This document shows, piece after piece, positions 1 through 64,000 of a stretch of 64,000 bases of DNA. The stretch spans positions 19,081-83,080 of the forward strand of contig JANDLV010000011.1 in assembly GCA_024330185.1 (NCBI GenBank), written 5' to 3'. Each line of letters begins with the position of its first letter. Position 1 is the first letter of the stretch. This DNA comes from Candidatus Siliceabacter maunaloa (GTDB taxonomy: Bacteria > Actinomycetota > Thermoleophilia > Solirubrobacterales > Solirubrobacteraceae). The position numbers and the translations under genes were made by a program. Under the pieces are notes generated by a model that saw only the letters and a list, made by a program, of their open reading frames with translations, did not search any database and was not told the DNA's origin.

Positions 1-1
1 C

Positions 2-673
2 GTCGCCCCTGAGCCACGCGAGCGCGCCACGGCCCCTCCGGCGGCGCGCCGCCGCCGCGCGAAGGCACAAGAGGCACCGGTCGCCTCCGACCAGGCGTCT
101 GGCGAGCACGTCCCGCCTGCCGGTAAGAGCCGTGGCGAGCCTGGTCGCTTCCGCCCCTCGGCGGCCGACGAGGCGCAGGCCCGCGCACAGCACGAGCCGG
201 GCCCCAGCCTCACCGAGCTGCTGCGCACCCGCCTCGAGGCGGGTATCGCCGCGGTGCGCGAGCCGCTGACCACCCGCGAGCAGCGGTTGGCCGACGGGCG
301 CACCCCGCGCCAGGAGCGCCTCAGCGAGGCGCCGCTCCACCAGCCGCCCCCCGCCGATCCCGTCCAGGACGCCCGCGCACAGGCCCGCCGCGCCGCGCGG
401 GAGACCTTCGGCGACTGGAGCATCGCCGAGCCGCCGGCTCCGGGTGAGCGGCGCACCATCCAGATCCGCGGCCGCCAGGACGATCCGCCGCGCCTCGCCG
501 GCCGGCGGGCGGGCGGGCATCCAGATCCGATCGTCCGCCGCCCGATGCCCAGCGCCCGCGACCGCATCGACCACCGGCCCGACCGCATCGCGGCCTGGGC
601 GGTCGCCCTGGGGTTCCTGCTCATCCTCATGGCCGCGGGCACGGCCGACGCGGCATCGCTCCCGCTGCCCTAG
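2..673 (+). CDS. hypothetical Pro/Arg/Ala-rich protein with C-terminal TM helix (5' end outside window)
   Basis: The frame is open from base 2 to TAG 671-673, and track ORF 254..673 is its tail. The C-terminus IAAWAVALGFLLILMAAG is hydrophobic. No family recognised. Confidence 0.35.
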   Translation, partial: VAPEPRERATAPPAARRRRAKAQEAPVASDQASGEHVPPAGKSRGEPGRFRPSAADEAQARAQHEPGPSLTELLRTRLEAGIAAVREPLTTREQRLADGRTPRQERLSEAPLHQPPPADPVQDARAQARRAARETFGDWSIAEPPAPGERRTIQIRGRQDDPPRLAGRRAGGHPDPIVRRPMPSARDRIDHRPDRIAAWAVALGFLLILMAAGTADAASLPLP

Positions 674-683
674 TGGGCCACTA

Positions 684-2024
684 GTGGAAGTCGACCGGCC
701 GCGCACGGCGCAGGACGTCCTCGCGCTCGTGCACGAGCGCGACATCCGCTTCGTGCGGCTGTGGTTCACCGACATCCTCGGCCGGCTCAAGTCCTTCTCG
801 ATCAACGCGCAGGAGCTCGACCAGGCCTTCGCGGAGGGCATGGGCTTCGACGGCTCCTCGATCACGGGCTTCAACCCGATCGAGGAGTCCGACATGGTGG
901 CCATGCCCGACCCGGTCACCTTCGCGGTGCTCCCCTGGCGTCCCGACGACCAGGGCGTGGCGCGCCTGTTCTGCGACGTCCTCACTCCGGAGGGCACGCC
1001 CTACGAGGGCGACCCGCGCCACGTCCTGCGCCGTGCCATCGAGCGCATGAGGACGATGGGCTTCGACACCTTCAACGTCGGCCCCGAGCTCGAGTACTTC
1101 CTGTTTCGCGACAGCACGGGCACCGAGGTCCTCGACGAGGGCGGCTACTTCGACCTGACCACCCTGGACGCCGGCTCGGACGTGCGCCGCGAGACCGTCC
1201 TGGCCCTCGAGCAGCTGGGCATCCACGTGGAGTACTCCCACCACGAGGTCGGCCCCTCCCAGCACGAGGTGGACATGCGCCACGCCGACGCGCTGAAGAT
1301 GGCCGACGACTGCATGACCTATCGCATCACGGTCAAGGAGTACGCGCTCAAGTACGGCTGGCACGCGACGTTCATGCCCAAGCCGCTGTTCGGCCACAAC
1401 GGCTCGGGGATGCACACCCACATGTCGCTCTCACGCGACGGGCGCAACGCCTTCTACGACGCCGACGACCCCTATTTCCTCAGTGCCGAGGCGCGCGCGT
1501 TCATCGCCGGCCAGCTTCGCCACGCCCGCGAGCTGAGCGCGATCTTCGCCCAGTGGGTCAACTCCTACAAGCGCCTGGTGCCCGGCTACGAGGCGCCCAC
1601 CTACGTCGCGTGGAGCAGGCGCAACCGCTCCGCGCTTGTGCGCGTGCCGCTCTACCACCCGGGCCGCGAGCGCTCCACCCGGATGGAGCTGCGCTGCCCC
1701 GACCCGGCCTGTAATCCCTATCTCACCTTCGCCGCCCTGCTGCAGGCCGGCCTGGAGGGCATCGAGAAGGGCTACGAGCTGCCCGAGCCGATGGAGCAGA
1801 ACCTCTATCACCTCGCGCCCGACGAGCGCCGGCGGCTGGGGATCGAACAGCTTCCCGAGACGCTGGGGGAGGCCATCGAGCTCCTGGCCGGCTCCGAGCT
1901 GGTGCTGCGCACCCTCGGCGAGCACATGTTCGACCGCTACGTGGAGATCAAGCGCCGTGAGTGGGACGAGTACCGCGTCCAGGTCACCCAGTGGGAGCTG
2001 GACCGCTACCTGCCGGTGCTCTAG
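684..2024 (+). CDS. glnA: glutamine synthetase type I (GSI-alpha-like, 446 aa)
   Basis: Frame of ORF 444..2024. Homology begins at GTG 684 (VEVDRPRTAQDVLALVHERDIRFVRLWFTDILG). Motifs present: GFDGSSI, NVGPELEYFLF, HHEVGPSQHE, NGSGMHTHMS. Confidence 0.9.
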   Translation: MEVDRPRTAQDVLALVHERDIRFVRLWFTDILGRLKSFSINAQELDQAFAEGMGFDGSSITGFNPIEESDMVAMPDPVTFAVLPWRPDDQGVARLFCDVLTPEGTPYEGDPRHVLRRAIERMRTMGFDTFNVGPELEYFLFRDSTGTEVLDEGGYFDLTTLDAGSDVRRETVLALEQLGIHVEYSHHEVGPSQHEVDMRHADALKMADDCMTYRITVKEYALKYGWHATFMPKPLFGHNGSGMHTHMSLSRDGRNAFYDADDPYFLSAEARAFIAGQLRHARELSAIFAQWVNSYKRLVPGYEAPTYVAWSRRNRSALVRVPLYHPGRERSTRMELRCPDPACNPYLTFAALLQAGLEGIEKGYELPEPMEQNLYHLAPDERRRLGIEQLPETLGEAIELLAGSELVLRTLGEHMFDRYVEIKRREWDEYRVQVTQWELDRYLPVL

Positions 2025-2053
2025 CCGCGCGGCCGGGCGGGTAGCGCGGTGAG

Positions 2054-2902
2054 ATGACCATCGCCGACGCAGGAATCTTCACCATCGCCGACCGCACCGT
2101 CCATCGCCTCGGCTTCGGGGCGATGCGCATCACCGGGGAGGGCGTCTGGGGCCCACCCGCCGATCGCGAGCGGGCGCTCGCCGTGCTGCGTCGCTCGCGT
2201 GAGCTGGGCATCGACCTCATCGACACCGCCAACTCCTACGGGCCAGAGGTCAGCGAGGAGCTGATCGCGCAGGCGCTGCATCCGTACGACGAGAATCTGA
2301 CCATCGCCACCAAGGCCGGCCTCACCCGCTCGGGACCCGGCGGGTGGCACGCCGACTGCCGGCCCGAGTCGCTCAAGCACGAGTGCGAGGGCTCGCTGAA
2401 GCGCCTCCAGGTCGACAGCATCGACCTCTTCCAGCTCCACACCGTCGATCGCAAGGTTCCCTACGAGGAGTCGGTCGGCGCCCTCAAGGAGCTCCAGGAC
2501 GAGGGCAAGATCCGCCACATCGGCGTCTCCAACGTCTCCGTGGAGCAGTTGGAGCAGGCCCGCGGGATCGTCGAGGTCCACACCGTCCAGAACCGCTTCA
2601 ACCTCACCGACCGTGCTCACGAGGACGTCCTGGACCACTGCGAGCGCGAGGGGATCGGCTTCATCCCCTACTTCCCGCTGGCCGCCGGCGACCTCGCCAG
2701 CCCCGGCGGGCCCGTCGCCGAGGCGGCAAAGCGCCACGACGCCACACCGGGCCAGGTCGCCCTGGCCTGGCTGCTGGCGCGCAGCGACGTGATGCTGCCC
2801 ATCCCCGGCACCGGCTCGCCCGAGCACCTCGAGGAGAACGCCGGCGCCGGCGGACTGCGCCTGGAGGACGACGAGCTCAGGCGGCTCGAGCAGGCTGCCT
2901 GA
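2054..2902 (+). CDS. aldo/keto reductase family oxidoreductase
   Basis: 282 aa with [22 protein letters not shown] and IRHIGVSN motifs typical of AKRs. Confidence 0.85.
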
Positions 2903-5012
2903 GGGCGTCCGAGGCAGGCTCCGATGGGGGCGGGGCCTCCCCGCCTCCGTCCTCCCGGGCCAGGCGTGAGGGCCACCACACCTTCGGCCCGATGTCCAGC
3001 ACCAGCGCGGGCACGAGGATCGAGCGCACGACGAGGGTGTCCAGCAGCACGCCGAAGGCCACCACGAAGCCGATCTCGGTCAGGAAGACGAGTGGCAGCA
3101 CGCCCAGCGTCGCGAAGGTGCCGGCCAGCACCACGCCGGCCGAGGTGATGACCCCGCCGGTGACGGCCAGGCCGCGCTTCATGCCCTCGCGGGTGCCGTG
3201 GCGCTGCACCTCCTCGCGCACGCGGGCCATGAGGAAGATGTTGTAGTCGACCCCCAGGGCGACCAGGAAGATGAACGCGAACAGCGGGAACGACGGGTCG
3301 CTTCCGGGGAAGCCGAAGACCACGTCGAAGACGACCGCCCCGACGCCCATGGCCGCCAGGAAGGAGAGGACCACGGTGGCGATCAGCAGCGCGGGAGCCA
3401 GAAGCGAGCGCAGCAGCACCACGAGGATCACCGCCACGATGGCCAGCGCGATGGGGATCAGCAGCAGGGTGTCGTAGGCCGACGCGTCACGCAGGTCGTA
3501 CTCCACCGCCGTCGGGCCACCTACGAGCGCCCCGGGCGCCACCCCGCGAACCGCCTCGCGCAGCGGCGCGATCACGTCGAAGGCCTGCGTGCTGTAGGGA
3601 TCGAAGCGCAGCAGCGCGGCGAGTTGGACGGCCTGGTCGTCACCCGCGACCGGCTCGGGGGAGACCCCGGCGACGCCCGCGACCTGCGACGCGGCAGCCA
3701 CCACGGCGTCAACCTGCGAGGGGTCGCGTACGACGATGTCGGTCGGGGCCGACTGGCCCGACGGGAAGGCCTGGGCGATCAGCTCCTGGGCCTGCACCGA
3801 CTCGACCTCCCCGCGGAACGAGTTGGCCGTGGTCAGGCCGTTGGAGTAGTTGAGCAGGCCCAGCGCGAGGACGCCGAGCAGCACGGTGGTGCCCACGGCG
3901 ACCCGGCGCGGCGCGCGGCCGACCCGGTCGCCCAGGCGCCGCCAGGGCCCGTGCGTCTCGTCGGCGCCCCGGTCGCCGAAGTGGGGCACGAAGGGCCAGA
4001 ACGGGCGCCGGCCGACCACCGTGAGCAGCGCGGGCAGGAACGTCAGCATGGCGACCATGGCGATGAAGACGCTCAGCGCGGCCACCGGCCCCATGCCCGA
4101 GGTCCCGTTGACCTTGGCCAGGCTCAGCGACAGCAGCGCCACGGCGACGGTGAGCCCGGAGGCGACGATGGCCGGCCCGGCGCGCCGCAGGGCGAGCGCC
4201 ATGGCCTCGTGCTTGTCCTCGTGGCGGCGCAGCTCCTCGCGGTAGCGCGAGACGAGCAGCAGCGCGTAGTCGGTACCCGCTCCGAGCACCAGCACGGAGG
4301 CGATGGACGACGTCTGGCCGTTGACGGTGATGCCCAGCTCGGTGAGTCCGTAGCCCGCGCCGCGCGCGGCCAGCTCCGCCACGATCACCGCCAGCAGCGG
4401 GAACCACAGGAAGAACGGACTGCGGTAGATCAGGATCAGCAGCACGAAGACCAGCCCGCCGGCGGCCAGCAGCAGCGTCCCGTTGATGGAGGTGAAGATC
4501 TCGATGGCGTCGGCGCTGGCGCCCGCCGGCCCGCCGACCGCCGCCTGCAGCCCGTCGCCGCCCTCGACGACCGCCCGGTAGTCCTCGACGGGCTCGAGGA
4601 TGTCGTCGGACTCGCCGGTGGCCCGCAGCACGTTGGTCACCAGGGCGGTGGTCCCGTCGGGAGAGACCTCGGGGCCCTGGAAGGGCGTCGTGTTGGCGAA
4701 CCGCCCCGTCGCCGCGTTCAGGGCTTCGAGATCCTGCCCGATGGTCGCGCGGTCGGCGGCGGTCAGCCCGCCGTCGCGCTGGTAGACGACGACCGTGGGC
4801 GCCGACTCGGCGCCCTGCAGGCGCTTCGTGATCTCCAGCGCCGCTGTCGACTCCGCGTCGCCCGGCAGGAACGACGTCGACTCGTTCTGCTCGGCCTCGG
4901 TGTACTTGGCGGGCAGGCCGAGGGCGACGATGGCGAGCAGCGCCGCGAACCACACGGCGAGCACGACCCACTTGGAGCGCCGGCCGGCCGAGAGCGTCAG
5001 GAGCTTGGACAT
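2877..5012 (-). CDS. mmpL: MMPL/RND-superfamily membrane transporter
   Basis: ORF 2877..5066 has two 6-TM bundles each preceded by a soluble loop (MMPL layout) and a [13 protein letters not shown]-type motif. The likely start is ATG 5012 ([15 protein letters not shown]). It is divergent from the NRPS. Confidence 0.85.
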
Positions 5013-5249
5013 GGTGCGCGGCACTGTAACGGAGTCCAGATTCCGGTTGAGTGCGGTTACCCACACAATCTCGCCCGACGTAGGCCGCGGCGCGGCCGTC
5101 CACGGGCCGGCGGCCCTCGAGCAGGGGCACGTCGCCCGCCCGCGACGACGACATGGGGCCGGTGCGCGCCGCGCACGACGCGCGCCAGGGCGGCCTGCTC
5201 ACCGGCCGGGGCCCACGAGGGCCCGCGACGAGGGTCCGCGCCCTAACTC

Positions 5250-5278
5250 GTTAGGGCTTCCTAAGTAGGCTACCCTAA
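5250..5278. promoter_or_regulatory. two abutting IdeR/DmdR-type iron-box-like sites
   Basis: GTTAGGGCTTCCTAA (5250-5264) and AGTAGGCTACCCTAA (5264-5278) fit the core GTTAGGnnnnCCTAA of the TTAGGTTAGGCTAACCTAA consensus. The palindrome CCCTAActcgTTAGGG lies at 5241-5256. The sites sit between divergent mmpL and the NRPS. Confidence 0.5.
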
Positions 5279-5329
5279 GGCCATGGCTGGACCGGGGATC
5301 TGTCGCGTATTCAACAGAGAGAGCACCAC

Positions 5330-5383
5330 TTGACCGACCCGTTCGAGGACCCCCACGGCAACCGTCGCGCGCTCCCCGGCTAG
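5330..5383 (+). pseudogene. mbtH-like gene stub (17 codons)
   Basis: TTG ACC GAC CCG TTC GAG GAC CCC encodes (L/M)TDPFEDP, against MTNPFEDP for the intact mbtH at 24947. 21 of the first 24 nt are identical. It then diverges and stops at TAG 5381-5383, 15 nt before the NRPS ATG. Confidence 0.45.
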
Positions 5384-5397
5384 CGACCCCGAACGGA

Positions 5398-8300
5398 ATG
5401 GCGCAGTTTCTGACCACTGACCCGTCCGACCCGTCGTCCGCGCAGCAGCCGGTGCCCGAGCTGCGCAGACGGACCGTGTCGCTGTCGGCCCCGGGAGCGG
5501 CCGCGCTCGATGCCGCCGCACAGCGCTTCGCGACGCGGCCGGCGTGCATCGTGGCGGCAGCGGTCGCCGTGTACGTGTCGCGCATCGCCGGTCTGACGGA
5601 CGTCGCACTCGGGCTGGCCGACGACGCAGGCGACGGGGTCCGGACGCTGCGGGTCACGGTCCGTCCGCAAACGACCGTGGACGAGCTTATCGCGGCGGTC
5701 GCGCGCGCGGCCGCGGACCCCAACGCGCGCGCAGGCGAGGTCGCGGGGCCGATCGTAGCGCTCGTCCTGGCGGACGACAAGCCGCGCTTCGGCCACCACA
5801 CCGCCGCGGTCGGCGACCCGCCGACGGGTCCGCTCGACGACCTGTCGGTCGCCGTCCGCGCGGGCCGCTTGCCCGCCGCTGCGACGCTCGAGCTGTGCGC
5901 GGACGCTGAGGTCGTCGGCGCGGACGAGCTCGCCGACCACGAGCGGCGCCTGCTCGGCGTGCTGGACGCCGTCACCGGCACGGGCGGCATAGTCGTCGGT
6001 TCGATCGAGCTGCTCTCGCCGGACGAGCGGCGCACCGTGAGGCAGCTGTCGGGGCCGCCGCAGCGCGCCGTCGACGAGCTCACGTGGACCGCCGCGTTCG
6101 AACGCCGGGCCGCGCTCGATCCCGAGGCCGTCGCCGTGGTCTGCGAGGACGTCGAGCTGACCTACGGGCAGCTCGCCGAGCACGCCCGCGGGCTGGCACG
6201 CACGCTGCTCGCACGTGGCGTGGGTCACGAGGACGTCGTGGCGGTCGCGGTGCCGCGATCGGTCGAGATGGTCGTGGCGCTGCTGGGCGTGATGCAGGCG
6301 GGAGCCGCCTACCTGCCGCTCGACCTCGACCACCCGCCCGACCGCGTCGCCTTCATGCTGCGCGACTCCGGCGCGCGCATCGTCGTGACCGTCTCCGAGC
6401 TCGCCGGCGACCTGCCGGCGGTCGACGGGCTGCAGGCGCTGCTGCTCGACGATCTGCCGGAGGGCGACGAGAACCTCGACCTTCCCGGTCCACTCGTTCT
6501 CGAGCAGGCGGCCTACGTCATCTACACGTCCGGGTCGACCGGCCGCCCGAAGGGCGTCGTCGTGTCGCACGAGGGCATCGGCAGCCTGATCGCGACGGCC
6601 ATCGATCGCCTCGGCGTCGACGCCCGCAGCCGCGTGGCGCAGTTCGCCTCGATCGGCTTCGACGTCGCCGTCTGGGACCTGTGCATGACGCTCGGCGTGG
6701 GCGGCCGCGCCGTCGTCGTTCCCGATTCGAGGCGGGTCGCGGGCGCGCCGCTGACGGACTACCTCGTCGAGCAGCGGGTCACCCACATGATCCTGCCGCC
6801 CTCGCTGGTCGCCGCGCTGCCGCCGGACTGCCCGCTGCCGCAGGGCGCGGTCCTCGTGGTGGGAACGGAGACCGTGCAGACCGAGCTCGTCACCCGCTGG
6901 TCGCAGCGCCTGCGGGTCTTCGCCGCCTACGGGCTGACGGAGGCGACGGTCAACTCGACGCTGTGGCCGGCGCAGCCCGGCTGGGACGAGCCGGTGCCGA
7001 TCGGCCGGCCCGACCCGAACACCCGCGCATACGTCCTTGATACGGCACTGCGTCCGACCGCGGTCGGGGTCACCGGCGAGCTGTACGTCGGCGGCCGCGG
7101 GCTGGCGCGCGGCTACCTCGGCCGGACGGGCCTGTCATCGCAGCGCTTCGTCGCCGATCCGCACGGCCCGCCGGGCAGCCGCATGTACCGCACCGGCGAT
7201 GGGGCTCGCTGGCGGGCGGACGGCTCGCTGGACTTCCTCGGCCGCACCGACGGGCAGGTCAAGATCCGCGGCCATCGCATCGAACCGGGCGAGATCGAGG
7301 CGGTCCTCATGCGCCACCCCGGCGTCGCGCAGGCCGCGGTGATCGCACGCGAGGACCCACCCGACAAGAAGCGGCTCATCGGCTACGTGGTCTGCGGCGG
7401 CGACCCGCTCGACGCGGCCGCGCTGCGCGCGCGCGTCGCCCACCAGCTGCCCGAGCACATGGTCCCGTCGGCAGTCGTCGTCCTCGACGGGCCGCTGCCG
7501 TTGACGCCCAACGGCAAGCTCGATCGTGCGGCGCTGCCGGCGCCGGATTTCACCGCCCTGACGGGCGGCGCCGAGCCGCGCACGCCGGCCGAGCGCACGC
7601 TCGCGGCGCTGTTCGCGCAGACGCTCGGGCTGCCGCGCGTCGGTGTCCACGACGACTTCTTCGCGCTCGGCGGCGACAGCATCGTCGCCATCGGACTCGT
7701 CAGCCGTGCACGTCAGGCCGGGCTGGTGCTGCGGCCGCGCGACGTCTTCGAGCGGCGCACGGTCGCCGCGCTGGCCGCGGTCGCCCAGCAGCGCCAGGCG
7801 CGGTCGGTGGATCCCCGCGACGGGCTCGGCCGGGTCGCGCCGACGCCGATAATGCACTGGCTGCGCGAGCTCGGCGGGGCGATCGGCGGCTTCTACCAGT
7901 CGCTCCTTCTGCAGGCCCCGGACGGCCTGGGTCGTGAGCGGCTGGAGGCGGTTCTCCAGGCACTGCTCGACCACCACGACCTGTTGCGCGCGCGCCTGCG
8001 CCGCGACGACGGCTGGTCGCTGGAGGTGCCGGCGCCCGGGACGGTGCGGGCCGCGGATCTCGTCGCGATCGTCCACGTCGGTGACGGAGGCCTGCGTGAC
8101 GCGATCGCCGAGCAGACCGAGAGGGCGGCGGCACGGCTGGATCCCGATGGCGGTCGCATGGTACAGGTCGTGTGGTTGCACGCCGGTCCGTCGCAGCCCG
8201 GCCGGGTGCTGTTGCTGGTCCACCACTCGGTCGTCGACGGCGTCTCGCTGCGGATCCTGATGACCGACCTCGCCGACGCGTGGGAGGCGATCGCCGCCGG

Positions 8301-9285
8301 CCGCGCTGCGTGCCCGAATGCCGTCGAAACGTCGTTTCGCCGTTGGTCGGAGCTGCTCTCGCAGACGGGGCGCAGCGGAGCGCGCGCCGGCGAGCGCGAG
8401 CTCTGGTTGCAGGCCGCCAACGCCTCCGACCCCTTGCTGGGCGCCCGCCGCCTGGACCCCGGGCGCGACGTCGTCGGCAGCTCGCGCACGCTGACGGTGT
8501 CCCTGCCCGCCGAGCAGACCGCCACGCTGCTGACCACCGTGCCGGCGCTCTACGGGGCGACCGTCAACGACGTGCTGCTGACCGCCCTGGCGGTCGCCGT
8601 CGGACGCTGGCGCGAGCAGCGCGGCCGCCGGACCACCCCCGAGGTCGTCGTCGATCTGGAGGGCCACGGCAGGGAGGACGTCTTCGACGACGTTGATCTC
8701 GCGCGGACCGTCGGCTGGTTCACGACGCTGTTCCCGGTTCGCCTGGACCCCGGTGCCGTCGACTGGGAGGCGTTGTGTCGCGGCAAGCCGGCCGCCGGGC
8801 ACGCGCTGCGGCGCGTCAAGGAGCAGCTGCGTTCGCTGCCCGACCGCGGCCTGGGCTACGGCATCCTGCGACACCTCGACCCCGGCGCGCGCGAGCAGCT
8901 CGCCGCCGCGCCCGCCCCACAGATGCTCTTCAACTACCTCGGCCGCTTCGCGGTGCAGGACGGCACGCCATGGACGCCCGCACCCGAGGCGCCCCCGCTC
9001 GGCGACGTGCGCGATCCGCAGATGCCGATGGGACACGTGCTCGACGTCGACGCCGTCGTGAGCGACGACGACGACGGGCCACGCCTCAGCACGGTCTTCG
9101 CCTGGCCGCGAGAGGTCTTCTCGGAGGCCGAGATCGCCGCTCTGGGCGAGCTGTGGCTCGAGGCGCTCGCCGGGCTGCACGCCCACGCCGGCGAGCCCGG
9201 CGCCGGCGGGCACACGCCGTCGGACTTCCCGCTCGTGACGCTCGATCAGGCCGAGCTCGACGGCTTCGCGGCGTCGGTCACCGAG
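5398..9285 (+). other. NRPS module 1: truncated C (aa ~25-215), A1, T1 (Ser761), E1 (His942-943)
   Basis: The N-terminus aligns only with the post-HHxxxDG half of C domains. LTYGQL is at aa 254, the A3 core at aa 377, NGKLDR at aa 705, FFALGGDS at aa 755-761, and HHSVVDGVS follows. Confidence 0.8.
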
Positions 9286-12200
9286 CTGGAGGACGTCCTG
9301 CCCGCGACAGCGCTGCAGGAGGGGTTCTTCTTCCATGCCCTGGCCGACGAGGACGCCCGGGACGTCTACCTCGTCCAGCAGCGCATCGATCTCGCGGGCC
9401 CGCTCGACGCCGCGGCGCTGCGGGCCGCGGTGCACGACCTGCTCGATCGCCACGCGCTGCTGCGCGCGGCATTTCGTCAGCGCGCCGACGCGCACGTCGT
9501 GCAGCTTATCGGGACGGGGATCGAGGTCCCGTGGCGCGAGGTCGATCTGCGCGGCGAGGATGAGGGCGAGCGCGCGGCTCGCGCCGAGGCGCTGGCGGTG
9601 CAGGAGGGCGCGCAGCGCTTCGACCTCGCTCGCCCGCCGCTGATCCGCTGCACGCTGATCGCGCTGGGCGACGAGCGCCATCGACTGCTCGTCACGCTGC
9701 ACCACATCCTCGCCGACGGCTGGTCGGAGGCGGTCATCGTGCGCGACCTGCTGGCGCTATACGCGCCCGACGGCGAGGCCCCGCCGCTGCCCGCCATCAC
9801 GCCGTACCGCCGCTACTTCGCCTGGCTCGCCGACCAAGACCGCGCCGCGGCCGCCGACGCCTGGCGGGCCGCGCTCGCCGACCTCGACGAGCCGACGCGC
9901 ATAGTGGCCGACGATGCGCCGGCGACCGCGCTGCGCTTCGAGGAGGTCCGCGCCGACCTGTCCGAGGAGCTGACCGCGGGGCTCGTCGCGAGCGTGCGCG
10001 AGCACGGCATCACGCTGAGCACGGCCGTTCAGGGCGCCTGGGGCCTGGCGCTGGGGCACCTCACGGGTCGCGAGGACGTCGTCTTCGGCACGACGGTCTC
10101 CGGCCGTCCGCCGGAGATCGAGGGCATCGAGGAGCTCGCGGGCCTGTTCATCAACACGCTGCCGGTCCGCGTGCGCTGGCGTGCCGGTCAGCCCCTCGGC
10201 GATGTCCTGGTCGAGCATCAGCTCGCGCAGGCCGACCTGCTCGATCACCAGCATCTCGGCCTGGCGGAGATCCAGCGGCTCACCGGGCGTGGCGAGTTGT
10301 TCGACACGCTGCTCGTCTTCGAGAACCAGCCGCCCAGCGACGCGGTCGGCCGCGTCGCGGGCGGCCTCGAGGTCACGGGGTTCCAGACGCTCGACTCCGA
10401 TCACTATCCGCTCGCCTTCGTCGCCACCCCGGGCTCGCGTCTGCGGCTGTTGCTCAAGCACGACGTCGATCGCTTCGCGCCCGAGGAGGCCCGCCGGATC
10501 CTTGCGCGGGTCGTCGCGCTGCTCGAGGCGGTCGTGGCCGATCCGGGACGGCCCGCCGGACGGGTCGACCTGCTGACCGAGGCGGAGCGCGAGCGCTTGC
10601 TGGAGGCCTGGACGGGCCCCAGCCTCGAGGTCGCCCAGCCGACGGTGCACGCGGCGTTCGCCGCGCAGGCGGCGCGGACGCCGGACGCAACGGCGGTCGT
10701 CGACGGCGACGAGGGGCTGACCTACGCGCAGCTCGACCGGCGCGCCGAGGCGCTTGCCGCGCGCCTGCGTGCAGCGGGCGCGGGCCCGGAGCAGGTCGTG
10801 GCGGTCGCGGTTGCGCGGTCGGCGTCGCTGATCGTCGCACTGCTCGGCGTGCTCAAGGCGGGAGCGGCGTACCTGCCCGTCGATCCGTCCCATCCGCCGG
10901 CGCGGCGAGCCTTGGTGGTGGCCGACTCCGGCGCCCGCCTGGTGGTGGCGATGACGGCGGACGCCCCGCAGTTGCCGGAGGTCGAGGGCGTGCGGGTGCT
11001 GGCACTCGACGCCGACGGCGGGCAGCCGGAGCATGTCGAGGGCCCGATTCCGACGGGCGCTGAGGCGCGTGCGCTGAACGCCGCCTACTGCATCCATACG
11101 TCGGGCTCCACGGGGCGGCCCAAGGGCGTCATCGTCAGCCATGGCGCGATCCTCAGCCAGCTCGCGTGGGTGCAGCGCGAGCTGCCCCTCGGCGCCGGCG
11201 ACCGCGTGCTCGCCAAGGCCCCGACGAGCGTCGACGTCAGCCTGCTGGAGACCCTGTGGCCGCTGTGCGCCGGCGCGGCCGTCGCCGTCGCGCCCGCCGA
11301 CGCGCACCACGACCCAGTCGCGTTGGCCGAGCTGGTTCGCGAGCACCGCGTCACGACGATGAGCTTCTCGCCGTCGATGCTCGACGCGTTCCTGCGCGCG
11401 ACCGAGGGTGCGGACGCCGTGGCGAGCCTGCGACACGCCTTCTGCGGCGGCGAGGCGCTGCACGCGGGGCTCGCCGATCGCTGGCGCGACCAGACCGGCG
11501 TCCCGCTGTACAACGCCTACGGACCGACCGAGGCCGCGATCCAGGTCACCTGCTGGGAGCACGCCGGCGGTTGCGCCGACCCCGTGCCGATCGGCCGCCC
11601 GGTGGCCAACACCGGCCTGCGGATCCTCGACGGCGCCCTGCGCCCGGTGTCGCCCGGAACCGCGGGCGAGCTGTACCTCGCCGGCACGCAGCTCGCGCGC
11701 GGCTACCACGGCCGGCCCGACCTGACCGCGCAACGCTTCGTCGCCGACCCCTTCGGCGTGGCCGGCGAGCGGATGTACCGCACGGGCGACGTCGCGCGCG
11801 ACCGCGGAGACGGGGCGATCGAGTACCTGGGGCGCACCGACGACCAGGTCAAGATCCGCGGCAACCGCGTCGAGCCCGGCGAGGTCGAGGCGCTGCTCGT
11901 GCGCGAGGACGGCGTCGCCCAGGCGGCGGCGATCGTGCGCTCCGACGGTCCCGGCGAGGCGCGGCTGGTCGCCTACGTCGCCGCCGTTCCCTGGCGCCGG
12001 CCGGACCCCGAGGAGCTGCGCGCCGCGCTGGCCACGGCGCTGCCCGAGGCGATGGTCCCGGCCGCCGTCGTCGTGCTCGACGAGCTGCCGCTGGCGCCGT
12101 CGGGAAAGGTCGACCGCACGGCGCTGCCGGCGCCGGTCCCCGGGCGCCGCGACCTGCGGGCACCGGCCGACGAGCGTGAGCGGCTGCTGTGCGAGATCTT

Positions 12201-15200
12201 CGCCGCCGTCCTGGGCCTCGACGAGGTCGGTCCCGACGAGGACTTCTTCGTGCTGGGCGGCGACAGCATCCTCTCGATCTCGGTCGCGATCGCCTCGCGC
12301 AAGGCCTGGCTGCAGCTCGCGCCGCGCGACGTGTTCCGCGAGCGCACCCCGGCCGCGCTGGCGCTGCACGCGGCAGCCGCGACACCGGCCGAGGCGCCCG
12401 ACCGCGGGCCGGTTGCCGGCGACGGCGTCGGTCACGTCGTGCCGCTGCCGGTCGTGCACCACCTGCGCGAGAGCGGTGGCCCGATCGGCCGCTTCAACCT
12501 GTCCCTGCTCGTCCAGGCCCCCGTGGGCGCGCGACTCGACGAGCTCGCCGCGGTGCTGCAGGCGGTGCTCGACCATCACGACGCCCTGCGCCTGCGCCTG
12601 AACCGGTTCGCCGGGGTGCTGTGGTCGCTGGAGACGCTCGCGGTCGGCGCGGTGCGGGCGGCCGACCTGCTGCGCCGGGTCCACGTCGACGACAGCGCGC
12701 CGGACGCGCTGCGCGCGGCGATCGCCGCGGAGTCCGACGCGGCGGTCGGCCGGCTGGACCCCGATGCGGGGCGGATCCTCGAGGCGGTGTGGTTCGACAC
12801 CGGCCCGCGGTCGCCCGGCCGGCTGCTGCTGGCGGCTCATCACCTGGCGGTCGACGGCGTGTCGTGGCGGATCCTGCTCGACGATCTCGCCGCCGCCTGG
12901 GACGCGGTGCACGCCGGCGAGCCCCCCGCGCTGGAGCCGGTCATGACGTCGCTGCGCAGGTTCGCGCGCATCGTCGACGAGCAGGCCGGGGCTCCGCAAC
13001 GCCTCGCCGAGCTCGAGCACTGGCGCGCGACGCTCGCACCCGGCGCCGACCTGCGGCCCGGCACGCGCGTCGACGCCACCGCCGCGGACGCCGTCGCGGA
13101 CACGATCGTCCTGTCCGCGCAGGAGACGGCCCCGCTGCTGACGACCGCCCCCGCCGCCGCGGGCGCCGACGTCACCGAGCTGCTGCTCGCGGCGCTGCGC
13201 ATGGCGGTCAGCCGCTGGCAGGCCGGACGCGGAAGCGATGGCGGGGCCGACATCCTCGTCCACCTCGAGCGCCACGGCCGCGAGCCGATCGCGGGGGCCG
13301 ACCTGTCGCGTACGGTGGGCTGGTTCACGACGATCCATCCGGTGCGTCTCGCGGCCGGCGGGGACGCGCTCGAGGTGCTCAGGAGCGTCAAGGAGCGCGT
13401 GCGCCGGGCGCCCGACGGCGGCATCGGCTACGGCATGCTGCGCTACGCCAACGCGCAGGTCGCCCCGTTGCTCGCGCAGGCCGAGCGCCCCCAGATCCTC
13501 TTCAACTACTACGGGCGCTTCCCCGCCGGCCCAGGCGCCGACTGGATGCCGGCGCAGGAGACCGGCGCGCTCACCGTCGCCCCCGACGGCGGGCTGGGCC
13601 TGCCCTACCTGCTGCAGCTCGACGTCGTGTGCGCCGACGAGCCGACCGGTCCGCGCCTGAGCGCGACCTGGACGCGCACGCAGGGCGGGCTGTCCGCGAG
13701 CGACGTGCAGGAGCTGCGCCAGGGCTGGCGCGACGCGCTGTGCGAGCTCGCGGTGCTCGCCGCCGACCGCGTCGCCGGCGGCTTCACGCCGGCGGACCTC
13801 ACCACCGTCTCGCTGACGCAGGAGCAGATCGACCGCGTGCAGCGCGCGAGCCCGTTGGCGATCGAGGACATCTGGCGGCTCTCGCCGCTGCAGGAGGGCC
13901 TGTACTTCCACGCGACGTTCGACGAGGGTGAGCTCGATGTCTACACGGCGCAAACCTCGCTGGACTTCACGGGCGGGATCGACGTCGAGCGCCTGCGCGC
14001 GGCGTGCGCGGCTCTGCTGGCGCGCAACGCGAGCCTGCGGGCGGGGTTCATCAGCGACGGCCTCATCCAGCCCGTCCAGTTCATCGCCCGCGAGCCGCAG
14101 ACGCCGATCGACGTCGTCGACCTCTCCGAGCCCGAGCCGGCGGCGCGGCGGGCGCGGCTGTCGGAGCTGATGTCCGCCGATCGCACGCGCCGCTTCCACC
14201 TCGCGCGCCCCCCGCTGCTGCGCATGCTCGTGGTGCGCCTCGGGGACGGTCGCGACCGGCTCGTGATCACCAACCACCTCGTGCTGTGGGACGGCTGGTC
14301 ACAGGGAACGTTCCGCGATCAGCTGCTCGCGCTCTACGAGCGCGCCGGCGACGACGGCGGGCTCGATCCGCCCGGCTCCTACCGCGACTACCTGGCGTGG
14401 CTGTCCGAGCAGGACGAGGCCCGTGCCGCAAAGGCCTGGCGCGAGGCGCTCGCGGGCATGGCGGAGCCGACGCTCGTCGGGCCGGTCGACCGCACCGCGC
14501 GGGCGATGATCCCCCAGAGTTGCCGCGTGACGCTGTCGCGCGAGCTCAGCGAGCGGCTGCGTCGCCAGGCTGGGCGCCACGGGGTGACGCTGAACACCGT
14601 GCTGACCGCGGCCTGGGGACTCGTGCTGTCCAGCGAGCTCGGGCGCGACGACGTCGTCTTCGGCGTGACCGTGACCGAGCGCCCCGCGGAGGTCTCCGGC
14701 GTCCAGGACACGATCGGGATGTTCATCAACACCGTGGCGGTGCGGGTGAGGCTCGACCCGCGCGAGCCGGTGGGCGAACTGCTGGGGCGCCTGCAGTCCG
14801 AGCGCGCGGCGCTGATGGAGCACGACCATCTGGGGCTCGGGGCCGTCCAGCGCGAGACCGGCCACGCGCAGCTGTTCGACACGCTGTACGTGCTGCAGAG
14901 CTTCGCCGGCGGCGACGACGAGGCGCTCGCCGAGGTGCGCGAGCGCCACGGCGTCGACGTCGTCGACTCCGTCGACGCGACCCACTATCCGCTGACCCTG
15001 GTCGTGACCCCGGGCTCGCGCCTGCGCGTGATGCTCGACCACCGGCAGGACCTCTTCGACCGCGAGGCCGCCGAGACGCTCGTGGCGCGCTTTGCGACCG
15101 TGCTCGAGCAGCTCGCCGGCGATCCGTGCGCGCTCGTCGGCAGTCTCGATCTGCTGGCGCCCGCCGAGCACCGGCGGCTGGAGGCGCGAACCGGCACGAC

Positions 15201-17070
15201 CGGTCACGAGCTCGGCCGGGACACCGTCGCCGACCTGCTCGACGCGCAGTCGCTGCGCACACCCGGCGCGACCGCGCTCGTGTGCGGTGACGAGTCGCTG
15301 ACCTCCGAGCAGCTGGCGGGGCGAATCCATCGCCTCACGCGCCTGCTGCTCACCCGTGGCGTGGGGCCCGAGGATGTCGTCGCGCTCGCGCTGCCGCGCT
15401 CGACGGACATGGTCGTCGCGCTGTTCGCCGTGCTCGCGACGGGCGCCGCCTACCTGCCGCTGGACCTCGACCACCCTGCCCAGCGACTCGAGCTCATGCT
15501 GCAGGACGCGGTGCCCGTCCTCCTGCTGTCCACCGCGAGCAGGGCTTCGTCGCTGCCGGCGGCCGGCGTCGAGCGCCTGCTGCTCGACGAGGCAGAGGTC
15601 CTCGGCGAGCTGGACGCGCTGCCCGGCGGGACGCTCGCGGACGCCGAGCGACCCGCGTTCGCGCGCTCGCTGGCCCATCGCCTCGGGCACGTGGCCTACG
15701 TGATCTACACCTCCGGCTCCACCGGGCGGCCGAAGGGCGTCGCGACGGCGCACCGCGGGCTGACGAACATGCAGCTCAACCACCGTCGCGAGATCTTCGC
15801 CCCGGTCGTCGCGGCCGCCGGCGGGCGGCGCCTGCGGATCGCACACACGGTCTCGTTCTCGTTCGACATGTCGTGGGAGGAGCTGCTGTGGCTCGTCGAG
15901 GGCCACGAGCTGCACGTCTGCGACGAAATCCTGCGCCGCGACGCCGAGGAGCTGGTCGCCTACTGCGCGCGCCACCGCATCGACGTCGTCAACGTCACGC
16001 CGACCTACGCGCACCACCTCATCCAGCAGGGCTTGCTCGAGGGCGAGGTCGATCGCGCGCACCCCCGTCCGGCCCTCGTCCTGCTCGGAGGCGAGGCGGT
16101 GCCCGACAGCGTCTGGTCGCAGCTGCGCGACACCGGCGGCACGCTGGGCTACAACCTCTACGGGCCGACGGAGTACACGATCAACGCGCTCGGCGCCGGG
16201 ACCGCCGACAGCGCCTCGCCGACGATCGGGCGGCCGATCCGCAACACGCGCGCCTACGTGCTCGACGGCTGCCTGCGGCGCGCGCCGATCGGCACCCCGG
16301 GCGAGCTGTACATCGCCGGGGTGGGGCTCGCGCGGGGCTACCACGGCAGCTTCGACCGCACGGCCGAGCGCTTCGTCGCCGACCCGCTCGCAACGGAGAC
16401 CGGCGCGCGGATGTACCGCACGGGCGACCTCGTGCGCCTGCGCGCCGACGGCACCATCGATTTCCTGGGCCGCACCGACGACCAGGTGAAGATCCGCGGC
16501 CATCGCGTCGAGCTGGGCGAGATCGAAGCCGTGCTCGACGCGCATCCGGACGTCGCGCACGCGGCCGTGATCGCCGACGGCGACGCCCCCGGATCGATCA
16601 AACGTCTCGTCGCGTACGTCGTCGCCCAAGCCGGCGCCTGGGACGACGACGAGGCCGCCACGGGCCGTCTGCGCGCCCACCTCAAGGATCGGCTGCCCGA
16701 CTACATGGTGCCGGCGGCGCTGATGGCGGTCGACGAGCTGCCGCTGACCGTCAACGGCAAGCTCGACATCGCCGCGCTCCCCGCCGCGACGATCGTCGCC
16801 GACAGCTCCGGGCGTGCCCCCACGACGCGCGAGGAGGAGGTGCTCAGCGAGCTGTTCACCGACGTGCTCGAGCTCGGCCACGTGGGACTCGACGACGGCT
16901 TCTTCGACTTCGGCGGACACTCGCTGCTGGCGATCCTGCTCGTCGGGCGCGCGCGCACCGCGCTGGATGTCGCGCTGACGGTGCGCGACCTCTTCGAGGC
17001 GCCGACGGTCGCGGGACTCGCCGCACGCGTCGCGGCGCGCAGGGCCGACGGCGGGGCGCAGAGCTCGTGA
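5398..17070 (+). CDS. non-ribosomal peptide synthetase, 3 modules: (C-terminal half of C)-A-T-E-C-A-T-E-C-A-T
   Basis: 3890-aa ORF. Three adenylation cores [10 protein letters not shown] start at nt 6526, 11098 and 15709. The PCP serines are GGDS at 7678, GGDS at 12265 and GGHS at 16921. Epimerase HHxxxDG motifs are at 8221 and 12838. Condensation motifs are HHILADG at 9700 and NHLVLWDG at 14272. The protein ends 48 aa after the last PCP serine. Confidence 0.97.
9286..13860 (+). other. NRPS module 2: C2 (DCL-like, His1435-1436), A2, T2 (Ser2290), E2 (His2481-2482)
   Basis: [51 protein letters not shown] and HHLAVDGVS appear in that order. Confidence 0.8.
13861..17067 (+). other. NRPS module 3: C3 (Asn2959-His2960), A3 (hOrn-type code), T3 (Ser3842)
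   Basis: [47 protein letters not shown] and FFDFGGHS are present. No TE, R or terminal C domain follows. Confidence 0.8.
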
Positions 17071-17843
17071 GCGCCGCCGAGCTCGACCGGTGGGTCCGCC
17101 GCCACCGGCCCGCTTCTGCGGGCCGGCGGCCGCTCGTCTGCTTCCCGCCGGCCGGCGCCGCTGCGAGCTTCTTCCTCGAACTCGCCGCCGCCGCCCCCGC
17201 GGGCGTCGATCCCTGGGCGCTCGTCTACCCGGGCCGCGAGGTCCGCATCCCCGAGCCGCCGCTGACGGAGATGACCCAGCTCGCGAACGCCGTCGCGTCC
17301 GTGCTGGCGCCGACGCTCGACGAGCCTGCGATCCTGCTCGGCCACAGCATGGGCGCGTCCGTCGCCTTCGAGGCCGCACGCGAGCTGGACCGCCTGCGGC
17401 CCGGCTGCGTCGTGCACCTCATCGTCTCCGGTCGCGCCGGCCCGGCCGGCGGCGGGCCGCGCCCGCCCGTCGCGCCGCCGACCGACGAGGAGCTCGTCGC
17501 CGGGCTGCGTATGCTCGGCGGCACGCCGCCGGAGATCTTCGACTCGCCCGACATGCTCGAGCTGCTGCTGCCGCCGATGCGCCACGACTACGACCTGCTC
17601 GCGCGCTACCAGCCGCGCTGGCTGCCGCCGCTGGCGATCCCGATGACCGCGCTGGTCGGCGACGCGGATCCGACAGTCGGCATCGACGCGGTGCGTGCGT
17701 GGAGCGAGGTCTGCGACGCGGCCTTCACGGCCCGTGAGGTCGGGGGAGGCCACTTCTACCTGCAATCGAGCGCCGACGAGGCGGCGTACGCCGTCGCCGA
17801 CGCGCTCGCCGGCGCCGACGTCCTCGCAGCCGAAGGCGCGTGA
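17067..17843 (+). CDS. type II thioesterase (alpha/beta hydrolase)
   Basis: GTG 17067 overlaps the NRPS TGA (GTGA). Motifs: [14 protein letters not shown], the GHSMGA nucleophile elbow, and GGHFYL near the C-terminus. Confidence 0.85.
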
Positions 17844-19537
17844 GCCCCGGCGCGCTGCGCATCGCGCACGGCGGGGTGCTGCGCGGCGCGATCTGGGGTC
17901 AGCGGCGGCGCGTCGCGATCGGTTCGGCGCTGCTGATCGCCCACCAGGCCGGCGAGGCGATGGTGCCCGTCATCGTGGGCGCGACGATCGATCGCGCGAT
18001 CGTCACCGGCGACGCCGGTGCGCTCGGGGTCTGGCTGGGTGTGCTCGCCGTGACGTTCGCGGTGCTGTCGGTCTCCTACCGCTTCGGCGACCGCTTCGTC
18101 GAGCGTGCATCGCAGACCGCGGCGCACGACCTGCGACTCGCGCTCACGCGCCGCATCCTGCATCCCCGCGGCGGCGCCGCGGAGGGCCGGCCGTCCGGCG
18201 GGCTGCTGAGCATCGCCACCTCCGACGCCTCGCGCGTCGGCGAGGTCAACGTCGTCATCGGCGTCGGCGCCTCGGCCGTCGCCGGGATCACGGTCGCCGC
18301 TGCCGCGCTGCTGCAGATCTCGCTCGTGCTCGGGGCGCTCGTGCTCGTCGGGCTGCCGCCGCTGCTCGTGCTCATCCACCTGCTCGGACGCCCGCTCGTC
18401 CGGCGCGCGGCCTCCGAGCAGGCCGAGGCGGCCGGCGCGACCGGCGTCGCCGCAGATCTCATCGCCGGGCTGCGCGTGCTGAAGGGGATCGGCGCCGAGT
18501 CCGCGGCGATCGAGCGCTACCGCGACTCGAGCCGCCGGTCTCTGGCCGCCACGCTGCGCGCGGCGGGCGCCGAGGCCACCGTCGCGGGCGTCGGCATCCT
18601 GCTGACCGGTGCCTTCCTCGCCCTCGTCGCGCTGATCGGCGGGCGCCTGGTCGCCGACGGGAGGATCGAGCTCGGCGAGTTCATCGCAGCCGTCGGGCTG
18701 ACGGGCTTCCTGACCGGCCCGCTCTCGTTGAGCTCGTACGTCGTCTTGGACCTCGCGCGGGGGCGCGCCTCGGCCGGCCGCGTCGCCGGACTGCTCGACA
18801 GCCCCGTGGCCGTGACGGGAGGAACGCGGGCGCCGTCGCCGCCGCCGGCCGGGGCCGTCGCGCTGCGAGACGTGCGCCATCGCGGGCTGGACGGGCTGAA
18901 CCTCGAGATCAGCGCCGGCGAGCACGCCGCGATCGTCGCGACCGACGCCGCCGACGGCGCCGCGCTCGTCGAGCTGCTGGCCCGCGCGGCGGACCCCCAG
19001 GCGGGCTCGGTGCAGCTCGACGGCGTCGCCTACACCGAGCTCGATCCCGACCTGCTGCGCGCCGTCGTGCGCGTCTCCGCCCACGACGCCGAGCTGTTCG
19101 ACGGCAGCCTGAGCGACAACCTGCGCGCCGCGGCGCCCGGGGAGCGCGTCGACGCCGCGCTCGTCGCGGCCGACGTGGCGGACGTCGTGGCGGCCCTGCC
19201 CGGCGGGCTGGACGCCACGCTGGGCGAGCGCGGGCGCTCGCTGTCGGGAGGCCAGCGCCAGCGCGTCGCGCTCGCGCGCGCGCTGGCCGCCGACGCCGCG
19301 GTGCTCGTCCTGCACGACCCCACGACCGCGGTCGACGCGGTGACCGAGGCGCGCATCGCCGCGCGCGTCCGTGACCTGCGTGCCGGGCAGACGACGATCG
19401 TCGTCACGAGCAGCCCGGCCCTGCTCGCCGCGGCCGATCGCGTCGTGCTGCTCGCCGGCGGGCGGGCCGGCGCGACCGGCTCGCACATGCAGCTGATGCA
19501 TCGGGACGCCCATTACCGCGCGGCGGTGCTCGCGTGA
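17840..19537 (+). CDS. ABC transporter permease/ATPase fusion (exporter fold) with degenerate NBD
   Basis: 565 aa with an N-terminal 6-TM domain. The signature [15 protein letters not shown] is intact. Walker A is replaced by [13 protein letters not shown] (nt 18932-18970), Walker B reads VLVLHDPT, and the H-loop His is absent. The start overlaps the thioesterase stop. Confidence 0.85.
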
Positions 19538-21291
19538 CGCTCGCCTACGAGCAGCTGCCGGTCGCCGCCGCGCCCCAGACGCGCCGCGCCGCGCTCGCCC
19601 TCGCGCGCCCCAGACGGCTCGCGCTGGCAGCGGCGGCCGCGCTCGTCGTGGGGACCGCCGCCGGTCTCGCGGTCCCGGCGATCCTCGGCCACATCGTCGA
19701 TCTCGTCACCGACCGGCGCGGCGTCGCGGAGCTGACCGGGCCGGCGATCCTCCTGCTGGCCGCGGCCGTCGTGCAGGGCGTGCTGACGGCAGTCGGCCAG
19801 GCGCTCGTGGCCCGCCTCGGCGAGGGCGCGCTCGCCGAGCTGCGCGAGCGCGTCGTCGAGCGGGTGCTGATGTTGCCGCTGCAGCGCATCGAGCGTGCCG
19901 GCAGCGGCGATCTCGTCGCGCGCGTCAGCGACGACGTGGCCGAGATCGCCGAGGCCGTCCGGCAGGCGCTGCCGCGGATGGCGAGCTCTGCGCTGATCGT
20001 GGGGCTGACGCTCGTCGGACTGGCGGCGCTCGACTGGCGCCTCGCGCTGGCAGGGCTCGTCGCGGTCCCGATCCAGGCGCACACGCTGCGCTGGTACCTG
20101 CGCCACTCGGCGCCGGTCTACGCGGCCGAGCGCCGCGCCGCGGCGGCACGGGCGCAGCAGCTGCTGGACTCGGTCTCGGGCGCCGGGAGCGTGCGGGCGT
20201 TCGGACTCGCACCGGACCACATCGCGCGCGTCGAGCGGCGCTCCTTGGACGCGCTTGCGCTCACGATGCGAGCCGTCAATCTCATCACCCGCTTCTTCGC
20301 GCGGCTGAATGCCGCCGAGCTGCTCGGGGTCGCCGCAATCCTCTCGACCGGCTTCGTGCTCGTGCGCTCCGGCCAGATCACGGTCGGTCAGGCGACTGCC
20401 GCGGCGCTCTACTTCATCCGCCTGTTCGATCCGATCAACATCCTGCTCGCGCTGGTCGACGACGCCCAGCGCGCGGGGGCGAGCCTCAGCCGACTCGTCG
20501 GGGTCACCGCCATGGACCCGCCCGACGAGCCGCCGGCGCCGCCGCGCCCGGCGGATGCCTCGGTCGTACTGCAGGACGTCCGGCACGCGTACGTCAGCGG
20601 CTACGACGTGCTCGACGGCATCGACCTGGAGATCCGGCCCGGTGAACGAATCGCGCTGATCGGCGTCAGCGGCGCGGGCAAGACGACGCTCGCGCGCGTC
20701 GTCGCGGGCATCCAGCGTCCGACCGCGGGCCGGGTCCTGCTGGGCGGCGTCGAGCTCGCGCAGCTCGGGCGCGCCGCTACCGCGCGCAGCGTCGGTCTCG
20801 TGAGCCAGGAGGTGCACGTGTTCGCCGGCACGCTGGCCGACGACCTGCGCATGGCGCGCTCGTCCGCCGGCGACGACGAGCTCGCCGCGGCGCTCGAGCG
20901 CGTCGGCGCGCTGGAATGGGTGCGCGCGCTGCCCGACGGCCTGGCGACGGCCGTCGGGGACGGAGGGCAGCGGCTGACGGCGCAGCGAGCGCAGCAGCTC
21001 GCGCTGGCGCGCATCGTCCTCGCCGACCACCCGATCGTGATCCTCGACGAGGCGACGGCCGAGTCGGGCAGCACCGGCGCCCGCGCGCTCGAGGCGGCGG
21101 CGGCCGCGGCGCTCGAGGGCCGCACGGCGCTCGTCGTCGCGCACCGCCTGACGCAGGCGGCGGCGGCCGACAGGGTCGTCGTCATGGAGTCCGGGCGCAT
21201 CGTCGAGCAGGGCACGCACGCGGACCTCGTCACCGCTGACGGGCCGTACGCCGCGCTGTGGTCCGCATGGTCCGATGGACGCAACGCGTGA
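19534..21291 (+). CDS. ABC transporter permease/ATPase fusion (exporter fold) with consensus NBD but degenerate signature
   Basis: 585 aa with Walker A GVSGAGKTT, Q-loop VSQE, Walker B IVILDEAT and H-loop VVAHRL. The signature motif reads LTAQRAQQ instead of LSGGQ. The gene overlaps the upstream ABC gene by 4 nt. Confidence 0.9.
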   Translation: MTLAYEQLPVAAAPQTRRAALALARPRRLALAAAAALVVGTAAGLAVPAILGHIVDLVTDRRGVAELTGPAILLLAAAVVQGVLTAVGQALVARLGEGALAELRERVVERVLMLPLQRIERAGSGDLVARVSDDVAEIAEAVRQALPRMASSALIVGLTLVGLAALDWRLALAGLVAVPIQAHTLRWYLRHSAPVYAAERRAAAARAQQLLDSVSGAGSVRAFGLAPDHIARVERRSLDALALTMRAVNLITRFFARLNAAELLGVAAILSTGFVLVRSGQITVGQATAAALYFIRLFDPINILLALVDDAQRAGASLSRLVGVTAMDPPDEPPAPPRPADASVVLQDVRHAYVSGYDVLDGIDLEIRPGERIALIGVSGAGKTTLARVVAGIQRPTAGRVLLGGVELAQLGRAATARSVGLVSQEVHVFAGTLADDLRMARSSAGDDELAAALERVGALEWVRALPDGLATAVGDGGQRLTAQRAQQLALARIVLADHPIVILDEATAESGSTGARALEAAAAAALEGRTALVVAHRLTQAAAADRVVVMESGRIVEQGTHADLVTADGPYAALWSAWSDGRNA

Positions 21292-21323
21292 GGACCGCCA
21301 ACCGCCCGGCACGCCACAGGGGA

Positions 21324-21342
21324 AGGTGTTAGGGTGACCTAA
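21324..21342. promoter_or_regulatory. iron-box-like site upstream of the formyltransferase operon
   Basis: AGGTGTTAGGGTGACCTAA matches the TTAGGTTAGGCTAACCTAA consensus at 13/19 positions by hand alignment. It lies 88 nt upstream of ATG 21430. Confidence 0.5.
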
Positions 21343-21429
21343 TACTGCGGGGCGGCGATCCGCGTCCGCCGGTCCATCCGACGGGGTGCCGAGCACCGGC
21401 CGTCGGCGGCAACCCCGGGAGGAGCGCTC

Positions 21430-22437
21430 ATGAACGTCGTGCTGTTCGCCTACCAGACCTGGGGCCACCGGGTGCTGCAAGCGCTGACCGAGTCCCGCCA
21501 CGAGGTCGTGCTGGTCGCCACCCACCCGCCGGGCGACGACGCGTACGAGACGATCTGGACCGACTCCGTCCAGAGGCTCGCGGAGCAGCACGGGCTCCCG
21601 GTGCTCGTCAAGGCCCTTCCGGACGACGAGACGGCGGCACGCGTGCGCGACGCCGGCGCCGACGTCATGGTGGCGTGCAACTGGCGGACGTGGATCCCGC
21701 CCGAGATCTTCGCTGCGCCGCGGCTGGGCACGCTCAACGTTCACGACTCGCTGTTGCCCGCCTACGCCGGCTTCGCGCCGCTCAACTGGGCGGTGATCAA
21801 CGGCGAGCCGGAGGTCGGCATCACGGCCCACGTCATGGACGAGCGGCTCGACCGCGGCGCGATCATCCTGCAGCCGCGAGTGACCGTCGAGCCGGACGAC
21901 ACGATCGGCGATCTGTTCGCCAAGACGCTCATGCTGTTCGGGCCGACGACCGTCGCGGCGCTCGACCACATGGAGCACGGTACCGGCGAGCGCCGCCCCC
22001 AGGATCCCGCACAGGCCACGTTCTTCCACAAGCGCGCCGAGGAGGACAGTCGCATCGACTGGATTTGGCCGGCGCAGGACATCGCCAACCTCGTCCGCGC
22101 CCAGGCCGACCCGTATCCGAACGCCTTCAGCTTCCATGGCGCGGCACGCCTGCAGATCCGCTCGGCCTCCGTCTCGCCCACCCGCGCGGGCGGCACGCCG
22201 GGCCGGATCTTCGCCCGTCAGGGCGACGGGGTGATCATCGTGTGCGGGCCGGACGCGCGCCGCGGTCGCAATCACGGCCTCGTCATCGAGCAGCTGCGCA
22301 CCGAGGACGGCGAGGAGCTCGCGGCGGGCGACTACTTCAAGCGGCTCGGCGGATACCTCACCGCACATCCGGGCGACCCGGACCGCTCTGCGCGGGCGGT
22401 CGGGCAGCGGATCGTCGCGGCCGGCGCAGCGCGTTGA
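21430..22437 (+). CDS. Fmt-like formyltransferase (candidate N5-hydroxyornithine formyltransferase)
   Basis: 335 aa. The N-terminal formyltransferase fold carries NVHDSLLPAYAGFAPLNWAVINGE and there is an Fmt-like C-terminal domain. The gene sits in a hydroxamate NRPS context. Confidence 0.85.
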   Translation: MNVVLFAYQTWGHRVLQALTESRHEVVLVATHPPGDDAYETIWTDSVQRLAEQHGLPVLVKALPDDETAARVRDAGADVMVACNWRTWIPPEIFAAPRLGTLNVHDSLLPAYAGFAPLNWAVINGEPEVGITAHVMDERLDRGAIILQPRVTVEPDDTIGDLFAKTLMLFGPTTVAALDHMEHGTGERRPQDPAQATFFHKRAEEDSRIDWIWPAQDIANLVRAQADPYPNAFSFHGAARLQIRSASVSPTRAGGTPGRIFARQGDGVIIVCGPDARRGRNHGLVIEQLRTEDGEELAAGDYFKRLGGYLTAHPGDPDRSARAVGQRIVAAGAAR

Positions 22438-23171
22438 GCACCGCTCGTCTCCGCGCCGGGCACGTCGCCGCTGCCTTCGCGCCGTGCAGCGTGTGGTGGT
22501 CGGGGCCGATCGGAGACGTCGGCGCGGCGCGGGAACTGCTCGACGAGGCCGAGCGCACGCGCTACGACGGCCTGCGCTCCCCGCACGACCGGGCACGGTT
22601 CGTGACGGGCCGGGTGCTGGCACGGCGCGCGCTCGCCGCCGAGCTGCGCACCGACCGTGCGGCGATCACCCTGATCACACGCTGTCCGATCTGCGGCGGG
22701 CCGCACGGCAAGCCGATCCTGGCCGGTGGACGCACCGCGATCGACTTCTCGATCTCGCATGCCGGCGAGCGCGTCATCGTCGCGACGAGCCACGCCGGGG
22801 CGATCGGCGTCGACGTCGAGCGGATCGGCCCGATCGGAGATCTTGCGACGCCCGAGGCGGGGGTGCTCGCCGACGACGAGCGATCCGTCTTGCGGGCGCT
22901 GCCCGCGGCGCGGCGCGAGGCGGCGTTCATGCGCTACTGGACGCGCAAGGAGGCGGTGCTGAAGGCGACCGGCGACGGACTCCTGACGCCGATGGCCGCG
23001 CTGCGCGTGACGGCACCCGGGGCAGAGCCTGCGGTCGCCGGCTGGCCTGCGGGCCAGCCGGCGCGTGAGGTCCGGATGCTCGACCTGGATGCCGGGCGCG
23101 GCTATCGTGCCTGCCTCGCGGTCCTGACGGCGCTGCCCCTGGAGCTGACCGAGCGGTCGCTGCTTCAGTGA
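22434..23171 (+). CDS. 4'-phosphopantetheinyl transferase (Sfp type)
   Basis: Frame of ORF 21675..23171. Motifs: ISHAGERV, GVDVERI and WTRKEAVLKATGDG. The start is TTG 22434 (overlapping the upstream TGA), with GTG 22491 as an alternative. Confidence 0.8.
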   Translation: MSTARLRAGHVAAAFAPCSVWWSGPIGDVGAARELLDEAERTRYDGLRSPHDRARFVTGRVLARRALAAELRTDRAAITLITRCPICGGPHGKPILAGGRTAIDFSISHAGERVIVATSHAGAIGVDVERIGPIGDLATPEAGVLADDERSVLRALPAARREAAFMRYWTRKEAVLKATGDGLLTPMAALRVTAPGAEPAVAGWPAGQPAREVRMLDLDAGRGYRACLAVLTALPLELTERSLLQ

Positions 23172-23281
23172 GACGAGAACCAGGGCTGACGGTGCCCGTC
23201 AGGCGTGTGCGGCAGTAACAGCACGAGCCCGTCCGACTCGAGAGGGCGCCGGGCGCGCCGGCGACGCGAACGTGAGCGAGG

Positions 23282-24379
23282 TCAGGGAGCTTCGTCTGGG
23301 ACTCTGCGGGGCTCCTCTACCTCAGTGCTCGGATCGCCGTCGACCGCGGTGGCGAGCCGCGGCACCATCTCCTCGATCGCGTAGGGCAGGCTCAGCGGGC
23401 TGTTGTACGAGAGCGCACCGGAGAGCTCGTCGAGATACTCGACATATATGTCGCGACCCTCGCGCACGGCGTTGAGGCGGGCGTAGATCGGGTTTTTCTC
23501 GATCGTGTCCTGGCCTGCTTCCCCGATCTCGAGCATCACGAGCACGTCTTGGTCAAGGAGGCGAAAGCGCTCGGTGCTGATTTCCGTGAAGGACTCCCCG
23601 TCGGCCCGCCGATCGATCTCGTCGGGCGTCTTGAAGCCCAGCGCTGCGAGGAACCGCGCGCGGGGCTCCTGCCCCGTATAGGCGCCAAAGTTGCCATCCC
23701 CATCCACCGTCGCGAACACCGCGGCCGCCCCCTCGAACTCCGGGTGGGCCTCGCGCGCTCCGGCGAACTGACCCTCAAGTTCGGCGACGATATCCTCGGC
23801 GTGCTCGCCGCGGCCGAGCGCACGGCCGGTGACCCGTAGCGTTTCCTGCCAGGGCTGGCCGAAGTCGACGAACTCGTTCGACTGCGCGATGGTGGGGGCG
23901 ATCTGCGAGAGCGTTTCGTAGTCTTTCTCCGTCATGCCCGACTGGCTCCCGAGGATGAGGTCCGGCCGTAGCGCCGCTACCTGCTCGAAGTTGAGCTCCG
24001 CCACGGGCAAGAGCTCGGGTTTGGCGTCGCCGAGCTCGTCCCGCGCCCAAGACCAGTTTTCGCTGGGCTGGCCGCCGAAGAACTCGCGCACCGCGACGGG
24101 GATGACGCCGAGCGCGAGCGGAAAGTCCTGCTCACCGAAGCCGACCGTCACGACCCGCTTGGGTGGCGCGGGAACCCCGGTGCTGCCGTACTTGTGCTCG
24201 ATCGTGGCGGGGAAGGCGCCAGCGCCCTCCCCCGTGGGCGCCTCGCCCGTGTCGTCCTCACCGCAGCCAACGAACACTGCCGCGCCGAGCGCGAGGCCGC
24301 CGGCCAAGAACCTACGGCGTGTGAGGGCGGCAACGACCTGGGGTGTGGGAGAGACGGGACGGGCAAGAACGCGGGTCAT
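23282..24379 (-). CDS. iron-siderophore ABC transporter substrate-binding lipoprotein
   Basis: 365 aa with a Tat/lipoprotein leader (TRRRFLAGGLALGAAVFVGCG) and a FecB/FepB-like periplasmic binding body. Confidence 0.85.
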   Translation of the reverse strand: MTRVLARPVSPTPQVVAALTRRRFLAGGLALGAAVFVGCGEDDTGEAPTGEGAGAFPATIEHKYGSTGVPAPPKRVVTVGFGEQDFPLALGVIPVAVREFFGGQPSENWSWARDELGDAKPELLPVAELNFEQVAALRPDLILGSQSGMTEKDYETLSQIAPTIAQSNEFVDFGQPWQETLRVTGRALGRGEHAEDIVAELEGQFAGAREAHPEFEGAAAVFATVDGDGNFGAYTGQEPRARFLAALGFKTPDEIDRRADGESFTEISTERFRLLDQDVLVMLEIGEAGQDTIEKNPIYARLNAVREGRDIYVEYLDELSGALSYNSPLSLPYAIEEMVPRLATAVDGDPSTEVEEPRRVPDEAP

Positions 24380-24417
24380 GAGTCTCCATTTCTGTCAGGG
24401 CGAGACCTTGGGCACGA

Positions 24418-24436
24418 ACTACTAAGGGCATCCTAA
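24418..24436. promoter_or_regulatory. weak iron-box-like site upstream of the SBP gene
   Basis: The core CTAAGGGCATCCTAA lies 39 nt upstream of the minus-strand start at 24379. It matches the 19-mer consensus at about 10/19. Confidence 0.35.
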
Positions 24437-24850
24437 CACCTACGGGCCGGCGGTTGATGGGCCCCTCGCTGTCTGGTGTGGGGGACCCGCTTGGCTGGGA
24501 TCGGTGCCGGGCCCATGACGAAGGGCCAAGAGGCGAGAAAGCACTGTGGACCGCCGATCGAGCGATCGAGCTGTCTGTCCTCGATGCCCGTCGTTCGCGG
24601 GTGTGACCTTGGCTTGGACCTGCAAATCGGCGCCTTTCGACGCACGGGCGATGTCTCCTCAACCGATAGGACGCCGTCGTGCGGCGGCCACGCGAGGCTG
24701 ACGAAGCCATCCGCCGCCTGACGTGAGGGCTCGGCGCTACCCACGCGAAGTAGCGAGGAGCGGGTTGATGCCATCGCCTCGAGCAATTAGGCAGCCCTAC
24801 TTGTATATGCCGGCCCGCGGAGCGTGGGTTGGCGGAGGACCCGACCTGGT

Positions 24851-24869
24851 AGCGGTTAGGATACCCTAA
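24851..24869. promoter_or_regulatory. iron-box-like site upstream of mbtH/N-hydroxylase operon
   Basis: AGCGGTTAGGATACCCTAA matches the IdeR/DmdR consensus at 14/19 by hand. A second weaker copy, ATTAGGCAGCCCTAC, is at 24786-24800. Confidence 0.55.
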
Positions 24870-24946
24870 CGAGCGACATCTGGGTGTACGCCGGGTGCCG
24901 TGAGGGCTGTCGGTCCGATGCAGTCAGCGAAGAGGGGAGAACGTCG

Positions 24947-25174
24947 ATGACCAACCCGTTCGAGGATCCCGGTGGCACGTACGTCGTGCTCATCAACGAC
25001 GAGGGGCAGCACTCGCTGTGGCCGTCGTTCGTCGCGGTGCCGGCCGGCTGGACGGTGGCGCACGGGGAGAGCTCCCGCAGCGCATGCCTGGACTACGTCA
25101 ACGAGAACTGGACCGACCTGCGACCCGCCAGCCTCATCCGGAGCATGGACAGTGGCGCCCGTCATACCTCGTAA
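24947..25174 (+). CDS. mbtH: MbtH-like protein
   Basis: [35 protein letters not shown] carries the full MbtH signature. This is an internal ATG of ORF 24884..25174, preceded by GAAGAGGGGAGA. Confidence 0.9.
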
Positions 25175-26504
25175 GGCGCCCGCCGAGTGCGTGCACGACG
25201 TCCTGGGCATCGGCTTCGGTCCGTCGAACCTCGCGCTCGCGATCGCGATCGACGAGCACAACCGCTCGCGGCCGGGCGATGCCGCCCTCGACGCCGTGTT
25301 CATCGAGAAGCAGAGCCGATTTGGATGGCACCGCGGCATGCTCATCGACGACGCAACGATGCAGGTGTCGTTCCTTAAGGACCTCGTCACGATGCGCGAT
25401 CCGACGAGCGCCCACAGCTTTGTTGCCTACCTGCACGATCGCGGGCGCCTGGTCGACTTCATGAACCACAAGACGCTGTTCCCGCTGCGGATCGAGTTTC
25501 ACGACTACCTCGAGTGGTCCGCCGGGCGGATGTCGCATCTCGTCGAGTACGGCGGCGAGGTCGTCGACGTGCAGCCGGTGCGCGAGGACGAGGTTGTGTG
25601 GGCCTTCGACGTCACGGTCCGCGAGCCCGGGCGGGAGCCGATCGTGCGCCGGGCGCGCAACCTCGTCGTCGCCATCGGCCTGGAGCTGCGCATGCCGCCG
25701 GGGATCGAGCGGTCGGCGCGCATCTGGCACAGCCGCGACTTCCTGCGCCACGTCGAGGAGCTGGCGGACGGTCCGCGGCCCGGTCGCTTCGTCGTCATCG
25801 GCGCGGGCCAGAGCGCGGCCGAGGTCACGGGCTACCTGCATCGCGAATTCCCGGAGGCCGAGGTCTGCGCGGTCTTCTCGCGCTACGGCTACTCGCCGGC
25901 CGACGACAGCCCGTTCGCCAACCGCATCTTCGATCCCGAGGCGGTCGACCTGTACTACGACGCGCCGCCGGCCGCCAAGCGGATGCTGCTCGACTACCAC
26001 CGCAACACGAACTACTCGGTCGTCGATACGGAGCTGATCGAGGAGCTCTACCGTCGCTCGTACCAGGAGAAGGTGACCGGTCGCGAGCGCCTGCGGATCC
26101 TGCACACGTGCAAGGTGCTCGGGGTTCGCCACGGCGACGGCGCGGTGCTGACGACGCTCGAGTCGCTGGCGACCGGTGAGCGCAGCGAGCTCGAGTCCGA
26201 CGCGGTGATCTTCGCCACCGGCTACCGGCCGGTGTGCCCGCTGGGGGTCCTCGGCCAGGCACGATCGCTGTGCGCCACCGGCGACGGCGGGATGGTGTGC
26301 ATCCGGCGCGACTACCGAATCGCCACGACATGCGCGACGCGCGCCGCGATCTACCTGCAGGGCGCCACCGAGCACACGCACGGCATCGGCTCGACCCTGC
26401 TGTCGAACACCGCCGTGCGCGCTGGAGAGATCCTTGACTCGGTCCTGCGCCACGACCCGCAACGCAGCGACGGCTCTCTGGTTTACGCCGGCGAGCAGGC
26501 CTGA
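25152..26504 (+). CDS. L-ornithine/L-lysine N-hydroxylase (flavin-dependent N-monooxygenase)
   Basis: Frame of ORF 24972..26504. Motifs: GIGFGPSNL (FAD), [10 protein letters not shown] (NADPH) and [11 protein letters not shown]. The start is GTG 25152 (overlapping the mbtH stop) or GTG 25191. Confidence 0.9.
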
Positions 26505-26543
26505 GACGCGTTCACGCGACGCACGGTGCCGCAGCGACGCCTG

Positions 26544-28664
<2,121 letters not shown>

Positions 28665-28744
28665 TGTGTGACGTCGTCCGAAGGTCGCTGGTTCCGGCGA
28701 CCGGAGGACGAAGCTACCCATTCCCCGCGTGAAGGAGCATCAAC

Positions 28745-29167
28745 GTGTCCCATCATCGCGAGGCCGTCACCGCCCCGGGCGCCCCCGATGCCGTCGGCCC
28801 CTACGTGCACGCGGTCCGCGCAGGCGGCCTGCTGTTCTGCTCGGGCCAGGTCCCGCTGGACCCCGACACCGGCGAGCTGGTCGCCGGGCCGATCGGCGAG
28901 CAGGCGGCGCGCTGCCTGCGCAACCTTCAGGCGGTGTGTGAGGCTGCGGGCGTCGGACTGGCCGACGCGGTGCGCATCACCGTCTACCTGACCGACATGG
29001 GCGACTTCGCGGCGGTCAACGAGGTCTACGCCGGCTTCTTCACCGCGGCAAGCAGCGGTACAGGCGGTGACGACCCGCCGGCCCGCGTGGCCATCGGCGT
29101 CGCGGCGCTCCCGCTGGGCGCATCAGTGGAGATGGACGCGGTGGTGGCGCTACCCGAGGGCGCCTGA
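28745..29167 (+). CDS. ridA: RidA/YjgF family reactive-intermediate deaminase
   Basis: 140 aa with APDAVGPYVHAV, LLFCSGQVPLDP, and PARVAIGVAALPLGASVEMD. Confidence 0.85.
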   Translation: MSHHREAVTAPGAPDAVGPYVHAVRAGGLLFCSGQVPLDPDTGELVAGPIGEQAARCLRNLQAVCEAAGVGLADAVRITVYLTDMGDFAAVNEVYAGFFTAASSGTGGDDPPARVAIGVAALPLGASVEMDAVVALPEGA

Positions 29168-29238
29168 GAGCACGCGACCCTCTCAAGCCTCCTGCCCTGG
29201 TGTTATGAGAGAACACCAAAGCAGGACGGTTGCCGACC

Positions 29239-30711
29239 TCACCCCTCGCCGCGCAGGGCAGCGCGGCGGACCTTGCCGCTCGCGGTCTTGGGCAGGTCGT
29301 CGGCGAAGTCGATCACGCGGGGGTACTTGTAGGGCGCGGTGTGGGCCCTGACGTGGGCCTGCAGCTCGCGGGCCAGCGCGTCGGAGCGCTCATGGCCCTC
29401 ACGCAGGACGACGACCGCGCGCACTACCGCGCCGCGCTCCTCGTCGGGCGCGGCGACCACCGCGGCCTCCGCCACGGCGTAGTGGGCGACCAGGGCCGAC
29501 TCGACCTCGAAGGGGCCTATCCGGTAGCCGGAGGAGACGATCAAGTCGTCGTTGCGGCCCTCGAAGAACAGGAATCCGTCCTCGTCCTCATGCACGCGGT
29601 CGCCGGTTCGCCAGATCCCGGTGGGTGCCGCCTCGCCCACCGCCTCGGCCACCCCCTCGCCCACCCCCTCGGTCAAGTACTCCAGGAAGAACGTGGGGAA
29701 CGTCGTCGGGTCGCCGACCAGCTCGCCGTCGGCCACCCAGAGCGACACCCCCGGCAGCGGGCGGCCCATCGAGCCCGGGCGCGCCTCCTCGCCCACGAGG
29801 TTGCCGGTGAGCTGCCCGGTCTCGGTCTGGCCGTAGCCGTCGCGGATGCGCAAGCCGGTGGCGTCCTCCCAGGCGCGCAGCACCTCGGGGTTCAGCGCCT
29901 CCCCGGCGGCCACCAGCGAGCGTAGGCCCTCGACAGGGCCCAGCCGCGCCGCGCGCTTGGCGATGACCCGGTACTCCGTGGGCGCCATGCACAGCACGCC
30001 GACGCGCTCGCGAGCCAGGATCTCCAGCCGTTGCTGGGGGTCGAAGCGCTCGTCGTGCAACAGCGCCGCCGCGCCACGCAGCCACGGCGCGACGAAGACG
30101 TTGCGCGCCGACTTGGACCACCCCGACGCCGCGGTGCACCACACCAGCTCGCCCTCGCGCGCGCCGAGCCAGTGCTCGGCCTGCACGCGCTGGCCGGCCA
30201 GGTAGCGCTGGGCGTGCAGGACCGCCTTGGGCTGCCCCGCGGTCCCCGAGGTGAAGGTTATGAGGCACGGGTCCTGCGGCGCCAGGTCCACCGCGGGCGG
30301 TGGGTCGCCGGCGTAGAGCCCCTCGTCGGGCGTCGTCAGCACCAGCCCCTGGGGCGCCGAGGCCTCCAACTCGGCACGGTTGCGCTCGTCGGCCAGCACC
30401 ACCTTGGGCCGGGCGACCTCCAGGCGCAGCGCCAGGTCCTTGGCCCGAAGCTGCTCGGTGCAGGGCAGCACGACGGCCCCGATGCGAAAGCAGGCGACCA
30501 TCGCGCACACCCAGTCGGGCCGGTTGCCGATGAGGGTCATCACGGTGTCGCCCGGCCCGACGCCGCGCTGCACCAGCGTCCCGGCCAGGCGCGCCGACCG
30601 GTCGGCGACCTCCGCGAAGCTCCACTCCCGCCGCGTGCCGTCGCGCGCGAGCTCCACCAGCGCGAGCCGGTCGGGAGGGGCGGCGTCGACCACGTCGCGG
30701 GCGAAGTTCAT
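29239..30711 (-). CDS. AMP-forming acyl-CoA synthetase/ligase
   Basis: Homology starts at ATG 30711 (MNFARDVV) inside ORF 29239..31125. Motifs: FTSGTAGQPKAV, GYGQTE, WRTGD, PKTASGKVRR. Confidence 0.8.
   Translation of the reverse strand: MNFARDVVDAAPPDRLALVELARDGTRREWSFAEVADRSARLAGTLVQRGVGPGDTVMTLIGNRPDWVCAMVACFRIGAVVLPCTEQLRAKDLALRLEVARPKVVLADERNRAELEASAPQGLVLTTPDEGLYAGDPPPAVDLAPQDPCLITFTSGTAGQPKAVLHAQRYLAGQRVQAEHWLGAREGELVWCTAASGWSKSARNVFVAPWLRGAAALLHDERFDPQQRLEILARERVGVLCMAPTEYRVIAKRAARLGPVEGLRSLVAAGEALNPEVLRAWEDATGLRIRDGYGQTETGQLTGNLVGEEARPGSMGRPLPGVSLWVADGELVGDPTTFPTFFLEYLTEGVGEGVAEAVGEAAPTGIWRTGDRVHEDEDGFLFFEGRNDDLIVSSGYRIGPFEVESALVAHYAVAEAAVVAAPDEERGAVVRAVVVLREGHERSDALARELQAHVRAHTAPYKYPRVIDFADDLPKTASGKVRRAALRGEG
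29631..29678. repeat. imperfect 12-bp tandem repeat x4, in frame in the acyl-CoA synthetase
   Basis: The units are cctcgcccaccg, cctcggccaccc, cctcgcccaccc and cctcggtcaagt. They encode the low-complexity TEGVGEGVAEAVGEAA just before the WRTGD motif. Confidence 0.7.
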
Positions 30712-30753
30712 CGGCCGGCACGCTACCCGCCGCGGGCGCGGTAAGCTGTTGGT

Positions 30754-30987
30754 ATGCAATCGGAGCGTGTGACCGTCACCATGCCCGCCGACGTCGCCAA
30801 GGCTGCGCGAGAGCGGGTGGAAGCCGGGGAGAGCCGGTCGTTGAGCGCCTTCGTCGCCGAGGCCGTGGAGGAGAAGGCGAAGCGAGAGACGTTGCGTGAG
30901 GTTCTCGACGACATCCGGGGCGAGATCGGCCCCCCGGGTCCCGAGGCGGAGGCGTGGGCCGACCGCGTCCTCGGTCGCCTGCGCTGA
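30754..30987 (+). CDS. vapB: ribbon-helix-helix antitoxin (VapB/CopG-like)
   Basis: 77 aa. RVTVTMPADVAKAARERVEAGESRSLSAFV is an RHH pattern. It overlaps the downstream PIN gene. Confidence 0.7.
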   Translation: MQSERVTVTMPADVAKAARERVEAGESRSLSAFVAEAVEEKAKRETLREVLDDIRGEIGPPGPEAEAWADRVLGRLR

Positions 30988-31352
30988 TCCTCGACGCCGG
31001 TGCGCTGATCGCCTACGAGCGCGGCGACCAGGAGGTCGTGACGCTGCTCGAGGGATCAGAGCGTGAGGGCGTGAGCGTGACGATTCCGGCGGGCGTGCTC
31101 GCGCAGGCGTGGCGCGACGGCGCACGTCAGGCGCGCCTGGCCCGGCTCGTCGGCGCCGAGGATGTCATGGTTGTCCCGCTCGACGAGCCCGTCGCCAAGG
31201 CGGTCGGGAGCCTGTGCGCATCGACCGGTACCAGCGATCTCGTCGATGCCTCGGTCGTCATCGCCGCGCAGGCGACCGGCGGTCTAGTCCTCACCTCCGA
31301 CCCTGGCGACCTGCGCCGCCTCGACCCCTCGCTGCCGCTGGAGCGGGTCTGA
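30954..31352 (+). CDS. vapC: PIN-domain toxin VapC
   Basis: LILDAGALIAYERGD, DLVDASVVIAAQ and LVLTSDPGDL supply the acidic PIN residues. The start is uncertain (GTG 30954). Confidence 0.75.
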   Translation: MGRPRPRSPALILDAGALIAYERGDQEVVTLLEGSEREGVSVTIPAGVLAQAWRDGARQARLARLVGAEDVMVVPLDEPVAKAVGSLCASTGTSDLVDASVVIAAQATGGLVLTSDPGDLRRLDPSLPLERV

Positions 31353-31368
31353 CCATATCCTCGTCGCC

Positions 31369-32595
31369 ATGGCCACAGCGACACCGGACACCTACACCGA
31401 GAAGACCGACGAGCAGAAGGCCATCATCGAGATGGTCCGCCAGTTCGCCGACGAGCAGATCATCCCCAACGCCGAGCACTACGACCACGAGGACGAGTTC
31501 CCCGAGCCGATCGTCGAGCAGATGAGGGAGCTGGGGCTGTTCGGCGTGACCATCCCCGAGGAGTACGGCGGGATGGGTCTGGACCTCACGACCTACGTGA
31601 TGATCGTCGAGGAGCTGTCGCGCGGCTGGATCTCCATCAGCGGGATTATCAACACCCACTTCATCGGTTCCTACCTGCTCATGAAGTTCGGCACCGACGA
31701 GCAGAAGCAGCGCTGGCTGCCGCGCATGGCCACGGGCGAGATCCGCGCCGCGTTCAGCCTCTCCGAGCCCGAGGTGGGCTCCGACGTGCAGGCCATCAAG
31801 ACGAGCGCCAAGAAGGTCGACGACAGCGAACCGGCCATGTACGAGATCAACGGCCAGAAGATGTGGGTCACCAACGGCCTCATGTCCGGCCTGGTCTTCG
31901 TGCTGGTCAAGACCGACCCCGACGCCGACCCGCGCCACCGCGGCATGACCTGCTTCGTCGCCGAGAAGGAGCCGGGCGTCGGCGAGAACACGGGCGAGTA
32001 CGCGGGCTTCACCGTGCCGCCCAAGCTCAAGAAGATGGGCTACAAGGGCGTCGAGTCCACCGAGCTGGTCTTCGACGGCTACCGCTGCCCGGCCGAGAAC
32101 GTGCTGGGCGGGGAGCAGGCCGGCCTCAACAAGGGCTTCGCGCAGATGATGGACGCGCTGGAGGTGGGCCGGGCCAACGTGGCCGCCCGTGGCGTGGGAA
32201 TCGCCCAGCGGGCCCTGGAGCTGGCGCTGCGCTACAGCCAGGAGCGCAAGACATTCGGCAAGCCGATCGCCGAGCACCAGGCCATCCAGTTCAAGCTGGC
32301 CGACATGGCCACCCAGATCGAGGCCGCACGCCTGCTCACGCTGAAGTCGGCGCGCCTCAAGGACGCCGGCGAGCGGTCGGACCTCGAGGCGGGCATGGCC
32401 AAGCTGTTCGCCTCGGAGGCAGGGCGCTTCTGCGTCGAGGAGTCCTTCCGCATCCACGGCGGCTACGGCTACTCCAAGGAGTACGAGATCGAGCGTCTCT
32501 ACCGCGACGCGCCGCTGCTGCTCATCGGCGAGGGCACGTCGGAGATCCAGCGGATGGTCATCGGCAAGAAGCTCCTGTCGCGGCACAAGATCTGA
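31369..32595 (+). CDS. acyl-CoA dehydrogenase
   Basis: 408 aa with AFSLSEPEVGSDV, YKGVESTELVFD, and the GEGTSEIQRMVIGK catalytic-Glu region. Confidence 0.9.
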   Translation: MATATPDTYTEKTDEQKAIIEMVRQFADEQIIPNAEHYDHEDEFPEPIVEQMRELGLFGVTIPEEYGGMGLDLTTYVMIVEELSRGWISISGIINTHFIGSYLLMKFGTDEQKQRWLPRMATGEIRAAFSLSEPEVGSDVQAIKTSAKKVDDSEPAMYEINGQKMWVTNGLMSGLVFVLVKTDPDADPRHRGMTCFVAEKEPGVGENTGEYAGFTVPPKLKKMGYKGVESTELVFDGYRCPAENVLGGEQAGLNKGFAQMMDALEVGRANVAARGVGIAQRALELALRYSQERKTFGKPIAEHQAIQFKLADMATQIEAARLLTLKSARLKDAGERSDLEAGMAKLFASEAGRFCVEESFRIHGGYGYSKEYEIERLYRDAPLLLIGEGTSEIQRMVIGKKLLSRHKI

Positions 32596-32662
32596 TGTCT
32601 GACGTCCGGAGACCGTCAGCCGGCGTCAAAACGCGGCGCTGGATGCCCCGCGGAGCACTCTG

Positions 32663-33040
32663 ATGGCCCCCGACGACGCCAAGGTCCTCCTCGAGGAGGC
32701 GGTCACCCGCTTCCTCGACGAGGTGCCCACCTTCAAGCAGATGAAGCTGGTGGCCGGGGTGGACCTGCGGGGCCGTGGCGATACGCAACAGTACCGCGTG
32801 GAGCTCCCCGGCCCGAAGGTCACCAAGGACATCGCGCCCGACGCGCGGGTGCGCGTGGAGATGCCGCGCGCGTTCTTCAACGTGATGGCCCGCGAGGCCG
32901 GGGTCTCCGACTGGGTCGAGGCCTTCACCTACGGCCAGGCCAAGGCCACCGGGAGCGCCGAGATCCTCAAGCTGATCCAGCACGTGGTGCAGCGCCACGA
33001 GGAGCGCGCACGGACCCGCCGCAGCCGTTCGCACGAGTAG
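32663..33040 (+). CDS. SCP2 sterol-binding-domain protein
   Basis: 125 aa. The call rests on an SCP2-like pattern and its position directly after the ACAD. It is a moderate-confidence family call. Confidence 0.55.
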   Translation: MAPDDAKVLLEEAVTRFLDEVPTFKQMKLVAGVDLRGRGDTQQYRVELPGPKVTKDIAPDARVRVEMPRAFFNVMAREAGVSDWVEAFTYGQAKATGSAEILKLIQHVVQRHEERARTRRSRSHE

Positions 33041-33181
33041 CTCCAGCGTGAAGCGGTCCCAGCCGCGGCGGTGGGCGGCCACCAGCGTCGCCCCCTCGAG
33101 AGCCGCCGCGATATCGCCGGGGCGGTGAGGTCTGCAGACGACCGTGGCGCGCTGCAACGTCCACGCGGGAGCGCCCCGAGC

Positions 33182-33862
33182 TCAGCGCGTCAGCACGGCC
33201 GAGCACTCCTCGGCCAGGGCTCGGGTCGCCCCCTCGAGGACCTGATCGCGCCACTGCTGGTAGACGACCACGGGGATGTCGTGTTCGCGGCAGACGTCCG
33301 CCACCGTACGGTCGTCGCGCTCGACGGCGAGGACGATGCCGAGCCGCTCCTCGGGGCCCAGCGAGCGCGGGCCGTCAGCGTGGGCCACGCGTGGCGGCAG
33401 CGGATCGTCGCGGACGATGCGTCCGCCGCGAAAGCTGGTCGCCGCGATCACCAGCCCGGCGCTCACCACGATCACGTCCTTGATGACGTACTGGCCCTCG
33501 AGCGTGGGGGCCAGGCCCGTGAACAGGCGATCGGTCAGCAGCACCAGCGGCGACAGGATGCCGACGAGCAGGACAGCCAGCAGCCAGATCCCCAGTCGCA
33601 TCCCGCGGCCGGTCAACAGGCACAGGCCTATGAGGCACTCCACGGTGGCGACGAAGACCAGTCCTGCCCAGTCCGGCACGAGGCCGAAGGTCAACAGGCT
33701 CATCGTGGTCACCACCAGATCCTCGGCCGGGCTCACGCCCGGGAGGTACTTCAAGACCCCGAAGCCCAGGAATATCGCCCCCACCGAGATCCGGAGGGCC
33801 ATCGCGCTGTGGCCGACCAGCCAGAGGTGCAGCGCGTTCTCGACGGCGATGATTCGTCGCAT
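33182..33862 (-). CDS. DoxX/DUF417-like 4-TM membrane protein fused to an IS3/IS911-type HTH domain
   Basis: The N-terminal ~150 aa contain four hydrophobic helices. The C-terminal EERLGIVLAVERDDRTVADVCREHDIPVVVYQQWRDQVLEG resembles the transposase orfA HTH. Confidence 0.6.
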   Translation of the reverse strand: MRRIIAVENALHLWLVGHSAMALRISVGAIFLGFGVLKYLPGVSPAEDLVVTTMSLLTFGLVPDWAGLVFVATVECLIGLCLLTGRGMRLGIWLLAVLLVGILSPLVLLTDRLFTGLAPTLEGQYVIKDVIVVSAGLVIAATSFRGGRIVRDDPLPPRVAHADGPRSLGPEERLGIVLAVERDDRTVADVCREHDIPVVVYQQWRDQVLEGATRALAEECSAVLTR

Positions 33863-33954
33863 CTCGGCTGCTGCGGTGTGGCCCCTGCGTCCGGGTCACC
33901 CGACCGCGAACGATTTACCCAACTCTTAGTTGCGGGGCGCAGGCCGGTCGGCCC

Positions 33955-34200
33955 CTACAGCTCCGCTCCGTCCTCGTAGAGCTTGAGCACCCGCACCGCG
34001 CCCGGGGGGGACGCGTCGAGGCACAGGCGGCAGAGCACGCACTCGTCCACGTTGTCCTCGACGATCCTCACGCCGCCGCCGTCCTCGGCGGCCGCGTAGA
34101 TGTCGACCGGGCAGACCTCCTCGAGCCTCGCGGCCAGGTCGGGATCGGCGGCGTGGTCGTCGGCCACCTCGATGCCGATGAACAGGGCGTCGGTCCTCAT
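33955..34200 (-). CDS. small ferredoxin-like protein with one CP...CxxCxxC cluster site
   Basis: 81 aa starting at ATG 34200 inside ORF 33955..34437. The only Cys residues are in EVCPVD and DECVLCRLC. Its ATG overlaps the TGA of the upstream ligase (ATGA). Confidence 0.6.
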   Translation of the reverse strand: MRTDALFIGIEVADDHAADPDLAARLEEVCPVDIYAAAEDGGGVRIVEDNVDECVLCRLCLDASPPGAVRVLKLYEDGAEL

Positions 34201-36410
34201 GGGGCGGCCTCCTCGCCGAGCTTCGCCTTCACCGCGTCCGGGATCTGGTCGATGCGCTCGACGACCTGAATTCCCGCCTCCTGCAGCCGCTCGATCTTCT
34301 GGGCGGCCGTGTCCTCCTCGCCCTCGACGATCGTGCCGGCGTGGCCGAAGGACATGCCCTTCATCTCCTCGGAGTCCATGAACCGCCCGGCCATGAAGGC
34401 GACGATGGGCAGGCGCGAGTCGTTGTCGGCCACCCACTGGGAGAGCTGGGCCTCCATCCGCCCGCCCGGCTCGGTGTAGATGACGATGGCCTCCGTCTGC
34501 TCGTCGGCCTCGAAGAGCGGCATGAGCTCGGCGTAGGTCGAGCCGATGATCGCGTCGCCGCCGATGGAGATAGCCGTCGAGACGCCCAGGCCGGCGGCGG
34601 TCAGGGTGGAGGAGATCTCCGTGGTCATGCCGCCCGAGCGCGACATCACGCCCACGCGGCCTGGCTGGTAGGCCTTCGCGGCGTCCTGCGCTGGCCCGCC
34701 GATGCCGCCCATCTTGGCCACGCCGGGGACGATCAGGCCCAGGCAGTTGGGGCCGATGATGCGCGCGCCGTAGAGGTTGGCCAGCTCGACCATCTGCGCG
34801 ACGTCACGGCGCGGGATGCGCTCGGTGACGACTACGATCAGGCCGATGCCGGCCAGGATGGCCTCGAAGACCGCGTCCTTGGTGAAGGCGGGCGGGACGG
34901 TCACCACCGACCCGTCGGGCGCCTGCCCGCCGTTGTGCTCGACGACCTGGCCGATGGTGTCGAAGACCGGCACGCCGTGGACCTCGCGGCCCTCGCGCCC
35001 CGGCGTCACGCCGCCGACGATCTTCGCGCCGTAGTCCAGGCACTCCCGTGTGAGGTTGACCGCCTCGCGCCCGGTGATGCCCTGGACGATGAAGGTGGTG
35101 TCCTCGCGGACGAGGATGCCCCGCGGGGCATCCTGCCCCTTGGTCTGATGAGGAGCTCGGCCTCCGGGCTCGCTTGACCGGGGCTTCGCCCCTCCTCCCG
35201 TGGCGTCGCCCTTGAGCTTCTCCACGGCCCGCTGCGCCGCCTCGTGCAGGGAGACCGAGCGGTCGAAGTGCTCGACGCCGTAGCGGCGCAGGATCTTGAA
35301 GCCCTCCTCCTCCCAGGCGCCGGGGATGCGGAAGACCGCGATCGTCTGCGCCGGGTCCCTGCCAAGCTCCAGGCAGGCCTTGATCACGCCGCGCGCGACG
35401 ATGTCGACGCGGGTGTTGGAGACGATCGACATCATCACCGCGATCGTCTCCACGCCGTCCTTCTGGAGCACCGCCTTGGCCAGCCCGCAGGCCTTGGCCA
35501 CCGACGGGTTGCCGCCGATCTCCGAGTAGTTCGCCGGCCTGCCGCCGACCGACTGCACGGCGTCGGTCAGCGTGAGCGAGCCGCCGCCCGCGCCGATGAC
35601 CAGGCCCAGGTCGCCGTGGAAGCCGGCGTCCTGGCCCTGGATCACGCCGCGGTGGTCGGCGCCGTCCACCCGGGCCACCGTCTCCTCGAAGGCGCTGGGA
35701 GTGTGCACGCCGCGGTCCTCGTCGTCGCCGATGCCCAGGTCGCGCAGCAGCGCGCGCTGGCGGCCCTCGGCCTCCTTCTCCATCTCCACGTGCGCGTCCA
35801 GGGCGACGAACGAGCCGTCCTCGAGCTCGGCCAGCGGGTTGATCTCGGCCAGGAGCAGGTCGTTGTCCTGGAACGCGCGGGCCAGGCGGGTGAGGATGGG
35901 CACCAGACGGGTCAGCGCGCGGCCGGTGACCCCCGCCGCGGCGACGGCCTGCTTGGCCTGGAAGTCCTGGGCGGGCAGGAGGCAGGAGAGGCGCTGGCGC
36001 CCGACGTGGTCGGGGTGCTCGCGGGCCACCTGCTCGATGTCGATGCCGCCCATGTCGCTGAACAGCAGCAGCGGGCAGCGCGCGGTCCCGTCCCACACCA
36101 CGCTCGCGTAGTACTCCTGCTTGACCTGCGCGCGCGGGTCGACCAGCACGCCGCGCGGGGTGTGGCCGTTGATCTCCAGCTCCAGGACGTCGGCTGCGTG
36201 GCGCTGGGCCTCCTCGGGCGTGTCGGCGAATTGCACGCCGCCGGCCTTCATGCGCCCGCCGGTGAGCACCTGGGACTTGATGACCGTCGGCCCGCCGATG
36301 CGCTCGGCGACCTTGCGGGCCTCGCCCGCGTCGGTGACGAAGCCGTAGTCGGTGACCGGGATGCCCGCGCGCCTGACGATCTCGCGCGCCTCGTACTCGT
36401 AGAACCTCAT
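34197..36410 (-). CDS. fused succinyl-CoA-synthetase-family ligase (SucC-like ATP-grasp beta part + SucD-like alpha part)
   Basis: 737 aa from ATG 36410 (MRFYEYEAREIV). The beta part carries VIKSQVLTGGRMKAGGV and ANYSEIGGNPS. A Gly/Pro-rich linker follows. The alpha part carries IVQGITGREA, MSRSGGMTTE and the phosphohistidine motif FGHAGTIV. Confidence 0.85.
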   Translation of the reverse strand: MRFYEYEAREIVRRAGIPVTDYGFVTDAGEARKVAERIGGPTVIKSQVLTGGRMKAGGVQFADTPEEAQRHAADVLELEINGHTPRGVLVDPRAQVKQEYYASVVWDGTARCPLLLFSDMGGIDIEQVAREHPDHVGRQRLSCLLPAQDFQAKQAVAAAGVTGRALTRLVPILTRLARAFQDNDLLLAEINPLAELEDGSFVALDAHVEMEKEAEGRQRALLRDLGIGDDEDRGVHTPSAFEETVARVDGADHRGVIQGQDAGFHGDLGLVIGAGGGSLTLTDAVQSVGGRPANYSEIGGNPSVAKACGLAKAVLQKDGVETIAVMMSIVSNTRVDIVARGVIKACLELGRDPAQTIAVFRIPGAWEEEGFKILRRYGVEHFDRSVSLHEAAQRAVEKLKGDATGGGAKPRSSEPGGRAPHQTKGQDAPRGILVREDTTFIVQGITGREAVNLTRECLDYGAKIVGGVTPGREGREVHGVPVFDTIGQVVEHNGGQAPDGSVVTVPPAFTKDAVFEAILAGIGLIVVVTERIPRRDVAQMVELANLYGARIIGPNCLGLIVPGVAKMGGIGGPAQDAAKAYQPGRVGVMSRSGGMTTEISSTLTAAGLGVSTAISIGGDAIIGSTYAELMPLFEADEQTEAIVIYTEPGGRMEAQLSQWVADNDSRLPIVAFMAGRFMDSEEMKGMSFGHAGTIVEGEEDTAAQKIERLQEAGIQVVERIDQIPDAVKAKLGEEAAP

Positions 36411-36481
36411 AGCGCGCGCCACCCTACCCATCGCGTGCACGAGGAGGACTGCCGGCGGCAGGCCGGGCATCCTCTAGGGCG

Positions 36482-37051
36482 ATGCCGCCCCTGCGTGCCT
36501 CCGACCGCGACCGCGATGTCGTCGTCGACCGCCTCCGGGTCCATCATCTCGCGGGGCGCCTGACGGTCGAGGAACTGGAGGAACGCGTCGCCCGAGCGCA
36601 CGCCGCGGTCACGCTCGCCGACCTTGACGCGCTGCAGGAGGATCTGCCGGACGTCGCCAAGGCCCCGGTGCCGCGCACGGCCGGCTCTTCGGTCCCGCGC
36701 ATGCCCGGGCACGGGACCTTCAGCCAGCGTCGCGAGCTGGCCGTGCCGGTCGAGGTAGCCCGCGAGGACGCGCTGGTGCACCTCCTTCCGGCACTCGCCA
36801 ACCACGGCTACCACCTGGTCAGCTCCACCGATCGTACGCTCAGCTTCGCCGGCTCGGCCCGGCCGGTGTGGACGTACGTCGTGTCGGTGCTGGTGTTCTC
36901 GATCGGCCTGGTCGCTCTCCTGCACACCAGAGCCCACTGGCTGACCCTCGAGTTCCGTGGTCAGGGGCCGGTCGACTCGGTCATGGTCGCCCACGGCGTC
37001 GCTTCCCTGCCGGTGCGCCGGATGTTCGCCCGCCTGGGCGAGGCCGCCTGA
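36482..37051 (+). CDS. DUF1707 (SHOCT-like) domain membrane protein
   Basis: LRASDRDRDVVVDRLRVHHLAGRLTVEELEERVARAHAAVTLADLDALQEDLP is a typical DUF1707 N-terminus. There is a C-terminal hydrophobic segment. Confidence 0.65.
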   Translation: MPPLRASDRDRDVVVDRLRVHHLAGRLTVEELEERVARAHAAVTLADLDALQEDLPDVAKAPVPRTAGSSVPRMPGHGTFSQRRELAVPVEVAREDALVHLLPALANHGYHLVSSTDRTLSFAGSARPVWTYVVSVLVFSIGLVALLHTRAHWLTLEFRGQGPVDSVMVAHGVASLPVRRMFARLGEAA

Positions 37052-37092
37052 GCCGCCCCGGTGCCGGATCCGGGCGCGGTATGGTCACCCAT

Positions 37093-37350
37093 ATGAAGAC
37101 GACCATAGATATTGCCAATGGCCTGCTGGCGCAGGCCAGGGCGCGCGCGCAGGCGGAGGAGACGACGTTGCGCGCGCTGATCGAGGACGGCCTGCGCCGC
37201 GTGCTGGCCGAAGACCGGTCACCGCAGGGGGAGCCCTTCGAGATGGGGACCTGGGGAGAGCCCGGCGACCCCTGGGACGAGGAGGCCGTGCAGGCGATGC
37301 TCAGGCAGCGCGAGCCCCTACCTCCGCCGTGGCGCGAGGACGGGGACTGA
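37093..37350 (+). CDS. vapB: VapB-type antitoxin
   Basis: MKTTIDIANGLLAQARARA is a typical type II antitoxin N-terminus. It is an internal ATG of ORF 36868..37350 (alternative ATG 37081) and sits directly upstream of a PIN gene. Confidence 0.65.
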   Translation: MKTTIDIANGLLAQARARAQAEETTLRALIEDGLRRVLAEDRSPQGEPFEMGTWGEPGDPWDEEAVQAMLRQREPLPPPWREDGD

Positions 37351-37360
37351 CCACCGCGCC

Positions 37361-37795
37361 GTGGTCGCGCTCGACACCAACATCCTCGTCTACGCCTACC
37401 GTCCGGCGAGCCCGCATCACGAGGCCGCTCGACGCGCAGTGCGGGCGGCGCGCGACACCGGCGCGTGGGGCCTTCCCTGGCCGGTCGCGCACGAGTTCGT
37501 GCGGGTCGTGACGGCGGCGGCACCGACAGCCGGCAAGCCGGCGCCGCTGGCGGCCGCCCTGGAGGAGATCGAGGGTCTGCTCAGCCGCGGCGGCGCTGTC
37601 GCGCTGGGCGAGACGCCCGACCACTGGCACCGCCTGCGGACGATCGCCGAGATGGCGAAGGCGTCGGGGTCACGCATCCACGACGCCCGCATCGCGGCGA
37701 TCTGTCTGAGCCACGGCGTGCGCGAGCTGTGGACGGCCGACCGTGACTTCAGCGCGTTCGGTGGGTTGCGGACGCGCAACCCGCTGTCCGGCTGA
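37361..37795 (+). CDS. vapC: PIN-domain toxin VapC
   Basis: VALDTNILVYAY, HDARIAAICLSHG and ELWTADRDF. Confidence 0.8.
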   Translation: MVALDTNILVYAYRPASPHHEAARRAVRAARDTGAWGLPWPVAHEFVRVVTAAAPTAGKPAPLAAALEEIEGLLSRGGAVALGETPDHWHRLRTIAEMAKASGSRIHDARIAAICLSHGVRELWTADRDFSAFGGLRTRNPLSG

Positions 37796-37875
37796 CGTCG
37801 CTCCGTGTGGCGAGTGAGCCGTCGGGAGGGCGAGGGTGCCCGCCATGAGGCCGCCGCCGCTGAGCGGCCTGCAGC

Positions 37876-38934
37876 TCAGGCCTGCTGCATCCCGTACTGC
37901 TCGGCCAGCTCAGGGTCCTTGGCGGCCAGCATCTCGGCCAGGTCGACCATCACGCGGCACTGCTTCCAGGTCGCGTCGTCCTGCATCTTGCCGTCGATCA
38001 TGTGCACGCCGCGCCCGTCGGGGATGGCCTCGATCACCTTCCGGGCGAAGGCGACCTCGTCGGGGTCGGGGGAGAACACCTTCCTGGCGATGTCGATCTG
38101 CACGGGGTGCAGCGACCACGTCCCCACGCAGCCCAGCAGGAACGCCGCGCGGAACTGGGTCTCGCAGCCCGCGACGTCCTTGATGTCGCCGAAGGGCCCG
38201 TAGAAGGGGAGGATCCCGGCGCTGGTGCAGGCGTCGACCATGCGCGCGACGGTGTAGTGCCAGGGGTCCTGCTGGGCGCTGGTCCGGGGGGCCTCCAGGT
38301 CGCCGTCGACCGGGTCCTCGATCACGCGGTAGCCGGGGTGCCCGCCGCCCACGCGGGTGGTCTTCATGCGCCGGAAGGCGGCCAGGTCGGCCGGGCCCAG
38401 GCTCATGCCCTGCATACGCGGTGAGGCGTGGGCGATCTCCTCGACGTTGGCCACGCCCGTCGAGGTCTCGAGGAGCGCGTGCACCAGCAGCGGACGGTCC
38501 AGGCCGGCGCGCGCCTCGAGCTGGGCCAGCAGGCGGTCAACGTAGTGGATGTCCCACGGCCCCTCGACCTTGGGCACCATGATGACCTCGAGCTTGTCGC
38601 CGATCTCGCCGACGAGCTGTGTGAGGTCGTCGAGGACCCACGGCGACTCGAGCGCGTTGACGCGCGTCCACAGGGCGGTCTGCCCGAGGTCCATCGTCTT
38701 GCCGACCTCGATCAGGCCCGCCCGCGCCGCCTCCTTGCGGTCCGCCGGGATCGCATCCTCGAGATTGCCCAGCAGGATGTCGGTCTTCATGGCGATGTCG
38801 GCCGCCTTGGCGACCATCTTCTCGTTGGAGAAGTCCAGGAAGTGGATCATCCGTGTCGGCGTGACTGGCATCTCGCGGATCGGGTAGGGAGCGTTCAGCG
38901 CAAGGGGCTTGTAGAAGTCGCGTGGGTGTCGCAT
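37876..38934 (-). CDS. mcl: HpcH/CitE-superfamily acyl-CoA lyase, Mcl type (malyl-/beta-methylmalyl-/citramalyl-CoA lyase-like)
   Basis: 352 aa with [39 protein letters not shown] and [14 protein letters not shown]. From memory these match the long Chloroflexus-type Mcl rather than CitE proper. Confidence 0.8.
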
Positions 38935-39033
38935 AGGGCGCAGACCCTATTGACCTGATCACCTGACGGCGAAGTGATCCAAGCGGGCGTCCACCGCGCT
39001 AGGGCCGAAAGAAAGCGACCTACGGAGGATCAC

Positions 39034-39849
39034 GTGTCAGAGACGCTCAACTACGTATACGAGACCATGGACGACGTCCACAAGGACAAGTCCGCCGCCA
39101 CCCGCCGGCAGATGATTGCCGGTACCGGTGCGCTACTGGGGACCATGGGCATGCTCGCCTGGGCCGATCAGGCCGAGGCGCAGATCAGCGAGGACTCGCC
39201 CAACACGGTGGAGAACATCCTCAACATCGCGGCGACGGCCGAGGTCCTGGCCACCATCGTGAACACGGTGGGCGGCGAGCGCATCGAGCTCAACACGCTC
39301 GAGCGGAAGAACATCGAGGGCGCCGCCTTCGAGGAGAAGATCCACTACGACGTGCTGATCTCCGACGGCGTCGGCGGCGTGCCGCTGACCAAGACCATCT
39401 GGGTCCCGGACGCCGTCTTCTCCAACCGCACGGAGTTCTTCGGGACCCTGGCGGTGGGTGACCAGATCTTCATCAACGCCTACCTGCTGGGCACCACGGT
39501 GTTCGCGCGGGCCGGCGGCAGCACCAACGCGCGCTTCGCGCGCTTCGCGGCCGAGTTCATGTCCGCCGAGGCCGTGCACCGCGCGCTGGCCATCCAGTCG
39601 CTCAGCGGCAACACCGCGAGCGGCAACGACCGCGTGTTCGCCAAGTTCGCGCAGACCGAGCCGGCGACCACCGTGCCCAACACCGGCCAGCCGGGCTTCT
39701 TCGACATCAACGGGGCGGTCACGCAGCTCCAGGCGGCCGGCTTCGGCTTCGGCGAGGAGGGCGCGACCCCGGGCGCGTTCTACGAGTACGACGAGGTCTC
39801 GGCGCGCACGCCGGAGCCCAGCTTCGTCAACACCCGCTCGCCCTCCTAG
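39034..39849 (+). CDS. Tat-secreted ferritin-like-domain protein
   Basis: GTG 39034 follows GGAGGA. There is a twin-arginine leader (ATRRQMIAGTGALLG) and an ILNIAATAEVLA..FEEKIHY..AEAVHR helical pattern of ferritin-like domains. Confidence 0.55.
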   Translation: MSETLNYVYETMDDVHKDKSAATRRQMIAGTGALLGTMGMLAWADQAEAQISEDSPNTVENILNIAATAEVLATIVNTVGGERIELNTLERKNIEGAAFEEKIHYDVLISDGVGGVPLTKTIWVPDAVFSNRTEFFGTLAVGDQIFINAYLLGTTVFARAGGSTNARFARFAAEFMSAEAVHRALAIQSLSGNTASGNDRVFAKFAQTEPATTVPNTGQPGFFDINGAVTQLQAAGFGFGEEGATPGAFYEYDEVSARTPEPSFVNTRSPS

Positions 39850-39913
39850 GGGGTGGAAGTCGCCCGAAGGCCGTCGCTTGCGGCGACCGGCGGGCGAAAC
39901 GCGGTCTCACCGC

Positions 39914-39937
39914 ACGGGGCGCCTTCGGGCGCCCCGT
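39914..39937 (+). terminator. GC-rich hairpin, possible intrinsic terminator
   Basis: acggggcgcc-ttcg-ggcgccccgt forms a perfect 10-bp stem with a tetraloop, 65 nt after the ferritin-like stop. There is no U-tract. Confidence 0.35.
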
Positions 39938-39965
39938 CTGCGTGCCGGGGTGCAAAGCTTGGGGC

Positions 39966-40499
39966 ATGAGCGACCACTTCACGACCGACCAGGCTGAGCG
40001 CGAAGCGTCCGGCGCCCGCCCCTACGGACGCTACCTCGAGGAGTTCGAGGTCGGCGCCGTCTACAAGCACTGGCCGGCCAAGACGGTGACCGAGGCCGAC
40101 GACCACCTGTTCTGCCTCGTCACCATGAACCACCACCCGCTGCACATCAACGACGTGTACGCGGGCGCCTCCCAGCAGGGCCGCAACGTGGTGGTGGGCC
40201 CGCTGGTCTACTCGCTGGCGCTGGGCATGAGCGTCTCCGACGTGTCGGGCAAGGCGATCGCCAACCTCCAGACCCAGGAGCTGAGCCACCCGGCCCCCGT
40301 GTTCCACGGCGACACCCTGTTCGTCGAATCCGAGGTGCTGGAGAAGAAGGAGTCGCGCTCCAAGCCCGACCGGGGCACCGTCAGGGTCCACACCCGCGTC
40401 TTCAACCAGGACGCCACGCTGGTGGCGGAGTTCAAGCGCCTGGTGCTCGTCCCCCGTCGCGAGGCCGGCGCCCCGCCGGCCGAGGGGGACGTGGAGTAG
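39966..40499 (+). CDS. MaoC-like (R)-specific enoyl-CoA hydratase/dehydratase (single hot-dog)
   Basis: ATG 39966 inside ORF 39942..40499. Motifs: DHLFCLVTMNHHPLHIND and GDTLFVESEVL. Confidence 0.8.
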   Translation: MSDHFTTDQAEREASGARPYGRYLEEFEVGAVYKHWPAKTVTEADDHLFCLVTMNHHPLHINDVYAGASQQGRNVVVGPLVYSLALGMSVSDVSGKAIANLQTQELSHPAPVFHGDTLFVESEVLEKKESRSKPDRGTVRVHTRVFNQDATLVAEFKRLVLVPRREAGAPPAEGDVE

Positions 40500-40518
40500 C
40501 GATCGGCCCGCGGCTGCG

Positions 40519-40821
40519 TCAGCTGGCCGCGCTGCGGCGGTCGATCGCGAGGGTGGTGCGCTCGACTATCAGGGTGAGCCACTCGCGGTAGGTCATGTCT
40601 CTCGCCCCGGTCGGGTCGTAGTCGGTCAGCCCGTAGGTCTCGAGGCGGGCCTGCAACTCGGGCTCGCTGAGGTCCTTGGCCAGAAGCGCTGCCGCGGCTT
40701 TGCGCGCACCGATCACCGGGCGGTTCTGACGAAGTACCCGGTCGGCGAGGTCCTCGACGACGGCGAGCACAACGCCGCCCAGGGCAAGGTACCGTCGAAG
40801 GCGGGGACGACCTCTCAACAC
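40519..40821 (-). CDS. hypothetical protein (100 aa)
   Basis: This is the only part of ORF 40519..41727 that does not lie antisense to pckG. It has a GTG start at 40821. No family was recognised. Confidence 0.3.
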   Translation of the reverse strand: MLRGRPRLRRYLALGGVVLAVVEDLADRVLRQNRPVIGARKAAAALLAKDLSEPELQARLETYGLTDYDPTGARDMTYREWLTLIVERTTLAIDRRSAAS

Positions 40822-40980
40822 TGCGAGTAGAGTCCCCGAGGGTAGCGTCCCCCCCAAACGTCGAGCGCGGCGCGCGACGCTCGGGAGGACCGAGGCCGAG
40901 GATACGTCGGATTGAGAAGGGACGCGCCGGAGGGGGGCCGGGTTCGGGCAGAATGCCCATCCCCTGCCTGACCTAGGAGC

Positions 40981-42816
40981 GTGAGCCGTACCGTGAGCAG
41001 CCAGACCACCGTGCCGACGACCAACCAGAAGCTGCTCGATTGGGTCGAGGAAGTCGCGGCGTTGACCCGCCCGGACACGGTGCACTGGTGCGACGGCTCG
41101 GCGGAGGAGTACGACGCCCTGGCCCAGCGGCTCGTCGAGGCCGGCACGTTCGAGCGCCTGGCCGACGCCAAGCGGCCCAACTCCTACCTGGCCCTCTCGG
41201 ACCCGGGCGACGTGGCCAGGGTCGAGGACCGCACCTACATCTGCACCCCCACCGAGGCCGAGGCTGGCCCGACCAACAACTGGCGCGACCCGCAGGAGAT
41301 GCGCGGCGTGCTCGAGGGCCTCTTCGACGGCGCGATGAAGGGACGCACCATGTACGTGGTGCCCTTCTCCATGGGCCCGCTGGGCTCGGACAAGAGCCAC
41401 ATCGGGGTGCAGCTCACCGACTCGGCCTACGTCGCCGTGTCCATGCGCATCATGACCCGCATGGGTAGGGGCGCGCTGGACGTGCTGGGCGCCGACGGCG
41501 ACTTCGTGCCGTGCCTGCACTCGGTGGGCATGCCCTTGGATGAGAGCGTCGCCGACGTGCCGTGGCCCTGCAACGCCGACAACAAGTACATCGTCCACTT
41601 CACCCGCGAGCGCGAGATCTGGTCCTACGGCTCGGGCTACGGCGGCAACGCGCTGCTGGGCAAGAAGTGCTTCGCGCTGCGCATCGCCTCGATCATGGCC
41701 CGCGACGAGGGCTGGATGGCCGAGCACATGCTCATCCTCAAGCTCACCTCGCCCGAGGGCGAGGTCAAGGTGATCACCGGCGCGTTCCCCAGCGCGTGCG
41801 GAAAGACCAACCTGGCGATGCTGATCCCGACGCTGGAGGGCTGGACGGTCGAGACCGTCGGCGACGACATCGCCTGGATGAAGTTCGGCGAGGACGGGCG
41901 CCTGTACGCCATCAACCCCGAGTCAGGCTTCTTCGGCGTGGCGCCGGGCACCGGCGAGAAGACCAACCCCAACGCCCTGGCCACCATCCGGGCCAACACC
42001 ATCTTCACCAACTGTGCGCGCACCGACGACGGCGACGTGTGGTGGGAGGGGATGACCGCTCAGCCGCCCGACCACGCCATCGACTGGCACGGCGACGACT
42101 GGACGCCCGACAGCGACACGCCGGCCGCCCATCCCAACGCCCGCTTCACCACGCCGGCCGCGCAGGACCCTGCCATCGCGCCGGAGTGGGAGGATCCCCA
42201 GGGCCTCGCGGTGGACGCGATGCTCTTCGGCGGCCGCCGCGCCACGGTGGTGCCGCTGGTCACCGAGGCCTTCGACTGGGAGCATGGCGTGTTCCTGGGC
42301 GCGACCATGGCCTCCGAGAAGACCGCGGCCGCCGCGGGCACGGTGGGCGACCTGCGCTTCGACCCCTTCGCGATGCTGCCCTTCCTCGGCTACGACATGG
42401 CCGAGTACTTCCGCCACTGGCTCGAGGTCGGGCGGCGCGATGGCGCACAGCTCCCCCGCATCTTCCAGGTCAACTGGTTTCGCAAGGATCCGCAGACTGG
42501 CCGGTTCCTGTGGCCGGGCTTCGGCGAGAACAGCCGGGTGCTGGCGTGGGTCTTCGGCCGCGTGGCGGGCCACGCCGAGGCCGTCGAGACGCCCATCGGC
42601 CTCCTGCCTCCCGTGGGCGAGAACGGCATCGACATCAGCGGGCTGGACATCGATCCCGACGCCCTCGCCCAGGTCCTGGAGGTCGACGCCGACGCGTTCC
42701 GCGAGCAACTCCTCCAGGTCAAGGAGCACCTTGCCGTGTTCGGCGACGACCTGCCCCGCGAGATCCACGATCAGCTCGCCGCGCTCGAGCGGCGTCTCGA
42801 GAAGGCGGCGGCGTAG
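40981..42816 (+). CDS. pckG: phosphoenolpyruvate carboxykinase (GTP)
   Basis: 611 aa with [39 protein letters not shown], and NWFRKD. Confidence 0.95.
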
Positions 42817-42992
42817 CCGGCGATCGCGAGCGGCTGCGGCGCGCCCTCGAGCGTGCCGCATGGCTGCTGGCCGATGCGCCGAGCACGCGGCTGGCGCTGG
42901 CCCACCTGGCCGGTGTCCTGCCGCCGGGCGCCGATGCCGAGCTGCCACCCGACCTGCGCCGCCGGCTGCAGGCCGCGGCGGCCGACGGCCGC

Positions 42993-44072
42993 GTGGCGAT
43001 GCCCGTCGATCACGTCGAGCGTCAGCTCCGCGAGGCGTGGGGGAGCGTCGACGGCGTCCTGGACGAGCTGGATCCCGAGCCGGTCGCGGTGCGTCCGGGC
43101 GGCCAGGTCCACCGCGGCGTGCACGACGGCGCGCCGGTAGCGGTCAAGGTGCGCCGCCCCGGCCTGGCCCCCGTGGTGCGCGGCGATCTCGTGCTCGTCG
43201 AGCAGGCCGCGCGCATGGTCGCCGGGGCGGCGCCGGGCATCGACGTCGCCGGCCTGCTGCGCGAGCTGCGCGAGCGCACCCTGGACGAGTTCGACCTGGA
43301 GCACGAGGCCTCGGTGCAGCGCTCCTTCGCCCGCGCGCTGCGCTCGTCGGGGCGTTTCGTGGTGGGGCGGCCGGACAGCGAGCTGTCGGCCGAGACGGTG
43401 CTCGTCACGCCGTGGGTGGAGGGCACGCCCGTCGTCGCGCTGGTAGCCGACGACCAGGGAGAAACTCAGGGGCCCCGCCTTGGCCAGGCACCCAGCGGTG
43501 CTCAGGCACCCCCCGCCGCCGTGCGCCTGGGCGCCGCCCAGGCGTTGGTGGCCTTCCACCTCGGCGCCGGGCGCTCTGGCACCGTGCACGCCGACCCGGA
43601 CCCGCGCGACGCGTTGCTGACGCCCGACGGGCGCCTCGCCATCCTCGACTTCGGCGCAACGGCACAGGTATCCGCCCAACGCGTGGGCCTGGCCACGGCC
43701 ACCCTCGATGCGCTCGCCCAGCGCGACGGGCCCGGGCTGGCCCGGGCGCTGGACGCGCTGGGCTGGCTGCCGGGCGCGAGCGCCGACGACGGCGCCGTCC
43801 TCCTGCGCGTGGCCGAGCGGGTCCTGGGCCCGTTCCTCGACGGCCCCGCCCTCCTCGACCTGGACGCGGTGGGTGACATCATGGAGCGCGCGGGACAGGC
43901 GGCGGAGCCGCAGGCCACGGCGCTGGTCCAGCGCACCGCCGTCCAGCCGCAGGACCTCTGGCCGCTGCGCGGCCTGGGTCAGCTCGTGCTGGCGCTCGCG
44001 CCGCTGGGCGTCGAGGCCGACTGGCTCACGCTGGGCCGCGAGGCGCTGGCCCACGGCTGGGACGGCGCGTAG
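42993..44072 (+). CDS. ABC1/UbiB-family atypical kinase-like protein
   Basis: Motifs: VAVKVRRPGL, LDEFDLEHEA, VLVTPWVEG, HADPDPRD and ILDFGA. GTG 42993 is the first canonical start, but homology extends upstream to about 42834. Confidence 0.7.
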   Translation: MAMPVDHVERQLREAWGSVDGVLDELDPEPVAVRPGGQVHRGVHDGAPVAVKVRRPGLAPVVRGDLVLVEQAARMVAGAAPGIDVAGLLRELRERTLDEFDLEHEASVQRSFARALRSSGRFVVGRPDSELSAETVLVTPWVEGTPVVALVADDQGETQGPRLGQAPSGAQAPPAAVRLGAAQALVAFHLGAGRSGTVHADPDPRDALLTPDGRLAILDFGATAQVSAQRVGLATATLDALAQRDGPGLARALDALGWLPGASADDGAVLLRVAERVLGPFLDGPALLDLDAVGDIMERAGQAAEPQATALVQRTAVQPQDLWPLRGLGQLVLALAPLGVEADWLTLGREALAHGWDGA

Positions 44073-44129
44073 GCCGGCTGCCTCGCGGGGAGGCTGCGCC
44101 CCAACCACACCGACCCAGGGGAGCCGCCC

Positions 44130-44336
44130 GTGCCCGACAACGTCTACAAGACCGTCGAGATCACCGGAACGTCGTCGTCGGGCATGGACGACGCGATCGC
44201 CAACGCCGTGAGCACCGCCGCGAAGACGCTGCGCAACCTCGACTGGTACCAGGTCGTAGAGGTCCGCGGCCACATCGAGGAGCAGGAGGTCATACACACA
44301 CAGGTCACGCTGAAGATCGGCTTTCGCCTGGAGTAG
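44130..44336 (+). CDS. dodecin family flavin-binding protein
   Basis: 68 aa with YKTVEITGTSSSGMDDAI..LDWYQVVEVRGHI..VTLKIGFRLE. Confidence 0.8.
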   Translation: MPDNVYKTVEITGTSSSGMDDAIANAVSTAAKTLRNLDWYQVVEVRGHIEEQEVIHTQVTLKIGFRLE

Positions 44337-44383
44337 ACGGTGGAGGCCGCCGCAGCCGCCGTCGCCCGCGGTAGTGTGACGGC

Positions 44384-45877
44384 ATGTCAACCAACGGTGC
44401 ACGCGCCCTCAGTGTGGTCATCGTCGGCGCGGGCTTCGGCGGGATCGCCGCCGCGATCGAGCTGCGTCGCCACGGCTTTCGCGACATCACGATCCTCGAG
44501 GCGGCGCCGCGGCTGGGGGGCACGTGGCTGTACAACACCTACCCGGGCGCGGCGTGCGACGTCCCCAGCCACCTGTACTCCTTCTCCTTCGCCCAGCGGC
44601 GCGACTGGCCGCGGCTGTGCTCCGGGCAGGCCGAGATCCTCGCTTACCTGGAGTGCGTCGCCCACGACTACGGCGTCGACGGCCTCGTGGTCTGCGACAC
44701 GCAGGTCACCGCCTGCGCGTGGGACGACGAGCGCGCGCAGTGGTCGGTGGCCACCGCGCGGGGCCACAGCTACGCGGCCGACGCGATCATCATCGCCACG
44801 GGGCAACTGCATCAGCCGGCCCACCCGCGGATCCCGGGCATCGAGACCTTCGCCGGCCAGAGCTTCCATTCCGCGCGCTGGAACCACGACGTCCCGCTGA
44901 GCGGCCGGCGCGTGGCGGTCGTCGGGACGGGGGCCAGCGCCGTGCAGCTCGTCCCCGAGGTGGCCGAGCAGGCCGCGAGGCTCACCGTCTTCCAGCGCAC
45001 GGGCAACTGGCTCCTGCCGCGCCGCAACCGCCCCTACCCACCGGCGATCAGGACGCTGATCGAGCGGGTGCCCGGGGTCCAGGCCTTCCGCCGGCGGTTC
45101 ATGTTCCAGTACGGCGAAGCCATCACGCTGGCCATCCGTCACCCCGCGACCATCGGGCGGCTTCTCAGGTTGCGCTCGATCGCCTTCATGCGCTGGCAGC
45201 TGCGCGACCGCGAGCTGCGGCGCAAGGTCTGGCCCGGCTACACGTTCGGCTGCAAGCGCATCCTGTTCTCGTCGGCCTTCCTGCCCGCGCTGCAGCGCCC
45301 TGACGTGGAGTTGGTGACCGAGGCGGTCAGGGCCGTGCGGGCCAACGGCGTCGTGGCCGCCGACGGCACCCTCCACGAGGCCGACGTCCTGATCTACGCC
45401 ACCGGCTTCAAGAGCAACGACTTCATGTTCCCGATGGAGGTCACGGGCCGGGATGGCCGCTCGCTGCGCGACGACTGGGCCGCCGGCGCGCACGCGCACC
45501 TCGGTATCACGGTGCCGGGCTACCCCTCCATGTTCGTCCTCTACGGGCCCAACACGAACACGTCGGGCGGCTCCATCATCGCCTACCTGGAGGCGCAGGC
45601 CGCCTACCTGCGCCAGGCGCTCACGCTGATGCGCGACCACGGCGCCGGGGGCATCGAGGTGCGCCCCGAGATCGAGGCGGCCAGCGACCGCGAGACCCAG
45701 GATCGCTTCCGGGGCACCGCCTGGACGCGCTGTGACTCCTGGTATCGCGACGAGGACGGGCGCATCGTGGCCAACTGGCCCGGCTACATGCGCGAGTACC
45801 TGCGGGCGACGCGCGAGCTCGACCCGGCGCAGTACCTGCTCACCCCGGCGCCGCGGCCGACGGTCGCGAGCCTCTGA
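44384..45877 (+). CDS. flavin-dependent (Baeyer-Villiger/FMO-type) monooxygenase
   Basis: Motifs: VIVGAGFGGIAAA, GGTWLYNTYPG, the FAGQSFHSARW fingerprint, and a second GTGASAVQ dinucleotide site. Confidence 0.8.
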   Translation: MSTNGARALSVVIVGAGFGGIAAAIELRRHGFRDITILEAAPRLGGTWLYNTYPGAACDVPSHLYSFSFAQRRDWPRLCSGQAEILAYLECVAHDYGVDGLVVCDTQVTACAWDDERAQWSVATARGHSYAADAIIIATGQLHQPAHPRIPGIETFAGQSFHSARWNHDVPLSGRRVAVVGTGASAVQLVPEVAEQAARLTVFQRTGNWLLPRRNRPYPPAIRTLIERVPGVQAFRRRFMFQYGEAITLAIRHPATIGRLLRLRSIAFMRWQLRDRELRRKVWPGYTFGCKRILFSSAFLPALQRPDVELVTEAVRAVRANGVVAADGTLHEADVLIYATGFKSNDFMFPMEVTGRDGRSLRDDWAAGAHAHLGITVPGYPSMFVLYGPNTNTSGGSIIAYLEAQAAYLRQALTLMRDHGAGGIEVRPEIEAASDRETQDRFRGTAWTRCDSWYRDEDGRIVANWPGYMREYLRATRELDPAQYLLTPAPRPTVASL

Positions 45878-45887
45878 GCGCCGGCGC

Positions 45888-46457
45888 TCAGTGCCGGTTG
45901 CCACCCGCCGCGGCGGGTGGGCGCTCCTCCTTGGCCAGCGAGGTGATCTCCAGTGTGCCGCGGGAGGCCTCCTCGAGGACCTGTATGGCCTCCTCGCGCG
46001 AGCGGGCGTAGAGCTCCACGAGCAGGTGGACCACGACGCGCGTGTCGCCCTCATGCTTGTGGAAGCGCACGTGGGTGAAGAACTCACGGGTGCCGTGGTC
46101 GCCGAAGGCGGCGAAGGAGAGCGCGTCGCCGGCCTCGGGGCCCGAGCAGCTCTCGACGTCCTCGGCGTCCACCGCCACGACGCACGAGGCGACCCAGGGT
46201 TGCCCGGCCACCATGCGCTCCCACCGGTCCTCGATGGGGCTCACGCGGCCGTCGTGCAGGCCCAGGTGGGGCTGATCGTGCATGCAGGCCAGGCACTGGA
46301 CGACGGCCTCCTGCACCTCGTCGACGACCTCGGCGCGCTCGCCGGTCTGCGGGTCGACGCGGTGGATGCCCTCGTAGTGGACCTGCACCTCCAGGTCGGT
46401 GGACCAGCAGCGGTAGCAGCGCAGCCAGGCCAGGGCGTCAACGGCGTCCATACCCAC
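45888..46457 (-). CDS. hypothetical protein with N-terminal 2x CxxC zinc-ribbon-like motif
   Basis: 189 aa with CYRC at residues 14-17 and CLAC at 55-58. No family recognised. Confidence 0.5.
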   Translation of the reverse strand: MGMDAVDALAWLRCYRCWSTDLEVQVHYEGIHRVDPQTGERAEVVDEVQEAVVQCLACMHDQPHLGLHDGRVSPIEDRWERMVAGQPWVASCVVAVDAEDVESCSGPEAGDALSFAAFGDHGTREFFTHVRFHKHEGDTRVVVHLLVELYARSREEAIQVLEEASRGTLEITSLAKEERPPAAAGGNRH

Positions 46458-46570
46458 GGAGTCTACGATGAGTCCCGTGCCCGGGAGCCTGCCCGAGGTC
46501 GCCCCGATCGCTCCCGCGCCGTCAGTCCGTCCGCTCGCTGCGCGACCCTTGGCCCGTGTGGATCGCCCGG

Positions 46571-46702
46571 ATGACCTGCTCGGACCCGGACTGCCCCGAC
46601 GAGCTCGAGGCCGTAGTCGACGACGTGAGCGAACTCGAGGCCCTGGCCTGCGCGTGTGGCTGCACCATGGCGGTCGTCGCCTGGCCCGACCGCACCGACT
46701 GA
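46571..46702 (+). CDS. candidate small Cys-rich protein (43 aa)
   Basis: MTCSDPDCPDELEAVVDDVSELEALACACGCTMAVVAWPDRTD. About 38 of 43 third codon positions are G/C, which is coding-like. An alternative in-frame GTG is at 46556. It is below the ORF-track length cut-off. Confidence 0.3.
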   Translation: MTCSDPDCPDELEAVVDDVSELEALACACGCTMAVVAWPDRTD

Positions 46703-46713
46703 CGCGGGGCGGG

Positions 46714-47709
46714 CTACCCGCCGATGGCGCTCATGGAGCGTGCCGGTTGGATGAAGCCCGGCTCGTTCACATGGTGCTTGAGCTCCTTGCGCCAGACGGC
46801 GTCGCGGATGATCTGCTCCAGGTCGTCGTCGGTCGCGCCGTCGCGCAGCGGGGCGCGCAGGTCGGTCTCGTTGAGGCTGAACAGGCAGGTGCGCAGCTTT
46901 CCGTCGGCGGTGAGGCGGATGCGGTCGCAGTCGGCGCAGAAGGGCTCGCTGACCGGGTTGATGAACCCGAGCCTTCCCTGGCCGTCGGCGAAGCGGAAGA
47001 CGCGGGCGGTGGCGTTGGGCTCGCGCGGCTGGGCCTCCAGCGGGTACACGGCGTGCACGGCGGCGCGGATCTCGTCGCCGGTGAGGACCTTCGCGTGGTC
47101 CCACGAGCGGTCGGCGTCCAGGGGCATGAACTCGATGAAGCGCACCTCGTAGGGGTGCTCGCGGGCGAAACGTGCGAAGGGGAGGGTCTCCTCCTCGGTG
47201 AATCCGCGGATGGCCACCGCGTTGACCTTGATGGGGTGGGCCTGCGGGAAGGCGGCCAGCGCCGCGAGCCCGCGCAGCACCTGGGGCAGCGCGTCGCGGC
47301 GGGTCATCTCGTAGAAGCGGTCGCGCTGCAGCGAGTCGATCGAGACGTTGAAGCGCCCGATCCCCGCCTCGACCAGGGCGGCGGCGTCGCGCTCGAGCAG
47401 GAAGCCGTTGGTGGTGATGCTCAGGTCATCGAGGCCCGCCACGGCGGCGAGCATCGCCGCCAGACGGGGGAACTCGCGGCGCACGAGCGGCTCCCCGCCG
47501 GTCAGGCGCACCGCGCTGACGCCCATCTCGGCCAGCAGGCCCGTGAGGCGCTCGATCTCCTCGAAGCGCAGTACGTCGTCGCGCTCCAGCCACGGCAGGC
47601 CTTCGGCGGGCATGCAGTACTGGCAGCGGAAGTTGCAGCGGTCGGTGACCGAGACGCGTACGTCACCGATGTGGCGGCCGTGGCCGTCGACGAGGGGGGC
47701 GCGAGCCAT
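46714..47709 (-). CDS. moaA: GTP 3',8-cyclase (molybdenum cofactor biosynthesis protein A)
   Basis: ATG 47709 inside ORF 46714..48219. Motifs: the radical-SAM CNFRCQYC, the C-terminal CADCDRIRLTADGKLRTC cluster, and a terminal GG. Confidence 0.9.
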   Translation of the reverse strand: MARAPLVDGHGRHIGDVRVSVTDRCNFRCQYCMPAEGLPWLERDDVLRFEEIERLTGLLAEMGVSAVRLTGGEPLVRREFPRLAAMLAAVAGLDDLSITTNGFLLERDAAALVEAGIGRFNVSIDSLQRDRFYEMTRRDALPQVLRGLAALAAFPQAHPIKVNAVAIRGFTEEETLPFARFAREHPYEVRFIEFMPLDADRSWDHAKVLTGDEIRAAVHAVYPLEAQPREPNATARVFRFADGQGRLGFINPVSEPFCADCDRIRLTADGKLRTCLFSLNETDLRAPLRDGATDDDLEQIIRDAVWRKELKHHVNEPGFIQPARSMSAIGG

Positions 47710-47733
47710 CGTCTCCAGGCTACCCTGCCGGCC

Positions 47734-48165
47734 GTGCAGCGTGTCACCATCGCCACCTTCCTGACCGCGGGCGTCCTCGCGCTCGTCGCCGCGGGCTGCG
47801 GCAAGAGCGATTTCGAGCAGGTCGAGACGACCATGCAGGATTTCGCCACGGGTATCGCCGAGGAGGACTACACCGGCCTGTGCGACGACATCCTGGCCGG
47901 CGAGCTGGTCGTGAGCGTGCGCTCGGTCGGCCTGGACTGCCCGGTGGCGCTGAGCCTGGCCCTCGAGGAGGTCCAGGCGCCCCGCCTGGAGATCGTGGAC
48001 ATCGACATCGAGGACGACGAGGCCCTGGCCCGGGTGCGCACCACCGCCGAAGGGCAGGAGCCCTCCGAGGACGCCGTGCGCCTGGTCAAGCAGGACGGCG
48101 ACTGGCGCGTGGCCTCCCTCTCCGCCGCCCAGCCCCAGCCGCCGCCCGCGCCTGTCGCTCCCTGA
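47734..48165 (+). CDS. lipoprotein (NTF2/DUF4878-like)
   Basis: GTG 47734 in the frame of ORF 46468..48165. The signal peptide with lipobox reads LTAGVLALVAAGCG. Confidence 0.55.
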   Translation: MQRVTIATFLTAGVLALVAAGCGKSDFEQVETTMQDFATGIAEEDYTGLCDDILAGELVVSVRSVGLDCPVALSLALEEVQAPRLEIVDIDIEDDEALARVRTTAEGQEPSEDAVRLVKQDGDWRVASLSAAQPQPPPAPVAP

Positions 48166-48366
48166 GGGGCCGCCTGCCGCCGAGGGACCGGTCTCCCGGT
48201 CGTCCATGAGTGACGGCACTCTGATGCGCCGTCGCTGGCATCACGCATCAGTGCCCCGCACGACCATCGACATCGACGCCTCGGTCCTCGACGCTGCGTG
48301 CCCGACAGCGCCGACGTTCGAAGGTGGGCCACGCATGACGCGGTGGATCCTTCGATGGCGGCGCGG

Positions 48367-48987
48367 TTACGTGACCGGGGTGGCGTTGCGCCCGCGATGG
48401 ACCGGGCCGCGGCGCTCGTGCTCCATCTCGCGGGCGATCGCGTCGGCCAGGCCCGCGCCGAAGAATCGCTCGACGAGCCAGAGGGCCAAGTCGATCCCGG
48501 CCGTCACCCCGCCGGCCGAGAGGACGTCGCCGTCGTCGACGACCCGGGCGTCGACGATCTGCACGCCGCGCTCGCGCAGCCCGTCCCGAGCGCGGTGGTG
48601 GGTGGAGGCCTCGCGGCCGTCCAGCAGGCCGGCCGCGGCGACGATCCCCGCGCCGGTGCACACCGAGGCGATGGTGGTGCCGCCCGCGTGCAGCCGGGCG
48701 ATGGCGGCGGGTAGCTCACCGCGCTGGGCCTCGGAGCGGGCGCCGGTCTGGGCGGGTTCGTTCCACCCGCCGGGGACCACGAGCAGGTCGGGGACGGCCT
48801 CGCCGTCGAGCGCCCCGTGGGGCACGAGGGCGGCCCCGTGGCTCGTGGTCACGGTCTCGGCGGGGTACAGGGTCACGAGGCGCACGGCGATGTCCGCTCC
48901 CCCGGCGCGGGCGTTGGCCAGCACCTCGAAGGGCCCGAAGGCGTCGAGGTCGTCGACTCCCGGGAAGATGACCACCGCAGCGTTCAC
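48367..48987 (-). CDS. DJ-1/PfpI family (class I glutamine amidotransferase-like) protein
   Basis: GTG 48987 inside ORF 48367..49452. Motifs: AAVVIFPGVDDLD, LLVVPGG and the nucleophile elbow IASVCTGA. Confidence 0.8.
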   Translation of the reverse strand: MNAAVVIFPGVDDLDAFGPFEVLANARAGGADIAVRLVTLYPAETVTTSHGAALVPHGALDGEAVPDLLVVPGGWNEPAQTGARSEAQRGELPAAIARLHAGGTTIASVCTGAGIVAAAGLLDGREASTHHRARDGLRERGVQIVDARVVDDGDVLSAGGVTAGIDLALWLVERFFGAGLADAIAREMEHERRGPVHRGRNATPVT

Positions 48988-49013
48988 GCTCGGAGAAGCT
49001 ACGGGATGGCCGG

Positions 49014-49172
49014 CTAGCGCTTGAGCAGCAGGAACATCAGCACGCCGGCGAAGGCCAGCGTGCCGAAGCTCAGCGCCGTGCCGAGGTTGACCGCGCCCAG
49101 CAGCTCGGCCAGCAGCGTCGCGGCGACGAACGCGCCCACGAGCATCCCCAGGTCCTCGGCCGTGCGCCTCAT
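49014..49172 (-). CDS. candidate small membrane protein (52 aa)
   Basis: MRRTAEDLGMLVGAFVAATLLAELLGAVNLGTALSFGTLAFAGVLMFLLLKR forms two hydrophobic helices. Its ATG overlaps the meaB TGA (ATGA). It is below the ORF-track cut-off. Confidence 0.35.
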   Translation of the reverse strand: MRRTAEDLGMLVGAFVAATLLAELLGAVNLGTALSFGTLAFAGVLMFLLLKR

Positions 49173-50134
49173 GTCGCGCCCGCCCGCGCCTCGAGTGCCC
49201 GGGTGAGAGCGGGGACCTCGAGCGCCGGGTCCTCCTCGTCCAGTGCGCGCAGCGCCGCCCGCCGGCCGCCCAGCGCGCGCAGGCCGCGGTCGCCGTGCTC
49301 GGCGTGGAAGTCGGCCACCGCGCCCGCACGACGGGCGGCCAGGCGGCGGGCGGGAAGGTCGAGGCCCGCGCGGTGCGCGTCGAGCGCGTCGATGAGTTGG
49401 TCGAAGCCCTGCACGGGAGCCACGGACGATACGCAGACGACCTGCGTAGCACGTTCCCCGATGGAGCGCAGCGTCGCGAGGAGATCCCGCCGGGCGCGCT
49501 GGGCTACCGTGCCCAGGTCGGCCTTGGTGACCACGAGCACGTCGGGGATCTCCATGATCCCGCTCTTGAGGAACTGCAGCACGTCGCCCGAGCCCGGTTG
49601 CACCACGACGGCCACCGTGTCGGCCACCTCGGCCACCTCGGTCTCCGACTGACCCACGCCGACCGTCTCGATCACGACCACGTCGAAGGCCGCGCCCAGC
49701 GCCTGGGCCGCCGCGCGGGTGGCGGGCGCCAGGCCGCCCAGGCGGTCACCGGCGGCCGTGGAGCGGATGAAGGTCGCGCGGTCGGCGGGGTCGGAGACGA
49801 TCCGTGCCCGGTCGCCCAGCAGCGCGCCGCCCGAGCGCTTGGACGAGGGGTCCACGGCCAGCACCGCGACGCTGCGCTGACGCTCGCGCCACGCGCGCAC
49901 GAGCTCGGACAGCAGCGTCGACTTGCCCACGCCGGGCGGGCCGGTGACCCCGACGACGTGCGCCCGGGCCTCGCCGCCCAGCGCACCCGGCGCCACCTCG
50001 TGCAGCAGCGCCTCGACCTCCCCGGCCTCCTGCGCCGGCCGGCTCTCGACCAGGTTGAGCACGGCGGGCGCGACGCTCAGGTCCCCGTCACGCAGCCGCC
50101 GCCCGAGGTCGGCGCCGGAGGGCGCCTCGCTCAC
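49169..50134 (-). CDS. meaB: methylmalonyl-CoA-mutase-associated G3E GTPase (MeaB/ArgK)
   Basis: GTG 50134 overlaps the mutase TGA. Motifs: VGVTGPPGVGKSTL, LAVDPSS, ETVGVGQSE and VTKAD. Confidence 0.85.
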   Translation of the reverse strand: MSEAPSGADLGRRLRDGDLSVAPAVLNLVESRPAQEAGEVEALLHEVAPGALGGEARAHVVGVTGPPGVGKSTLLSELVRAWRERQRSVAVLAVDPSSKRSGGALLGDRARIVSDPADRATFIRSTAAGDRLGGLAPATRAAAQALGAAFDVVVIETVGVGQSETEVAEVADTVAVVVQPGSGDVLQFLKSGIMEIPDVLVVTKADLGTVAQRARRDLLATLRSIGERATQVVCVSSVAPVQGFDQLIDALDAHRAGLDLPARRLAARRAGAVADFHAEHGDRGLRALGGRRAALRALDEEDPALEVPALTRALEARAGAT

Positions 50135-52119
50135 GCGCTCGCGCCGACCCCGTTGCGCTGCGCCACGAGCGCGACGATGTCGCCCATGATCACGCCCATG
50201 TCGAAGTCCTTGGGCGTGTAGACCGCGGCCACGCCCGCCTCGCGCAGCGGCGCCACGTCGGCCTCGGGGATGATCCCGCCGACGACGACCGGCGCCTCGA
50301 CGCCCGCCTCGCGCAGGCCCGCGATCAGGTCCGGGATGAGCTCGCGGTGGGAGCCCGACAGGATCGAGAGCCCGACCACGTGGACGCCCTCCTGCAGTGC
50401 GCTGGCCACGATCTGTGACGGTGTCAGGCGGATGCCCTCGTAGACGACGTCCATGCCCAGGTCGCGGGCGCGCACGGCGATCTGCTCGGCGCCGTTGGAG
50501 TGCCCGTCCAGGCCCGGCTTGCCGACCAGGATCTTCAGGCGGCGCCCCAGCCCTTCGCTGACGCGCTCGACCTCGTCGCGCAGGCGCTCCATGTCCTGCG
50601 AGGGCACGCTTGCCGCGGCCTCGCCCACGCCGGTGGGCGCGCGGTACTCGCCGAAGGCGTCGCGCAGGGCATGGGCCCACTCGCCGGTGGTCACGCCGGC
50701 GCGGGCGGCCTCGATCGTGGCGGGCATGATGTTCTCCGTGTCGTCGGCGGCCGCGCGGCGCAGCCCGTCGAGGGCCTGCGCGACTGCCGCGTCGTCGCGC
50801 TGGGTGCGCCAGCGCGCGAGCTCCTCGCGCTGGCCGGCCTCCACGCCGGGGTCGACGGTGAGGATGCCGCCGTCCTCGCCCTCGGCCATGGGGGAGGGCT
50901 CGCTGTCGGCGTAGCGGTTGATGCCCACCACGACCTGCTCGCCCGACTCGATGCGCCCCAGCCGCTCGCGATGGGAGTCCACCAGCGCGGCCTTCATGTA
51001 GGCCACGGCCTCCACGGCGCCGCCGTGCTCGTCCACGACGGCCATCTCGGCCCGGGCGCCACGGGCCAGCTCGTCCACCAGCCCGTCCATGACCCTGGAG
51101 CCCTCGAAGATGTCGGGGTACTCGAGCAGGTCGGTCTCGTAGGCCAGCACCTGCTGGATGCGCAGCGACCACTGCTGGTCCCAGGGGCGCGGGAGGCCCA
51201 GGGCCTCGTTCCAGGCCGGAAGCTGGATGGCGCGGGCGCGGGCGTCGCGGCCCAGGGTCACCCCCAGCGTCTCCAGCACGATGCGCTGGACGTTGTTCTC
51301 GGGCTGGTTCTCGGTCAGTCCCAGCGAGTTGACCTGCACGCCGTAGCGGAAGCGCAGCTGCTTGGGGTCCTCCACGCCGTAGCGCGTGCGCCCGACCTCC
51401 TCCCACAGACGCCCCATCGCGCGCAGCTTGGCGTGCTCCTCGACGAAGCGCACCCCTGCGTTGACGAAGAACGACATGCGCGAGAAGACCTTGCCCATGA
51501 GCGACGGCTCCACCCGCTCGCGCACCGCGTCCAGGACGGCGATGCCGTTGGACAGCGCGTAGGCGATCTCCTGCACCGGCGTCGCGCCCGCCTCCTGGAG
51601 GTGGTAGGAGCAGATGTTGATCGGGTTCCACTTCGGCACCTCGGTCACCGTGTAGGCGACCATGTCGGCGATCAGGCGCATGGACGGTGCGGGCGGGAAG
51701 GCATAGGTGCCGCGGGCCAGGAACTCCTTGATGATGTCGTTCTGCGTCGTGCCCTGGAGCGCGCCGGCCTCGACGCCCTGCTCCTGCGCGGCCACGATGT
51801 AGAGGCCCAGCAGCCAGGCCGCCGTGGCGTTGATGGTCATCGACGTGTTCATCTCGTCCAGCGGGATGCCGTCCATGAGCGCCGCCATGTCGCCGCGGTG
51901 GGCGACGGGCACGCCGACCTTGCCCACCTCGCCGCGGGCCAGCTCGTGATCGGCGTCGTAGCCGGTCTGGGTCGGCAGGTCGAAGGCCACCGACAGGCCG
52001 GTCTGGCCCATGGCCAGGTTGCCGCGGTAGAGCTCGTTGGACTTCTTGGCCGTGGAGTGGCCCGCGTAGGTGCGCATCATCCAGGGACGGTCGCGCTCGG
52101 GGAGACGGTGGTCGCTCAT
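50131..52119 (-). CDS. ecm: B12-dependent acyl-CoA mutase, single-chain, Ecm/MeaA-like
   Basis: ATG 52119 (MSDHRLPERDRPWMMRTYAGHS). The string RTYAGHS..GQTGLSVAFDLPTQTGYD is the MeaA/ethylmalonyl-CoA-mutase variant as I recall it. The C-terminal B12 domain carries GLDGHSNG. Confidence 0.85.
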   Translation of the reverse strand: MSDHRLPERDRPWMMRTYAGHSTAKKSNELYRGNLAMGQTGLSVAFDLPTQTGYDADHELARGEVGKVGVPVAHRGDMAALMDGIPLDEMNTSMTINATAAWLLGLYIVAAQEQGVEAGALQGTTQNDIIKEFLARGTYAFPPAPSMRLIADMVAYTVTEVPKWNPINICSYHLQEAGATPVQEIAYALSNGIAVLDAVRERVEPSLMGKVFSRMSFFVNAGVRFVEEHAKLRAMGRLWEEVGRTRYGVEDPKQLRFRYGVQVNSLGLTENQPENNVQRIVLETLGVTLGRDARARAIQLPAWNEALGLPRPWDQQWSLRIQQVLAYETDLLEYPDIFEGSRVMDGLVDELARGARAEMAVVDEHGGAVEAVAYMKAALVDSHRERLGRIESGEQVVVGINRYADSEPSPMAEGEDGGILTVDPGVEAGQREELARWRTQRDDAAVAQALDGLRRAAADDTENIMPATIEAARAGVTTGEWAHALRDAFGEYRAPTGVGEAAASVPSQDMERLRDEVERVSEGLGRRLKILVGKPGLDGHSNGAEQIAVRARDLGMDVVYEGIRLTPSQIVASALQEGVHVVGLSILSGSHRELIPDLIAGLREAGVEAPVVVGGIIPEADVAPLREAGVAAVYTPKDFDMGVIMGDIVALVAQRNGVGASA

Positions 52120-52141
52120 GGCAACCTGATGATATGCGGCC

Positions 52142-52990
52142 ATGCCCGAGCCACGGCCCATCGACGTCCACCACGTCGGCCGCGAGAAGGTCATCTGCTG
52201 CTGGCAGGTCGGGGACGCGCTGGTCGATCCGGGCCCGGCCCCCAGCGTCGGGACGCTGCTGGAGGCGCTGGGCGACGAGCGTCCCGCCCGGCTGCTGCTG
52301 ACCCACATCCACCTCGACCATGCCGGTGCCGCCGGCGTGCTGGTGCGCCGCTGGCCCGACCTGGAGGTATGCGTCCACGAGCGCGGGGCGCCCCACCTGG
52401 CGGACCCCACGAAGCTGCTGGCCTCGGCACGCCAGCTCTACGGCGACGACATGGAGCGCCTGTGGGGCGAGGTCGCCCCCGTGCCGCAGCGCAACCTGCG
52501 CGTGCTGCAGGGCGGCGAGGAGCTCGACGGCTTCGAGGTCGCCTATACCCCCGGCCACGCGTGGCACCACGTCGCCTACCGCCACGCGGCCAGCGGATGG
52601 GCGTTCACCGGGGACGTCACCGGCGTGCGCATCCCGCCGCCCGGCCACCTGCTGCCGCCCACCCCGCCGCCCGACATCGACCTCGAGGCCTGGCACCGCT
52701 CCCTCGACGCGGTGGCCGCCTGGGAGCCCGCGGCGCTCTGCCTGACGCACTTCGGCGCGTGGACCGACGTCGCCGACCACCTCGCGGGCATGCACGAGGC
52801 GCTGGACCGCTGGGGCGCCCGGGCCCGCGACCTGGACGCCGAGGCCTACGCCGAGGCGGTCGTGGCCGAGATGCGCGAGCACGGGGAGGGGAGGGTGGAC
52901 ACCGTGGAGAGTTACATGCAGGCCATGCCCCCCGACCAGCAGCAGCTCGGGCTGGCTCGCTACTGGCGCAAGCGCGCCGAGCGGGCCTGA
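52142..52990 (+). CDS. MBL-fold metallo-hydrolase
   Basis: THIHLDHAGAAG (the HxHxDH motif) and TPGHAWHH. Confidence 0.8.
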   Translation: MPEPRPIDVHHVGREKVICCWQVGDALVDPGPAPSVGTLLEALGDERPARLLLTHIHLDHAGAAGVLVRRWPDLEVCVHERGAPHLADPTKLLASARQLYGDDMERLWGEVAPVPQRNLRVLQGGEELDGFEVAYTPGHAWHHVAYRHAASGWAFTGDVTGVRIPPPGHLLPPTPPPDIDLEAWHRSLDAVAAWEPAALCLTHFGAWTDVADHLAGMHEALDRWGARARDLDAEAYAEAVVAEMREHGEGRVDTVESYMQAMPPDQQQLGLARYWRKRAERA

Positions 52991-52999
52991 GCCCATGCA

Positions 53000-54202
53000 A
53001 TGCTCAGAGCGCCCTCGGTGAGCGCTGCCGCCGCCGGCAGCCCGCCGCGCCTGCGCCTGGACCGCCGCGAGCTGGCGGGCGCGGTGGGGGACGTGGGGGT
53101 GCTGGTGCCGATCGCGACGGCCCTCATCGTCGCCAACGGACTGTCGGCCACCGCCGTGCTGCTCCCGGCGGGCCTGCTCTACCTCGGCGCCGCGGCCGCC
53201 TACCGACTGCCCGTCCCCGTGCAGCCCCTCAAGGCCTTCGGCGCGATCGCGATCGCGCAGGGCCTGGGCTCGGACGCGATCGCGGCCGGGGCGCTGCTCA
53301 TGGGTGCCGTCTTCTTGGTCCTGGGGCGCACCGGCCTGATCGACCGGGCCGCCCGCGCGTTCCCCACGCCGGTCGTACGCGGCATCCAGCTCATCGTCGG
53401 CGTCCTGTTCCTCCAGATCGCGTGGGACCTCGTGCGGGACCCGCCGGCGGGCTTCGTGGACGCGAGCGCCGACCCCGTCCTGCTGGTCGCGCTGGCCCTG
53501 GCAGCACTGGGCGCGGCGATGGTCCTCAAGCACCGGTCGGTGAGCCTGGCGCTGGTCGGCGGGGGGATCCTGATCGCCGTCGTCCGAGCAGCCGACGAGC
53601 TCGCGCTGGGGCCCTCGGCCCTCTCCCTTCCCACGCTGGACGCCGCGACCTTCTGGACGGCCTTCACCGTTCTGGTCGTGCCCCAGCTTCCGTTGACCTT
53701 CGCCAACTCGTGCGTGGCCACCAGCGACGTCGCGCGCACCTACTTCGGCGCGGCGGCGGAGAGGGTGCGGCCCGGCCGCCTCGCGCAGAGCCTCGGGGTG
53801 GCCAACCTGTTCTCGGGCGCAGTCTCGGGGATGCCGGTGTGCCACGGGGCCGGGGGCATGACCGCCCACCGCGCGTTCGGCGCGCGCACGGCGGGCGCAC
53901 CCGTGGCCATCGGCGCGGTGCTCGTCGTCGCCGCCCTCCTTCTCGGCGCCGGCATGGCCGCGCTGCTGGCTGCCTTCCCGCTGGCCGTCCTCGCCGCGAT
54001 GCTCGCCGCCGCGGGCCTCTTGCACGTCGGGCTGCTGCGCGACCTGCGCGGCGGGCGCGCCTGGACGATCGCCCTCCTCGTGGGCGCCGTCGGAGTGCTC
54101 GTGGGCCTGACGCCCGCGCTCGTGGTGGGTCTGGCGGCGTGGTGGGTACCCGCCCGCCTCGCTTCGCACCGGCGCACGCCTCTGTCATCCTCGCGGGGAT
54201 GA
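53000..54202 (+). CDS. SulP-related (MOT-like) anion transporter
   Basis: 400 aa, polytopic. The N-terminal ELAGAVGDVGVLVPIA resembles the molybdate/sulfate-transporter family signature. Confidence 0.6.
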   Translation: MLRAPSVSAAAAGSPPRLRLDRRELAGAVGDVGVLVPIATALIVANGLSATAVLLPAGLLYLGAAAAYRLPVPVQPLKAFGAIAIAQGLGSDAIAAGALLMGAVFLVLGRTGLIDRAARAFPTPVVRGIQLIVGVLFLQIAWDLVRDPPAGFVDASADPVLLVALALAALGAAMVLKHRSVSLALVGGGILIAVVRAADELALGPSALSLPTLDAATFWTAFTVLVVPQLPLTFANSCVATSDVARTYFGAAAERVRPGRLAQSLGVANLFSGAVSGMPVCHGAGGMTAHRAFGARTAGAPVAIGAVLVVAALLLGAGMAALLAAFPLAVLAAMLAAAGLLHVGLLRDLRGGRAWTIALLVGAVGVLVGLTPALVVGLAAWWVPARLASHRRTPLSSSRG

Positions 54203-54486
54203 CGCAGACCATCGAGCGCCCGCGCACGTCCGGGCCCGACAGCGGCCTGGGTGGCTCCTGGCGGGTCATAGTGCGCAACGACAGTCACAACACCTTCGAC
54301 CACGTGGCTCAGACACTCGCGCGCACGATCCCGGGGACATCCGTGGATCAGGGCCACCAGATCGCGGAAACGATCCACCGCAGCGGTCAGGCCATCGTAT
54401 GGAGCGGCCAGCGCGAGCCCGCCGAGCACTATTGGGAGCAGCTCCGGTCGGCGGGGCTCACCATGGCCCCGCTCGAGCGCGACTGA
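54199..54486 (+). CDS. clpS: ATP-dependent Clp protease adaptor ClpS
   Basis: ATG 54199 overlaps the transporter TGA. WRVIVRNDSHNTFDHVAQTL..IHRSGQAIVWSGQREPAE is ClpS-like. Confidence 0.85.
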   Translation: MTQTIERPRTSGPDSGLGGSWRVIVRNDSHNTFDHVAQTLARTIPGTSVDQGHQIAETIHRSGQAIVWSGQREPAEHYWEQLRSAGLTMAPLERD

Positions 54487-54534
54487 TCGGCCGGCCCGCA
54501 CGGCGGCCCTGCGGCGTGTCGTAGGCTCGCAGGG

Positions 54535-55380
54535 ATGGATGGGGACAAGGACCAGCGGGCTCAGGCTCTGGGCTCGGCGGGCAATGGTGGCTCCGCGAAG
54601 GACTGGGGGCCGGTGGGTCCGGCCACGGACACCGCCCAGCGCGCTCTGCGCGAACGCGAACTGCTCAAGCGCTACCACGAGCGCGGCGACACCCGCGCCC
54701 GCGACCAGCTCGCTGAAGAGATGGTCCCGCTGGCTCGTGCGCTGGCGGGTCGCTACACCGGCCGCGGCGAGCCCCTGGACGACCTCGTGCAGGTGGCCTG
54801 CGTCGGCATAATGAAAGCGATCGATGGCTTCGATCTCACGAGAGAGGTCCGCTTCTCCTCCTACGCGACCCCCACCGTCCTGGGTGAGATCAAGCGCTAC
54901 TTCCGCGACAAGACCTGGGCCCTGCGCGTGCCCCGCGGCCTGCAGGAGCTGCAGATCGAGGTGGCCAAGGCACGCGACAAGCTCACCACGACGCTCGGCC
55001 GCTCCCCGACGGTGCAGGAGCTTGCCGACGCCGTGGGCCAGCCCTTCGAGGAGGTCCTGCAGACCATCCAGAGTCAGGACGCGCGGCGCACGCGCTCCCT
55101 GGACGAGCCCACCGGCGAGGACGTCACCCTGGCCGACTCCCTGGGCCAGCGCGACCCCGACATCGCCCGCGCCGAGATGCGCGTCCTGCTCGACGAGGCC
55201 ATGGACGTCCTCTCCGAGCGCGATCAGGCCGTCCTGCGCCTGCGCTTCGAGGGCGACCTCACGCAGACCGAGATCGCCACGCGCGTCGGCGTCTCCCAGA
55301 TGCAGGTCTCGCGGATCATCCGCTCGTCGCTGACCAAGCTGCGCTCGGACATCGAGCGCGAGACGGCCGACCAGCGCTAG
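54535..55380 (+). CDS. RNA polymerase sigma factor, SigB/SigF (group 3) type
   Basis: Region 2 reads DDLVQVACVGIMKAIDGFD..FSSYATPTVLGEIKRYFRD. Region 3 is present. The region 4 HTH reads LTQTEIATRVGVSQMQVSRI. Confidence 0.85.
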   Translation: MDGDKDQRAQALGSAGNGGSAKDWGPVGPATDTAQRALRERELLKRYHERGDTRARDQLAEEMVPLARALAGRYTGRGEPLDDLVQVACVGIMKAIDGFDLTREVRFSSYATPTVLGEIKRYFRDKTWALRVPRGLQELQIEVAKARDKLTTTLGRSPTVQELADAVGQPFEEVLQTIQSQDARRTRSLDEPTGEDVTLADSLGQRDPDIARAEMRVLLDEAMDVLSERDQAVLRLRFEGDLTQTEIATRVGVSQMQVSRIIRSSLTKLRSDIERETADQR

Positions 55381-55386
55381 CGCGCG

Positions 55387-55758
55387 CTACGAGCCGTTGC
55401 CCTGCGTCACGGCCGCCGCGAAGGTGGTCGCGCCGGGCAGGGACCCGCTGGTGACCAGGTCGGACCAGACGTAGTTGAGGGGGACCTGATACCAGCCCGA
55501 GCACTGGGCGCGCATGTCGACGAACTCGTCGCCGTACCAGAAGCGGTCCCAGTCGTACTTGTGCTCGAACTCTATGATCTGGAGCATGCTGTAGCGGTCG
55601 TCGCGGGTGCGGTAGACCATGTAGGACAGCGCGCCATAGCGCACGGAGAAGGGCGTGATCTGGCCCAGCGCGTACTCGAGGTCGTCACCGCGGAAGCCGG
55701 TGGCATACCAGGGGAGCTGGACCATGCCGGGCGACTTACGCTGATCCGTCGTGCTCAT
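55387..55758 (-). CDS. hypothetical protein (123 aa) translationally coupled to ccr
   Basis: This is the tail of ORF 55387..56943. Its ATG at 55756-55758 shares one base with the ccr TGA at 55758-55760. The protein is Trp/Tyr-rich (QLPWYATGF..FEHKYDWDRFWYGDEF). No family recognised. Confidence 0.55.
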   Translation of the reverse strand: MSTTDQRKSPGMVQLPWYATGFRGDDLEYALGQITPFSVRYGALSYMVYRTRDDRYSMLQIIEFEHKYDWDRFWYGDEFVDMRAQCSGWYQVPLNYVWSDLVTSGSLPGATTFAAAVTQGNGS

Positions 55759-57014
55759 CAGGCGCCCACCTCCGCACGGATCGCGCCCGGGCCCTCGACG
55801 GCCCTGCCCAGGCCCTCCTGCGCCGCGCCGACGAGGATCGAGATCTTGCCCAGGTGCTGGTTGTCGCGCATGAGCTGGTGGGCCTCTCCGACGCCCTCGA
55901 AGCCCAGCGTGCGCCACAGAACCGGGCGGATGGCGCCGGACTCGATGAGCTCGTTGGCCTTGAGGCACTCGTAGGCGTTGGCGAAGTGCGACCCGATGAT
56001 CTGCTTCTGCTTCATCCACAGGTAGCGCACGTCGAAGTCGAGGTTGTAGCCCGTGGTGCCGGCGCAGATGACCACCTTGCCAAACGGCTTGACGGTGAAC
56101 ACCGAGGTGGGGAACGTCGCCTGGCCGACGTGCTCGAAGACGATGTCGGGCTTGTCGCCCAGCAGCTCGCGCACGCGCTTGTCGAAGGCGCGGGTGACCT
56201 TGAAGCGCTCCTTCTCCTCGTCGGGCGTCTCGCCGCCGCGACGCATCATGCCCGCGAACTCGTTGCGGTCGATGTAGGCGGTTGCGCCCAGCCGCTTGAC
56301 CAGCTCGCCCTTCTCCTCGTTGGAGACCACGCCGACGGCGTGCGCGCCGGCCGCCCTGCAGAGCTGGGTTGCGAAGACGCCCAGGCCGCCCGCGGCGCCC
56401 CAGATGAGGACCCGGTCGCCCGCCTGGATGTTGCAGCGGTTGATCAGCATGCGGTGGGCGGTGAAGTACACGAGGCCGTAGGAGGCGGCCTCCTCCCAGG
56501 TCAGTGCCTGGGGCTTGGGCAGGAGCTGCTGGGCCTGGACCTTGGTGAACTGCGCGAAGGAGCCCCAGGTGGTCTCGTAGCCCCAGATCTTCTGGGACGG
56601 CGCGGCCAGGGGATCGAGGCCGTGGACCTCTGGGTCCTCGTAGGAGGCCTGGTTGCAGTGGACGACGACCTCGTCGCCGGGCTGCCAGCGGGTCACGCCC
56701 GGGCCGACCTTCCACACGACGCCCGAGGCGTCCGAGCCGCCGATGTGGTGGCCGTACTCGGGATGGTCGCCGTAGCGCATGACCGAGACCGGCTCGCCCA
56801 GAGCCGCCCACACGTTGTTGTAGTTCACTCCCGCGGCCATGACCCGCACGATGACCTCGAACGCGCCCGGCTCGGGGACCTCGATCTGCTCGAGCTGGAA
56901 GGCGTCGATGGGCTCCCCGTAGCGCTCCTCGCGGATGACCCATGCGGCCATGCTGGCCGGGAGCTCACCGGGCTCGGTGTCGACGTGGGATAGGTGGCTG
57001 AGATCGACGGCCAT
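55758..57014 (-). CDS. ccr: crotonyl-CoA carboxylase/reductase
   Basis: ATG 57014 inside ORF 55758..57671. It has a medium-chain dehydrogenase/reductase fold with AAGVNYNNVW, IWGYETTWGSFAQF, IWGAAGGLG and VICAGTTGYN, which is typical of Ccr. Confidence 0.9.
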   Translation of the reverse strand: MAVDLSHLSHVDTEPGELPASMAAWVIREERYGEPIDAFQLEQIEVPEPGAFEVIVRVMAAGVNYNNVWAALGEPVSVMRYGDHPEYGHHIGGSDASGVVWKVGPGVTRWQPGDEVVVHCNQASYEDPEVHGLDPLAAPSQKIWGYETTWGSFAQFTKVQAQQLLPKPQALTWEEAASYGLVYFTAHRMLINRCNIQAGDRVLIWGAAGGLGVFATQLCRAAGAHAVGVVSNEEKGELVKRLGATAYIDRNEFAGMMRRGGETPDEEKERFKVTRAFDKRVRELLGDKPDIVFEHVGQATFPTSVFTVKPFGKVVICAGTTGYNLDFDVRYLWMKQKQIIGSHFANAYECLKANELIESGAIRPVLWRTLGFEGVGEAHQLMRDNQHLGKISILVGAAQEGLGRAVEGPGAIRAEVGA

Positions 57015-57126
57015 GGGCGTGCGGCCAGGCACCCTAGCGGGCGCCCGCAGCGCGCGGGCTCCACGGACCGATGTCCGGTGCAATCCGCCATGCAGCGCGT
57101 CCTCGGCACACGCGATCCTCCCGGCG

Positions 57127-58827
57127 ATGGACCTGCTGGATCGTCCGCTGCGCACCACCGAGTTCCTCGTCGTCGACACGGAGACCAACGGCCGTGCCGG
57201 CGACGCCTGCGAGCTCACCGAGGTCGGCGCGGTGCTGGTGGGCGGCGGCGAGCTGCACGATCGCTGGGAGGCGCTGGTGGGGGTCCGCGCGCCGCTGTCG
57301 CGCTCCATCCAGCGGTTCACCGGGATCACCCAGGCGATGGTCGACGAAGCGCCGGCCGCGGAGCTCGTCCTCGGGGACCTGGTCGAGCTGCTGAGGGACC
57401 GCGTCCTGGTCGCCCACAGCGCCGCCTTCGACCGCCGTGTGCTTGCCCGGGCCTTCGCCCGCGCTGGGTTGGCCTGGCCCGACCCGCCGGCGCTGTGCAC
57501 GGTCGCGCTGGCGCGGCGCCTCGCGCCCCTGGCGCGCCAGCGCCGGCTGGGGACGCTGGCCGGGGCGCTGGGTATCGACGTGGAGGTCAGCCACCGGGCG
57601 CTGGCCGACGCCGAGACGTGCGCGCGGGTGCTCTGCGCGCTGCTGCCGCGCCTGTGCGCGCACGCGACCACGCCACGCGAGGCACTGGAGCTGCTGCGCC
57701 CGGCGCGCCGGCGGGCGGCCCGGGCCGGCGCGACCGACGGCGCCCCCGACCGCCGCCGCGGCCGGCGGCGCGGTACGCCCGGCCCCGACTGCTCGACGCT
57801 GCCCGACGCTCCGGGCGTCTACGTGTTTCGCAACGCCGAGGGTCAGGCGCTCTACGTGGGCAAGTCGGTCGCCCTGCGCACCCGTGCGCGGGCGCACTTC
57901 GCGCCCTCGGCGCCGCCGGCTCCCTGGCGCGCGCAGGCGGCGACCGTCGAGCACGAGGAGACCGCGTCGGAGCTGGGCGCGCTGCTGGTCGAGCACCGCC
58001 TCATCCGCCGCCTGCGCCCGCCGGGCAACGCGCGGGCCAAGCACGCCGACCCCTACGTGTGGCTGCGCTGCCGCTTCGACGTGGCCTACCCGGTGCTCGA
58101 GGTCGCCGGCGCCCCCGCGCCGGGGAACGCGGTGTCGGTGGGCCCGCTGCGCGGCCGCGCGAGCGCGGTCGAGTTGATGGAGCAGCTCAACTCGCTCTTC
58201 GGGCTGCGCCACTGCGGGCGACGGCTCAAGCTTCGCGAGCACCCGTCGGCCTACGGGCAGATGGGGCGCTGCCTCTCCCCGTGCCTCAACGACCTGGATC
58301 CGAACCTGTACCGCGCGCGGCTGGATGCTGCGCTCGGGCTGTTCACCGGCGAGGAGGGCGATGGGTCGGCGCTGCTGGCGTACGTGGAGGGGCGCATGCG
58401 TGAGGCCGCGGAGGCACAGCGCTACGAGCAGGCGGCGTGGCTGCGCCGGCGGCTGGCGCGGCTGGAGGAGCTGTGTGCCGGGTTGGGGACGCTGCGGCGG
58501 GCCGGCTCGGGCTCGCGGCTGGTGCTGGCTCCCTCGCCGGAGGGGTTGGCGGTGGTCGACGCGCTGTGGCTGAGGGACGGGCGGGTGGCCGGGTTCACCG
58601 CAGGTGTGCGGTCGGTGGGGGAGGTGGAGGCGGTGCTGCGCTCGCCTCGTCCTGTCGATGCCGACGACATCGCCGAGCTGCGGGTGGTCGAGACGTGGCT
58701 GGTCACCGGTGAGGCCGCGGTACTGGAGCTGACCGGGTCGGCTGGTGAGGGAGAGGGTGATGTGAGCGCCTTCGTCGAGGCCACTCTTGGCGCCGCGGCG
58801 CTTGGTCTGCGTCGAGTGTCGAGTTAA
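57127..58827 (+). CDS. DEDD (DnaQ-like) exonuclease fused to GIY-YIG/UvrC-like domain
   Basis: ATG 57127 inside ORF 56935..58827. The exonuclease part carries FLVVDTETNG and HSAAFD..HRALADA. The GIY-YIG part carries GVYVFRNAEGQALYVGKS and ELGALLVEHRLIRRLRPPGN. Confidence 0.8.
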   Translation: MDLLDRPLRTTEFLVVDTETNGRAGDACELTEVGAVLVGGGELHDRWEALVGVRAPLSRSIQRFTGITQAMVDEAPAAELVLGDLVELLRDRVLVAHSAAFDRRVLARAFARAGLAWPDPPALCTVALARRLAPLARQRRLGTLAGALGIDVEVSHRALADAETCARVLCALLPRLCAHATTPREALELLRPARRRAARAGATDGAPDRRRGRRRGTPGPDCSTLPDAPGVYVFRNAEGQALYVGKSVALRTRARAHFAPSAPPAPWRAQAATVEHEETASELGALLVEHRLIRRLRPPGNARAKHADPYVWLRCRFDVAYPVLEVAGAPAPGNAVSVGPLRGRASAVELMEQLNSLFGLRHCGRRLKLREHPSAYGQMGRCLSPCLNDLDPNLYRARLDAALGLFTGEEGDGSALLAYVEGRMREAAEAQRYEQAAWLRRRLARLEELCAGLGTLRRAGSGSRLVLAPSPEGLAVVDALWLRDGRVAGFTAGVRSVGEVEAVLRSPRPVDADDIAELRVVETWLVTGEAAVLELTGSAGEGEGDVSAFVEATLGAAALGLRRVSS

Positions 58828-58859
58828 TCGGCCTGAGGCCGAACAAGTCGACACTCGAC

Positions 58860-59819
58860 TCACGAGAAGGGCAATTCGACGACGGTGGCGGTCGCTTCCG
58901 TGTCCCTCAATGCGAGTTGATCTCCCGGTGACGCCTCGCGGCGCACGAAGGCCAGAGCGATGAGGCCGTGGACCGGGGACTCGACGGCGCTGGCGATCCT
59001 GCCCACCACCTTCTCGCCGCGCAGCAGCTCGGTGCCGACCTCCACGGGCGCCGAAAGCGCCAGCCCGCGCAGGTGCCGGTTGGGCTTGCCGCGCCAGTGC
59101 AGGCGCGCGACGGTCTCCTGGCCGACGTAGCAGCCCTTGGTGAAGCTGACCGCGCGGTCGTTGAGGCCCGCCTCCTGGGGGATCACCGTCTCGTCGAGCT
59201 CGACGCCGTGGCGCGGGCGCCCCGACTCGATGCGAAGGATCTCGGCGGCCTCCTCGGAGACCTCCACGGCGCCGGCGGAGACCAGCGCCGCGCGCACCCG
59301 CTCCACCTCCTCCGCCGCGCACACCACGTCCACGCCCGGGTCGGTGCGCACGATCAGGCAATCGACCCCGCCGATCTCCCCGCGAACGTTCACGTGCTCC
59401 TCAGCAGCAGAAGTTTCGTCGACCCCGGCCACGACCCCAGACCGAGGCCCCACCAGCGACAGCAGCCCCTGCTGGACCGTGCGCTTGTGCAGCTGGACGT
59501 CGTGGCCCAGGCTGAAGCGGCGGACGGTGTCGAACAGCGCCTGGAGGCCGCTGCGCTCGCAGATGAGGAGCAACTCCGAGCCGGTGTCCAGCACGCGCAG
59601 GTCGGCCAGCATCTTGCCCTTGGGGGTCAGGAGTGCGGCGTACTGGCCGTGGCCGGGCTCCAGCGCCTCGATGTCGTTGGTGACCTGGCCGGTCAGGAAG
59701 CTCTTGGCCTCGGTGCCCGTCAGCGCGAGCTTGCCCAGCGCGCTGCGGTCGACGAGGCCGCAGGCCTCGCGCAGCACGCGATCCTGCTCGGTGGGGGTTG
59801 CTGCGACTGTCGTGGCCAT
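58860..59819 (-). CDS. ygfZ: folate-binding YgfZ / glycine-cleavage-T family protein
   Basis: ATG 59819 inside ORF 58860..60128. Motifs: GLVDRSALGKLALTG, and the KGCYVGQETVAR motif. Confidence 0.8.
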   Translation of the reverse strand: MATTVAATPTEQDRVLREACGLVDRSALGKLALTGTEAKSFLTGQVTNDIEALEPGHGQYAALLTPKGKMLADLRVLDTGSELLLICERSGLQALFDTVRRFSLGHDVQLHKRTVQQGLLSLVGPRSGVVAGVDETSAAEEHVNVRGEIGGVDCLIVRTDPGVDVVCAAEEVERVRAALVSAGAVEVSEEAAEILRIESGRPRHGVELDETVIPQEAGLNDRAVSFTKGCYVGQETVARLHWRGKPNRHLRGLALSAPVEVGTELLRGEKVVGRIASAVESPVHGLIALAFVRREASPGDQLALRDTEATATVVELPFS

Positions 59820-59843
59820 GGTCCCCAGGATAGGATCGAGGTG

Positions 59844-60206
59844 ATGGCGCTCGCAGGCACCTTCCGGGAGATCGTCGACTCCCTGCCCGACGACTGGACC
59901 GACCTCGAGCTCGACCTGCGCCTCCTCGACGAGAGCCGGTACATCGACGCGGCCAGCTTCCTGGTCACCTGCAACGCCCAGCCCTACTCCAAGCACGACT
60001 GGCACTTCCGTCTGCTGGTGGCCCATCGCTTCGGCCATGCCGCCGCCGCGCCCACGGTGCACGGCACGCTCAAGCTCCTCGACGACGCGAGCATCCCCGG
60101 TGAGCTCGCCGTGCGCCAGGTCCGCCACGGCCGCGTCGAGGTGACCCAGATGTGGGGGCGGCCCCAGTCGATGCGCGAAGAGTTCCGCCGCATCCGCGCC
60201 CAGTAG
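59844..60206 (+). CDS. hypothetical protein (120 aa)
   Basis: This is the tail of ORF 58968..60206 from ATG 59844. It is divergent from the ygfZ-like gene. No family recognised. Confidence 0.45.
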   Translation: MALAGTFREIVDSLPDDWTDLELDLRLLDESRYIDAASFLVTCNAQPYSKHDWHFRLLVAHRFGHAAAAPTVHGTLKLLDDASIPGELAVRQVRHGRVEVTQMWGRPQSMREEFRRIRAQ

Positions 60207-60208
60207 CC

Positions 60209-60565
60209 GTGGCCCGCGTCGTGGCGCTCATGCCCGACCTGCTGTTCGGCTCCAACGTCCAGGGCGCGCTGGCCGCCGCCGGGCACGAGGTCCAGCTCGT
60301 GGGGGGCGAGGAGGCCGCGCACGCGGCCCTGCCCGGCGCCGACCTGTTCGTGCTCGATCTCGCCGCCGACGCGGACGGGGGCCTCGCCGCGCTGCACGCG
60401 CTGCGGGCTGCCGACGCCCTGGAGGGCGTGCGGGTGCTGGCGGCCTACGCCCACGTCGAGGCCGACACGAAGGCCCGTGCGCAGGCGGCGGGCGTCGACC
60501 TCGTCGTGCCGCGCTCGCGCATGGCCCGCGAGGGGGCCACGCTGGTCGAGCGGCTGCTCGCCTGA
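60209..60565 (+). CDS. receiver (CheY)-like single-domain protein
   Basis: The pattern is ARVVALMPD..LFVLDLAADADG..RVLAAYAHV. The start is uncertain (GTG 60209, GTG 60221 or ATG 60230). Confidence 0.45.
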   Translation: MARVVALMPDLLFGSNVQGALAAAGHEVQLVGGEEAAHAALPGADLFVLDLAADADGGLAALHALRAADALEGVRVLAAYAHVEADTKARAQAAGVDLVVPRSRMAREGATLVERLLA

Positions 60566-60640
60566 GCGGCGCGGCGGGTGGGCGGGCCGTGACCGCTCAG
60601 CCGGCCTCGGTGTCCGCGGCGGACGGGCGACCCGAACCGC

Positions 60641-61636
60641 TCAGCCGGCCTCGGTCTCGACGGGCACGAAGCCACCGTCGAACATCAGCTCGACCTCCGG
60701 CGGCTCGTCGGTGATGCCCACCTCGGCCTCCCACGCCGCCCATTCGCGCAGCTCGGCGGGGTCCAGCTCCCCGATGCGCCCGCCGGCGCGGAACGTGGGC
60801 TCCACCGCCTGTAGCTGGGCCGCCACCGTCTCGCGGTCCAGACCCTCGGTGGCGTCGATGAGGGTGCTCGTCGCGCCCTCGGGGTCGGCCAGCGTGCGCT
60901 CGTAGCCGCGCACGAGGGCGGCGACCGTCGCGCGCACCTCCGAGGGGCGGTCCTGCAGCGTCTCGCGGGTGACCGTGAGCAGCAGCTCGGGGTGGCGCGG
61001 GGCGCCGAAGTCGTCGACGCGGAAGATCTGGGCCTCCGGACGCTCGCGCTGCAGGGCCAGGCCCTCGACGTTCCAGAACGCCGTCGCCCCCGCCACCTCG
61101 CCGCCCAGCAGCGAGGCCACCGCGTTGAAGCCGATGGTCACCCGCTCGACCTCCTCGGGGTCGCCGCCGTCGCCGGCCACCACGGTGTCCAGCACCGCCT
61201 CGTCGCTGGGCAGGCCCGTGACGCCCACGCGCTCGCCCTCCAGGTCGCGCGGGCGCTGCACCGGCGCGGTGGCCACCACCGAGGCCAGGGGCCGGCGCAC
61301 GATTGCCATCACGGCCACGAGGTCGCGGCCCTGCTCGCGGGCCAGCGCGAGATCATGGATGTCCAGCACAGCGAAATCGGTCTCGCCGGCCAGCAGGAGG
61401 CGCACCGCGTCGCTGGAGGAGGAGGGCACCTCGACCTCCAGGTCGATGCCCTCGGCGGTGTCGAAGTCGCGCTGCGTGGCCATGTAGATGCCGGTGTGCA
61501 CCGCGCTGGGCTGGAAGTCCAGCAGCAGGGTCGCCTCGGTGTCCGGGGCGCCGGCGGCCGGGCCGCCACCCGTACCGCAGCCGGCGGCGGCCAGGCACAG
61601 CACCAGCACGAGGGCGAGGAGGCGCACAGAAGGCAT
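60641..61636 (-). CDS. ABC transporter substrate-binding lipoprotein (NMT1/THI5-like)
   Basis: ATG 61636 inside ORF 60641..61723. It has the lipobox LCLAAAGCG and an LLLDFQPSAVHTGIY pattern. Confidence 0.7.
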   Translation of the reverse strand: MPSVRLLALVLVLCLAAAGCGTGGGPAAGAPDTEATLLLDFQPSAVHTGIYMATQRDFDTAEGIDLEVEVPSSSSDAVRLLLAGETDFAVLDIHDLALAREQGRDLVAVMAIVRRPLASVVATAPVQRPRDLEGERVGVTGLPSDEAVLDTVVAGDGGDPEEVERVTIGFNAVASLLGGEVAGATAFWNVEGLALQRERPEAQIFRVDDFGAPRHPELLLTVTRETLQDRPSEVRATVAALVRGYERTLADPEGATSTLIDATEGLDRETVAAQLQAVEPTFRAGGRIGELDPAELREWAAWEAEVGITDEPPEVELMFDGGFVPVETEAG

Positions 61637-61713
61637 CGGGCGCTCAGGATACGATCGCGGCGCCCGGAGCGCAGTCGTAGCCCGGCCACCACCGACACCC
61701 AGGAGGCCCACCC

Positions 61714-62511
61714 GTGGAAGCACGCGCAGCCGAGCTCGAGGAGCGGGGAGCCGCCGCCTACATCGCCGAGTTCGTCGGGACGTTCCTGCTCGTGCTCTTC
61801 ATCTGCGTGGCCGCCTCGCAGAGCGGTGGCACCGGCGTGACGGACTTCGCGGTCATCGGCCTCGTGTACTTCCTGGCCCTGGCCGTCCTCGTCGCCGTGC
61901 TGGGCGGCGTGTCGGGCGGGCACTTCAACCCGGCGGTCAGCGTCGCGCTGGCCGCGCTGCGCAGGATCGCTCCCGCCGACGCGGCGATCTACGTCGTCTG
62001 CCAGCTCGCCGGCGGCGTGGCCGCGGCGCTGGTGGTCGGGCTGATGACCGGCGCCGCCGGCGATGTCGCCAACCTCGGCGCGCTGGCGCCCGACGAGGCC
62101 TTCGGCATGACCGTGTGGAGCGTTGCCCTGGCCGAGCTGCTGGGCACGTTCATCCTCATGGGCGCGATCATGGGCACCGCGGTGGCCCGCGGCGACACGG
62201 AGCGTTGGGCGCCGCTGATCATCGGCGGCGCGCTGGGCCTGGGCGCGCTGGCTTTCGCTCCGCTGACCGGCGCGGGGTTCAACCCGGCGCGCGCCTTTGG
62301 TCCGGCCATCGCCAGCGGCCAGTTCGGCGGCGCCGACGTCTTCATCGTCGGCTACGTCCTCGCGCCCGTCCTGGGCGCCCTGGCCGCCGCGTTCGGCTAC
62401 CAGGCGCTGGCGCCGCGCGGGTGGACGAGCTACCGCCCGGCGGACACGCTGGACGAGAGCCCCGTCGAGCGGCTGGCGGAGGAGCGGATCGCCGAGCGGC
62501 CGGCGGAGTAG
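61714..62511 (+). CDS. MIP-family channel (aquaporin/glycerol facilitator)
   Basis: Two NPA boxes (HFNPAVSVA and GFNPARAFG) and six hydrophobic helices. Confidence 0.85.
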   Translation: MEARAAELEERGAAAYIAEFVGTFLLVLFICVAASQSGGTGVTDFAVIGLVYFLALAVLVAVLGGVSGGHFNPAVSVALAALRRIAPADAAIYVVCQLAGGVAAALVVGLMTGAAGDVANLGALAPDEAFGMTVWSVALAELLGTFILMGAIMGTAVARGDTERWAPLIIGGALGLGALAFAPLTGAGFNPARAFGPAIASGQFGGADVFIVGYVLAPVLGALAAAFGYQALAPRGWTSYRPADTLDESPVERLAEERIAERPAE

Positions 62512-62583
62512 GCCGACCCGCAGGCGAGCCGCCGGTTGGCGCCCTACCCCCGTGGAGCGGGGGCAATGCGCCACACGTCGAGC

Positions 62584-63375
62584 TCAGGCCGGGACGGCCA
62601 GGCCGCCACTGCGCCGGGCCATCACGGCCAGCAGCGCGGCGCCGCCGAGCATGCAGGCGATGGCCAGCACCTGGGCCTGGGTCAGTCCGGCCAGCTCCGC
62701 CTGGTTGCGGCGCACGAACTCGACGAGCAGGCGCTCGAGCCCCGCGCCGATCAGGTAGAGCCCGAACAGCGTGCCCGGGCGGAAGCGGTCGCGCAGTCGC
62801 CACAGGACGTAGGCCAGCAGGCCCATGGAGAGCGTCTCGTAGATCGGGCTGGGGTGGACCGCGTCGTCGGTGGGCACGACGCCGTCGGGATAGGGCATGG
62901 CCCACGGCAGCCCGCTTGGTACGCCGTAATCGCCGTCGCCGGAGATCTGGCACCCGATACGCCCGATCGCGTAGCCCAGCGGGAGGCCGATCGCGGCGAT
63001 GTCGACCAGGTGGGGGATGTCCATGCCGCGCCAGCGCACCCAGGCCAGCACGGCCAGGGCGCCCCCGGCCAGCCCGCCGTACCACGTCAGCCCCGAGCCG
63101 CTGAGCAGGCCCGCGAAGGTCAGCTCGGCCCCGTTGTCGACGATCCAGTAGAGCTTGGCGCCGACCAGCCCGCCGCCCAACGCGACGAAGACGAGCTCGT
63201 AGGCCCAGTCGCTCGGGCGACCCAGCTCCACCAGCCGCCGCGAGGCCACCGCGCCCCAGGCCAGGAAGTTCAGCCCGAAGAACAGGCCGAACATCTGGAT
63301 GGACACGCCCAGGATCTCGACATCGGCGAGCACGGCCGGGAGCGTATCCCGGCCGACGAGAGCGCCCGCCTCCAC
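62584..63375 (-). CDS. lgt: prolipoprotein diacylglyceryl transferase
   Basis: Motifs: LTWYGGLAGG, AIGRIGCQISGDGDYG and HPSPIYE. Confidence 0.9.
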   Translation of the reverse strand: MEAGALVGRDTLPAVLADVEILGVSIQMFGLFFGLNFLAWGAVASRRLVELGRPSDWAYELVFVALGGGLVGAKLYWIVDNGAELTFAGLLSGSGLTWYGGLAGGALAVLAWVRWRGMDIPHLVDIAAIGLPLGYAIGRIGCQISGDGDYGVPSGLPWAMPYPDGVVPTDDAVHPSPIYETLSMGLLAYVLWRLRDRFRPGTLFGLYLIGAGLERLLVEFVRRNQAELAGLTQAQVLAIACMLGGAALLAVMARRSGGLAVPA

Positions 63376-63378
63376 CTC

Positions 63379-64000
63379 TCAGCGGAACAGGTCCTCCTCC
63401 AGCGGCCGTACGAGCGCCGCGGCGCCGGGTCCGTCCTGTGCGGTCACGTGGCGCTCCAGGCCGCGCACCAGGACCGCCGGCTCGCGTGACGCCTTGTCGC
63501 GGGCCAGGTCGGCCGTCGCCGCGGCCTGGTCGGCGACGGCGATCACGGTGGCGCGCAGCTCCCGGCCGGCGCTGTCGCGGCGCCCGCGCCAGTCGTCGAG
63601 CGCGACGAGCCCCGCGATGCCGATGGCCACGTCGCACTGGCCGTGGCGCCACGCGCGACCGAACGAGTCGCTGACCACCACGGCCGGCCCCGCGCCGGTC
63701 AGCGTGCGCAGGCGGGCGCGCAGCGCGCGGGCGGAGGCGTCGGGGTCGCTGGGCAGGAGGATCAGCTCGCCCTCCGCTGCCGCGTTGGACGCGTCGACCC
63801 CGGCGTTGGCGCACACGAACCCGTGCCGGGTGCGCGCGATGAGCACGCCGCGTTGGGCGCGCACGAGCTCGACGGCCTCGTCGAGCACGATCTGCACCGC
63901 GCGCGGCTCCTTGCCGTGCTCGGCGGCCAGCCGGCGGGCTTCGTCGCCGGCATCGACCTCGCCGAGGGCGACGACCGCCCCCTCGGCCTTGGAGACCACC
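63379..64000 (-). CDS. cofE: coenzyme F420-0:L-glutamate ligase (N-terminus beyond window end)
   Basis: Motifs: VSKAEG, HGFVCANAGVDASN and VSDSFGRAWRHGQCDVAIG. The frame is still open at base 64000. Confidence 0.85.
   Translation of the reverse strand, partial: VVSKAEGAVVALGEVDAGDEARRLAAEHGKEPRAVQIVLDEAVELVRAQRGVLIARTRHGFVCANAGVDASNAAAEGELILLPSDPDASARALRARLRTLTGAGPAVVVSDSFGRAWRHGQCDVAIGIAGLVALDDWRGRRDSAGRELRATVIAVADQAAATADLARDKASREPAVLVRGLERHVTAQDGPGAAALVRPLEEDLFR

Follow-up and report, generated by a model that had tools for sequence, protein, structure and literature searches.

The described enzymes that come closest to the locus analysed here are ligases and lyase-associated systems that act on CoA esters. 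Succinyl-CoA synthetase (SucCD, ADP- or GDP-forming) combines an ATP-grasp beta subunit with an alpha subunit that carries CoA-binding and phosphohistidine domains. Citryl-CoA synthetase (CCS; CcsAB) and the N-terminal part of ATP-citrate lyase (ACLY) are marked by a D-x-DHRG insertion and by GGGS, GGNP and NNTR-type motifs, and are paired with a C-C lyase that releases acetyl-CoA; in ACLY, the beta-like and alpha-like parts follow each other across a disordered linker. MtkAB of the serine cycle catalyzes malate + ATP + CoA <-> malyl-CoA, and M. extorquens groups mtkAB with ppc and mcl. In the ethylmalonyl-CoA pathway of Rhodobacter, malyl-CoA is converted to malate by the thioesterase Mcl2, a CitE-fold hydrolase that acts after Mcl1 and wastes the thioester energy. 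Finally, some modules of a 2-oxoacid:ferredoxin oxidoreductase (OFOR) and an NDP-forming acyl-CoA synthetase are encoded in the order OFOR-ligase-ferredoxin, and their ferredoxins are eight-cysteine dicluster proteins. We know of no ferredoxin subunit of CCS or ACLY and of no Fe-S partner of MtkAB; the literature searched yielded neither a ferredoxin subunit of CCS or ACLY nor any Fe-S partner for SucCD/ACLY-type ligases, in keeping with a preliminary description of this DNA, which knew of none for the enzyme family.

The window, a 64,000-nucleotide stretch of Candidatus Siliceabacter maunaloa DNA, encodes a ligase of this type together with a small ferredoxin-like protein:

34197..36410, minus strand: fused beta-alpha NDP-forming acyl-CoA ligase, 737 aa, identified by domain and motif matches
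35211..36410, minus strand: beta-like (SucC/CcsA-like) half, residues 1-400, an ATP-grasp domain followed by an acid-binding domain
35118..35210, minus strand: 31-aa Gly/Pro-rich linker GDATGGGAKPRSSEPGGRAPHQTKGQDAPRG, residues 401-431
34200..35117, minus strand: alpha-like (SucD-like) half, residues 432-737, CoA-binding and phosphohistidine domains
33955..34200, minus strand: 81-aa ferredoxin-fold protein with one [4Fe-4S] ligand set, its ATG overlapping the ligase TGA

The ligase frame is open over 34197..36470 and would give 757 aa if counted from a more upstream ATG; the start at ATG 36410 (MRFYEYEAREI) agrees with the N-termini of all homologs, and the source record (L084) calls the identical 737-aa gene. 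Pfam matched ATP-grasp_2 at residues 3-194 (9.7e-47), CoA_binding at 436-530 (3.1e-18) and Ligase_CoA/Succ_CoA_lig at 583-729, so that the single ORF with SucC-like and SucD-like halves and a linker, as first proposed, is indeed present. The beta half contains AEINPL (188-193), A-DHRG (251-255), AGGGS (274-278), PANYSEIGGNP (292-302), SNTRVD (331-336) and FRIPG (360-364), and the alpha half GPNCLG (553-558), TEPGG (646-650) and the phosphohistidine loop FGHAG (688-692); both variants singled out in the preliminary description, FGHAG and ANYSEIGG, were found as claimed. The Glu of AEINPL aligned with Glu197-beta of E. coli (the 1JLL E197A mutant was compared with the wild type), and with the FGHAG His loop, TEPGG and GPNCLG all kept, the catalytic machinery is predicted to be intact. 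The three domains, the GHAG loop and both catalytic Glu place the protein in the NDP-forming acyl-CoA synthetase superfamily (SCS/ACLY/ACD), in line with the original assignment to SucCD-type ligases with an intact phosphohistidine loop. An AF2 model of the 737-aa protein (pTM 0.75) matched ACLY and SCS and superposed with both halves on the N-terminal portion of ACLY (residues 1 to ~810; TM 0.75); by sequence, the alpha half and the N-terminal ATP-grasp domain came closest to Thermus and archaeal SCS.

The ligase fell below the NCBIfam cutoffs for SucC (NF001913; 237.3 vs. 370), SucD (NF004230; 271.5 vs. 336) and MtkA (NF010647; 165.1 vs. 604), and shared 31% identity with an actinobacterial SucC and 39.5% with SucD. 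In a neighbor-joining tree of representatives it formed a separate clade apart from CcsA/AclB, and MtkA from Aminobacter grouped with E. coli SucC, far from the ligase clade. The phylogeny foreseen in the preliminary description thus sets the ligase apart from SucCD and MtkAB, but also places it outside the CcsA/AclB clade; the accompanying claim that its motifs are nearer to the ATP-citrate lyase/citryl-CoA synthetase type holds for the acid-binding motifs, which are closer to CcsA/ACLY than to SucC. Alignment to 6HXQ_B and a motif table recovered the DHRG, GGGS, GGNP and NNTR-type motifs of the CcsAB/ACLY module, present in the acid-binding domain as the DHRG insertion, GGGS, ANYSEIGGNP and SNTR, all of which are absent from SucC and MtkA. 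Relative to SucC, NGAGLAM is replaced by AGGGS(LT), ANFLD[IV]GGGA by ANYSEIGGNP, and NIFGGI[TV]R by SIVSNTR; the NIFGGI-type loop is the succinate-contacting loop of SucC. The ligase clade keeps a single Arg (FR[IVL]PG) as in SucC, whereas CcsA/AclB have an RR pair (V-R-R-x-G) whose second Arg binds the extra carboxylate of citrate in ACLY. Within the SucCD/CcsAB/ACLY superfamily, the ligase belongs to a clade of its own that is so far uncharacterised.

The origin of the fusion can be read from a relative with 89% identity (L085), in which the same beta tail runs into a stop and alpha then begins in the frame of beta. A clean in-frame deletion of 12 nt sets the window apart; stop codon and ATG are both lost with it, and the alpha half is left without an alternative in-frame start. 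The linker, with a GC3 of 0.71 (vs. 0.99 and 0.97 in the two halves) and an AF2 pLDDT below 50, is the old C-terminal tail of beta, fused to alpha by this recent deletion. Beta and alpha are separate genes in 74 of 75 other Thermoleophilia species, and the fusion, which arose in one sublineage, is not a family trait; many other database "fusions" have beta C-termini out of frame or retain the alpha Met, as expected from indel errors in long-read MAGs, and most of them look like indel artefacts. The preliminary description had made the fusion its headline; as a deletion in one sublineage it cedes that place, and the key feature is the beta-alpha-ferredoxin gene trio.

The ligase stop and the small-gene start overlap as ccccATGAgg (34197-34200), with a GGAGG sequence ~9 nt upstream of the 81-aa gene, whose product has exactly four cysteines (C30-P31, C54, C57, C60); the ATGA overlap and the CP...CxxCxxC pattern reported earlier are confirmed. 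Since the small protein has more than 3600 database relatives and its exactly four cysteines are invariant (79/79 loci), the observation is far beyond chance. The AF2 model (pLDDT 89.6) shows a (beta-alpha-beta)2 ferredoxin fold, and the top Foldseek matches were the Fe-S domains of FwdG, PsaC, RNAP-D and ABCE1 (TM 0.57-0.63, probability 0.98-1.0, E-values only 0.008-0.1). Distant homologs are eight-cysteine, two-cluster proteins that match Pfam Fer4, a model that gave no match to the 81-aa protein; the Thermoleophilia version has lost the four cluster I ligands altogether but retains the full four of cluster II, and in place of two CxxCxxCxxxCP motifs (eight Cys) only CP...CxxCxxC is left and the second CP has become SP. 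The invariant cysteines and this clean pattern of ligand loss and retention suggest that the protein binds one [4Fe-4S] cluster, as initially proposed. JGI names a few members FixX or PreA; an identity as FixX was rejected, since neither the window nor related loci contain ETF or FixC genes.

The beta-alpha-ferredoxin trio occurs in at least 587 species genomes and is conserved across Thermoleophilia, a major class of soil bacteria, and beyond. In 71 of 78 loci, alpha stop and small-gene start share 4 nt or 1 nt, and the small gene is linked to alpha in every Thermoleophilia locus whose DNA includes upstream sequence; among its metagenomic relatives, 48 of the 67 evaluable (72%) lie directly downstream of alpha. 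Some proteins of this ferredoxin family are encoded where there is no ligase, either after an M16 peptidase gene or adjoining DnaK. Neither the conservation of the trio nor two further genes of the window, for a crotonyl-CoA carboxylase/reductase (Ccr) and a mutase resembling ethylmalonyl-CoA mutase (Ecm), featured in the preliminary description.

The neighboring genes are as follows:

31369..32595, plus strand: acyl-CoA dehydrogenase (ACAD), Mcd-like, convergent with the ligase operon
32663..33040, plus strand: conserved 125-aa ORF, always after the ACAD gene, with no family match
36482..37795, plus strand: genes inserted between lyase and ligase in this genome only, namely DUF1707 (36482-37051), a small antitoxin-like ORF and a PIN toxin (37361-37795)
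37876..38934, minus strand: Mcl, Chloroflexus-type malyl-CoA/beta-methylmalyl-CoA/citramalyl-CoA lyase
39942..40499, plus strand: single-domain MaoC hydratase, upstream of the PEPCK gene on the same strand
40981..42816, plus strand: GTP-type PEP carboxykinase (PEPCK), syntenic with the MaoC gene in most related loci
50131..52410, minus strand: single-chain B12-dependent acyl-CoA mutase of the MCM family, below the MCM equivalog cutoff
55758..57671, minus strand: ORF containing Ccr (TIGR01751; 510.5 vs. a cutoff of 378.55)

The lyase, hydratase and ACAD genes that had been noted near the ligase are all there. The lyase scored 508 bits against the MCL of C. aurantiacus (4L7Z), which bears out the proposed Mcl-type partner and marks it as an orthologue of MCL, not Ccl. 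In most Thermoleophilia the lyase gene immediately precedes beta on the same strand (median gap 137 nt; <=150 nt in 28 of 54 loci); in the window, the inserted genes part lyase and ligase, which must be transcribed separately. The MaoC protein is related to mesaconyl-CoA hydratase (Mch; 8HGN/4E3E) and resembles its N-terminal half, and in most of the 80 loci the MaoC and PEPCK genes point away from those of lyase and ligase. (2S)-methylsuccinyl-CoA dehydrogenase (Mcd; 6ES9) was the second-best solved relative of the ACAD (307 bits), which lacks the N-terminal extension. The Ccr match covers only residues 238-622, and the true start is therefore probably near 56980. With Ccr found above its cutoff, the candidates for Ecm, Mcd, Mch and Mcl1 in the window are the below-cutoff mutase, which probably resembles Ecm, the ACAD, the single-domain MaoC protein and the MCL orthologue; the genes around the ligase would thus form an ethylmalonyl-CoA-pathway set of Ccr, Ecm-like mutase, Mcd-like ACAD and Mch-like hydratase, with PEPCK adjacent. 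The window showed no further CitE-like gene, and a citrate-synthase-fold citryl-CoA lyase (CCL) was found neither there nor in 82 Thermoleophilia loci.

Distant members of the ligase clade occur in several settings. Two adjoin CitE-like lyases (L086 and L088), one adjoins aconitase and a citryl-CoA lyase that passes its curated cutoff (L092), and one adjoins methylaspartate ammonia-lyase, a class-I fumarase-like pair and a CitE-like lyase (L095); these lyase-linked settings point to 2-hydroxy-dicarboxylates or tricarboxylates as substrates. Eight metagenomic relatives show the gene order OFOR(delta-alpha-beta-gamma)-beta-alpha-ferredoxin, and other clade members adjoin a family-III CoA-transferase. 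Both of the latter settings are typical of succinyl-CoA. Neither lyase nor OFOR was seen in the fetched DNA of 27 of 48 alpha-linked metagenomic loci.

Our preferred reading, held with slightly more doubt than conviction, is that the ligase converts malyl-CoA to malate with formation of ATP, as the last step of an ethylmalonyl-CoA route. The locus would encode a three-component, phosphohistidine-dependent NDP-forming CoA ligase, consisting of beta, alpha and a one-cluster ferredoxin-like protein, and in Thermoleophilia this ligase is the operon partner of a Chloroflexus-type malyl-CoA lyase. We infer both substrate and direction: the most likely reaction would be (S)-malyl-CoA + ADP + Pi <-> (S)-malate + ATP + CoA, with the ligase in place of the malyl-CoA thioesterase Mcl2 and one ATP recovered, and malate would proceed through oxaloacetate and, via PEPCK, to PEP. 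The ATP-conserving conversion of malyl-CoA to malate, one of several options in the preliminary description, emerges as the best-supported of them, given the Mcl operon partner and the ethylmalonyl-CoA gene set; activity on succinyl-CoA or citramalyl-CoA as well is possible. The clade-wide single Arg and the clade members beside OFOR or family-III CoA-transferase speak against malate, and gene context cannot separate malate from C5 acids, since Mcl-type lyases also cleave citramalyl-CoA and beta-methylmalyl-CoA. The ferredoxin-like protein may bind the ligase as a structural or redox-sensing subunit and not as an electron wire, a role that is a guess, as ligase and lyase chemistry need no redox cofactor. 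In a bolder form that we consider doubtful, the protein would be an obligate third (gamma) subunit of an unrecognised class of NDP-forming di-/tricarboxylate-CoA ligases, with a structural or redox/O2-sensing [4Fe-4S] cluster, that performs the ATP-conserving malyl-CoA to malate step in Thermoleophilia. If true, the SucCD/ACLY superfamily would gain its first members with an Fe-S cluster, and the ethylmalonyl-CoA pathway of Thermoleophilia would end with an ATP-conserving step and not with thioester hydrolysis.

The main rival to the malate reading is a housekeeping succinyl-CoA synthetase, a divergent SucCD active in the TCA cycle and on succinyl-CoA derived from propionyl-CoA, with the ferredoxin as acceptor of a 2-oxoglutarate:ferredoxin oxidoreductase encoded elsewhere and the linkage inherited from an ancestral OFOR-ligase-ferredoxin operon; we regard it as unlikely, if by no means negligible. 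It would agree with the high conservation of the ligase throughout the class (70-90% identity), its JGI annotation as succinyl-CoA synthetase beta subunit, the retained SucC-like Arg, and the OFOR and family-III CoA-transferase neighborhoods of other relatives; moreover, neither the window nor the fetched loci (~12 kb per genome examined) showed a canonical sucCD, and all TCA genes, the genes counted being left unspecified, were reported present in Gaiella, Solirubrobacter and Thermoleophilum (PMC6741124). Yet the ligase stays below the curated SucC and SucD cutoffs, has exchanged the NIFGGI-type loop for CcsA/ACLY-type motifs, and shares a conserved operon with Mcl and not with TCA genes; lyases of the citryl-CoA or citramalyl-CoA type accompany other clade members, OFOR is absent within +/-6 kb in 82 Thermoleophilia loci and from the 64-kb window, and canonical actinobacterial-type SucC sequences, not assigned to a taxon, exist in soil MAG collections. 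Should Thermoleophilia be without canonical SucCD, the ligase must at least also serve the TCA cycle.

Activation of a branched C5 dicarboxylate ((S)-citramalate, mesaconate or itaconate), which the MaoC hydratase and the Mcl-type lyase would then break down to acetyl-CoA and pyruvate, as an ATP-dependent analogue of the itaconate and methylaspartate routes that rely on CoA-transferases, seems distinctly improbable: RipB/Ich and RipC/Ccl are the best NCBIfam matches of hydratase and lyase, but at scores far under their cutoffs (124 vs. 340 and 133 vs. 375), and while the L095 ligase lies between a mesaconase-type fumarase-like pair, methylaspartate ammonia-lyase and a CitE-like lyase, the lyase of the window is at orthologue level with MCL and not Ccl, the conserved linkage to PEPCK is not explained by pyruvate, and Ccr and the mutase suggest an ethylmalonyl-CoA route, in which C5 intermediates are already CoA esters. 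Chloroflexus MCL does also cleave (S)-citramalyl-CoA (PMC3832036). A citryl-CoA synthetase that forms a split ATP-citrate lyase with the CitE-fold lyase, yielding acetyl-CoA and oxaloacetate (to PEPCK), is very improbable, even though the ligase has CcsA/ACLY-type motifs, it is called citryl-CoA synthetase large subunit in some source annotations, L092 pairs a clade member with citryl-CoA lyase and aconitase, and PEPCK is adjacent; Ile replaces the second Arg of the CcsA/AclB RR motif, the hydratase and Mcd-like ACAD have no role in citrate cleavage, and the lyase is an MCL orthologue, an enzyme for which we know of no described citryl-CoA activity. Hardly credible, lastly, is an assembly or sequencing artefact behind the fusion, or an unrelated soluble ferredoxin that lies downstream by chance: other database fusions often bear signs of indel errors and family members are found beside M16 peptidase and DnaK, but the deletion relative to L085 is clean, in frame and leaves no alternative alpha start, the 737-aa gene is also called in the source record, and the small gene is linked to alpha, with conserved overlapping codons, in every Thermoleophilia locus with upstream sequence and in 72% of distant relatives.

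Set beside the known systems, the ligase shares with SucCD the domain set, the catalytic His, both catalytic Glu and the single Arg (VRLxG/FRIPG); it differs in falling below both equivalog cutoffs, in its replaced acid-binding motifs and extra DHRG insertion, and in that a third gene, for the ferredoxin-like protein, is conserved with it and a lyase gene is its operon partner. The CcsAB/ACLY-type motifs and the pairing with a C-C lyase recur here, and the fused ligase mirrors the beta-linker-alpha order and disordered linker of ACLY; in contrast, it belongs to a separate clade, has one Arg and not RR, and its partner is a CitE-fold Mcl and not the citrate-synthase-fold CCL, which does occur with distant members of its clade. 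With small 2x[4Fe-4S] ferredoxins, the 81-aa protein has the (beta-alpha-beta)2 fold in common; unlike the OFOR-ligase-ferredoxin modules, the Thermoleophilia trio has no OFOR nearby, has lost the cluster I ligands, and has its small gene in apparent translational coupling to the alpha gene. MtkAB has the same proposed reaction and the same neighborhood logic (in L090, mtkAB adjoins a CoA ester lyase), PEPCK standing in the window where ppc would stand in the M. extorquens cluster; MtkA, however, is close to SucC and has SucC-type motifs, and the ligase is not. With Mcl2 the ligase would share the position in the pathway, from malyl-CoA to malate, but where this thioesterase hydrolyzes, the ligase of the window would act reversibly and conserve the energy of the thioester as ATP.

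The ligase is encoded by an open reading frame of 757 aa in which a SucC-like beta half and a SucD-like alpha half are joined by a linker. The 737-aa form begins at the ATG at 36410 (MRFYEYEAREI), in agreement with the N-termini of all homologues and with the gene call in the source record (L084; GCA_973374305.1, contig CCXAPD010000047.1). The genes and domains considered here are the following:

31369-32595, plus strand: ACAD
32663-33040, plus strand: orf125
33955-34200, minus strand: small ferredoxin-like protein, 81 aa
34197-36470, minus strand: open reading frame of the ligase, 757 aa
ligase residues 3-194: ATP-grasp_2 (Pfam)
ligase residues 401-431: Gly/Pro-rich linker
ligase residues 436-530: CoA_binding (Pfam)
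ligase residues 583-729: Ligase_CoA/Succ_CoA_lig (Pfam)
37876-38934, minus strand: Mcl-type lyase
39942-40499, plus strand: MaoC protein
40981-42816, plus strand: PEPCK
50131-52410, minus strand: MCM-family mutase
within 55758-57671, minus strand: crotonyl-CoA carboxylase/reductase

Frame, start, Pfam domains and linker bear out the 737-aa SucC-SucD-type protein of the preliminary description, and the two motifs named there, FGHAG and ANYSEIGG, are both read in it, together with TEPGG, GPNCLG, AEINPL and the wider PANYSEIGGNP. The ATGA overlap with an 81-aa, four-cysteine frame was likewise found as described: the TGA of the ligase shares bases with the ATG of the small gene (ccccATGAgg), GGAGG lies about 9 nt 5' of that start, and the small protein has exactly four cysteines (C30-P31, C54, C57 and C60). 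A promoter and terminator scan of 33800-36700 found none.

The fusion itself, initially presented as the headline feature, loses that status by comparison with relatives; beta and alpha are separate in 74 of the 75 loci in which both halves are readable (L001 is the sole fused locus), mostly in frames that differ, the beta stop abutting the alpha start. In locus L083 (90% identity), the beta C-terminus reads ...VEKVHGEGVETR* and alpha starts 2 nt further; in locus L085 (89% identity), a long beta tail, ...RGGAEPRSSEPGGRASLQDAGLDAPRR*, is already there, followed by CCA ATG TCC in the same frame. A 12-nt deletion, by which the stop codon and the ATG were lost, separates the window from L085 and lies behind the fused gene, and no in-frame ATG, GTG or TTG close to the junction provides an independent alpha start. 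The linker is young and under weak constraint, its GC3 being 0.71 where the halves reach 0.99 and 0.97. The AF2 model (pTM 0.75) shows residues 403-432 as disordered and packs the halves as in ACLY or SCS; Foldseek aligned it with human ACLY at a TM of 0.75 over ca. 790 columns. The clean deletion, the missing alpha start and this packing indicate a fusion that truly exists in the sequence and that probably does no harm; ordinary in itself, it arose recently in a single lineage and repeats the beta-linker-alpha architecture of ACLY on a small scale. The other ca. 25 fusions in protein databases come mostly from ENA long-read MAGs, and most of the ENA cases either keep the alpha start methionine after a junction of 2 to 10 residues or have an out-of-frame beta C-terminus (P0004, P0009-P0011, P0014-P0017, P0026, P0029, P0048 and P0055 among the "fused SucCD" proteins), the pattern expected from single-base indels. 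Because out-of-frame beta C-termini are so frequent in these MAGs, assembly frameshift errors inflate the apparent fusion count; with split genes predominating and most ENA cases indel-like, fusion as a family trait is ruled out.

The ligase scores below the curated thresholds for SucC (237 vs. 370), SucD (271 vs. 336) and MtkA (165 vs. 604), with 31% identity to actinobacterial SucC and 39.5% to SucD. At the residue level, its ATP-grasp part is nearest to Thermus SCS, and the acid-binding C-terminal domain of its beta half has a D-x-DHRG insertion in common with CcsA of H. thermophilus; it reads CcsA-like GGGS and ANYSEIGGNP where SucC reads NGAGLAM and ANFLDVGGGA, and SNTRVD against NNTRID in CcsA and FGGIVRCD in SucC. 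The catalytic residues are kept, the Glu of AEINPL aligning with E. coli Glu197-beta (seen when the alignment to the E197A mutant, 1JLL, is set beside the wild type). A search of 1.84 billion representatives recovered a graded family of 38-76% identity with the same acid-binding motifs, which forms its own clade outside the SucC/MtkA and CcsA/AclB groups in a neighbor-joining tree with labelled SucC, MtkA and CcsA. The plasmid collection, source of the MtkAB and SucCD reference sequences, contains no close relatives (at most 36% identity). The clade has a single Arg (FR[IVL]PG), like SucC (VRLxG), in contrast to RR in CcsA/AclB, where the second Arg presumably corresponds to the residue through which ACLY binds citrate's additional carboxylate. 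As a caveat, this position is unreliable as a predictor of citrate use; the database protein P0259 has FRLPG yet pairs with a citryl-CoA lyase.

Relatives of the small protein occur in at least 587 species representatives, and metagenomes contain more than 3600 small-protein clusters at 90% identity. The best 80 of these genomes, which form the locus set, belong to Solirubrobacterales, Thermoleophilaceae, Conexibacter, Baekduia, Capillimicrobium or Gaiellales MAGs, or are labelled to phylum level only; the organism belongs to the Thermoleophilia. When the window proteins were compared with the 80 loci by tblastn, a near-invariant order emerged: PEPCK and MaoC on one strand; lyase, beta, alpha and small gene on the other (lyase end to beta, median 137 nt); then orf125 and ACAD on the first strand again. 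The small gene lies directly 3' of alpha in all loci with upstream sequence, and of 78 loci, 58 show a 4-nt and 13 a 1-nt overlap between alpha stop and small-gene start. Exactly four cysteines occur in 79/79 small proteins, and CP...CxxCxxC in 78/79. Only in the window are lyase and ligase set apart by DUF1707 together with a VapBC-like pair; altogether, two VapBC-like antitoxin/PIN pairs and the DUF1707 gene (36482-37795 and 30754-31352) are inserted in the otherwise conserved metabolic cluster, one insertion breaking a lyase-ligase operon that most relatives have uninterrupted.

Several further genes of the window deserve mention. The 125-aa orf125 is always located 3' of the Mcd-like ACAD (ca. 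50 related loci) and has no match in Pfam, NCBIfam or PDB; it might stand in for the extra N-terminal stretch that canonical methylsuccinyl-CoA dehydrogenase carries, a stretch to which no similarity was found. A 291-aa ORF between lyase and MaoC (38974-39849, plus strand) matches no family, and in a 226-aa ORF just 3' of the Fe-S gene (33182-33862, minus strand) the N-terminal part matches DoxX and the C-terminal part HTH_Tnp_1, both weakly. A 3890-aa NRPS (5398-17070, plus strand; three adenylation, four condensation and three carrier domains) has as its neighbors two ABC exporters, a formyltransferase, a Lys/Orn N-monooxygenase and an MMPL transporter (17840-21291, 21430-22437, 24972-26504 and 2877-5066); the set looks like a hydroxamate-siderophore cluster.

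The small protein has no Pfam match and weak sequence matches to NuoI and other Fer4 proteins; its AF2 model (pLDDT 89.6) has the (beta-alpha-beta)2 ferredoxin fold, with FwdG, PsaC and the Fe-S domains of RNAP subunit D and ABCE1 as best Foldseek matches (TM ca. 0.6). Distant homologues adjacent to distant ligases (L088, P0393, P0394 and L174) are dicluster ferredoxins with eight cysteines and Pfam Fer4 matches. The forms in Thermoleophilia and in the distant loci L086 and L092 have lost motif-1 Cys1-3 and the motif-2 CP (now SP), all four ligands of cluster I, and keep the motif-1 CP and the motif-2 CxxCxxC, all four ligands of cluster II. This clean loss of one ligand set with full retention of the other is strong indirect evidence that the protein still binds one [4Fe-4S] cluster, as predicted from sequence. 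Outside the ligands, F7, D52-E53 and Y75 are invariant in all aligned contexts, and K73 and L74 among Thermoleophilia; the dN/dS of the small ORF is ca. 0.44, by a method that is unreliable at its GC3 of ca. 0.96.

More distant members of the clade occur in varied gene neighborhoods:

Distant ligase loci (identity of the beta half, where given)
L086, 44%: beta, alpha, small protein (4 Cys), CitE-like lyase
L088, 43%: M24 enzyme, CitE-like lyase, beta, alpha, small protein (8 Cys)
L092, 40%, 1023-10117: aconitase (large and small subunits) 5' of beta, alpha, small protein and citryl-CoA lyase, the lyase over curated cutoffs
L095, 2732-12526: class-I fumarase-like pair, GntR, beta, alpha, dicluster ferredoxin, methylaspartate ammonia-lyase, CitE-like lyase

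L092 may represent a citryl-CoA synthetase of three genes, a variant that includes a one-cluster ferredoxin. The L095 set, which also holds an amino-acid ABC transporter, fits a route from methylaspartate via mesaconate, citramalate and citramalyl-CoA to acetyl-CoA and pyruvate, and suggests that an ATP-dependent citramalyl-CoA ligase and a CitE-like lyase take over from the clostridial citramalate lyase complex. When metagenomes were scanned with dicluster forms as seeds, 358 relatives and 67 evaluable loci were obtained, 48 of them with ligase alpha directly upstream; eight of these 48 have a citryl-CoA lyase (CCL), five a CitE-type lyase, eight upstream subunits of a 2-oxoacid:ferredoxin oxidoreductase (OFOR) and 27 none of these, so that "always beside a lyase" has to be toned down to 13 of 48. 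Family-III CoA-transferase and PrpD-family proteins are other alpha-linked contexts. The OFOR-type order is delta-alpha-beta-gamma, ligase beta, ligase alpha and a second, dicluster ferredoxin (L174, 2140-7213; also L117, L123, L126, L133 and L176), predicted to be a compact module from 2-oxoacid to acid plus ATP with its own extra ferredoxin. Nineteen small-protein relatives lie away from a ligase, as in loci where an M16 peptidase precedes them or DnaK adjoins them, and the sister-clade ligase L096 has no small gene. From these mixed contexts, the ferredoxin-ligase linkage is old and strong but not exclusive, and the clade is predicted to work on several C4-C6 di- and tricarboxyl-CoA esters instead of one substrate. 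Another divergent SucCD-like pair (PANFLEIGGEAY), on Azospirillum brasilense plasmid p4 (L089, 4562-13997), is flanked by an aldehyde dehydrogenase and a molybdopterin oxidoreductase/4Fe-4S/DmsC set, with sulfoacetaldehyde acetyltransferase close by, and may act on a sulfonated acid.

These contexts bear on the role of the small protein. The OFOR of L174 has its own delta gene, and the extra ferredoxin is therefore not the OFOR delta subunit; the JGI names FixX and PreA are unsupported, as ETF, FixC and dihydropyrimidine dehydrogenase genes are missing from the context. In OFOR-linked relatives, the ferredoxin could be a simple electron acceptor. Within 6 kb on either side in Thermoleophilia, and in the 64-kb window, no OFOR, CCL, CoA-transferase III or PrpD was found; together with universal retention, translational coupling to alpha and reduction to one cluster, this favors a bound subunit, putatively structural or redox-sensing. 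The literature searched describes no Fe-S partner of SCS, CCS or ACLY, in keeping with the original remark that none was known for SucCD-type enzymes.

The nearby Mcl-type lyase was correctly recognized at the outset: it matches C. aurantiacus MCL (4L7Z) with 508 bits (E 1.8e-151) and Roseiflexus MCL with 501 bits, and scores far lower against Rhodobacter or Methylobacterium Mcl, CLYBL and Mtb CitE. The MaoC protein is similar to Chloroflexus-type mesaconyl-CoA hydratase (8HGN, 4E3E) over the N-terminal half of the latter, and (2S)-methylsuccinyl-CoA dehydrogenase (6ES9) ranks second among solved relatives of the ACAD. The crotonyl-CoA carboxylase/reductase passes its equivalog cutoff (510 vs. 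379); the single-chain MCM-family mutase is under the MCM cutoff. Together, these window genes would cover the characteristic ethylmalonyl-CoA pathway steps, conversion of malyl-CoA to malate being the only one without another candidate gene in the window. Because this step is otherwise missing, the ligase gene comes next after Mcl, and PEPCK follows the hydratase, the ligase would form ATP while turning (S)-malyl-CoA into malate, or run in reverse, and malate would proceed via oxaloacetate to PEP.

A hydroxy-dicarboxylate substrate is favored by the partner lyase in Thermoleophilia, by the CcsA-like character of the acid-binding domain and by the lyases that accompany distant members; malate is the best fit and citramalate possible. 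A malyl-CoA/malate ligase is thus the leading reading, tentatively put at somewhat below even chances. A housekeeping succinyl-CoA synthetase is unlikely but a serious contender, kept alive by the SucC-like single Arg, by the class-wide, highly conserved spread and by the OFOR and CoA-transferase contexts. No canonical SucCD was found in the fetched Thermoleophilia loci (ca. 12 kb per genome) or in the literature, and the cluster names of canonical SucC-type sequences allow no taxon assignment; a Thermoleophilia genome paper states that all TCA genes are present (PMC6741124). Activation of a C5 acid, as the L095 neighborhood might suggest, is improbable for the window ligase; citrate, the substrate suggested by L092, is a distinctly poorer candidate, and artefact or coincidence is the least probable reading.

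Thermoleophilia often rank among the more abundant bacteria in soil surveys, and their central metabolism is known almost wholly from annotation; if the malyl-CoA reading is true, automated "succinyl-CoA synthetase" labels on these genes are misleading. Synthetic carbon-fixation and glyoxylate cycles, too, could profit from a malyl-CoA or citramalyl-CoA ligase that is ATP-neutral; the literature searched describes no malyl-CoA or citramalyl-CoA synthetase of this type. Neither ligase nor lyase carries out redox chemistry, and a ferredoxin gene so tightly and anciently linked to a non-redox ligase could point to an Fe-S protein put to a new use, regulatory or structural, in the SucCD/ACLY superfamily. 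The conserved unit of ligase and ferredoxin, in Thermoleophilia with the lyase, is a variation on a known type of enzyme in an abundant class of soil bacteria. The pattern of the Thermoleophilia small protein resembles that of RNAP subunit D and ABCE1, ferredoxin domains turned structural. The textbook ethylmalonyl-CoA pathway discards the ATP recoverable between malyl-CoA and malate, a step performed in Rhodobacter by the malyl-CoA thioesterase Mcl2; with the ligase in that position, as proposed here, assimilation of acetate, fatty acids and PHB would regain one ATP per malate.
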